Shown here: one piece after another, positions 1 through 64,000 of the stretch
Position numbering within the stretch: the stretch's first letter is position 1
Layout: each line of letters opens with the position of its first letter
NCBI GenBank assembly: GCA_964016885.1
Contig: OZ024757.1
Location: 11,222,001 to 11,286,000 of the forward strand
Direction: 5' to 3'
DNA length: 64,000 bases
Origin: Eledone cirrhosa
Taxonomy: Eukaryota
Notes under the pieces: generated by a model
Databases searched by the model: none
What the model saw: only the letters and a program-made list of their open reading frames with translations
Told to the model about the DNA's origin: nothing
Made by a program: the position numbers and the translations under genes

Positions 1-840
1 TATTGCAAAATAGATTATATATACATATATATATTTATACTTTATATATATATATATATATATCTATATATATATATACTTTATATATATATATATATAA
101 TATATACTTTATATATATAATATATACTTTATATATATATACTTTATATATATATATATATATACTTTTTATATATATATATATACTTTTTATATATATA
201 TATACTTTTTATGTATATATATACTTTTTATATATATATACTTTTTATATATATATATATATAAAGTACATATATATATATACTTTATATATGTATTACT
301 TTATATATATATATTTTATATATATATATACTTTATATATATATATATATATACTTTATATATATACTTTATATATATATATATACTTTATATATACTTT
401 ATATATATATATATATATACTTTACATATATACGTTATATATATATACTTTATATATATACGTTATATATATACGTTATATATATATATATATACTTTAT
501 ATATACTTTATATATACTTTATATATATACTTTATATATATATATACTTTATATATATATACTTTATATATATATATATATATATATACTTTATATATAT
601 ATATATATATATATACTTTATATATATATATATATATATATACTTTATATATATATATACTTTATATATATATATACTTTATATATATATATACTTCATA
701 TATATATATACTTTATATATATATATTATATATATATATATATATACTTTATAGTAATAATAATAAAATTGAAGACTAAAATCCAAAGAGGGCTAGATAA
801 AGAAAATATATATCAAATATATAAGAACCGAAGAGCAATA

Positions 841-950
841 TAACAGATTAAAGTTTAAGCAAAGAATCGCTGCTTTCACCCTTAACGGGATCTTCAAGAT
901 CCTGTTAAGGGTGAAAGCAGCGATTCTTTGCTTAAACTTTAATCTGTTAT
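841..950. repeat. Module A foldback palindrome (~55 bp arms) centred on GGATCTT-C-AAGATCC; copies near 3232, 7970, 12746
   Basis: taacagattaaagtttaagcaaagaatcgctgctttcacccttaac is followed by its reverse complement gttaagggtgaaagcagcgattctttgcttaaactttaatctgtta. Confidence 0.9.
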
Positions 951-1019
951 TAATAAATATATATACTTTATATATATATATATATATAAAGTATATATAT
1001 ATACTTTATATATATATAT

Positions 1020-1051
<32 letters not shown>

Positions 1052-1231
1052 CTTCATTAAAATAATAGATTAAAGTTTAATCTGTTATTTTAATAAACAT
1101 TTGCTCTACGGTTCTTATATATTTGATATATATTTATCTTTATCGAGCCCTCTTTGGATTTTAGTCTTCAAATGTATTATTATTACTATATATATACTTT
1201 ATATATATATATATTTTATATATATATACAT

Positions 1232-1268
<37 letters not shown>

Positions 1269-1501
1269 TTTATATATATATATACTTTATATATATATAC
1301 ATACTTTATATATATATATATACTTCATATATATATATATACTTTATATATATATATATATATATTAGAAAGTGAGGTTTTTTTTGCAAAATGAAAAATA
1401 ACCGAGGTGTCCTACACGAGTGAAAGTATAAAGAAAAAGAGATGAAATCGAAAATGCAACTGGAGTCTTATTTTTTTTAAAATATATATATTTATTTGGT
1501 T

Positions 1502-1539
1502 CCTTTACCGGTTTCACAGTTCTTCTGATTTTCAAAAGG
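1502..1539 (-). ncRNA. Minimal type I hammerhead ribozyme motif, U3-A8 core (module C); copies at 4084, 5778, 8624, 10512, 13398, 15284, 63412
   Basis: Minus strand CCTT-TTGAAAA-tCAG aagaa CTGt-GAAAC-CG-GTA-AAGG: stem I CCTT/AAGG, palindromic ACCGGT at stem III, GUA cleavage triplet. Confidence 0.7.
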
Positions 1540-1565
1540 TGAGTTTTTCTCACATATATATATAT

Positions 1566-1606
<41 letters not shown>

Positions 1607-1950
1607 TTTATATATATATACACACTTTATATATATATATATATATACACACTTTATATATACATATATATATATACACTATATATATATATACACTTTA
1701 CATATATATATATACACTTTATATATATATATATATATACACTATATATATATATATAATTTATATATACTTTATATATATATATATATATATATATTAG
1801 GATTGGAGCTTGGAAATAGCAATATATATATGAATGTATATATAATGTATTTTGCAATACACTTTATGCTTAATTAAAAGCATTTTGAAGACCGTATGCT
1901 ATTGTTTTAGTGTAGTGACTAACTGACTTACTTTATTCTCAGCAAACAAG

Positions 1951-2013
1951 GGGAGATAAGCCGACAAGGCCTTGTTTCGCATTTATTGATGCTTATCAAG
2001 GCTAACAACTCCC
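1951..2013 (-). ncRNA. Type I hammerhead ribozyme motif, U3-A8 core (module B, inverted copy); also ~4535, ~9099, ~13871
   Basis: Minus strand GGGAG..AGCC-TTGATAA-GCAT caataa ATGC-GAAAC-AAGGCCTT-GTC-GGCT..CTCCC. Confidence 0.8.
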
Positions 2014-2241
2014 TCCTGTCATACTCTAAAACAATAGCATACGGTCTTCAAAATGCTTTTAATTAAGCATAAAGTGTATTGCAAAATACATTATATATAC
2101 ATTCATATATATATTGCTATTTCAGAGCTCCAATTCTAATTTTTTATTTCTGCCTGACCGGCAACCGCTCTGTGTAATCAGTTCCTGATTATTTACTAGA
2201 ATTCTATAAGAATATAACATCAGTGATCACAGTAGACAGGA

Positions 2242-2304
2242 GGGAGTAGTTAGACTTGATAAGCATCAATAAATGCGAAACAAGGCCTCGTCGGCTTATC
2301 TCCC
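2242..2304 (+). ncRNA. Type I hammerhead ribozyme motif, U3-A8 core (module B, direct copy); also ~4828, ~9390, ~14162
   Basis: gggagtagttagac-TTGATAA-GCAT caataa ATGC-GAAAC-aaggcctc-GTC-ggcttatctccc, with one stem I mismatch. Confidence 0.72.
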
Positions 2305-3618
2305 CTTGTTTGATGAGATTAAAGTAAGTGAGTTTGTCACTACTCTAAAACAATAGCATACGGTCTTCAAAATGCTTTTAATTAAGCATAAAGTTTATTG
2401 CAAAATAGATTATATATACATATATATATTTATACTTTATATATATATATATATATCTATATATATATATACTTTATATATATATATATATAATATATAC
2501 TTTATATATATAATATATACTTTATATATATATACTTTATATATATATATATATATATACTTTTTATATATATATATATATACTTTTTATATATATATAT
2601 ACTTTTTATATATATATATACTTTTTATGTATATATATACTTTTTATATATATATACTTTTTATATATATATATATATAAAGTACATATATATATATACT
2701 TTATATATATACTTTATATATGTATTACTTTATATATATATATTTTATATATATATATACTTTATATATATATATATATACTTTATATATATACTTTATA
2801 TATATATATATACTTTATATATACTTTATATATATATATATATATAATTTACATATATACGTTATATATATATACTTTATATATATACGTTATATATATA
2901 CGTTATATATATATATATATACTTTATATATACTTTATATATATACTTTATATATATATATACTTTATATATATATATACTTTATATATATATATATATA
3001 TATATACTTTATATATATATATATATATATATACTTTATATATATATATACTGTATATATATATATACTTTATATATATATATACTTCATATATATATAT
3101 ACTTTATATATATATATTATATATATATATATATATACTTTATAGTAATAATAATAAAATTGAAGACTAAAATCCAAAGAGGGCTAGATAAAGAAAATAT
3201 ATATCAAATATATAAGAACCGAAGAGCAATATAACAGATTAAAGTTTAAGCAAAGAATCGCTGCTTTCACCCTTAACGGGATCTTCAAGATCCTGTTAAG
3301 GGTGAAAGCAGCGATTCTTTGCTTAAACTTTAATCTGTTATTAATAAATATATATACTTTATATATATATATATATATATACAGTATATATATATACTTT
3401 ATATATATATATACTTTATATATATATATATATATATACTTCATTAAAATAATAGATTAAAGTTTAATCTGTTATTTTAATAAACATTTGCTCTACGGTT
3501 CTTATATATTTGATATATATTTATCTTTATCGAGCCCTCTTTGGATTTTAGTCTTCAAATGTATTATTATTACTATATATATACTTTATATATATATATA
3601 TTTTATATATATATACAT

Positions 3619-3782
<164 letters not shown>

Positions 3783-3805
3783 TTTATATATATATATATA
3801 TATAT

Positions 3806-3848
<43 letters not shown>

Positions 3849-4147
3849 TTTATATATATATATACTTTATATATATATACATACTTTATATATATATATA
3901 TACTTCATATATATATATATACTTTATATATATATATATATATATATTAGAAAGTGAGGTTTTTTTTGCAAAATGAAAAATAACCGAGGTGTCCTACACG
4001 AGTGAAAGTATAAAGAAAAAGAGATGAAATCGAAAATGCAACTGGAGTCTTATTTTTTTTTAAATATATATATTTATTTGGTTCCTTTACCGGTTTCACA
4101 GTTCTTCTGATTTTCAAAAGGTGAGTTTTTCTCACATATATATATAT

Positions 4148-4190
<43 letters not shown>

Positions 4191-5531
4191 TTTATATATA
4201 TATACACACTTTATATATATATATATATACACACTTTATATATACATATATATATATACACTATATATATATATATATACACTTTACATATATATATATA
4301 CACTTTATATATATATATATATATACACTATATATATATATATAATTTATATATACTTTATATATATATATATATATATATTAGAATTGGAGCTTGGAAA
4401 TAGCAATATATATATGAATGTATATATAATGTATTTTGCAATACACTTTATGCTTAATTAAAAGCATTTTGAAGACCGTATGCTATTGTTTTAGTGTAGT
4501 GACTAACTGACTTACTTTATTCTCAGCAAACAAGGGGAGATAAGCCGACAAGGCCTTGTTTCGCATTTATTGATGCTTATCAAGCCTAACAACTCCCTCC
4601 TGTCACTACTCTAAAACAATAGCATACGGTCTTCAAAATGCTTTTAATTAAGCATAAAGTGTATTGCAAAATACATTATATATACATTCATATATATATT
4701 GCTATTTCAGAGCTCCAATTCTAATTTTTAATTTCTGCCTGACCGGCAACCGCTCTGTATAATCAGTTCCTGATTATTTACTAGAATTCTATAAGAATAT
4801 AACATCAGTGATCTCAGTAGACAGGAGGGAGTAGTTAGACTTGATAAGCATCAATAAATGCGAAACAAGGCCTCGTCGGCTTATCTCCCCTTGTTTGCTG
4901 AGATTAAAGTAAGTGAGTTTGTCACTACTCTAAAACAATAGCATACGGTCTTCAAAATGCTCTTAATTAAGCATGAAGTGTATTGCAAAATAGATTATAT
5001 ATACTTTATATATATATATATAATATATACTTTATATATATAATATATACTTTATATATATATACTTTATATATATATATATATATATACTTTTTATATA
5101 TATATATATATACTTTTTATATATATATATACTTTTTATGTATATATATACTTTTTATATATATATACTTTATATATATATATACTTTATATATATATAT
5201 ATATATATATAAAGTACATATATATATATATACTTTATATATATACTTTATATATGTATTACTTTATATATATATATTTTATATATATATATACTTTATA
5301 TATATATATATATATACTTTATATATATACTTTATATATATATATATACTTTATATAAACTTTATATATATATATATATACTTTACATATATACGTTATA
5401 TATATATACTTTATATATATACGTTATATATATATATATATACTTTATATATATATATATATACTTTATATATATATATACTTGATATATATATATATAA
5501 TTTATATATGTATATATATATACTTTATGTA

Positions 5532-5562
<31 letters not shown>

Positions 5563-5602
5563 CTTATATATAGATATACATTATATATATATATATATAT
5601 AT

Positions 5603-5647
<45 letters not shown>

Positions 5648-6347
5648 GTGAGGTTTTTTTTACAAGATCAAAAATAACCGAGGTGTCCTACACGAGTAAA
5701 AGTATAAAGAAAAAGAGATGAAATCGAAAATGCAACTGGAGTCTTATTTTATTTTAAATATATATATTTATTTGGTTCCTTTACTGGTTTCGCAGTTCTT
5801 CTGATTTTCAAAAGGTGAGTTGAGATGGAGGGTCTGTGATTTTTCTCACATATATATATATACTTTATATATATATATATATATATATATACTTTTTGTA
5901 TGTATGTATGTGTATGTATGTATATATATGTGTGAAGGTATGTGTTTGTGTGTGGGTGTGTATGTATGTGCATGTATGTGTGTGCACATGTATGTGTATG
6001 TATAGTATATTTTACTTGAAAAAGACATATGTACATGTAGGTGTGTATATGTATATATATATATGTATACATATTTATATGTATATATGTGTGTATTTAT
6101 ATGTATATATGTATGTGTATGCGCACGTGTGTATGTGTAGAGATATATATATATGTGTGTGTATGTGTATGCATGTGTGTGTGTATATTTGTGTGTTTGT
6201 GTTTTTCTTGTGTATATATGTATATATGTGTGTATGTATGTGTGTGTGTGTGTATGTGTATATGCACACACATATATATGTGTGTGTGTGTATATATATA
6301 TATATATGTGTGTGTGTGTGAATGTGTAGGTGTGCACACGCACACAT

Positions 6348-6386
<39 letters not shown>

Positions 6387-6941
6387 GGTATATATGTGAG
6401 TGTAAGTGTTTATATATGTGTGTGTATATATATGTGTGTGTAAGTGTTTTTGTATGTGGTTGTGAGTATGTAAACATATTTTATTTATTGCTTCCATCCT
6501 ACAAAAACACTCTGGCCACCTGTGGCTTGTATGTTAACTTGACCACTCACCCCAGTCTGTGCCATGATTCAGTCTTGTTAAATGTTTAATTTCTATTACC
6601 AACCCACCTAAATTTCCCTACTACATATCTGTTAAATTACTGTTCATGGGGTTTTATTTATCTATTTTTTAATTTATTTTTCATATATTTTCATTTTATT
6701 TATTTATTCCTTTATCTATTTATTCATTTATTTATTTATTTATTTACTTTTTTATTTATTTACTTATTTATTTATTTCAAAAAAGCACTCTGGCTAATTG
6801 ACCACTCCCTAAAGAAAAAACGCCTGTGCCAGGAAGTGGTCCTGTGTATCTAAATACCATCTCTCCCCCCAACCCCCCCTTCTACCACCCCTCCCTTACC
6901 ACTACCTAAATGTATAAATACCAGAACTTAATTTGACACCC

Positions 6942-6992
6942 AGCTTCCTGAAGATTTCGTCTGAATGAAACAGTACTAGTCTTGTAGAAGCT
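6942..6992 (+). ncRNA. Type I hammerhead ribozyme motif (module D)
   Basis: AGCTTC-CTGAAGA-tTTC gtct GAAt-GAAAC-agtactagtctt-GTA-GAAGCT: 6 bp stem I, canonical core, ACTAGT palindrome in the stem III loop. Confidence 0.82.
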
Positions 6993-8343
6993 CCTTCTAT
7001 GAAAAAAAATAAAAAAAATAAAAATATATATATATATATATATACTTTATATATATATATAATATATACTTTATATATATATACTTTATATATATATATA
7101 TATACACTTTTTATATATATATATAATTTTTAGATATATATATACTTTTTATATATATATACTTTTAATATATATATACTTTTTATATATATATATATAT
7201 ATACTTTATATATATATATATAAAGTATATATATATATATATAAAGTACATATATATATATACTTTCTATATATATATACTTTATATATGTATTACTTTA
7301 TATATATATACTTTATATATATATATACTTTATATATATATACTTTATATATATATACTTCATATATATACTTTATATATATATATATATATACTTTATA
7401 TATACTTTATATATATATATATATACTTTACATTTATACGTTATATATATATATATATATACTTTATATATATACGTTATATATATATGTATACTTTATA
7501 TATATACTTTATATATATATATACTTTATATATATATATATAGATATATAATTGATATATATACGTTATATATATATATATATACTTGATATATATACTT
7601 TATTAAAATAACAGATTAAAGTTTAATCTGTTATTTTAATAAATATTTGCTCTACGGTTCTTATATATTTGATATTTATTTATCCTTATCGAGCCCTCTT
7701 TGAATTTTAGTCTTCAAATTTATTATTATTACTATATATATACTTTATATATATATATTTTATATATATACTTTATATATATATATACTTTATATATATA
7801 TATACTTTATATATATATATACTTCATATATATATATACTTTATATATATATATTATATATATATATATATATACTTTATAGTAATAATAATAAAATTGA
7901 AGACTAAAATCCAAAGAGGGCTAGATAAAGAAAATATATATCAAATATATAAGAACCGAAGAGCAATATAACAGATTAAAGTTTAAGCAAAGAATCGCTG
8001 CTTTCACCCTTAACGGGATCTTCAAGATCCTGTTAAGGGTGAAAGCAGCGATTCTTTGCTTAAACTTTAATCTGTTATTAATAAATATATATACTTTATA
8101 TATATATATATACAGTATATATATATACTTTATATATATATATACTTTATATATATATATATACTTCATTAAAATAATAGATTAAAGTTTAATCTGTTAT
8201 TTTAATAAACATTTACTCTACGGTTCTTATATATTTGATATATATTTATCCTTATCGAGCCCTCTTTGGATTTTAGTCTTCAAATGTATTATTATTACTA
8301 TATATATACTTTATATATATATATATTTTAAATATATATACAT

Positions 8344-8388
<45 letters not shown>

Positions 8389-8687
8389 TTTATATATATA
8401 TATACTTTATATATAAATACATACTTTATATATATATATATACTTCATATATATATATATATACTTTATATATATATATATATTTATTAGAAAGTGAGGT
8501 TTTTTTTGCAAAATGAAAAATAACCGAGGTGTCCTACACGAGTGAAAGTATAAAGAAAAAGAGATGAAATCGAAAATGCAACTGGAGTCTTATTTTTTTT
8601 TAAATATATATATTTATTTGGTTCCTTTACCGGTTTCGCAGTTCTTCTGATTTTCAAAAGGTGAGTTTTTCTCACATATATATATAT

Positions 8688-8736
<49 letters not shown>

Positions 8737-9558
8737 TTTATATATATATACACACTTTATATATATATATATATACACACTTTATATATACATATATATA
8801 TATATACACTATATATATATACACTTTACATATATATATATACACTTTATATATATATATATATATACACTATATATATATATATAATTTATATATACTT
8901 TATATATATATATATACTTTATATATATATATATATATATATATTAGAATTGGAGCTTGGAAATAGCAATATATATATGAATGTATATATAATGTATTTT
9001 GCAATACACTTTATGCTTAATTAAAAGCATTTTGAAGACCGTATGCTATTGTTTTAGTGTAGTGACTAACTGACTTACTTTATTCTCAGCAAACAAGGGG
9101 AGATAAGCCGACAAGGCCTTGTTTCGCATTTATTGATGCTTATCAAGGCTAACAACTCCCTCCTGTCACTACTCTAAAACAATAGCATACGGTCTTCAAA
9201 ATGCTTTTAATTAAGCATAAAGTGTATTGCAAAATACATTATATATACATTCATATATATATTGCTATTTCAGAGCTCCAATTCTAATTTTTAATTTCTG
9301 CCTGACCGGCAACCGCTCTGTATAATCAGTTCCTGATTATTTACTACAATTCTATAAGAATATAACATCAGTGATCACAGTAGACAGGAGGGAGTAGTTA
9401 GACTTGATAAGCATCAATAAATGCGAAACAAGGCCTCGTCGGCTTATCTCCCCTTGTTTGCTGAGATTAAAGTAAGTGAGTTTGTCACTACTCTAAAACA
9501 ATAGCATACGGTCTTCAAAATGCTCTTAATTAAGCATGAAGTGTATTGCAAAATAGAT

Positions 9559-9594
<36 letters not shown>

Positions 9595-10263
9595 TTATAT
9601 ATATATATATATATATACTTTATATATATATATATATAATATATACTTTATATATATAATATATACTTTATATATATATACTTTATATATATATATATAT
9701 ATACTTTTTATATATATATATATATACTTTTTATATATATATATACTTTTTATGTATATATATACTTTTTATATATATATACTTTATATATATATATATA
9801 TACTTTATATATATATATATAAAGTACATATATATATATACTTTATATATATACTTTATATATGTATTACTTTATATATATATATTTTATATATATATAT
9901 ACTTAATATGTATATATATATACTTTATATATATACTTTATATATATATATATACTTTATATAAACTTTATATATATATATATACTTTACATATATACGT
10001 TATATATATATACTTTATATATATACGTTATATATATATATATACTTTACATATATACGTTATATATATATACTTTATATATATACGTTATATATATATA
10101 TATATACTTTATATATATACTTTATATATATACTTTATATATATATATACTTTATATATATATATATATAGATATATACTTGATATATATACGTTATATA
10201 TATATATATATACTTGATATATATATATATAATTTATATATGTATATATATATACTTTATATA

Positions 10264-10296
<33 letters not shown>

Positions 10297-10336
10297 CTTA
10301 TATATAGATATACATTATATATATATATATATATAT

Positions 10337-10381
<45 letters not shown>

Positions 10382-10595
10382 GTGAGCTTTTTTTTACAAG
10401 ATCAAAAATAACCGAGGTGTCCTACACGAGTAAAAGTATAAAGAAAAAGAGATGAAATCGAAAATGCAACTGGAGTCTTATTTTATTTTAAATATATATA
10501 TTTATTTGGTTCCTTTACTGGTTTCGCAGTTCTTCTGATTTTCAAAAGGTGAGTTGAGATGGAGGGTCTGTGATTTTTCTCACATATATATATAT

Positions 10596-10675
<80 letters not shown>

Positions 10676-11138
10676 TTTTTGTATGTATGTATGTGTATGT
10701 ATGTATATATATGTGTGAAGGTATGTGTTTGTGTGTGGGTGTGTATGTATGTGCATGTATGTGTGTGCACATGTATGTATGTGTATGTATAGTATATTTT
10801 ACTTGAAAAAGACATATGTACATGTAGGTGTGTATATGTATATATATATATGTATACATATATATGTATATATGTGTGTATTTATATGTATATATGTATG
10901 TGTATGCGCACGTGTGTATGTGTAGAGATATATATATATGTGTGTGTATGTGTATGCGTGTGTGTGTGTATATTTGTGTGTTTGTGTTTTTCTTGTGTAT
11001 ATATGTATATATGTGTGTATGTATGTGTGTGTGTGTGTATGTGTATACGCACACAAATATATATGTGTGTGTATATATAGATATATATATATATGTGTGT
11101 GTGTGTGTGAATGTGTAGGTGTGCACACGCACACATAC

Positions 11139-11171
<33 letters not shown>

Positions 11172-11726
11172 GGTATATATGTGAGTGTAAGTGTTTATAT
11201 ATGTGTGTGTATATATATGTGTGTGTAAGTGTTTTTGTATGTGGTTGTGAGTATGTAAACATATTTTATTTATTGCTTCCATCCTACAAAAACACTCTGG
11301 CCACCTGTGGCTTGTATGTTAACTTGACCACTCACCCCAGTCTGTGCCATGATTCAGTCTTGTTAAATGTTTAATTTCTATTACCAACCCACCTAAATTT
11401 CCCTACTACATATCTGTTAAATTACTGTTCATGGGGTTTTATTTATCTATTTTTTAATTTATTTTTCATATATTTTCATTTTATTTATTTATTCCTTTAT
11501 CTATTTATTCATTTATTTATTTATTTATTTACTTTTTTATTTATTTACTTATTTATTTATTTCAAAAAAGCACTCTGGCTAATTGACCACTCCCTAAAGA
11601 AAAAACGCCTGTGCCAGGAAGTGGTCCTGTGTATCTAAATACCATCTCTCCCCCCAACCCCCCCTTCTACCACCCCTCCCTTACCACTACCTAAATGTAT
11701 AAATACCAGAACTTAATTTGACACCC

Positions 11727-11777
11727 AGCTTCCTGAAGATTTCGTCTGAATGAAACAGTACTAGTCTTGTAGAAGCT
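11727..11777 (+). ncRNA. Type I hammerhead ribozyme motif (module D, second copy)
   Basis: Same sequence as 6942-6992. Confidence 0.82.
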
Positions 11778-12619
11778 CCTTCTATGAAAAAAAATAAAAA
11801 AAATAAAAATATATATATATATATATATACTTTATATATATATATAATATATACTTTATATATATATACTTTATATATATATATATATACACTTTTTATA
11901 TATATATATAATTTTTAGATATATATATACTTTTTATATATATATACTTTTAATATATATATACTTTTTATATATATATATATATATACTTTATATATAT
12001 ATATATAAAGTATATATATATATATATATAAAGTACATATATATATATACTTTCTATATATATATACTTTATATATGTATTACTTTATATATATATACTT
12101 TATATATATATATACTTTATATATATATACTTTATATATATATACTTCATATATATACTTTATATATATATATATATATACTTTATATATACTTTATATA
12201 TATATATATATACTTTACATTTATACGTTATATATATATATATATATACTTTATATATATATGTATACTTTATATATATACTTTATATATATATATACTT
12301 TATATATATATATATAGATATATAATTGATATATATACGTTATATATATATATATATACTTGATATATATACTTTATTAAAATAACAGATTAAAGTTTAA
12401 TCTGTTATTTTAATAAATATTTGCTCTACGGTTCTTATATATTTGATATTTATTTATCCTTATCGAGCCCTCTTTGAATTTTAGTCTTCAAATTTATTAT
12501 TATTACTATATATATACTTTATATATATATATTTTATATATATACTTTATATATATATATACTTTATATATATATATACTTTATATATATATATACTTCA
12601 TATATATATATACTTTATA

Positions 12620-12650
<31 letters not shown>

Positions 12651-13119
12651 CTTTATAGTAATAATAATAAAATTGAAGACTAAAATCCAAAGAGGGCTAG
12701 ATAAAGAAAATATATATCAAATATATAAGAACCGAAGAGCAATATAACAGATTAAAGTTTAAGCAAAGAATCGCTGCTTTCACCCTTAACGGGATCTTCA
12801 AGATCCTGTTAAGGGTGAAAGCAGCGATTCTTTGCTTAAACTTTAATCTGTTATTAATAAATATATATACTTTATATATATATATATACAGTATATATAT
12901 ATACTTTATATATATATATACTTTATATATATATATATACTTCATTAAAATAATAGATTAAAGTTTAATCTGTTATTTTAATAAACATTTACTCTACGGT
13001 TCTTATATATTTGATATATATTTATCCTTATCGAGCCCTCTTTGGATTTTAGTCTTCAAATGTATTATTATTACTATATATATACTTTATATATATATAT
13101 ATTTTAAATATATATACAT

Positions 13120-13164
<45 letters not shown>

Positions 13165-13461
13165 TTTATATATATATATACTTTATATATAAATACATAC
13201 TTTATATATATATATATACTTCATATATATATATATACTTTATATATATATATATATTTATTAGAAAGTGAGGTTTTTTTTGCAAAATGAAAAATAACCG
13301 AGGTGTCCTACACGAGTGAAAGTATAAAGAAAAAGAGATGAAATCGAAAATGCAACTGGAGTCTTATTTTTTTTTAAATATATATATTTATTTGGTTCCT
13401 TTACCGGTTTCGCAGTTCTTCTGATTTTCAAAAGGTGAGTTTTTCTCACATATATATATAT

Positions 13462-13508
<47 letters not shown>

Positions 13509-14330
13509 TTTATATATATATACACACTTTATATATATATATATATACACACTTTATATATACATATATATATATATACACTATATATATATACACTTTA
13601 CATATATATATATACACTTTATATATATATATATATATACACTATATATATATATATAATTTATATATACTTTATATATATATATATACTTTATATATAT
13701 ATATATATATATATATTAGAATTGGAGCTTGGAAATAGCAATATATATATGAATGTATATATAATGTATTTTGCAATACACTTTATGCTTAATTAAAAGC
13801 ATTTTGAAGACCGTATGCTATTGTTTTAGTGTAGTGACTAACTGACTTACTTTATTCTCAGCAAACAAGGGGAGATAAGCCGACAAGGCCTTGTTTCGCA
13901 TTTATTGATGCTTATCAAGGCTAACAACTCCCTCCTGTCACTACTCTAAAACAATAGCATACGGTCTTCAAAATGCTTTTAATTAAGCATAAAGTGTATT
14001 GCAAAATACATTATATATACATTCATATATATATTGCTATTTCAGAGCTCCAATTCTAATTTTTAATTTCTGCCTGACCGGCAACCGCTCTGTATAATCA
14101 GTTCCTGATTATTTACTACAATTCTATAAGAATATAACATCAGTGATCACAGTAGACAGGAGGGAGTAGTTAGACTTGATAAGCATCAATAAATGCGAAA
14201 CAAGGCCTCGTCGGCTTATCTCCCCTTGTTTGCTGAGATTAAAGTAAGTGAGTTTGTCACTACTCTAAAACAATAGCATACGGTCTTCAAAATGCTCTTA
14301 ATTAAGCATGAAGTGTATTGCAAAATAGAT

Positions 14331-14366
<36 letters not shown>

Positions 14367-15035
14367 TTATATATATATATATATATATACTTTATATATA
14401 TATATATATAATATATACTTTATATATATAATATATACTTTATATATATATACTTTATATATATATATATATATACTTTTTATATATATATATATATACT
14501 TTTTATATATATATATACTTTTTATGTATATATATACTTTTTATATATATATACTTTATATATATATATATATACTTTATATATATATATATAAAGTACA
14601 TATATATATATACTTTATATATATACTTTATATATGTATTACTTTATATATATATATTTTATATATATATATACTTAATATGTATATATATATACTTTAT
14701 ATATATACTTTATATATATATATATACTTTATATAAACTTTATATATATATATATACTTTACATATATACGTTATATATATATACTTTATATATATACGT
14801 TATATATATATATATACTTTACATATATACGTTATATATATATACTTTATATATATACGTTATATATATATATATATACTTTATATATATACTTTATATA
14901 TATACTTTATATATATATATACTTTATATATATATATATATAGATATATACTTGATATATATACGTTATATATATATATATATACTTGATATATATATAT
15001 ATAATTTATATATGTATATATATATACTTTATATA

Positions 15036-15068
<33 letters not shown>

Positions 15069-15108
15069 CTTATATATAGATATACATTATATATATATAT
15101 ATATATAT

Positions 15109-15153
<45 letters not shown>

Positions 15154-15367
15154 GTGAGCTTTTTTTTACAAGATCAAAAATAACCGAGGTGTCCTACACG
15201 AGTAAAAGTATAAAGAAAAAGAGATGAAATCGAAAATGCAACTGGAGTCTTATTTTATTTTAAATATATATATTTATTTGGTTCCTTTACTGGTTTCGCA
15301 GTTCTTCTGATTTTCAAAAGGTGAGTTGAGATGGAGGGTCTGTGATTTTTCTCACATATATATATAT

Positions 15368-15439
<72 letters not shown>

Positions 15440-15902
15440 TTTTTGTATGTATGTATGTGTATGTATGTATATATATGTGTGAAGGTATGTGTTTGTGTGT
15501 GGGTGTGTATGTATGTGCATGTATGTGTGTGCACATGTATGTATGTGTATGTATAGTATATTTTACTTGAAAAAGACATATGTACATGTAGGTGTGTATA
15601 TGTATATATATATATGTATACATATATATGTATATATGTGTGTATTTATATGTATATATGTATGTGTATGCGCACGTGTGTATGTGTAGAGATATATATA
15701 TATGTGTGTGTATGTGTATGCGTGTGTGTGTGTATATTTGTGTGTTTGTGTTTTTCTTGTGTATATATGTATATATGTGTGTATGTATGTGTGTGTGTGT
15801 GTATGTGTATACGCACACAAATATATATGTGTGTGTATATATAGATATATATATATATGTGTGTGTGTGTGTGAATGTGTAGGTGTGCACACGCACACAT
15901 AC

Positions 15903-15935
<33 letters not shown>

Positions 15936-16103
15936 GGTATATATGTGAGTGTAAGTGTTTATATATGTGTGTGTATATATATGTGTGTGTAAGTGTTTTT
16001 GTATGTGGTTGTGAGTATGTAAAAATATTTTATATATCGCTTCCATCCTACAAAAACACTCTGGCCATCTGTGGCTTGTACGTTAACTTGACTACTCACC
16101 CCA

Positions 16104-16161
16104 CTTTGATTACCTGTACAGGCAATATATTAGAATGGTGTATACATTTTTCCGAGACACC

Positions 16162-16212
<51 letters not shown>

Positions 16213-17004
16213 GGTGTCCCTAAAAATATATACACCATTCTAATATATTGCCTGTACAGGTAATCAAAGTGTGTATACATTTTTCCGGGACAGCATATAT
16301 ATATATATATACTGGTGTCCCTAAAAATGTATACACCATTCTAATATATATATTGCCTGTACAGGTAATCAAAGTGTGTATACATTTTTCGGGGACACCA
16401 TATATATATACCGGTGTCCCTAAAAATGTATACACCATTCTAATATATATATATTGGTTGTACAGGTAATCAAAGTGTGTATACATTTTTCCGAGACACC
16501 ATATATATATATATATACCGGTGTCCCTAAAAAGGTATACACCATTCTAATATATATATTGCCTGTACAGGTAATCAAAGTGTGTATACATTTTTCGGGG
16601 ACACCATAAATATATATATACCGGCATTCCTAAAAATGTATACACCATTCTAATATATATATTGCCTATACAGTTAATCAACGTGTGTATACATTTTTTC
16701 GGGACACCCTATATATATATATACCGGTGTCCCTAAAAATATATACACCATTCTAATATATATATTGCCTGTACACGTAATCAAAGTGTGTATACATTTT
16801 TCCGGGACACCATAATATATACCGGGGTCCCTAAAAATGTATACACCATTCTAATATATATATTGCCTGTACAGGTAATCAAAGTGTGTATACATTTTTC
16901 GGGAACACCATAATATATACCGGGGTCCCTAAAAATGTATACACCATTCTAATATATATATTGCCTGTACAGGCAATCAAAGTGTGTATACATTTTTCGG
17001 GGCA

Positions 17005-17041
<37 letters not shown>

Positions 17042-17234
17042 GGGGTCCCTAAAAATGTATACACCATTCTAATATATATATTGCCTGTACAGGTAATCAA
17101 AGTGTGTATACATTTTTCCGGGACACCATATATATATATATATATATACCAGTGTCCCTAAAAATGTATACACCATTCTAATATATATATTGCCTGTACA
17201 GGTAATCAAAGTGTGTATACATTTTTCGGGGACA

Positions 17235-17269
<35 letters not shown>

Positions 17270-17353
17270 GGGGTCTCTAAAAATGTATACACCATTCTAA
17301 TATATATATTGTCTGTAGAGGTAATCAAAGTGTCTATACATTTTTCGGGGACA

Positions 17354-17399
<46 letters not shown>

Positions 17400-17587
17400 A
17401 CCAGATTCCCTAAAAATGTATACACCATTCTAATATATATATATTGCCTGTACAGGTAATCAAAGTGTGTATACATTTTTCGGAGACACCATATATATAT
17501 ACCGGTGTCCCTAAAAATGTATACACCATTCTAATATATATATTGCCTGTACAGGTAATCCAGGTGTGTATACATTTTTCCGGGACA

Positions 17588-17638
<51 letters not shown>

Positions 17639-18544
17639 GGTGTCCCTAAAAATGTATACACCATTCTAATATATATATTGCCTGTACAGGTAATCAAAGT
17701 GTGTATACATTTTTCGGGGACACCATATATATATACCGGGGTCCCTAAAAATGTATACACCATTCTAATATATATATTGTCTGTACAGGTAATCAAATTG
17801 TGTATACATTTTTCCGGGACACCATATACATATATATACCGGTGTCCCTAAAAATGTATACACCACTCTAATATATATATTGCCTGTACAGGTAATCAAA
17901 GTGTGTATACCTTTTTCGGGGACACCATATATATATATACCGGGATCCCTAAAAATGTATACACCATTCTAATATATATATTGCCTATACAGGTAATCAA
18001 AGTGTGTATACATTTTTCCGGGACACCATATATATATATATATATACCGGTGTCCCTAAAAATGTATACACCATTCTAATATATATATTGCCTGTACAGG
18101 TAATCAAAGTATGTATACATTTTTCGGGGACACCATATATATATATATATATACCGGTGTCCCTAAAAATGTATACACCATTCTAATATATATATTGCCT
18201 GTACAGGTAATCAATGTGTGTATACATTTTTCGGGAACACAATATATATATATATACCGGGGTCCCTAAAAATGTATACACCATTCTAATATATATATTG
18301 CCTGTACAGGTAATCAAAGTGTGCATACATTTTTCGGGGACACCATATATATATATACCTATGTCCCTAAAAATGTATACACCATTCTAATATATATATT
18401 GCCTGTACAGGTAATCAAAGTGTGCATACATTTTTCGGGGACACCATATATATATATCCCTGTGTCCCTAAAAATGTATTCACCATTCTAATATATATAT
18501 TGCCTGTACAGGTAATCAAAGTGTGTATACATTTTTCGGGAACA

Positions 18545-18593
<49 letters not shown>

Positions 18594-18677
18594 GGGGTCA
18601 CTAAAAATGTATACACCACTCTAATATATATATTGCCTGTACAGGTAATCAAAGTGTGTATACACTTTTCGGAGACA

Positions 18678-18750
<73 letters not shown>

Positions 18751-18841
18751 ATAATACCGGGGTCCCTAAAAATGAATACACCATCCTAACAAGTAATGCA
18801 TGTATAGGCAATCAAAGTGGGTATACATTTTTGTGGGGACG
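16104..18841. repeat. Tandem array of ~24 copies of an ~88 bp MITE-like unit with ~24 bp terminal inverted repeats, separated by variable (TA)n
   Basis: Unit ccGGTGTCCCtAAAAATGTATACAC..GTGTATACATTTTTcgGGGACACC; first partial copy (16104-16161) inverted; last copy (18757) diverged. Confidence 0.9.
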
Positions 18842-18971
18842 TATATACACAAATATGAACATATATATATAGAGAAAGTGTGTGCAAGCAACCAACCAAT
18901 CAAGATCAGAGTTTTAGTAGTATATCGTTAGATACTTCATATATATATATATACTTCGTATATATATATAT

Positions 18972-19014
<43 letters not shown>

Positions 19015-19021
19015 TTTATAT

Positions 19022-19066
<45 letters not shown>

Positions 19067-19073
19067 TTTATAT

Positions 19074-19121
<48 letters not shown>

Positions 19122-19479
19122 CATATATATACTTTATATATATATATATACTTTATATATATATATATACTTTATATATATATATACACTTTATATATAT
19201 ATATATACTTTATATATATATATACTTTATATATATATATACACTTTATATATATATATACACTTTATATATATATATATATACTTTATATATATATATA
19301 TATACTTTATATATATATATACTTTATATATATATATACTTTATATATATATATATACTTTATATATATATATATATATATATTTTATATATACATATAT
19401 ATATTTTATATATATATATATATATATCCTTAGCATGGCCTCAGCCGGATGGCTGAAACAGGTAAAAGAGTATATATAT

Positions 19480-19517
<38 letters not shown>

Positions 19518-19541
19518 TATATACTTTATATATATATATAT

Positions 19542-19590
<49 letters not shown>

Positions 19591-19879
19591 TTTATATATA
19601 TATATATATATACTTTATATATATATATATATATATATATACTCTATATATATATATATATACTCTATATATATATATATAACTCTATATATATATATAT
19701 ACTCTATATATATATATACTCTATATATATATATATATACTCTATATATATATATAACTATCTCTCTCTATATATATATATATACTCTCTCTCTCTATAT
19801 ATATATATAACTCTATATATATATATATATATAACTCTATATATATATATATAAGTCTATATATATATATATATATAAT

Positions 19880-20150
19880 ATAAGATCAAAAGATGGTTAA
19901 AGGAGTTCCATATATTTTATTATGCGCATTTCAAAAACAAACATCATCAAGCAATAATATTTTTGTTTTCATCAGATAAAACAGGAGAACATGATATGAA
20001 GGCTAAAAAAACACTTGTTGATAGTGCAGTTTTAAATCAACATATCTTTTGATCTTATATTATGCATACTCCAGTCCCACAAACTGTAGAGTGCTTCTTA
20101 TCCGATATCTGCATTGCTTTATTGCACTACAATAAAACTCACCTCCTACA
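19880..20150. mobile_element. Short non-coding derivative of the Penelope 3' end (inverted HHR segment joined to the terminal segment)
   Basis: 19880-20043 matches 20473-20635; 20045-20150 matches 23877-23982; HHR motif on minus strand at 19915-19981. Confidence 0.8.
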
Positions 20151-20175
20151 TATATATATATATATATATATATAA

Positions 20176-20223
<48 letters not shown>

Positions 20224-20411
20224 ATAATAATAAAATTGAAGACTAAAATCCAAAGAGGGCTCGATAAGGAAAATATATATCAAATATATAAAAACCGTAG
20301 AGCAAATATTTAGGTTAGTTTCAGAAGATCCCGTTAAGGGTGAAAGCAGCAATTCTTTGCTTAAACTTTAATCTGTTATTTTAATAAATATATATATATA
20401 TATATATAAAG

Positions 20412-20476
<65 letters not shown>

Positions 20477-20506
20477 ATCAAAAGATGGTTAAAGGAGTTC
20501 CATGTA

Positions 20507-20573
20507 TTTTATTATGCGCATTTCAAAAACAAACATCATCATGCAATAATATTTGTGTTTTCATCAGATAAAA
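20507..20573 (-). ncRNA. Hammerhead ribozyme motif in Penelope 3' repeat (left arm)
   Basis: Reverse complement of 23790-23856. Confidence 0.75.
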
Positions 20574-21597
20574 CAGGAGAACATGATATGAAGGCTAAAA
20601 AACACTTGTGGATAGTGCAGTTTTAAATCAACATATGAAAAGTGGTTTTAGATTGATGTGTGGTATTGGGAAAAAATTTTTTTTTATTTAGAGAGGGGGG
20701 GGGGTGGAAAGGATGAAAAGGGAAGGAGATGAGAGGGAGAGATGGGTGATAGAGAGAAAGAGATAGTTTTTATAACTGAGAGGAGATATATTTTTATATA
20801 GAGAGGTTGAAAACCGTTGGAAGATGCTGTATAAATTAAAAATTTTGAAAATTAACGAAGGGAGGATATGTGCGAGGAAAAAATATTTTATTTAGGGAGG
20901 GGGGAGTGGAAAGGATGAAAAAAAGGGGGAGGAGATGAGAGTGAAGGTGGAGAGGGAGAGATGGGTGATAGAGAGAAAGAGATAGTTTTTATAACTGAGA
21001 AAAAGATATATTGTTTTAACATAGAGAGGTTGGGAACCGTTGGAAGATAATGTATAAATTAAAGGAATTTGAAAATTAACGAAGGGAAATTATGTATGAA
21101 GATAGAGAGAAAAAAATAATAATTGTGGATGAATATTCTAACGTCAAAAAAAGAAATGTATGTATTGTGGCAATTTCAAAATTAACGAAGAGAAAAATTA
21201 TTAAGGTTTGTGTGTAGAAGGATTTGAGAAAAATAGTGTGAAGTTAAAGTTTGTATATTGATTGAATTGATAATATATGCGAATAAAGAGTTAATATGTA
21301 TTAATAATGAGTTCGTTGATGGGGAGAAAAAAAAAATAATAAATTAAGGATGAAATTGAGATTAAAAAGATTTATGATAGAGAGAAAAAATAATAATGAT
21401 TGCGGATGAATATTCTAACGTCAAAAACAAAAGTATATGTTATGATTTTACAAGATGAAGATAGAATGAGGTTAATGAGTAAACAAGTATTATAGAGTGT
21501 ATAATGCCCTTTAAAGTAAGGTAGATGGGTATATTTTAAAGAGGTGTATGTATATGTGCCTTTGAGAAAAGATTCTAAATTGATAAAGAATTGAATA

Positions 21598-22328
21598 TTA
21601 ACTGTATACTTTGTGAAAAGTTCTATGGAATTTATGCAGGCAGATAGAAAACAAATCTGTGCGTCTATTTATTATAGAATCTAGGTTAGAGATAGTGGTA
21701 AATTTTTCATTTAGGCAGAGATTACAGATTTTAGATAGAGAGCTGTTCAAGTATGAGGATGCAGAAGAAATCTTCTTCCAAAAGATGGTATATTTAATGT
21801 TTTTGTCTTTTAAGGACCATATGAGTTCTGAGAGAGCAGTGTTAGTTCTTTTAAGTTTGTATTTGAAAGATGAATGATGATTATAGAGACGAGCTTTAAA
21901 AGAGGTGGAAGTGGAGCCAAAATAGGTGAAGGAATTGGTGCTAGTTATAATTTTACATTCATAAATTAAGTTTTTATCGAGACAATGGTTGTTGAGAGGA
22001 CATTTATTTTTAATGCGGCAGTTGCAATTAGAGAGATTATTAATGAGTGATCTAGTGTTATCTATAGAAGGAATTGGATTGGAGAAGTTGTTTGCGATAG
22101 GAATAATAGGAATAATAGTTTCTTGATTTAGAGTTGGATTATGAACATTTAGCGAAGTTGTGTTTGACGTTGTATTTGGGTTTACAGAAGTTAGCCTAGG
22201 GTTTACAATGACGTCGGGAGTACTATTACTGTTATTATGAAATTCAATATTGGAAGGAAGAGATTTAGTATTTAGTATTTTATTGTTGTGTTTAGAGATG
22301 ATGTTGGAAATATTGGAGGATGTAGAAT
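21598..22328 (-). pseudogene. Penelope-like Asn-rich linker plus GIY-YIG endonuclease (no RT)
   Basis: CNCR..CPLNNHCL, LIYEC..TYFGST..FKARLYNH, LSELIWSLK, CNLCLNEK, INRR..CLH. Confidence 0.85.
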
Positions 22329-22753
22329 ACTGCCGCATTAAAAATAAATGTCCTCTCAACAACCATTGTCTCGATAAAAACTTAATTTATGAATGTAAAA
22401 TTATAACTAGCACCAATTCCTTCACCTATTTTGGCTCCACTTCCACCTCTTTTAAAGCTCGTCTCTATAATCATCATTCATCTTTCAAATACAAACTTAA
22501 AAGAACTAACACTGCTCTCTCAGAACTCATATGGTCCTTAAAAGACAAAAACATTAAATATACCATCTTTTGGAAGAAGATTTCTTCTGCATCCTCATAC
22601 TTGAACAGCTCTCTATCTAAAATCTGTAATCTCTGCCTAAATGAAAAATTTACCATTATCTCTAACCTAGATTCTATAATAAATAGACGCACAGATTTGT
22701 TTTCTATCTGCCTGCATAAATTCCATAGAACTTTTCACAAAGTATACAGTTAA
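22329..22753 (+). pseudogene. Inverted second copy of the GIY-YIG endonuclease C-terminal part
   Basis: Same peptide from CRIKNKCPL onward with one substitution (FTII vs FTTI). Confidence 0.85.
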
Positions 22754-23789
22754 TATTCAATTCTTTATCAATTTAGAATCTTTTCTCAAAGGCACATATA
22801 CATACACCTCTTTTAAAATATACCCATCTACCTTACTTTAAAGGGCATTATACACTCTATAATACTTGTTTACTCATTACCCTCATTCTATCTTCATCTT
22901 GTAAAATCATAACATATACTTTTGTTTTTGACGTTAGAATATTCATCCGCAATCATTATTATTTTTTCTCTCTATCATAAATCTTTTTAATCTCAATTTC
23001 ATCCTTAATTTATTTTTTTTTTTTTCTCCCCATCAACGAACTCATTATTAATACATATTAACTCTTTATTCGCATATATTATCAATTCAATCAATATACA
23101 AACTTTAACTTCACACTATTTTTCTCAAATCCTTCTACACACAAACCTTAATAATTTTTCTCTTCGTTAATTTTGAAATTGCCACAATACATACATTTCT
23201 TTTTTTGACGTTAGAATATTCATCCACAATTATTATTTTTTTCTCTCTATCTTCATACATAATTTCCCTTCGTTAATTTTCAAATTCCTTTAATTTATAC
23301 ATTATCTTCCAACGGTTCCCAACCTCTCTATGTTAAAACAATATATCTTTTTCTCAGTTATAAAAACTATCTCTTTCTCTCTATCACCCATCTCTCCCTC
23401 TCCACCTTCACTCTCATCTCCTCCCCCTTTTTTTCATCCTTTCCACTCCCCCCTCCCTAAATAAAATATTTTTTCCTCGCACATATCCTCCCTTCGTTAA
23501 TTTTCAAAATTTTTAATTTATACAGCATCTTCCAACGGTTTTCAACCTCTCTATATATAAAAAATATATCTCCTCTCAGTTATAAAAACTATCTCTTTCT
23601 CTCTATCACCCATCTCTCCCTCTCATCTCCTTCCCGTTTCATCCTTTCCACCCCACCCCCCCTCTCTAAATAATTTTTTTTTTTTTTTTTTTTTTTTTTC
23701 CCAACATCAATCTAAAACCACTTTTCATATGTTGATTTAAAACTGCACTATCCACAAGTGTTTTTTAGCCTTCATATCATGTTCTCCTG

Positions 23790-23856
23790 TTTTATCTGAT
23801 GAAAACACAAATATTATTGCATGATGATGTTTGTTTTTGAAATGCGCATAATAAAA
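23790..23856 (+). ncRNA. Hammerhead ribozyme motif in Penelope 3' repeat (right arm)
   Basis: TTTTAT-CTGATGA-AAACA..TGTTTtt-GAAA-TGCGCA-TA-ATAAAA; palindrome ATGCGCAT, AUA triplet; sense to the GIY-YIG ORF. Confidence 0.75.
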
Positions 23857-23999
23857 TACATGGAACTCCTTTAACCATCTTTTGATCTTATATTATGCAT
23901 ACTCCAGTCCTACAAACTGTAGAGTGCTTCTTATCCGATATCTGCATTGCTTTATTGTACTACAATAAAACTCACCTCCTACATATATATATATATAAA

Positions 24000-24057
<58 letters not shown>

Positions 24058-24902
24058 TGCATCTTCGCTTATCCGGATATCGGTATTTTTTGAAATTCGA
24101 TTTACCGGATGGCTATTTCTATACTACCTCTGGATGAGGAGGACTTGATTTCGGCAGGCGGACAGACTCGGGCAGCATTTCTTCCGGTCACGTTACCTCA
24201 CTTATTCAGCCAATGGACCAGGGAGGTTTGGAGACACTAAAGCGGATTTACAGAAAACAATTGCAACGGGATTTGATCGAAAAAGGGGACATGGGAATGA
24301 TTCCATGTTTACGTGCGATGAACATGAGGCAGGTGGTTGACCTCAGCTGTTGTTTGGAAATGGTAGCGGAACGACGAGCTTCGGTGCGAAAGCAATCGGC
24401 ACTACCATGCTATTAGTTGTCAGAAGTGAAAGTATTCTCAATCGTAAACATCATTTATTTCCGTATTACCACACGTTATTTTAATAAAGCATATCGATGT
24501 AAGTGGAGTTACTTAAATGAAAATGACTCGTTTTCTACATTGATAACCATGACTATGAAAATATAGTTCATGGTATTAGCTGTCAGAAGTAACTCGACTG
24601 TTGGTGAGAATTCATTTAAGTTCATGGTATTAGCTGTCAGAAGTAACTCCACTGTTGGTGAGAATTACTTGTTTTCTACATTGATAACCATGACTATGAA
24701 AATATAGTTACTTAAATGAAAATAAAGGGGGCCCTTAAAAGGGTCAAATTAGAAAACAAATTGAAGTTAATTAGAAAACAAGTCATGGTTATCAAATAAA
24801 TTTGATTTAATCATATTTTCATAGTCATGGTTATCAATGTAGAAAACAAGTCATTTTCATTTAAGTAACTCCACTTACATCGATATGCTTTATTAAAATA
24901 AC

Positions 24903-25090
24903 TGTTTCTACTTTTGGCACAAGGCCAGCAATCGTCCCAGTACATTACTGGTACTTTATTTTATCGACCTCGTAAGGATGAAAGGCAAAGCTAACCTCGG
25001 CGGGATTTGAACCCAGAACGTAAAGGGCCATAACTCTATGCTATAAAGCATGGTGTTTGATGTTCTACCGATACTGCCAATTCACCGCTT
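24903..25090 (-). mobile_element. tRNA-derived Meta-domain-like SINE; further copies ~26473-26630(-), 31180-31300(+), 42960-43325(-), 47180-47540(-), 49990-50125(+), 50230-50410(-), 51060-51425(-), 54708-54897(-)
   Basis: A-box/B-box (GGTTCAAATCCC) followed by GCCTTTCATCCTTACGRGGTCGATAAAATAAAGTACCAGT; many dispersed copies. Confidence 0.8.
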
Positions 25091-25339
25091 TATTAAAATA
25101 ACGTGTAGTAATACGGAAATAAACGATGTTTACGATTGGGAATACTTTCACTTCTGACAGCTAATAGCAAACAATCTTCTATTGATTCATTTTTTTTTAA
25201 AGTACTAACTTTTTATGGTTTGACTCAATTCAGTTTTACCGGGTGTTTAGTTATTCTTATGTTTGTTTAATTAATTTTCGGCATACATGACTTTTAGCGG
25301 TCGCAATAATGAAAGTAAATTTATTGTTATTTTCGAATG

Positions 25340-25640
25340 TCGTGTTTACATTTTGTGTATTTAAAGGAAACATGCTGGCTACGAAGCTTCTTCTTTGCAC
25401 GGCTCCATGTGTTCTCTATGAGCTGCGTGTGCACATCAAGGTCCGCAGGATCTACAAAGTTCCGTTCGTGCACCACAGCATCATGAACGTAAATCCCACC
25501 TTCAATTTCCTCAATTTCCGAATAGGAAGCCCAACCATCGGAGGTGATGCGGCTGCCTGGCAAAATCCCTGCTGAATGATGGGGACGAGAGTGTCACAGC
25601 TTCGATTTGGGACTTCTACAAGGCAGCAGCGTCCAGAATG
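25340..25640 (-). pseudogene. Merlin (IS1595/ISXO2-like) transposase fragment
   Basis: PGSRITSDGWASY..VVHERNFVDP..VHTQLIENTWSRAKKKL. Confidence 0.85.
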
Positions 25641-26067
25641 GCGGACTCCCCATTTGCAAGCCTCCTTACAAGATTACTTCGGTATTGAGTACTCTTCTCT
25701 CAACCGTCAACTACACACACACACACATATATATATAATCAGTTAAAACGACAGAGGCTCTGATTTTGTCTTTAATCTCAGTAACTAATTTAGATCTAAA
25801 CACACACAAAATGTAAACATTTTTCAGAACGTTAAAAGTCCTGTATGCCTAAATTTCTTATAAATTCTAGCTGTTCTTTTGTTATTCTAATAAATTTTCT
25901 TTACTTAGCATTTGTCTTTTATTTTGACTAAAAGAAGCCAAAACATTAGAAACGACGAGCATTATGTAACAATGGGATTTTAGAATTCACTTATCTGGAT
26001 ATTTCACTTAACCGGATCTTTTTCTAACTGTTTGCTTTTGACTGTCCGGATAAGCGAAGATTCACTG

Positions 26068-26104
<37 letters not shown>

Positions 26105-26341
26105 ATATACGTGCATGTATATATGTGTGCATGTATGTATATATATGTATACATACTACTGTACGTCTGTATACATGTATGTATGTACGTGTACATACTT
26201 ATATTTAAGTAACAGCCGTACTAAGAGTGGGAAATGAAATTTTGTTTCATTTTTTCCGTTTATATATATATATATATTTATATAAATTAATAAAAACAAT
26301 GAATAAAAACAAAGAAACAGTTCCTTATATTAAAAAATTAA

Positions 26342-26471
26342 TCATTTTACGATCGTTTCTAGGATATATATGTGTGTGTTGGTATGTATATCATACAGAT
26401 CTATGTAAAAATGTTACAAACTATGAGAGGGAATATACATACCTACACATATATATGCTGTCTTCAGAAAT
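26342..26471 (-). ncRNA. Hammerhead ribozyme motif with ~100 nt stem II
   Basis: Minus strand ATTT-CTGAAGA-[..atatatatgtgt.ggtatgtata..tatacatacc..acacatatatat..]-GAAAC-GATC-GTA-AAATGA; a SINE is inserted next to stem I. Confidence 0.68.
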
Positions 26472-27035
26472 AATTGTTTCTATTTTAGGCACAAGGCCAG
26501 CAATTACCCAGTACATTACTGGTACTTTATTTTATCGACCCCGTAAGGATGAAAGGCAAAGTTAACCTCGGCGGGATTTGAACTCAGATCGTAAAGGGAC
26601 GTAACTCTATGCTGGAAAGCATGGCGTCCAACAATGATATTTGTTTATTGAAAAAAACCAACAAAGATTTAATATAATAGGTCTGTTTGGGAACAGGTTT
26701 TGAATTGACTAAGTTGATAGAATAGTAGTAGTAGAAATTTGATTTAGGGCTAGAGGAATGCAAACTTATGTTTTGAATGGAAAGAGTACTTTGAATGAAA
26801 GTATTACTTTGGGGATGAAAAGAGGTCAAGCTGGTGAAAGGTACACGAAAATTTGATGTTATTAAAGAATAATGCTAATGTTAAAATCGAAGAAGAATAA
26901 AATTTTAGGGTAAATGTGTTAGTGAGAAATATCAATCTTATTTAAAATACAAGGAATTTAGATCTATAACAAGAAATTAAATTAATTTAATTGATAGGTA
27001 TACTTATAGGGATAAATTTATATTTATTCATATAT

Positions 27036-27345
27036 GGAGGCACATGGCTTAGTGGTTAGAGCATTGGCCTTGCAATTGAAAGGTTGTGAGTTCAATTCTC
27101 AGACCGGGCGATGTGTTGTTTCCTTGAGCAAGACACTTTATTTCACATTGCTCCAGTTTACTCAGCTGTAGAAATGAGATGACCCCAGTCCCCGTCATTC
27201 CACTGCAAAGTGGTCGTGGATGTGTAAATGAGGTTGGTGTTAGGAAGGGCATCTAGCTGTAGAAATCAAGCCAGAATCAATTCCCGTCCCACCCTTGCAA
27301 GCAGGGAAAAAAGCGGACGTAAAATGAAATGATGATGAATGATGA
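27036..27345 (+). mobile_element. tRNA-derived SINE with CORE-like domain; related pieces ~33885-33990(-) and ~51850-51990(-)
   Basis: TGGCTTAGTGG A-box, GAGTTCAATTC B-box, TCCTTGAGCAAGACACTT, (ATG)n tail. Confidence 0.75.
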
Positions 27346-27959
27346 TAGATGTGATAAATAAGAGTTAGATGTTATTAAAGAATATTGTTAAAAACGAAGG
27401 ATAAAATGTATTAGTGAGAAATAACAAACTTATATAGACTACAAGGAATTTAGATTCATAACAGGAAATTAAAATAGTTTATATGTATACTTATAGGTAT
27501 TAATTTTAGGAAAAGATAGCTGTAAAAGGGAAATAAAATTATGAAATTCTCAGTAGTAAAATACTAATTATAGGTTAACTAAATTAATAAAAACTAATTA
27601 GAATAATTTGTAAAATATAAGTGTATATTAATTAGGTTTATAATATTTGAAAGTTATATATATAAATATTTAGACAGAAAATACGGGAAAAATTAGTCAG
27701 AAATATTTTAAATATAAAACGGAATAAATTAATGAAAGAAACGTAAAAATGATAAAAATTGTTGAAATACCTTGAAAATATAAAATATAGAAGAAAGAGA
27801 CAGGAATTGATTGAGTTTGAAGTAAATTAATGAATGAACGAAAGTAGGTGGGGCAGGAACGGACCTTTTACTCTATCTCTCTCTCCTGGCCTTACTGGCT
27901 CTCACTTTCTCGGCCACAGACTACACCACCAGACAAGAGAGACCGAAGCAGCAGTCCTT

Positions 27960-28150
27960 GAGAGGAATAACAAATACTAAGGAGACACACACACTCAGTA
28001 GGTTTCATTACACTACATATGCAACAAACAAAAGGGGTCCAAGAACAGATCCCTGTGGTAAACCAGATGACATCTCATACAGTGAAGAATGCTGTCCTAG
28101 AACCGTGACTACCTCTCTTCAACTGAGAATGAAGGATTTCAACCAGTTAA
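27960..28150 (-). pseudogene. CR1/L2/Jockey-group LINE RT fragment
   Basis: Minus strand encodes SGLPQGSVLGPLLFVAY. Confidence 0.7.
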
Positions 28151-30076
28151 AAACTATACACTTTATACAGTATATATACACTATATATATATTATATATA
28201 CACTATGTACTGTATATATTATACACTATATATGATGTTGTCCAAGGGAAAGGCAATGGCTGATACAGCTTGGCACCAGTGACATCACAATATATATACT
28301 GTATATATACACTACGTACAGTATATATACACTATATATATATATATTATATATTTACTATTTACAGTATATATGATGTTGTCCTAGGAAAGGCAATGGC
28401 TGATACAGCTTGGCACCAATAACATCACAATATATATACACTATGTACAGCATATACACACTATATATGATGTTGTCAATTGCAAGCCCAATGCTCTAAC
28501 CACTAAGCTATGAAACATTCCAGAACCAACCACGATATATTACCATAAAGACAACCGTTGTTTTCATAGTTTAAGCCTTAAAATATGTCTCCTACATGCT
28601 TTAAGTACATATAAACTTTTGTATTTAAACACCAAAAGCAGCTAGTAACGATCTTCTAGAAACTACCACCAACCATCGTACCACTAGTTACCAATGAGGA
28701 CCATTGCCAGCCACGGTAGCCACTTGGTAATACACTGCACATCTCCCGTCAATCTATGAAGGGTTTGTAGTAGATTAGAGCAAAACAAAATCAGTAAAAC
28801 AGTAATGGAATGAAAAATATAAACATTTGTTTATAATTAAAGTCTTAAGATGTCCCTTCCTTACGATATACACTTTAATAACATTGAAACTTATTTAATA
28901 AGTTTAAATTTTAAACACTTTTTATTCAGACGTACCGCGATAAGAAACTAGATATATTCTAACGAATAATCCGCGATGTGACGAGGATTACCGCGATAGG
29001 AAATTAGATACGTTCCAAAGAAATATCCGCGATGCAACGGGACCGCAAAAAGTGAACCGCGATATAGCGGCGGATTACTGTATATATACACACACAACAT
29101 ACATCCATCTATATACACACATAACATTTATTTCGATTTTTGACTGAGGGTGTGACAACTGTTTCTTGTTTGAGGTTGTTCCAGTTGTTGAAATATAGAC
29201 GGAGGTAATTTAAATAATAAAGACAGTCATGATAACAATATATTTTCTATCACATGTAACAGTGGAATCTGGTTAATTACTGGATCGTTGTAGGGTTCAC
29301 ATAATTATATTATTTACACACATTAATATAGATATTACGTAAAACTTTGTCAACTTACCTCCTTCAGATATAATCAATGTGTTGTGTTGTTAGGTTTTAC
29401 TAAACAACCAAAGAAATAATCTCTTTGTTATCAAATTAGAAGTTTCAATGTTATCAGCTTTATTTCACGACATTAACGTTGGTGTATCTTCTTCATCTTT
29501 AGTCATAAATTGATATCTTGTCAGAATGAAGTAGTGAGGCTGACTGTATGTGTTTAGGTACAGATTTGATAGGAAATATATATATATATTAGGTTGATAT
29601 GTGGTCTAAAATATATATATTGTCTATAAATGACTGATAGCAGATGTTCTGGTGAAATAGTAGGTTTACTACTACAGATTGTAATGGAACTCTTAGTAGA
29701 CACAATTGTAAAGTAAGAATAGATATGGCAGTGTAAGACTGATGTCCAGGAAATAAAATTGTGTGTATATATATATATATGTAATTGTTACACAAGATAT
29801 AATTAGATTAATTAAAGTTATAATGAAGACAGCAGGTACTCGGTGTCGTTGAGAATGTTTCAACTCTGTTACCGGTGTCACACGTTAAAAGTCCCTGATA
29901 TAATTTAATACATTCAGACACAGTTCCAATCGTATTTAATTGATTGTAAATCAGAAAGTGTCAATCAGTAAAATATCAATTATATATCAATAAGAAAACC
30001 TCTACGTAGTCTCTCTAACTGCTAGAAATAGCAGCGATATTATACAATACAACTGCTCTCTCTCTCTCTCTCTTTC

Positions 30077-30148
<72 letters not shown>

Positions 30149-30151
30149 CCC

Positions 30152-30185
<34 letters not shown>

Positions 30186-30186
30186 C

Positions 30187-30276
<90 letters not shown>

Positions 30277-30398
30277 AATATAGACATAGAATATTCGAAA
30301 ATATTCTGTATATTTATAATAAACATTTTGAAGACCTAATCGCTATAGAATAGAATACGTCACGTATTACAATTAGATTCTCGATAAAAGCAAGGGAA

Positions 30399-30441
30399 GT
30401 AATCTACGCGTTTCATTCTTATTAGAAATCTTCAGGACTAC
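30399..30441 (-). ncRNA. Minimal type I hammerhead ribozyme motif (inverted copy)
   Basis: Reverse complement of 30566-30608. Confidence 0.85.
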
Positions 30442-30565
30442 ATATCCAGTGCTTTTATCGAGAATGACACAGCTAGAGACTTATAGAATACTTAGCTGTG
30501 TATGAACTGGTTTAAGTATTCTATAAGTCTCTAGCTGTGTCATTCTCGATAAAAGCACTGGATAT

Positions 30566-30608
30566 GTAGTCCTGAAGATTTCTAATAAGAATGAAACGCG
30601 TAGATTAC
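30566..30608 (+). ncRNA. Minimal type I hammerhead ribozyme motif
   Basis: GTAGTC-CTGAAGA-tTTCT aat AGAAt-GAAAC-GC-GTA-GATTAC with ACGCGT palindrome. Confidence 0.85.
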
Positions 30609-30761
30609 TTCCCTTGCTTTTATCGAGAATCTAATTGTAATACGTGACGTATTCTATTCTATAGCGATTAGGTCTTCAAAATGTTTATTATAAACATACA
30701 GAATATTTTCGAATATTCTATGTCTATATTCACATATATATCGCTATTTCAGAGCATTTAT

Positions 30762-30817
<56 letters not shown>

Positions 30818-30849
30818 TCATATATGTACGTATGTATGTATATATGGGT

Positions 30850-31530
30850 ATGTATGCGTGTTTGCACGTATGTATGGTGTGTATATGTGTACACAGACTT
30901 TTGGTATATGTATGTTTGGTGAACATATGTGTATTTACCTGTAGGTATGCGTGAGTGTGCGTTCTATACGCATTTATGCGTGTATAATTATATATGTATA
31001 TATAATTATATGTATACACACAAACATATATTTATATGTGTATTTGGTGTATACGTTCGTGCGGCTATATGTCCGTGTGCGTGTGTTTATGTGTACGTGC
31101 ATGTATATGCATGCATGTTTTCGCGTATGCACCTGTATAAATGTGTGTATGCATATATTTAATTATTATTAGTTTTATGCATGGTGTGAGTTCAAATCCC
31201 ACCGAGGTTTCTAGCTTTCATCCTTACGGGGTGGATAAAATAAAGTACCAGTAATGTACTGGGTAATTTCTGGCCTTGTGCCAAAATGTAGAAATAATTA
31301 TTAGTTTTATGATTTTAATAACCTCTGTCATTTTCGTTCAACTAATTTATTTACATTATTCTGAACTCCGAAGCCGAGAATCATTCAGTTTCCTAAATAG
31401 TATATTAGTCTACGACTCCATTTATACCATAAAAGTGGTTTTGTCTTTCCGTGTAATTGTTGTCTGCGCACAACATAACGACATATTATCTTCGCTTGTT
31501 TTCGTTCATCGCCAGGGAACGTCATCACGA
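30850..31530. repeat. Dispersed repeat with an inverted copy at ~54040-54650 and a more diverged partial copy at ~32480-32770
   Basis: Shared ttagtctacgactccatttataccataaa..cgccagggaacgtc segments. Confidence 0.75.
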
Positions 31531-32894
31531 ATCAAAGCCCAAATTATTTTCATATATCTAATATATATGTGAAATGTGTGGTGGTTGAAATTCAGATGTG
31601 CACGGTTAAATGGTAGTAGACGTGGTCGGACTGACATGAAAATTTAAACACCTATGTAAAAAGTGCCAACGAAGCAAATAGACGAGGTTTCAAATCTCTA
31701 ACTTGAAAAATGTGGTCCCTGGGGTCCCAAAACTATCGCGTTTGGTGAGTTATTTCCCCCTGTTCTAATACTTTTGTCTTACAGTAAATAAACGATTATG
31801 AGTAATTCTTACTTTGTGGACAGCTTATCCTTAGCATAATATTCATGCTAGAACAGCATATACGTGAAACTTTTCAGGGATTTGATTTACTGATTTGGGA
31901 TCGGCAGCTTGAACTTTGAAAACATGAAATGTGCAGTGTAAGCATTTTTTATTAGTCCTCCGGGGTTGAATCTTCTCTGCATTTTTCCATCTCTTTCTTT
32001 CTCTCTGGAAGAAATCAGCCGTAGTAAGACCTAAAAAAATGGTTAGATACACCATGACGCACCGTGCATCACGGTGGAGTTGAAAAGCAGACTCAGACCA
32101 TGACGTTGTGTGGGGTGGCTCGCAGCCCAATGTTCCAGAGGGAGCAGAAGAAGAAGAAGAAGAAGTGAGCTGGAGTCCTATCAAATATGTAGGTTGTGTC
32201 TTAAATTGAAGGTGTAGTAGAAACAATTCATGTATAGTTTTGTACTTTTCTTTTTGTCATTCATATATAACGAAATCTACTATATAAGTTGGAAGTGGTC
32301 GGATGTTGTATATGTAGTCGGATAAACGTCGAAACGGCTTGGTGGAATGCAGCGAAAATTTACACAGTTATGCAGAATGACTCAAGGAGGCGTTGGGTCG
32401 ACTTTCAAGCTACAATCTTCCATGGTTACGGAGAAAATTGATGAAACAGGAATTTCCCATTCAAATTGAACTGAGAGTAATCTGTGAACGAAGAAGTAAT
32501 TATTTCGAGAAACGTTGCAACCGAACGAAAACAGGAAGACGATATTTTGGTTCGTGAAGACGTTCCCTGGCAATGAACGGGAAAAAAGCGAGGATAATAC
32601 GTCGTTATGTGGAACGAGAAGAACAATTTCATGCAAAGACAAGACCAAGTTTATAGTATAAATGGAGTCGTTAGACTAATATTCTATTTAAAATAACAGA
32701 ATGATTTCCAGCCCCGGAGTTTAAGAATGATGTAAATAAAATTGAAAACGAAAATGACAGAGGTTATTAAAATAGTAAAAGTAAATAGTGAAGATTTAGG
32801 CCAGTACATACGTATGCCCCGACGGACATAAACATACATACGCACACACAAATACATACCCCCCCCCACACACACACACACACACAGACACGAA

Positions 32895-33355
32895 CGGACG
32901 CGCGTATGTATAAACCTTATGCATTTCTACAGTATGTTCACCAAACTTAAGACATAGGTTACTTATGTACTCCGGATGGTCATGGGCACTGTCATTTTTC
33001 CAGATATTGAATATAGAGCCCCCCACCCACCCACCCCCGGCAGATAACCCCTTTTAGCCACTTCCTTGGAGTCGACTGAAGCACTGCAGTGCAATGTAAC
33101 AAAACGTCATAACTTCTGGAGTTCGCAACCGATTTTCACAAAACTTGACACATGGGCTTCGTTTGTCCTACAGATGAATGTGAACTCTCAGAATTGGCAC
33201 ATATTGAGTAGGGGATCCCTGGGGGCAGGATCCCCCTTTTGGAAAAAGCCGATGATTTTGTAAAATATAGTTTTCGAAGCAGCACTGAAGTATTGACATA
33301 AATGGTATACACAATTGGTATTTAATATCCGAGCAACGCCGGGTACCTCTGCTAG
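32895..33355 (+). mobile_element. Non-autonomous Helitron-like element
   Basis: 3' end ccgagcaacgccggg hairpin followed by CTAG-T; 5' boundary approximate. Confidence 0.55.
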
Positions 33356-33500
33356 TATATATATATATGACATACTGTATATTGTTGGATATAGAAAAGT
33401 CACATACATGTATGTATACAGCTGAAGATATATATATGTGTGTGTGTATATATATATATATATGAATATACACATACACACACACACACATATATATCTA

Positions 33501-33590
<90 letters not shown>

Positions 33591-33659
33591 AAACGTAGTT
33601 CTCAGGGAGATTCAGCATGACACAGAATGTGACAAAGCTGGTCTTTCGAATTACAGGTA

Positions 33660-33871
33660 CAGCCTGGCCCAAAAGTCAGACAGGGGTTTTAGTTTTTATT
33701 AACTTCCTGAATTGTACAGATTGATGTATGAAATGTTGACACAACTTAAAGGACATAATGGAAATTATTTTGCACTTGTCAATCCTTGTCACACCTCTAC
33801 ATTACTTATGAATAATTAAATAAAATAATTATAAACAGTTGTGACCCCTGTGTGACTTTTGGGCTACCCTG
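33660..33871. mobile_element. Tc1/mariner-type MITE
   Basis: Imperfect TIRs CAGCCTGGCCCAAAAGTCAGACAGGGG / CCCCTGTGTGACTTTTGGGCTACCCTG with TA flanks. Confidence 0.75.
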
Positions 33872-34130
33872 TACGACTGATGTTTAGCAGCTGAGTGGAC
33901 TGGAGTAATGTGAAATAAAATGTCTTGCTCAAGGACACAATGTACTGCTGGGAATCATGAGACAAATACCCTAACCACAAAGCCATGTACCTTCATACAT
34001 TATAGAATATGAAAGTGAAAAGTGGGTCTGTTTAGGGAGCCCTTCAATGTAAGTGGCTTAGGGTTACCAAGGTAACAAGTGAGAATGGAATTGAGAGAGA
34101 TGAATTAGAAAATAAAAGGGCCAGTATGAC

Positions 34131-34242
34131 TGATTGTTACCTTAGTAATTTATCAGTCCCTAAATATTTCGGATTTACCAGACATTATCTAGGAGGTGGT
34201 CCGAAAAATTTGGGGACTAATAAATTACAATAGTAACAATCA
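34131..34242. repeat. Imperfect hairpin (~42 bp arms), probable small MITE
   Basis: tgattgttac..gtaatttatcagtccctaaatatttcgga versus tccgaaaaatttggggactaataaattac..gtaacaatca. Confidence 0.6.
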
Positions 34243-34793
34243 TTGACTACTTGACTGAAGATGAGATCTGAGCCATAATACTAAAGCCCTAAAACTTCTA
34301 ACTGGTTCTGGAAGTTTCCACATCAACAGTGACACAGACCACCTCTATCTGAAACATAAACAGGGAGGCAGTGGCTTAGCATCAGTCCAGACAATGTTTG
34401 AATGTCACATCATATCCTTCTGAAAACATCTACGAACCTTACCATTTCTGTCCATTCCCTTGTCTTTGAATTGCCTCACAGACGTAACCTTATTACATAA
34501 AGTTGCTGTCTGATGATATCACGTGGTCACATGATTGTTCAATCATGTGACCATGATTGTCATTATAAAGTGTATCACAGCTTTGTTAATAAAGGAACTT
34601 TTAACATCTACACCAAACTTCACATTTTCCTTATTATATATATATGTTGATGACATATACATATTGGTATACATTGGAAGGGTCCTGCTGCCAATAAAAC
34701 TACACAGCTGCTGGATTTCATTTCAAATTTTCACAAAAACAAGTTGGTGTAGTACAAAAAAAGAATAGACCAAAATAACTACAAAAGTAGTCA

Positions 34794-34832
34794 CTGAGGA
34801 GGTGACAGAATGTGTGACAAAAGATCTTTGAC
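34794..34832 (+). ncRNA. Degenerate hammerhead motif; related copy at ~63504-63542
   Basis: GTCA-CTGAGGA-ggtgac agaatgt gtgac-aAAA-GATC-TT-TGAC; the 63.5 kb copy keeps GTCAC/GTGAC-GAAA and shares downstream sequence. Confidence 0.5.
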
Positions 34833-35049
34833 AATCAACAACTAAACAACGATCTGGTTATTAAACTAGCCGAATAATAATACTAATAAATTGAAGTGAA
34901 ACCAACAGGTGCGTGTGTTTTTATTGGCAGCATGACCCTCCCAAAGTATAACAATATCTGTTACAACCCGTTTTCAGGTAAAAAATCTTGAAAAACAAAT
35001 TCAAAACCGAAGTATACATATTTATCTATCTATCTAGCTAGCTAGCTAG

Positions 35050-36146
35050 CTGGGAATACCGTGGCTGATGATGCGCAAACATGCGCTAAGGCTGCGGCAT
35101 ATCCAGGTATTCCTCACCGTTTGTGAGACAGGCTTTCCCGCAGCTCATCTCGCTAACGGAGCTGCTGTCCTGGATCAAGAAAAGACCGAAAACGATGGGC
35201 ACCTGGCACATTGAATGCGCTCAGGCGCTCACAGTCCTCTGGCAAGCAGGCACAGCAATCAGTGGAGACTCCACTTCGACATTCTATAGAGGGATTGTAC
35301 GTTACGAGGGCGACGTCGTGCTCGGAGAGACCCTGGGCGTCGAAGACGATGAGCTCACCAGTCTGTTTGGTAGGACTTACCGCCCGGGACCTATGGACAA
35401 CTTCCAGAGGTCCCTGGCCTGGCAGTGCTACCGAGGAGCTCTACCGGTTCGTGACAAGATCTACAGGCACGGAGGCCCCGGCAGGGATCCTTCAAAGAGG
35501 ACGTGTCCAAAATGCGCGCAGGACATTGAAACCGTCCTGCACGCAATTGTACACTGCCCGGGCGTAACCGACCTGTGGAACTATGCAGAACAACAGCCGT
35601 CGCGTATGGGACAAATCCAGTTGACTGCGGAGTCCATAGTAAGGATCAAACCACCAGCCTCTTTCAAAAACGAAAGAGAGGCGGTTTTCCTCTGTACAGT
35701 GGCTATGGTGAAAGAAGTTATATGGTGGACGAGATTAAGAGGACTGAGGACAGATTCCTTTCTCTCCGGAAAACAACTCATTCCCTTCTTTAAGTATCAC
35801 CTCAGAGTGGATAGAGAGGTACTGCACCCCAGTAAATTTACTGAAAGGTGGGTGAATGAAGCGAAAATGGCCCGAGTGATTGGGCCTTCTCTGTTTATAA
35901 GCCTGTAGGTTAAAGAAGCGAGCAAAAGGACGAAAGGAGCACTTGCACAACATGCTCCTGGAGTTGAGGGTTGTTCTATCGAAGGGGTATTAAACAACCC
36001 ATTTGTGGTGCTTCCCCCCTATTGGGGATTTCGATTGTTGTAATTGTTTTTTTTGTTGTTTTTTTTTACACGAGTGTGTGTGAAATCCCCGGCATGTCTT
36101 TGTATTGTCCCCTTTTATTGTGCGTCCTTGTGGCAAATAAAGAAAT
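35050..36146 (+). mobile_element. 3' end of an L1/Tx1-like LINE (ORF2 C-terminus 35123-35908 with zf-RVT, plus 3' UTR)
   Basis: W..YRGALPVRDK..CPKC..ETVLHAIVHC; ends AATAAAG before a microsatellite. Confidence 0.8.
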
Positions 36147-36158
36147 CTCTCTCTCTCT

Positions 36159-36225
<67 letters not shown>

Positions 36226-36322
36226 ATTGTATGTATGTATATGTATAAACAACATAAATATATGTATGTATATATATACACACACATACATATATAGGAC
36301 TATGTATGTATATATATATGTG

Positions 36323-36382
<60 letters not shown>

Positions 36383-36509
36383 AAAGTTTTATTTAAAATT
36401 GTTGGGTTACAACGAGTAAATATTTTATAACTGATATAAAGCACTCAACAAGTTTTGGAGTAGATATATGATATTAAACAAATGGAAACTATATTTATAA
36501 AACCATATT

Positions 36510-36575
36510 TATTTCATTATACATATTTCAGGAATACCATATTAAAAATATGGCATGCCTTCTTCAGATAAAATA
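36510..36575 (-). ncRNA. Hammerhead ribozyme motif downstream of the second Penelope ORF
   Basis: Minus strand TATTTTAT-CTGAAGA-AGGcATGCCATA..TATGGTATtCCT-GAAA-TATGTA-TA-ATGAAATA; ~12 bp stem II. Confidence 0.8.
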
Positions 36576-37915
36576 CAATATATAAGCAGTTTTATAAATA
36601 AATTTGACGTACCATAAAAATATTGATCAACTTCCATTTAAAAAAGTTGGTTTGGTAGTGAAATGTTTGTAAATATTTAGTGTTAAGCATAGTTAGAAAG
36701 AAAGACGGAGAGAAGGAATAAATGTATGTAAAGAAAAACAGAGAGAGATAGAGAGAGATATGGGAGAGAGAAATAGTGAGGAGGTGAAAAATGAGAGGCA
36801 GTTGAGGCAACAGATGAATAATAAATAATAATTCATCATACAAATTGAGAGATTTATGAGGGAGGGAGTACTGTAATTATTTATTTATTTATTTATTTAG
36901 TTATAGTGTTAAGGAGACGGAGAGAGATAAAAAATAACTAAAGAGAAAACAGCGATACTTAAATTACATCATGTATAGAGGGAGGAGAAGAAAGCTATAT
37001 CTAGAGAGAAGGATGACAGATTTACAACTTTACGTTATGTCCTATCATTTTGAATTATCAATTCATATGAATTGGGTATTATACTGTAAATATCAATATT
37101 CATGAATGAGACATAGATATATAATGTGTGAAAAATAATGACCATATGTTTAGTTTAAAAATTCTTAGGTCGACATATCAAAACCTGAGATAAAACTTCA
37201 AAAATACATAAGTATATATGTACTTTCCGGAAAAAGAAAGAAAGAGAAAAAGAGAAGGTCATCTCAAGTTCTAGTTGACACTATAGATATACACGTGAAC
37301 ATACGTGATCAGCTCTGTAATTTCTTATTTCACATGAAAAAATTTTCCTTTGCGTTATAAAAGATTTTACTATACATATATATACATACATACACATAGA
37401 TAAAAATATATTAATATTAATATTCCTGCCCTCGCATACATGATTATCGTTCAAGTATAGAATAGACAACAGATATCAATATATCAAAACGCTAAGAATA
37501 CTTTCATCACTCCCTAGAGTATCTAGGGCCTTAAAAAAACACAGTATGCCCCCCATATCAACCACAGAAATCAACCCTTCCAATTTATCTGACAGTATAT
37601 TGCCAAGTTCATTAGAAGCAATCAGAATCAAAAGCAAACAAAAAACCAAAATTATTCAACAAGACTTATTTAGCAGAAATCATTTAAAAGATTTAGGAGA
37701 CCCTGTTGTTCTACAGATGCTCTTATATTTAGTATAGAAGTTTATCTAGCGTAAAATTTATTCAATAGATTGGGAGCATCAACGTTTTAGGGTAGTTTAA
37801 TTACATCATTAGTATATATTTATGAAGAAGGTTTAAAAAAAGAAAAAGTTGAAGGAATCGAAAGATTTATCGTCAGGTTTCATAATTAATTAAATAAATA
37901 TCTTAACTAAATATA

Positions 37916-39490
37916 CTACATTTTAAATTTATATTTATATTTAAACGTTGAGTTCAATCTATGTCTGCAGCAACTGAATAAATTGCTCCTTAGATTAAGG
38001 GAATTTTTAGATTTTAATATAAAGAATATCTCCTCCACGCAGAGGTCACATGTCTCAGATGAGGAATTAAAAGGAATCCCTCTTGAGACTATATTCCAAA
38101 ACAACGAATAACCAACGTTATCATGTTTAAGTTGCCAGAGTAAGCCTGATAGTGAAGTTGAAGATTTTTTGCCTGGATCTGTGAAATAATTCTTATGATT
38201 ATTATAGCGAAGTTTAAATTCTGTCGAGGTGGAACCAACATAGTTAAAAGAATTTAAGTCAGTTTTAACATTACAATTGTATATTATATTTTTAACTAAG
38301 CAATTGTTATTTAACGGACATTTAGATTTATTTCTACAGTTACAGTTGTTTAATTGAATATTGTTTAGGCTATTATCGGAAATTTGGCTAGGTTTTAGAT
38401 TCCTATTATTTATTCTGTTAATATTTTGTGCTAAATTTTTGGTGGACGAGTAAGTTAATTTTATAGTATGTCTATTAAAAATTGAGTGATATTTATGTGT
38501 TCTAGGGAAGCGTTTGTCAAGAGCATTAAAAAATAGTTTAGCAATGTGGGTTTTAATATTTAGTGAGAAGGGGGGGGGGGGCAAACGATATTATATTTCT
38601 AGTTCTATTTCTTTTCTGGCTTTTGGAATTATTGTAATGTTTTCTATTATAGTTGTTAAAGTTGTTACCGTAATTAAAATTGTTGTTATATTGGTTAGTT
38701 TGCCTATATCGATGTACATAATGTTATCACTATATCCTGCTTTAGCTAACGCTTCATTATAATACTGCGCTTTTTCGTCGAAAATATTTTTATTAGATGA
38801 AATTCTTGAGATACGTTCTTGAACAGAGTTCACTATAGTGTTTTTAACAGATCTGGGGTGATTAGAGTTAAAACTGACATAATTCAAGTTTTCATTTAGT
38901 TTGTGAAATGGATAGTGAAGACATGTGTTGAGATTTAGTGTTACATCTAGGAAATTGACTATTCTATGGTTATTCTCTATTTCTATTTTTAGATTAAGGT
39001 AATTAAAAAATTGTATAATTTGTTTTCTTTTTCTATTTAGTTCAGAGTTATTATTTTCAATATGTAAAAGCATGTCATCACGATATAATCCTCCAGTTAC
39101 ACCAGGAATTTTTCTATGCAGCGAATTAATTATAAATAGGCCCACAAGATCCGTTACCTGAGCTGAGTCAGATGATCCCATAGTAATGTCGAAATTATTA
39201 TCTCTATCTGCCCTAGTCCATAGTTGGTTATTAAATTCTATCAATATTTTCCTTGCCGATAATATAATGTGCATTTCATTGCTAGTTAGGTCTGTATGTT
39301 TGAATGCGTAATTTAGTGCCTTATTTAGTAGATTAGGGGTAATAGATGAATAGTAGTTAGCAATATCTAGTTGAATAAATTTATTATTATTGTTATATTT
39401 AATTTCTTTAAACCACTCAATAACCTCACCAGTTCCCTTCCACAAGTTTAAGTTAGGTAAACCATGTAAGTTTTTAACCTGCTGTATCAC
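37916..39490 (-). pseudogene. Penelope-like (Naiad-like) RT plus GIY-YIG endonuclease, 5'-truncated and frameshifted near 38570-38660; the element probably extends to ~36380
   Basis: FIQLDIANYYSSI, FDITMGS, GLYRDD, NFLDVTL, SNHP; then PPFS, CNCR..CPL, IIY..YVGST..FKLRYNNH, CDLC.EE, CCRH. Confidence 0.9.
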
Positions 39491-39492
39491 CC

Positions 39493-39617
<125 letters not shown>

Positions 39618-40704
39618 CATAAACAACGCTAGAAATACCAAACAAATCTATATCCTGTTTCTTTATATTGTTGTGATAAAATAGTTTATTTTACCAAATA
39701 TAAAATGTGATAAAAACTGTACACCCTACCTGGCAATTTCTAGCCTTAGTACATTTGTACGTAAAGATATATTGAAATTTCAGTTCCAGAATGTTAATCT
39801 ATAAACTGTAATTCGTATCTCTGCAAAATTTTATTACAAAATATGTGTTATTAAAAAAGTCATAAGAACATTTAGTGAGGGGCTCTCTAGTGTAGATTAC
39901 TATCATAAATTTTACAGGCAAAGGGAGATAATATCAAATCGAAGGCTTTAAAGATTTATTCCCCTTTGTCAAACGTTTCAGTCTGTGGTAAATACAAATG
40001 CTAGAAATGGCAGCCAAGCAATAAAAATATGTAACGTGGAAAATGTTAGAAATAGCAGCTAAGTCAGCTCTAAATTTTCATATGTATATTAACATACATG
40101 TGATAAAAATATATTTCTAGACGTATATCATATCATATATATTTTTAGCGGTCTTTTGGTCTATTCACCACCATGGGCTATAAAACATGTCTTTTCTCTA
40201 TACCGTGTGTGTTTTCTTAGTTATCTAATATATTTTTAGAAGTGTTGATCATATTGATAGGTATCTGCCGATGAGCTACATCTACAATATATATTCTTCA
40301 CTTTTATAGCGAAATATACTCTTATTTGAGCATGTCTGGATGTTATAGTTATAAATAGATGGTTACTACACTTTAATATATTATTTTAATTGATTTGTAT
40401 CCAGCATTACTTCCATAGTTAATATGATCATCACTCTGGTGGTTTTTAATCCGCTATGATTGAACACATATCTCTATGTGTACTTCTCTCTATATGGTGA
40501 TTTATAAAGAACCCGGAATCTAATCCTTGAGCTCATTAAATTATAGGGGAATCATGTGAGTCTTTAACACATAATATATCATACACAAAACGCCAGCATC
40601 AACAGTTTTCCAAGAGATGTCAACATGAATGGACCTGTTATCCAAAGATATGTTTTCCAATTCCATCTTGCCCGTCCCTTCAATTTAACTAATTTCTCAT
40701 TCTT

Positions 40705-40740
40705 TCTTCTGATGAAGGACTAGCATCTGAAACGTTAAGA
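40705..40740 (+). ncRNA. Minimal hammerhead motif (solo)
   Basis: TCTT-CTGATGA-AGG actagca TCT-GAAAC-GTT-AAGA with AACGTT palindrome. Confidence 0.6.
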
Positions 40741-41129
40741 CCCTCTTCCTGCTATTTCAAGCATTAACCTAATATATTCCTTCCATATACTGTACTGATT
40801 GTGTTGTTATTTCTGTTTACCCTTTACATACATATATATATATAAAAAATGGAAAAACTCAGTGTTTAAACAGCAAAATACCGTCAAAGCTGTGTTGGGT
40901 AAAACATTACCTCGAAGGACAGAAGTCAGCAGCTTGATGTGAGTTGACTCAAAGAAATGATCGGAAGGAAGAAATAGAATGGGTGAGAGGAGGTCACAAA
41001 TATTAAAATACATTCATCAGATCTCAGACCACATGCAGTTTCAATGATTTATCTGAGATTACTGCGAAGAATGGGAGGCTCGTTACAACAGAGAAATAAA
41101 TATCTTTGTTGGTACCCATTCTTCGTTCC

Positions 41130-42160
41130 TATCATTTCTTCACTATATTCATTGTTAATTCTCACCTTGCTCACCGTTTCTTTATACATGGCTCTCACAT
41201 GCCATTCATCTACTCATAGTTTTCTAAGGGTCCACCAGAAAATGTAGCTGGGGACTCTGTCTAAGGCTTTCTCCAAGTCAACGAAAGCTAAGTAGAGGGG
41301 TTTACTTTTAGCTAGGTACTTCTCCTGTAGTTGTCGTACAAGGAAAAGAGCGTCTATGGTACTTTTACCTGACACAAACCAAAACTGCATTTCATCTAGA
41401 TCAATTCTGTCTCTGATTAGCTGTGCAATAACGCTTTCTGTGACCTTCATGACCTGGTCAACTAACTTAATGCCTCTATAGTTTCCCCTATCTAGGGTAT
41501 CTCCTTTACCCATGTAGCAGTTAACGATGATGCTGCTACGCCAGTCATCTGGTATGACCCCATTCTGCATTACTTCGTTTACTATCTGTGTGACCATAGT
41601 ATGTCCCACCATTCCAGATGCTTTCAACATCTCAACAACTATCTCCAGAGGCCCAGCTGCCTTGCCCGTCTTCATAGCTTTGATTGCCTTATATACTATA
41701 CTACCATTAACTTGCACTGCTGGTCCCTCTATTGGATCAATTTGGGGAAGACTACCTTTTACCAATTTATTCTCCTCATTTAGTAGTCTCTCGTAGTGAC
41801 ACTTCCAAGCTATCTTCTTATCAGTAAAAGTGAGGGCAAGGACACCATCATCATTACGGACTCACTTCTCCCTGACAATATCACGATTTTCCTTGATACA
41901 TTGTTTAGCAATCCTGAACACCTCACGTTTTTGGTCCTCGTGTTGTAGAAAATGCTTGAACTTTCTATCCCCTGCTTCCCTTCTTGCAAGGTACACTTGT
42001 CTCCTAGATTCTCTCCTAGCCACTTGATAGTGTTCTCTACTTCTCCCATCACACCATACTACTCCACCCAGCCCATTGTCATTTCCCACCCAGAAAGGTT
42101 TATAACATCGTTTTTTACCCACAATGACTCTAGCAGACCATCCCCTCCACCTAGTCTCTT
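41130..42160 (-). pseudogene. RTE-clade LINE reverse transcriptase fragment (frameshifted)
   Basis: MKTGKAAGP, PDDWRSS, GKGD..RGNYRGIKL, QFWF..GKSTIDALF, LAFVDLEKALDRVP. Confidence 0.88.
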
Positions 42161-42182
42161 GAACACAAATATATATATATGA

Positions 42183-42216
<34 letters not shown>

Positions 42217-42339
42217 CTACATATATATATATATATACACTACATATATATACATATATATACTACATACATACACTATAATGTTGTCCAAAGGAATGGC
42301 TGAAACAGGTTGACACCAATGATGTCACAGCTCATCATT

Positions 42340-45282
<2,943 letters not shown>

Positions 45283-48200
45283 AGGAAGCGAGGGCATCGG
45301 CTACCGGCACCCGGGTTGCTCTCGGGATTCTGAGTGGGATCTTCCGGCGCCACCTGAGCCAAGCGATGTTGACCAGCGAGGCTTGGGTGTCAGGCAAGCT
45401 CGTTGTCTCATCTGGTGGTGTGCTAGTCGGCCGTGGCTGGGCAGACGAGGCGAAGAGACAGTTTCAACTTCTCAACGTTGCGAGGGCACTGGAGGTTTGA
45501 CGCATCAAGCTAACACAGTTCCAGACCCTCTTCCGTCTATTCGTGGTGTTGCAGGTGTCGACTGGTGGGGATGGAGGATGGGGCGTGGGGCACCAAGCAA
45601 CTTCAGGGGTGAGTGGCTGGTTGTCACCAGCCTAGGTGCTAGGCACAACTGTGTTGGTGGAAGGGAGAGAGCTGATAAGAGGGCCTCATAGCTCACCTAC
45701 ATCAGATATGGAGGCGTCAGAAGACAAGAGAGAAAAGAAGGGGGGTGCATGGAGGGGGACACACATGAAGGTAGAATGTTAGCAAATAATAAATGAATGA
45801 ATGGATGAATATACAAAAAAGAAAACAGGGGTTGTTCCCAGTGGAAAGACCCAGAGTTCAGCACGCACACATGCGAGCATGTTAGCAGTTTCTCATAGAA
45901 CCTTGTGGCTAAAGGTGAGTCTTTCAATCCTGAAAACATATGTGCTGTTGTTGTTGTCACTGATGCTGGAGTTGGTTTCCTCTTGTTAATGGTAGTGTTT
46001 GTTGGTAAGTTGTTGGTGTATACACATATATGTTGTTGTTGTTATTGTCACTGATGCTGGAGTTGGCTTCCTCTTGTTAATGGTAGTGTTTGCTGGTAAG
46101 TTGTTGGTGTATACACATATATGTTGTTGTTGTTAATGTCACCGCTGCTGTCGCTGCCTTCCTCTTGTTGATGATGGTGGTAGTTGAAACTGCTACCTAT
46201 TCGGGCTGCCAGGCTGGTTGCTGGGGCTCGAACGCCTTCTTTAACCGAAGATGCGGGGTCGTTGTTATTAACACTGTTTCTGTCGTTGCCTTCCTCTTGT
46301 TAATGGTAGTGATAATTGTTGGTGCTACCTATATCGGCTGTCAAGCTGGCTGCTGTATCAGCTTCTGTGAGTGACGCTCCAATGGCCTTCTTGACCAAAG
46401 ATGCAGGTCAATGGCTTTTAAATAAATATATTCTCTATTTTTTTTCTCTCTTTCTAATCCGATTCATTATCATCAATTGGAAAGACCAATGGAAACATTG
46501 TTTCCTTGGTCCAATCTGATGAGTTCGACTCCACTGAGATGTTGAGATTTGTTACCAAAAAATCACTAAAATCAAGATACTGGGTTGGTATAACTACCTG
46601 GTTTGTATGTGTCTGTTGTGGTGTGGTTTGGTGTGTGGTGTGTTGTGGTGTTTTGATGAGGTTTGGTGTGGTATGTGGTGTGGCGAGATGTGTATATTGT
46701 GGTGTTTTGATGCAGTGTGTGTGTGTGCAGGGTGATGTGTAGTATAAAGAGGAAACTTTACACACATAGGACCTAGAAGGGGTTTGTGAGGACTCTACCC
46801 CCTACAACCCTCTCAGAAATAAATGGCTGAAGAAAAAGAGAAGAAAGTTGTAAAGTATTTTCAAATGTGAATTATTTTTTTAAAAAGTCAAAATTTCAAC
46901 TGTCATGAAAGTACCATCCAACAATTATTAAAGTTATGCAATTGTTTTTATTGTGGATATTTTGTCATAAATGTAAATATAAACCAGTTACGGTTTACAA
47001 AATAAACACACAAACACATCAATGTTTTTTTTGTTTAATTGATGTAGTCATAAGGGTGTCACTGTGGACATTTGAAGCTTGGTGGAGCCCTTCACTCTCC
47101 AGGTTTGAACAGTTGATTTCTTCCAGAGAAGGAGAGAGAATAAGAGGAAGGAAGTGAGATAGAAATATAGAGAGGAAGAACAGACCCCAGTGATAGACTG
47201 GTATTGTTTTTATCAACCTTGAATGGATGAAAGAAAGTTGACCTCAGCAGGATTAAAATACAGAGAGCAGAGAACCAGGATAAATATGGCAGAAAGCATT
47301 CTATCTATTGTTTTATAGACTTTAAATAAATGTTTCTACTTTTGACTCAAGGCCAGCAATTTGAAGAGAAAGGGGAATGCCAATTAAATCAGGCCCAGTG
47401 CATTACTGTTACTGTTTTTTATCAACCTTGAATGGATGAAAGTCAAAGTTGACCATGGCATGATTTAAACCCAGAGTAACTTTATGACACAAAGCATATC
47501 GTCTGACACTCTACTGATTCTGCTAATCCACCACCCTCAACAATGAAATGAGATTGTGTCTCTGTAAGAGCCCTTAATGACAAATAATATGAAGGGGTAC
47601 TTTCTACAGGGTGTATTTGTTAATTACAATACAAAACCTCTGAGAATGATTTCCAACATATTTCACCATAATAAATGTTCATCTATATATATTAATATTA
47701 TTATTATTCTCTGCTAGCATGTGTAGTGTGTATATTTATATTATATGCAGGTATATATATACATGTAGATATGATACATCAAATAAAATCGGAATTGACA
47801 ATATATAATACATAGAAATTGAACGAAGACTGCATTACACTGTCTTATTTAATCAGTAACGTAATCCATGATACATTAAAAAAGACGATATTATATATAA
47901 ACTGCATTAGGAGAAAATTAGTGACAGAAATATATAAATGTTTATTTAAGTGATGGCCAACCGGATGTGTTGACATTTCAGAAATTTTAAAGAAGTGAAT
48001 CTTTAAATAAACAAAATATATTTAATCAACAGCCACGAAATTTAGTAAATAAATTATGTAATATTCATTCATTATTTATTCAAAGTAATGCAACTTATTT
48101 TACTAATGCGATAACAAATTATAAACTGTATGCAGTCCCGCGCTCCTAACTTTATTATAGTTTAGATTTATTAGGTCAGGTGGATTGGCCAGAACAATTC

Positions 48201-48605
48201 TACTCTTCTTTTTTAGATGTCTCGATCTTCCATGGCATTCCTGAGATCATTAATCTCCAGGTGGACATCCTGAGACATCTGATCTATGTAGGTTAATCTC
48301 AGTCATCCCACTAGGGTCTTACAATGTTCAGGTATCTACAACAATAGCTAGCTCATCTTACCCTCAGTAGCAATGTCCAGAATATCTTGTCCTCCGCTCC
48401 CTAGTTATTGTGGTAATCTGTGCTATATATATCAGATTAATGTATTGAAAAATAAAAATAACAAATATATATATATACATATACACACACACACACACAA
48501 CATATATGTTGAGATGTATAAGATTTCTCAAGCTTCACATTTTATATTCTGCCTTCCAAAGTGTGTCTATATATTTGTGTTTTTCATATTTCACAGTGAT
48601 GGAGT

Positions 48606-49115
48606 TTACCGCAAGTCTTGACTACGTAGGTGAACAACCATTGACGAATTCTGATTGAGAGATTTCCCACATATTTCACAATGGAAGGGTTTTTCACCTG
48701 TGTGACTCCGTACGTGGATGACAAGATTAGAATTATTTATGAAAGATTTCTCACATATTTCACAGTGGAAGGGTTTTTCTCCAGTGTGACTCCGTATGTG
48801 GACGACAAGAGTAGAATTATTAGTGAAAGATTTCTCACATATTTCACATGAATAAGGTTTTTCTCCTGTGTGCTTTCTTTTGTGTTCTACAAGAATGTAC
48901 TTCTGGGTGAAAGATTTCCCACATATTTCACAGTGGAAGAGTTTTTCTCCAGTGTGACTCCGTATGTGGATGACAAGAGCAGAATTATCAGTAAAAGATT
49001 TCCCACATATTTCACAGTGGAAGGATTTTTCTCTACTGTGTATTTTCTCGTGTGAGGATAGTTTCAGTGTTGAAGAGAAAGTTTTCCTGCAAATCTCACA
49101 GCTATATTCAGACAT
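48606..49115 (-). CDS. C2H2 zinc-finger protein (5 intact fingers plus 1 degenerate), possibly truncated
   Basis: 169 aa ORF of tandem CEICxKSF..H..SHTGEKP; degenerate finger-like sequence continues out of frame beyond the stop. Confidence 0.75.
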   Translation of the reverse strand: MSEYSCEICRKTFSSTLKLSSHEKIHSREKSFHCEICGKSFTDNSALVIHIRSHTGEKLFHCEICGKSFTQKYILVEHKRKHTGEKPYSCEICEKSFTNNSTLVVHIRSHTGEKPFHCEICEKSFINNSNLVIHVRSHTGEKPFHCEICGKSLNQNSSMVVHLRSQDLR

Positions 49116-50612
49116 ATTTCATAAAGGAATCTCACCACTTCCACTCATATATTAAGAAATGTAGAATTCAGTTGGTAAAGTAATAAGATGTATGAAAGTG
49201 TAAGACTGACCTTGGAAGAAGAAAAAGCAAGTGCTTATATATATGTGTGTGTGTGTAAACTTTTTTATTTTTGTTAAGGTGAGAGAAGCTCTATTCACAA
49301 TAAAATCCTCAGCTCATAAAACAGACGAATAAGACTTCTATAGTTAAGGTTCTTGTTATTGAGGACAGTTCAGGTGACAAGAGAATTAATATTCATAATT
49401 ACAAAAGATGAAGGTTAATATAAATACATATATATACAGACATACAGTGTGTACGTATGAGAAGAGAAATATAAGTGTGTGTAGAAATGTGTGTAAGTGT
49501 TGTAATAAATCAAGATATTTCACTTCAGATAGAAAAGTTCACAATGTTTGTGTTGTGGTGGAAAACGAAATAATACGTACTTTAGTTTTCAAGACCAAAT
49601 ATAAAGTCAAGAAAAGTTAGTAAAAACTAAATGTTCACTGATTTCTGATTAAAATAATATTTTCCTGTCCAGTAAAATGTTGAACAACCACTTCAATATT
49701 TAATAATACAGGTGATAAAACAACAACTATAAGGTAAATAAGTCACCTTATGTTATTTACAAATATTAACGTTCACCTTAATATGAAATAATCGCCATAA
49801 AAGATAAAATTAGATGAGGTTTAAGTTGTAACAATGGAGCTGATATAAATGGTAATATTCCGCTGTCTAGTTGACGCCGGTGTCATGACTTAAAAGTCCC
49901 CTACATAATTTAATACATTCGGAAACAACTTCCGCTATGTTAATTCACACCTTCAATCAATATGCTAACAATAAATAACATTATTAATGAGTTACGTCCC
50001 TTTACGATCTGAGTTCGAATCCCGCCGAGGTTGACTTTGCCTTTCATCCTTACGGGGTCGATAAAATAAAGTACCAGTAATGCACTGGGTAATTGCTGGC
50101 CTTGTGCCTAAAGTAGAAACAATTATTAATGTTACATAACTGTTCATATTAAAACAAAACACATTATTAAAGGTAATAAACTAGAAATGTAAAGAACGAA
50201 AAATGAAAACGAATGAAGCAACTAAAATAATTGTTTCTATTTTTGGCACATGGCCAACAATTGGATGAAAGGCAGTTTCATCCAAGTTAGACCCAGTAAG
50301 GATGAAAGGCAATGTTCATCTCGGCAGGATTTGAACTCAGACCGTAAAGGGACATGACTCTATGCTGCAAAGCATGGCGTCCGACCGTCTATTCATACTG
50401 CCAATCCACCTAATGGGAGAGGGACAGACTCTATACTCCTGTGTGAGCTGTAACTCAGCCTCACCCTACAGACAAAATGGCAAAGGTGTTACCACAGAGA
50501 ATAACCAGAGACACCCACTGCAACATCCACTCCACATATTTAAAGTAATTTTAAATATGAATTATTTCTGAACAAAGTCTTAATATTAACTGTGATGAAA
50601 GAACCATATTAA

Positions 50613-50822
50613 CCCTTTAATGTTCAAACCGGCCAAAACTGGCCAGAATTTTCTACCTTTTTTTGTTCAAACTGGTCACTCATACTGATTTTATGGTATT
50701 TTTCTCAAAATTAATACTTTCAAAATCTCATAGATTCGATATTATGTGAGATAATTATATGAGATAAAGCATTTACCATGAAAATATAATAGTATATATA
50801 GAATACTGTGAATACTAAAGGG
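50613..50822. mobile_element. piggyBac-type MITE
   Basis: TTAA-CCCTTTA ... TAAAGGG-TTAA. Confidence 0.75.
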
Positions 50823-52945
50823 TTAAAGTTATAAAATTGTTTTTATTTTCACATAAATGTGGATATTTTGTCACAAATATAAACATAAATGAGTTAGGTA
50901 TTATAAAATAAACACATAAATCTTTTATTTTGTCTGTTGAACTGATGTAGTCATAGGGGTGTAAATGTGGCCATTTGAAGTTTGGTGGAGCCCTTCACTC
51001 TCCAGGTTTGAACAATTGATTTCTTCCAGAGAAGGAGAATGAAATATAGAGGGGAAGAACAAACCCCAGTGATTGACTGGTATTGTTTTTTGTCAACCTT
51101 GAATGGACAAAAGACAAAGTTGACCTCAGCAGGATTTAAACTCAGAGAGCAGAGAACCAGAACAAATATGGCAGAAAGCATTATATCCATTGTTACATAC
51201 ATAGACATTAGATAATTGTTTCTACTTTTAACACAAGGCTGGCTATTTGAAGGAAAGGGGAATGGAACCCCCAGTGCATTACTGGTACTTTATTTCATCC
51301 ACCCTGTAAGGATGAAAGACAAAGTTGTTCTTGGCAGGATTTAAACCCAGAACATAAAGGGCTGTAACTATATGACACAAAGCATGTTGTTTGATGCTCT
51401 ACTAATTCTACCAAACCACCCCCCTCAGCAATAAAATAAGATTGTGTCTCTATAAGAAACCTTAATAACAAATATGAAGTAGAACTTTCTACAGGGTTTA
51501 TTTGTGGATTACAATACAAAACCTGAGAATAATTTCCAACATATTTCACCATAATAAATGTTCATTAATATATATTATTATTTCGTGGCATTCTTGAGAT
51601 CATTAATCCCTACCTGAACATCCCTAGACATCTGATCTATGTAGGTCATTTTCAGTCATCTCACTAGGGTTTGACTATATTTAGGTATCCACCACAGGAG
51701 CCAGCTCGTCAGGTCATCCATTCATCGGTAGGAATGTCCAGCATATCTTGTCCTCTGCTCCCTAGTTATTGTGGTAATCTTTGATATTTGGCAGTTTATT
51801 CTTCTAATTGATAGAGGAGTATATATATATATCATCATCATCATCATCATCATCATCGTTTAACGTCCATGTTCCACGCTTGCATGGGTTTGGACGGGAG
51901 TTTTCCCACTTGAGGCAAGAGTGGTTGTCTTGCTCGCATAGGACTGTCTGGCGGGTTTTCTACAGCTGGATGCCCTTCCTAACACCAACCACATTTACAG
52001 TGTGGGGCTGGGAGGTTTTTACCGTGTTGCCTACACGGCCACATTACAGCGTGGACTGTGTGTTTTTTGTCGTGACACCTACACGATCTCATTTGTTTTG
52101 GCCTGGATGTTGTGGCACCAACATAACTTTACATTGAAAGGGGCGGTGTGGATGGGGTGGGGGTGGTAGGACGGGGGTGTATTTTGTTAGAGATGCCTAC
52201 TGACTGTAGTAGGTTTTACTTTGTATTTAACAGTAGTATATATATATATATACATAGTGTATATAATAGTTGTTATGTCACAGGTGTCGATCTATATCAG
52301 CCTTTCCCTTGGACAACATGACATATAGTCTATATATATTGGACAATATTATATACAGTGTATATGTGGTGCATATAGTAGTTGTGACAATATTCTATAT
52401 ACATATGTACACACACACTGACAAACATGTATATACATATAGAAGGGTCAGATGAGGTGTTCATAGACTAACCAAGTTACTCTCATGGAATGAGACAATG
52501 TATACACACACATATATACTATATATATGTATACAAACACATATATATTGTATAGTAAAGTCATACAACATATGGTAATATCATGTTTTCAATTGTCAGT
52601 TAGGGAGGTACATTGTGTCCTTAAGCAAGACACATCATTCCACATGTCTCTCATGTTTTTGTTTTTCATCTTTTCATTTCCATTTCTTTAATATTTTATT
52701 ACCTTTAATATTGTTTTATTTTAATATAAACAGTTATGTAACATTAATAATGTTATTTATACAAATCTGAATAAAGAACTAACATATCGATTGAAGGTGT
52801 GAAGTAATATAACAGAAGTTTCTGAATGTATTAAATTATGTAGGGGACTTCAAAGTCATGACACCAGTGTCACTAGACGGTGAAATATTACCATTTATAT
52901 CAGCTCCATTGTTACAACTTAAACCTCATCTAATTTTATCTTTTA

Positions 52946-54030
52946 CTAGCTGGCCCGCCCGGCTAGGTATACCTGCCTCCACCACTCCACTGCAAATATA
53001 CCACACACCCTCCTGTGTCACATTGTCCTTCCGACTCACACTCCCCCTCTTTCTCTCTCTCTCTGAATAACTAACACTTTAATTGTATTACTCTCTGTCT
53101 AACGGCCTATCTCTCTCTTTCCCCCTCCCTCTTTTTTTCTGTCTCTCTCTGTAGATGTGTGTTTGTAGTTTTCCTAATCTTTCTCTAAATCTCTCTCTCT
53201 CTCTCTCACTCTCTCTCTCTCCCTCTCTCTCTGTATATATTGAAGGGAGATACGGAAACTAAAACAGTGTTGTCATATAGAGAGTGAAGAGCGACAGAGA
53301 GAGTAAAGCAGTTAAATTATAGAGAGGGGGAATGATCTTACATACATGTATAAATATAAAGTATAGATGTGTGTGTGTGTGTGTATGAAAGTTTGTGTAT
53401 GTGCATGTCTGTGTGTTTTGATGTTATCCGGCAATTGGGGAAATCAGGTGTGAAAGTATGTGTGTGTGTTATGTGTGTATTTGTGTGTGTGTGTGTGTAT
53501 TTGTGTGTGTATGTGTATGTGTGTGTGTGTGTGTGTATGTGTGTGTGTGTTATGCGAGTGACGACAGAAAAAGTGTGTGGGATACATAATTATATTTGTC
53601 AGGGTTGCCTTTTGATGTATGTATTACCTGCTGTCATATAGAGAGTGAAGAGAGAGAGAGAGAGAGAGAGTAAAGCAGTTACATTATAGAGAGGGGAATT
53701 GGTCTATTATAGAGAGCGGAATTTACATACAACGCTCATCTCTACGGAAAGTAAAAGAGTGTTGTCATATAGAGAGTGAAGAGAGACAGAGAGTAACGCA
53801 GTTAAATTATAGAGGGGGTGAAAGAGGGAGAGAGAGACGACGTTCAGCTTTATAATATTTGAGAGCGAAGAGCGACAGAGAGAGTAAAGCAGTTAAATTA
53901 TAGAGAGGGGGAATGGTCTATTATAGAGAGAGGGAAGAACGACGGAGAGAGTAAAGCTAACAAACTATAGGGAGGTGTGTAGGATACATACATAATACAC
54001 ACGACACTCAGCTTTATAATATTATATATA
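52946..54030 (-). mobile_element. Non-autonomous Helitron-like element with internal GA-rich repeats
   Basis: Minus-strand 3' end gccgggcgggccag-CTAG; it interrupts the repeat shared with 49790-49880; 5' boundary approximate. Confidence 0.5.
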
Positions 54031-56829
54031 TATGAAAATAATTTATGCTTTGATTCGTGAAGACGTTCCCTGGCAATGAACGGAAAGAAGCGAAGATCAT
54101 ACCTCGTTATGTGGACCGTGGAGAACAATTACACGTAAAGACAAAACCACGTTTATGGTATAAATGGAGTCGTAGACTAATATACTATTTAGGAAACTGA
54201 ATGTTTCTCGGCTTTGGAGTTCAGAATAATGTAAATAAATTATAGAACGAAAATGATAGATGTTATTAAAATAATAAAAGTAATAATAATTAAATATATA
54301 CATACACACATTTATACACGTGCATATGTAAAAACACACACCTTGCATGTATATACATGCACGTACACATAAACACGCGCACACAGACGTAAACCGGGGC
54401 GACACATATACCCGCACACGTACGGACATATACACCAAATACACATATAAATATGTGTGTATATACATATAATTATATATACATATATAAATATACACGC
54501 ATAAATGCGTATAGAACGCACACTCACACATACCTACAGGTAAATACACATATGTTCACCAAACGTACATATACCAAAACCCTATGTACATATATACACA
54601 CCATACATACGTGTAAACACACATACACACTCATACATACCCATATATGATGGCTGCCCCCTCGTTATCGAGTATGGCCATTGCACGAGAAAAAACAACA
54701 ATAATAATTGTTTCTACTTTTGGCACAAGGCCAGCAATTATCCCAGTGCATTACTGGTACTTTATTTTATCAACCCCGTAAGGATGAAAGGCAAAGTTAA
54801 CCTCGGCGGATTTGAACTCAGAATAGCAAGGGCCGTAACTCTATGCGTCAAAGCATGGCGTCCGACCCTCTACCGATACTGCCAATCCACCACCCTAATA
54901 ATAATGACAACAACAACAATAATAATATATATATGTATGTGTGTGTATATATATATGCATATAGGGATATGCGTAGATATATGAGTGTGCGTATGAGCGT
55001 GTGGTTGTGGTGTGTGCGTATGTGTACACATATAGACATATGTGTCTATAAGTATGTATGTGTATGTGTGTATGTATACACATATGTATATGTTTATATA
55101 TGTGTGTGTGTGTACACACACACATATATACATGATGTATCTATATGTCAGTGTGTGTGTGCGTACGTACACCCGCATAGGACAGGGTTTGTTTATATGC
55201 GGGTACATGTACCTGTGTGTAGATATGTGTACAGGTCTGTATCTGTACTTATATATTTAGAAGTGCGTCTGTCTTTGTTGCCTACAAAGAATATGCATGT
55301 ATGTGTGTCCATGTATGTGTCTGTGAGTGCTTGTGTATATATGTGCAGATGTGCCCGAACGCCGATATGTGTCCTTGCATGTGTGTACGTGTGTGTCTGC
55401 GCTTGTGCATGCGTGTGACTCAGGATGTGGGGGCCGTGGAGGCAGGCGCCAGTAGACCTGTGGTGGTATAGTTTTGGGTGTATTTGGGTATGTGTAAGAG
55501 AGGGTGTGTGTGTGTGTGTGTGTGCGTATATATTTCTACGGGGATGTGTGTGCCTACACATCTGTGCGTACATGTGTGTATGCATGCAGGTGTATGTGCC
55601 TGCGTGTGTGTGTGTACATGCTTGCGAGTGTGAACAGACGTGTCAGATACCAAACACAGCATGGCTCCATTGAAGTGTGTCGGATGGAGAATGGCTGCTG
55701 ACCTGTGTAGCAGTAAATACTGACCAGAATTTATGAAGACGTAGAAAAACAACAACAAATGGCAAGACAGGAGTGGAAGATGTTGTTTTATGAGGACACC
55801 CCAGTGAGAAAATGTTCTCCGAAAGATGTCCATGTGTCCGAAGAACCTGCAGCCGTAGAATCAGCCAGATGTAGTGACCTACATTCCGTGGGCTCACATA
55901 CATTCTCTGTGCGTGATTTGGCTCAGTTCAGCCAATCAGCGCCAGTAGAAGAGGATGTATCCCTACGCGTCCTGAGGAAGAAATTCCCCGCGAAGATTTG
56001 AAGAATCTATCTCTCGCACCAGGAACTTCGAACCAGCAACACGTACAATGTAACGGTGAGATTTTTCACCCTAGCCTGCCGGCTTTCCAGCGCAATGGCA
56101 CATTCCCTTTTGTAACCTCATTTTATGTGTAACTTCAACCATATAAGTTAACAAACATTGTTTATGCTACATCAAAAATAAACATACATTTCATCTCTAA
56201 TTTCTGCTGTTGAAATCATTATTATGTTACTCGTGTCTCAATAATATCTATAATCCATGTTGCTGGAATTGGCGACCTGACGAAAGGAATATTGTAAATA
56301 AAAAGATGGTAAATAGACGAGGGACCTTCCCTCACGTCTATGTCGACAAGACAATCCAACGAGGATACCATCATTTTACCACACTGGCGATCACGACTAA
56401 TCATTCTGCTACACATACAATGATCATGTCTCGAGCTACCTGTTGGTGAAACAATTGAAACACGCTATAAACAGAGTCTAGATACATCACTGATTTTTCG
56501 TTTTTTTATACTATTCACACTAGCTCTGTAAGAACATTGAGTGCTAATTTTGGCATACCGCCTATAGAAGCACCATAGCTACCATGAAACACACGTATAT
56601 ATATATATACACACACACATATACACATATCTACACACACATACACGTGTGATAGCAACTAACAGCGCTGCGATCGAATGTGGCTTTTTAGCCCAGAAAT
56701 TGATCTAAAATGTCTTGCACAGAGTTGGCAACCAAAACATTCACTGGGAATAGCCGGCTGTGGCTGGAGTTGATGTACTTTTGCATGTCGTTTGAGCCTT
56801 CCTGCTGATTTACATTCTCTACCACATGC

Positions 56830-57130
56830 TTGTCAGGCATGATGAGTAGCATCTCCAACAGCAGCCTGGTAGTCAACCACTGGTCTTACTTTGTGACTGC
56901 GAAGATGACTTTCGAGTCCAGCTTTGCTGAGGCAAAATCTCGCACAGACGCTGCAAATGCAACGGTAATGCCCTTCCTCACATCCCACATTACGATCAGC
57001 AGCAACATTTTCCCATGTATCAGCAGAGATGTTAGCGTCTTTCAAAGAGGCTTTCAAGGAATCCTTATACCTCTTTATTGGTTTATATGGAGGTCGTTTT
57101 CCTTTAACTAACTCTCCATAAAATAGTTGT
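56830..57130 (-). pseudogene. RTE/BovB-like LINE C-terminal fragment
   Basis: KQLFYGEL..GKR..P.KRYKDSLK..WE..AADR..C.VC.R.C.SKAGL.SH.RSH. Confidence 0.8.
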
Positions 57131-57489
57131 TTATACATATACATACGCATAAGAGTTGTATACACATTTACATACATACGTACATATATGTGTATGTATA
57201 TATATAAATATATATAGAGAGAGAACAGTTGTATTGGGTAATTTCGCTGCTATTTCTAGCAGTTAGAGAGACTACATAGAGGTTTTCTTATTGATATATA
57301 ATTGATATTTTATTGAGTGATACTTTCTGATTTACAATCAATTAAATACGATTGGAACTGTGTCTGAACGTATTAAATTATACCAGGGACATTTAAAGTG
57401 TGACACCGGTACGACAGTTGAAACATTCTCAACGACACCGGGTACCTGCTGTCTTCATTATAACTTTAATTAATCTAATTATATCTTGT

Positions 57490-57792
57490 GTTGGTTTTGT
57501 GCCTGGGAAGAGTACAACAGATGCCCTCTTCTTGGTGAGACAATTGCAAGAGCGGTTCTTAGAGAAGAATAAGCCACTATACTTAGCCTTTGTTGACCTA
57601 TAGAAGGCCTTTGATAGGCTTCCCCGATCTGTCATCTGGTGGTCACTAAGAAAACTAGGTGTTGAGGAATGGCTTGTGAGGACAGTGCAAACTATGTACA
57701 GAGGTTCTGTCAGTAATGTCAGGGTAGGAATGGATTTTAGTGAGGAATTCCAGATACAAGTAGGAGTACATCAAGGTTCAGTCCTCAGCCCT
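57490..57792 (+). pseudogene. RTE-clade RT fragment
   Basis: GFVPGKSTTDALFLVRQLQE..LAFVDL*KAFDR..VGVHQGSVLSP. Confidence 0.85.
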
Positions 57793-58007
57793 ACAGCGTA
57801 ACTAGCGGGGGGGGGGACCCCCCCCCCCCCGGCTTTCCTCTCGGTCTAGGTGGGCCCCCTAGGCTATAATTCTAAACACATAACTTATTACACATGTAAT
57901 TACGAATCCTTAACTACAACAACTTAAAGAAAACCCTTAATCTCTAATAAGACTAGAAGTTAAGACCAATTTCTTGTTTATTTAAAGAATATAATATTTC
58001 GGATAAA

Positions 58008-58253
58008 ATGGCAACTGCATCTAAAAAATGTGTGGAGAATATTCAGTCGAATAAAGCGTTACATTTATTTTTATTTGCTTTCTCCACATCTTATTTAGTT
58101 GAGTCAGGTTTCAGTCGGGTTATGCATCTGCTTTCAAAAAGTGGAAATCGCCTTGATATAGAAAGAAGAGGTGGTTTACGACTCTCTCTAACGGCTTTGA
58201 CACCAAACATTGACAAATTAGTAGCCTTGCCTCAATCACAGGGATCTCATTAA
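58008..58253 (+). pseudogene. Buster/Charlie-type hAT dimerisation-domain fragment
   Basis: FSTSYLVESGFSRV..NRLDI..LRLSLT..PNIDKLV..QSQGSH. Confidence 0.75.
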
Positions 58254-58725
58254 AAACCGATTGTTATATTCTTTGATTTGTAAATATATATAAATGATTT
58301 AATATCTAAATTCTATATTATTCTTTTTGTTTGAAATGTTGTAATACATGCTTATGTTATTCTCGATACTCAGTTTTTTAACCTAATATTTAATTAAAAG
58401 TATAATTATGCATGAGTATATACACACAAATATATATTTAGTTGGAATAAAATATTCGTTCTCATCATGAACTTTCTAAAGTTGTAACTTGATATCTGAC
58501 ATCTGCTGTCCTTAAATATTCTGTCCAGAACTTTGACCTAATTGTCTTCCTCTATTGTAACACCCCTCCTCATCCTCTAACTGCTATCCATTGAATTTCA
58601 TCTTTTATCTCCTTTTCAGCCGATGGATTTTGTTGATTTAGAAACCAGCCAATGAATACCATCGGTCAATGTTCCTTTATATTTTGATATGTTTTTTATT
58701 CTTGTAATAAAATTAGTTTTCATTC

Positions 58726-58857
58726 AACACTGACGATAGAGAGCGGATGGAGGTATGTTGTATTTTCTTTATATAATTTGTAAAATATAAAATATATATA
58801 TATATCTTAATGAAAATACACATGCCAATACCTGATCCCTTGAAACGATCGTCTGTT
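58726..58857 (+). ncRNA. Hammerhead ribozyme motif with ~105 nt stem II
   Basis: AACA-CTGACGA-[..ggtatgttgtattttc..gaaaatacacatgcc..]-GAAAC-GATC-GTC-TGTT. Confidence 0.68.
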
Positions 58858-59215
58858 AAAGTGTAAATCAATATTAATAGGAAGAACATGTTCTTTGTTT
58901 AATTTTTCATTGTTTTTCAATGTCTTATTTTGACTCTGTCTTCCAATTGTTTTACATTATTAATTAACTACATGTATTTTTTATGATTTTTCCACATTTG
59001 GATTACATTGAGTTCTCTATACGGATTCGACACTACGGTTTACTCCGGTAGATTAATCTGTTATATATATATATATATATATATATATTTCCTGGACTTT
59101 TGCTCTATGTTTTGTTTTTCGTCGATTATTTGACGTGTTTTACATTCTTCGGTGTTGAATATCAAATCAAGCGAATTGCATTATTCCAACTGTGTCAATA
59201 TAGTGCTCATTAAGA

Positions 59216-61928
59216 ATGTTGCCTAAAAAAAATTACAAAACTGGAGCAACAAAGAGGAAAGAAGCTAGACAAGCTGCCAGGGAAGAATCTGCAAAGAAAT
59301 GTCATCTAATCACAAGTTTTCTGAAAAGTCAACAGTCTTCGTCAACAAGTAGTGACGCATCCCAAACCAATGTAACTGCCGGAATTTCCGGCGAGTCGGT
59401 CTGGTCAGATGAACTGGAGAAACAGAAAAGCACTGGAGAGTCGCGAGAACCTGGCGTCGAAGATGCCTCAAGTCCATCGACTATCTCAACAATCGTCGTA
59501 GTCACTGAAGATAGAGTTCGAAATGGGGATCCAAACTCAATAGAGGAAAAAATGGCTGTATCGGAATCTGAAAATGAAAATGATTCAGAGGAAACTACAT
59601 CGGCAAAACAAATCCCAGAGCATGAGCCAGTAGAGTGCATGTTGAATTTACAAGAGAAGTATCCAAGCGACCCGAAACATTTCGAAGACAGACCATTGAC
59701 GACACCTCTAATTCATGCCCTCATGGCCGTTGGTCCTTGTCAGCCAGGATTGAAAGATAATTTTGCTGATTTCCCTCTCGACTCGAACCACAGAAAATTC
59801 AACATCAGTTGGTACAAGAGAAAGTGTGCTGGAATCCATGAAGTTGACCGACACTGGTTAGTATACTCTCCTGAATCCAACAGACTATATTGCTTTTGTT
59901 GTTGGCTGTTTGCTGATAAAAATGCCGAATCTTATTCGAAGACTTGGGGTAATCCAGAGTGTGGGATGGCAAACTTCAAAAAGGGAATCGAAAAAATTGC
60001 CAATCATGAGAAAAGTACCATTCACATCAATGCACAAAAGCAATACTTCATGACAAAATATCGTTTGGACGCAGATAAAACGGTGATCGATAACCTCATC
60101 CATGGAGAGAAGAAGCGAATTGAACGAAATCACCAGATATTGGGGCGATTGCTTGATTGTACGTTATTTCTCGCAAAACAAGGCTTGGCCTTCAGAGGTC
60201 ACAGGGAATATGCTGGACTTGGCGCCAAATCAGAAAATGAAGGAAACTTTATTGAATTGTTGAAATTGATAGCCAAGTATGATACGATCTTGGAAAGCCA
60301 TTTCTTCTCGCCTGGGCGCACTAAAAGACAGCCTATGTACTTAAGTCCAAAATTACAAAACGAATTCATAGAATGCCTGGCGAACGAATGTACTCAACAA
60401 ATAATCACGGAAGTGAAAGAGGCAAAATACTATTCAGTCATTGTCGATTCCACAATAGACATTTCGCATCAGGATCAATGCTCTGTGTCACTGAGATATG
60501 TATCGAAAAGTGGCCACGTACAGGAGCGTTTCCTGTCATTTTGTGAACTAAAAACAGCAGCCGCTGAATCATTTTTCGATACGCTTGTGAAAGTTCTTTT
60601 CCAGGATCTTTCCTTGGATGCTCAATATATTAGAGTACAAGCTTACGACGGAGCGTCGAATATGTCCGGCCATATTTCTGGGCTTCAGGCTAGAGTTAAA
60701 GAGGGATGCTCTTCGAAAGCTGTTTACGTCCATTGTTGTGCTCATAACCTGAACCTGGTGTTAATCGATGCTAGCCAATCGTCAATGGATGGTAAATTAT
60801 TTTTTGGTACATTGGAGAGCCTGTATGTTTTCTTAACATCAAGCTTGCCAAGGCTGAAAATCCTCGAAGAAGAACAAGAAAAACTATTGACTTCAACGGT
60901 ATTAACATTAAAAAGACTCTCAGATACCCGCTGGTTTAGTCACATTCAGGCTGTAGAGGCTACCATTAACAACTTACCGGCAGTAATGAGTGCACTAGAG
61001 AGGATAGTAAGTGGGGATGTTCGCAACACTTCTCCGAGAGTATTAGCTGAGGCCAGAGGTTTGCTACTAAATGTGAGCAAGTTTGAATTCATTTTCATGT
61101 TGAAGTTTTTTCAGAATTTACTTAAAAAGCTGCATTCTGTTTCACAATATTTGCAGAAAGAGGCTATCGACTTATATTCCGCGGACGTCATGATTAAAAA
61201 TGTAGTAAAAGAAATTGAAGAAATCCGCTCAAATGAATATTTTGACCGAACATTATCAGACACTAAAAATCTCGCCGAGCAATGTCAAGTTGAACCAGAG
61301 TTTACAACAGAAAAACGGAAAAGAAAAAAGAAGCGTTTTCATGACCAGTGACGAACCTCATGAGACGATGAGTCAGCATTTTAAACGGGACGTTTATTTC
61401 ACTATCCTAGATAGAATCATTAGTAGCTTTAACGAACGTTTTGCCGACTTGCACGGTCTAGTGAAGGATTTTTCGTGCTTGATACCGGCGCACTTCGACA
61501 ACGACGACACATGCAATAAAGAGAGAATCGATAATCTTGCGAAATTCTACGAGGGTGACATCGAAAATGACGCTATCTTCGATGAGTATTTATCATTCAA
61601 AGATTTTTACAAGGAAGTGTGTTTAGATAAATCCATATCGAGTTCTGAGATCGTTCCGTTTATGATTTCTAATGACTTAGATAGAGCCTATCCGAACGTG
61701 TTTGCCTTATACAAAATGTTCATAACTATTCCGGTTAGCTCGGCGCAGGCTGAGCGAACCTTCAGCAGGCTCAAACTGATAAAGAATTATTTGCGTAGTA
61801 CCATGAGTGAAGAGCGGTTGAATACTCTGGCAATGATGTACATAGAGCGAGAACTGGCTGAAAAAATTGACTTCAGCATCGTGATTGAAAAATGTTCTAA
61901 AGTAAAACATCGCAAATTAGAACTGTAG
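59216..61928 (+). CDS. hAT transposase with TTF-type zinc finger; single frameshift near 61345
   Basis: WLVYS..YCFCC..HE, LAFRGH, VIVDSTID, YDGASNMSG, HCCAHNLNL, TRW, SSAQAERTFSRLKLIKNYLRSTMSEERLN. Confidence 0.88.
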
Positions 61929-62604
61929 AACAAGTGATATGCTCGAATGTGAAAGTAAAGTTTTAGATGGACGATTTGTTGCACATACGAATTTTTGTTT
62001 GTGAATAATCGATTGCAAGACTAGTTTTACTGGATATTGTTTGTTTTTTTTCTGAAGATAGACCACCGTCTTTGCAGTTAATAAAGTTTTCACGGAACAT
62101 GCTAACTCTGTAATCTATGATGTATTCTACTCTATTATAAATTATCTATTCTAGACGCCCGTATGAACATATTTTCTTGCAGCTGATGGAAATGAGCGTA
62201 TGGAATTGGTGGGCCCCCTTTAGATCGGATTCCCCCCCCCCCCCTGGCTTTAAAAGCTAGTTACGCCACTGCTTCCAGCCCGATAAGTTGAGCACTCTAC
62301 AGTTTCAGGAAATTAACTAACATACACCATGGACGTTTATGAATTGGATTATTCTATCAAAAATATACTTACTCCTTCCAACAAAATATACCTACTCCTC
62401 TACAAAATTCCTTTTTGCCCGTTTTTTGCAGCCTCACTTTCATATTTCCTAAATTTTGTTTTCAAATCCATATTTAATAAAAACACCATGTTATTTATTC
62501 CGACGACTGAAGACAGACACATCTGCCTTCAAAAAACCACTGGTAAATGAAATAATTATCTTATGTTGTTTATTACATAACTAATATATATATATATATA
62601 TAAG

Positions 62605-63100
62605 TTAATAAAAACAATGAAATAAAAAAAAGAACAATTCCTTATATTAAAAAATTCATCATTTTACGATCGTTTCTGGGATATATGTGTGTGGTATGTA
62701 TATCATGTTAAAGATCTATGTAAAAATTTTACAAATTATCAGAGAAAATATACCTTTACATACATGCTATCTTCAGAAATGGTGAAGTATGTTTATTGAA
62801 AAAAACACCTATCAACTTGACCTCTAACTCTTTTCCGTTGGTCAATTCAAAACCTGTTCCTAAACAGACTTTTTATATTAATTCTTTGTTTTTTTCAATA
62901 AACACATCTCATCATTTCTGAAGACGGCATGTATATGTGAAAGTATGTATATCTTCTCTGATAATTTGTAATATTTTAAAATAGATCTTTAACATGATAT
63001 ATATACCACACACATATATATCCCAGAAACGATTGTAAAATGAGGAATTTTTTAATATAAGGAACTTGTTCTTTGTTTTTATTTCATTGTTTTTATTCAT
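62605..63100. repeat. Diverged inverted repeat carrying two long-stem-II HHR motifs (62660-62781 minus; 62912-63043 plus)
   Basis: TCATTT-CTGAAGA..GAAAC-GATT-GTA-AAATGA on plus; tcattttacgatcgtttc..tcttcagaaatg on minus; homologous to 26285-26471. Confidence 0.75.
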
Positions 63101-63239
63101 TTATTTTGACTCTGTTTTCCTATGACATTTATCGTAAATTTTTGAATGCATCTTCTCTTTTCACGATATCTTCTATATTTGGATTACATTGAGTTCTTCA
63201 TACGGATTGGACACTACCGTATAGTTTGGTAGATTTATC

Positions 63240-63276
<37 letters not shown>

Positions 63277-63282
<6 letters not shown>

Positions 63283-63505
63283 GTGAGGTTTTTTTTACAA
63301 AATGAAAAATAACCGGTGTCCTACACGAGTGAAAGTATAAAGAAAAAGAGATGAAATCGAAAATGCAACTGGAGTCTTATTTAAAAAAAAAATATATTTA
63401 TTTATTTGGTTCCTTTACCGGTTTCGCAGTTCTTCTGCTTTTCAAAAGGTGAGTTGAGATGGAGGGTCTGTGGTTTTCTCAGACCCTCCATCTCAACTCA
63501 CCTTT
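63277..63505 (-). mobile_element. Solo copy of macrosatellite module C with intact U3-A8 HHR (63412-63449) and a terminal hairpin
   Basis: Matches 1365-1545; minus strand CCTT-TTGAAAA-GCAG aagaa CTGC-GAAAC-CG-GTA-AAGG; hairpin aaggtgagttgagatggagggtctg / cagaccctccatctcaactcacctt. Confidence 0.8.
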
Positions 63506-63745
63506 GAAGAGGTCACAGAGTGTGTGACGAAAGAACTATGACAATATATAAACAACTATCTGGTTTTGGAACCAACCAACCAACCAGAAATTTATAAATT
63601 TATTATAAATTTATTATAATAAATTGAAGTGAAAGCAACTGGTGCGTGTGTTTCTTATTGGCAACATGACCCTCCCAAAGTATAACAATATCGGTTTCAA
63701 AACACGATTTCAGATAAAGAATCTTGCTAAACAAATTCAGAAACG

Positions 63746-63796
<51 letters not shown>

Positions 63797-64000
63797 CACA
63801 TATATGTCCTTCTTCCTCTTATGTCGTCTATGGCTGATATCTCTAGCATGTTTATATATATGTCCTTCATTTTCTCTTGAGCTCCCATTCTCCTCCAAAA
63901 GTGTGTGTCTGAGTGTGTAAAATGCAAACCCTGAAAATATTTGTAATGATATAAAAACGAAGGACATGCTAGAAAGAGCAGCTAAATCACATAAAATATT

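Follow-up and report, generated by a model that had tools for sequence, protein, structure and literature searches.

Anatomy of the foldback

A foldback occupies positions 30266-30767 of the window, the whole 64,000-nt stretch of DNA analysed here. Its arms (30266-30494 and 30513-30741) are separated by an 18-nt spacer and are identical at 228 of 229 nt, and direct comparison of the arms places the sole mismatch (1/229) at 30312. The right copy continues past the arm end, to 30767. The left copy stops at an internal AT tract, the right one extends 26 nt farther, and both abut (TA)n; the flanks, which were examined for a target-site duplication of more than 4 bp, are (TA)n on both sides. A sequence-only reading of the region had described a foldback with two hammerhead ribozymes (HHRs) at 30270-30765, and the 228/229-nt arms, with a type I hammerhead motif in each, bear out this description. 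Both HHRs are present, but they lie on opposite strands and face outwards, and a transcript therefore contains a single sense HHR. The features of the locus are as follows.

30266-30767, no strand: entire insertion, two partial retrozyme units in a head-to-head join
30266-30512, minus strand: left copy, 247 nt, stopping at an internal AT tract and including the 18-nt centre (30495-30512)
30513-30767, plus strand: right copy, 255 nt out of a 310-nt unit, matched by 340-nt contigs of the public runs X4 and X11
30742-30767, plus strand: one-sided tail, 26 nt, not in the left arm
30239-30272, no strand: left (TA)n tract, presumed target
30766-30811, no strand: right (TA)n tract, presumed target
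30566-30608, plus strand: type I hammerhead motif with C3-G8 core, U10.1-U11.1, loop 2 AATA and palindromic stem III
30399-30441, minus strand: mirror hammerhead motif, core from 30435, predicted cleavage at 30405
30542-30630, plus strand: extended helix I, made up of 3 distal bp and a basal stem of 16 bp (30542-30557 with 30615-30630) that covaries with module B
30661-30755, plus strand: 3' region, best conserved against module B (73 identities in 96 columns)

The 18-nt centre probably belongs to the left copy, judging by its resemblance to the spacer of a second repeat in the window, module B. The 3' region may contain the signals for protein recognition and for the start of reverse transcription. 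A 333-nt repeat, whose copies are 90% alike and in opposite orientation (29790-30122 and 57159-57491), has a microsatellite end just left of the foldback.

The hammerhead motif

In the plus-strand motif, stem I is formed by 30566-30571 with 30603-30608. The core CTGAAGA occupies 30572-30578, stem II 30579-30592, the GAA 30593-30595 and stem III (ACGCGT) 30596-30601, and cleavage is predicted after 30602. The core consensus was taken from the list in PMC3088659. The motif has each consensus element of a type I hammerhead (C3 U4 G5 A6 N7 G8 A9, G12 A13 A14, A15.1-U16.1, H17 and a 3-8 pair). Helices I, II and III surround the core, with the ends open in helix I. Helix I has 6 bp and the extension, helix II has 4 bp and a U-U mismatch, and helix III is palindromic and can be closed only as a dimer. 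Both families, that of the foldback and that of module B, have AATA as loop 2, and helix I is followed by an internal loop. The core had been called canonical, which holds at 3-8 (C3-G8) and fails at 10.1-11.1, where the foldback copy has U-U.

A search against Rfam gave no match at gathering threshold in the whole window. Hammerhead scores below gathering (52 bits) were 17 bits for the foldback (HH9, E 0.29) and 25.4 bits for module B. Stem II is weak in the single-arm ensemble (pair II.2, P 0.15). A hairpin cannot be closed by stem III, which self-pairs between two copies at -7.5 kcal/mol, compared with -19.5 for the left module B motif. A dimeric mode of cleavage through a paired stem III is described in PMC4209133 and PMC6765202. 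An in-cis dimer of the two foldback hammerheads is ruled out by their opposite strands.

Other motifs of this kind occur in the window. A third hammerhead motif, hammerhead C (6942-6995 and 11727-11780, plus strand), has a CTGAAGA core, U10.1-U11.1, a helix I of 6 bp and a stem III that is long and non-palindromic; homology of its copy at 6948 to the foldback was not significant (44/1000 shuffles). The fourth motif lies on the minus strand in 63400-63545 (core from 63445) and has a U3-A8 core and a palindromic stem III, within a short inverted repeat whose plus side is a degenerate hammerhead of the type found in Penelope-like elements (PLEs). A CTGAAGA motif at 36520-36575 (minus strand), 1.3 kb downstream of a PLE remnant, has a long predicted stem II and a weak helix I. 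Outside these motifs, the window contains a satellite of about 23 copies with units of ~101-135 nt (16097-18727) and C2H2 zinc-finger ORFs.

Homology to module B

Module B is present in four copies:

1795-2430, no strand: copy 1, an inverted truncated copy (1796-2019, minus strand) and ~1.3 units of a 319-nt repeat (2020-2430, plus strand); U3-A8
4379-5017, no strand: copy 2, duplicate
8942-9577, no strand: copy 3, duplicate
13714-14349, no strand: copy 4, identical with copy 3 at 641/641

The copies are mutually 98-100% identical and lie within larger duplications, and they are therefore counted as one lineage, that is, one insertion later duplicated. Window positions 1-16100 form a very AT-rich tandem segmental duplication of ~4.77 kb that bears the module B copies and hammerhead C; a real duplication and an assembly expansion are both possible.

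The earlier claim that the foldback shares ordered motifs with module B holds for 4/4 of the motifs named, and GGTCTTCAAAATG has 14 matches against 0.05 expected. Alignments between the two score 108-117 against shuffle means of 37-40 (z 12-14), and none of 1000 dinucleotide shuffles reaches the score, which places the homology beyond what AT-rich controls produce. The portion downstream of the hammerhead is significant by itself. The upstream stretch alone (30505-30562) does not go beyond shuffles, 106/1000 of which reach its score against module B. The stated contrast of cores, CTGAAGA (C3-G8) in the foldback versus TTGATAA (U3-A8) in module B, whose palindrome contains AAGGCCTT, is confirmed. 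In the plus-strand copies of module B, two pairs of stem I are broken and the palindrome of stem III carries one change.

The layout of module B is also that of the foldback. Its arms are ~94% alike, and its end points are similar to the foldback's two, with the sides swapped. The plus-strand segment is longer than one unit, with a head-to-tail junction at 319 nt, which points to a multimeric or circular template. Within the foldback's lineage, module B stands as a sister family with a U3-A8 core.

Two viral and 34 metagenome loci that share an 18-base motif were rejected as chance matches, since all 36 score 27-73.5 against the foldback arm and true module B homology scores 108-117 with a similar query. 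A longer hammerhead pattern found no locus in viral sequences.

Covariation and selection

The families were compared in a structure-blind MAFFT alignment, in which the hammerheads fall in register from an upstream anchor through the core. Stems I and II had been said to differ in sequence and still pair, and the alignment agrees: 10 of 29 named pairs, including C3-G8/U3-A8, are changed on both sides yet pairing. Pairing is found in 88.8% of cells, compared with 33-50% when the partners are slid, which leaves 0-4 double-changed pairs. The 0/500 shuffles obtained for covariation is not a probability, since there are just two lineages. A second count, of 35 pairs, compared the foldback with module B copy 2 after a 1-nt gap had been shifted by hand, which adds four basal pairs. 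The foldback forms 32 of these and module B copy 2 keeps 29 of the 32 (11 unchanged, 4 changed on one side, 14 on two sides and 3 broken). Independent mutation at the observed rate keeps a mean of 16.7 pairs and reached 29 in none of 100,000 simulations.

Paired columns diverged at 36/64 sites, more than the 3' region (73 identities in 96 columns). Transitions account for 24/36 substitutions in paired columns (p 4e-5 against one third), an excess that supports common descent. Catalytic core positions are constant between the families, save the compensated 3-8 pair. We infer from these patterns that the hammerhead domain is kept by structure and the 3' region by sequence. Covariation within one element lineage is supported by the alignments, on the basis of two lineages, which are too few for a test of the R-scape type. 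Since pairs are kept and the core is unchanged apart from the compensated 3-8 pair, selection has likely acted on the hammerhead fold in the element lineage.

The fate of the foldback itself appears to be different. A read-through transcript is predicted to fold into a 229-bp hairpin at -385 kcal/mol, in which pair I.1 has a probability of ~1e-47; for one arm on its own the value is 0.78. Such a transcript is predicted to be catalytically blocked, its hammerhead buried in the hairpin, and the locus to be a dead end. The loss of pair I.1 and the opposite strands of the motifs together indicate that the covariation records family history, not function here. The sequence-only reading, which took covariation to point to selection for ribozyme function, is thus partly supported: common descent and covariation hold, and the selection is no evidence that the foldback locus works. 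The target of selection is likely the selfish replicating repeat in the RNA phase of the family, rather than the foldback locus.

The repeat unit in public sequencing runs

Four of 24 listed public runs (X1, X4, X11 and X21) were examined for the foldback sequence. A closed 310-nt unit was found in two of the four, X4 and X11, each of which has one 340-nt contig with a 30-nt terminal overlap. The two contigs are opened at different points, match 30513-30767 with 2 (X4) and 3 (X11) differences, and return to their start after 55 further letters. A closed contig stands equally for a tandem DNA array or a circle. X1 contains 592 contigs with a summed depth of up to ~600,000, which is not a copy number. 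Loose ends of X1 contigs past 30767 match the module B spacer, with 4 matches in the window against 0 expected. Five variants at 3% or more are listed for X1, at N7 (80% by depth), at 10.1 (17%, giving an A-U pair), in loop 2 (68% and 21%) and at 30724, and the conserved core bases are free of them.

The end points of the foldback recur in the family: 10 X1 contigs exit at 30741 into (AT)n, and one X4 contig spans 30738-30770 without a difference. The foldback junction itself was not found in X1, X4 or X11, where depth is 0 at 30495-30504, no strand-change joint occurs and the centre is uncovered on the plus strand. X21, a raw Hi-C run, gave no matching read in 1,938 million letters, which is informative only if the organism is present in the run. 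X4 records 11 and 12 are contigs of one further sub-family, which is nearer to module B than to the foldback and distinct from both.

The units of 310 and 319 nt are arranged head to tail, fall within the 150-450 bp range of non-LTR retrozymes and contain one type I hammerhead each. They are non-coding, with GC of 0.30 (foldback unit) and 0.34 (module B unit), below 50%. No ORF was found in the unit, where the longest stop-free frame is 45 codons (273 nt examined). Unit size, GC and the absence of an ORF fit the non-LTR retrozymes described in PMC7229834. Judged by sequence, the foldback repeat and module B are both non-LTR retrozyme-type repeats.

Distribution across organism labels

At least half of 25 sampled words of the unit occur in 20 runs, which carry 18 organism labels and belong to 17 studies. 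None of these runs is recorded as RNA, a point that has no bearing on expression. In two runs with other labels the unit occurs singly and closed on itself, and is 99% identical to the copy in the window. Runs X23 and X24, of the same label and study as the holder X12, have almost none of the words, although this does not prove absence. X4 also carries relatives of module B and an element-(AT) junction, and its content looks as if a whole repeat complement had been carried along. Trace DNA or related hosts best explain the distribution across labels, and a single clean unit would be expected from trace DNA of a very high-copy repeat. That the 310-nt unit passes from one species to another, as a circular RNA that is infectious or horizontally transmitted, is a long shot, and no case of horizontal transfer of a retrozyme was found among the literature titles listed. 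If true, an animal retrozyme would have been caught in the course of recent spread across species, as a link between genomic retrozymes and viroid-like agents. The cross-label distribution is the only result that would surprise specialists, if contamination, diet and related hosts were excluded.

Proposed origin and cycle

The foldback consists of two partial copies of a 310-nt hammerhead unit in a head-to-head join, and it likely arose by insertion of a non-coding retrozyme that a PLE mobilised in trans. The signature of PLE insertion is found at the foldback, namely an inverted truncated copy, a one-sided 26-nt tail and (TA)n at both ends. PLE copies described in PMC8557442 are inverted and truncated, with a one-sided tail of 30-40 bp and (TA)n targets. 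In PMC11167929, both target strands are cut and extended by a PLE protein, whose two start sites delimit the tail, and hammerhead cleavage is dispensable for insertion in vitro. The authors of bioRxiv 10.64898/2026.07.22.740005 argue that retrozymes originate from PLEs, and propose a derivation from pLTRs.

The cycle proposed here builds on the observed anatomy, homology, covariation, unit length and end points. Head-to-tail arrays elsewhere in the genome would be transcribed as multimers. Two hammerheads, paired as a dimer through their palindromic stem III, would then self-cleave to unit length, and the unit-length monomers may circularise. A PLE partner would supply an RT-GIY-YIG protein that cuts both (TA)n strands, and reverse transcription would be primed from each (TA)n end, with two start sites on the RNA 26 nt apart. 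Integration from the two primers would join two 5'-truncated cDNAs mid-way, giving an inverted repeat with a one-sided tail. Both arms carry alleles at 30576 and 30586 that are minority alleles in X1, which makes it likely that the arms come from one source. Snap-back copying of a single cDNA is ruled out, as 26 nt of unit sequence in the right arm have no counterpart in the left arm. A literature search on twin priming gave no PLE-specific model among the titles listed.

The unit has no ORF with RT and GIY-YIG domains, and tblastn with PLE proteins matches only 21601-22750 and 37958-39493 in the window. Neither the foldback nor module B has a blastn match to the PLE remnants of the window at E 1e-3. 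One of these remnants, at 20470-23893, contains GIY-YIG and is a 3.4-kb foldback of a 5'-truncated PLE end with ~98% arm identity; with (TA)n at its left end and a one-sided extension at its right, its layout is like that of 30266-30767. The other, at 37916-39493 (minus strand), is frameshifted and contains RT and GIY-YIG, and may be Hydra-clade-like by its motifs. A PLE-type hammerhead-like motif at 40700-40780 (plus strand) is followed by a tail that resembles the tails of the foldback and module B (1/2000 and 0/2000 shuffles). The tail likeness near 40751, which is short, may reflect a shared RT start signal. A related 12-base motif has 8 occurrences against 1.04 expected.

Alternative explanations

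An unlikely alternative, although the best of those considered, is that extreme 5' truncation of an autonomous PLE left nothing but its pseudo-LTR, with no separately replicating retrozyme. In PMC4209133, dual hammerheads 100-700 bp apart on opposite strands are attributed to truncated PLEs. The insertion signature of the foldback is identical to that of a PLE, and downstream of the PLE-type hammerhead near 40709 lies a similar tail (1/2000 and 0/2000 shuffles). However, the unit closes on itself at 310 nt without an ORF, module B has a head-to-tail junction at 319 nt, and stem II is 4-5 bp long as opposed to 7-8 bp in PLE minimal hammerheads. The pseudo-LTR and retrozyme readings are also related, given that retrozymes are proposed to come from pLTRs.

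The near-identity of the arms, the second near-perfect foldback at 20470-23893 and the missing junction in X1, X4 and X11 would also suit an assembly or library artefact, in which a read turned back on itself over a single retrozyme copy. Such an artefact is very unlikely. One base differs between the arms, and the two ends stop at distinct family end points that recur. Module B has the same layout with arms only ~94% alike, and inverted copies are a known feature of PLEs.

Still less credible is co-option of the locus by the host as a long hairpin RNA, either as a source of small RNAs or as an editing substrate that silences the family. The read-through transcript at -385 kcal/mol and the arm identity of 228/229 agree with this idea. 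However, the locus shows no sign of being transcribed or conserved, recent insertion would account for the high arm identity, and matches to miRNA families in Rfam are all below gathering, as for any long hairpin.

Least probable of all is a DNA transposon of MITE type, bounded by long terminal inverted repeats and inserted at TA: the element is short and non-coding, with inverted repeats and a TA-rich target, and a hAT transposase remnant lies at 59204-61928, but the ends are asymmetric by 26 nt instead of symmetric, the family is head-to-tail with strand-change joints absent in the runs examined, and the hammerhead fold covaries. The hAT-type transposase of the window (57785-62270) comprises frameshifted ORFs at 59204-61351 and 61209-61928 between apparent terminal inverted repeats.

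Comparison with known systems

The mobilised retrozyme proposed here shares features with several known systems. Metazoan non-LTR retrozymes, as described in PMC7229834 and bioRxiv 10.64898/2026.07.22.740005, are 150-450 bp long, with GC <50%, one type I hammerhead, no ORF and a short palindromic stem III, as here. At the base of helix II, the axolotl HHR_Amex2 likewise shows a U-U mismatch (PMC7229834), and of nine predicted Xenopus retrozyme dimers only one cleaved in vitro (bioRxiv 10.64898/2026.07.22.740005). In contrast to these retrozymes, the repeat described here forms a head-to-head pair with a PLE tail, occurs as sister families that differ at 3-8, and is known from DNA alone. No report of cephalopod retrozymes was found among the papers listed in the literature searched. 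The repeat likely extends the known host range of non-LTR retrozymes to a cephalopod-type host. The host is tentatively placed among the octopods, by one Octopus match in a protein search, by one Argonauta match in a second (one of two named among at least 120 listed, the other being hydrozoan) and by the C2H2 zinc-finger ORFs of the window.

The hammerheads of PLEs (PMC4209133) share with the foldback a palindromic stem III, the requirement for a dimer and dual motifs on opposite strands 100-700 bp apart. A U3-A8 versus C3-G8 difference within one PLE lineage is reported there for Schistosoma Cercyon, with ~1,300 matches. In the minimal PLE hammerheads of the same source, helix II spans 7-8 bp and helix I 4-5 bp, an additional base precedes 10.1, and 10.1-11.1 is a G10.1-C11.1 pair. 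The foldback hammerhead departs from this type, with a helix II of 4-5 bp, a helix I of 6 bp, a long basal stem and no ORF. Among natural hammerhead variants, both U3-A8 covariation and a U10.1-U11.1 mismatch are described as compatible with activity in PMC3088659; the changes here are the same in kind and occur within two families of one repeat lineage. A literature search for C3U/G8A returned 0 papers. The U3-A8 swap and the U10.1-U11.1 mismatch have been published before, as have opposite-strand pairs and inverted copies. The two sister families, a natural pair in which 3-8 is swapped and 10-14 changes are compensatory, are useful for cleavage tests.

The architecture of PLE insertions (PMC8557442, PMC11167929) is common to the foldback in its inverted 5'-truncated copy, its tail at one end and its (TA)n target. 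The tail is 26 nt in the foldback versus 30-40 bp in PLEs (PMC8557442). The foldback ends where the element has AT-rich tracts, whereas the start site of PAc is non-homologous to the target (PMC11167929). Unlike that of PLEs, the cargo is non-coding. The presence of a retrozyme-sized unit and the full PLE insertion signature in one locus supports the proposed mobilisation of retrozymes by PLEs.
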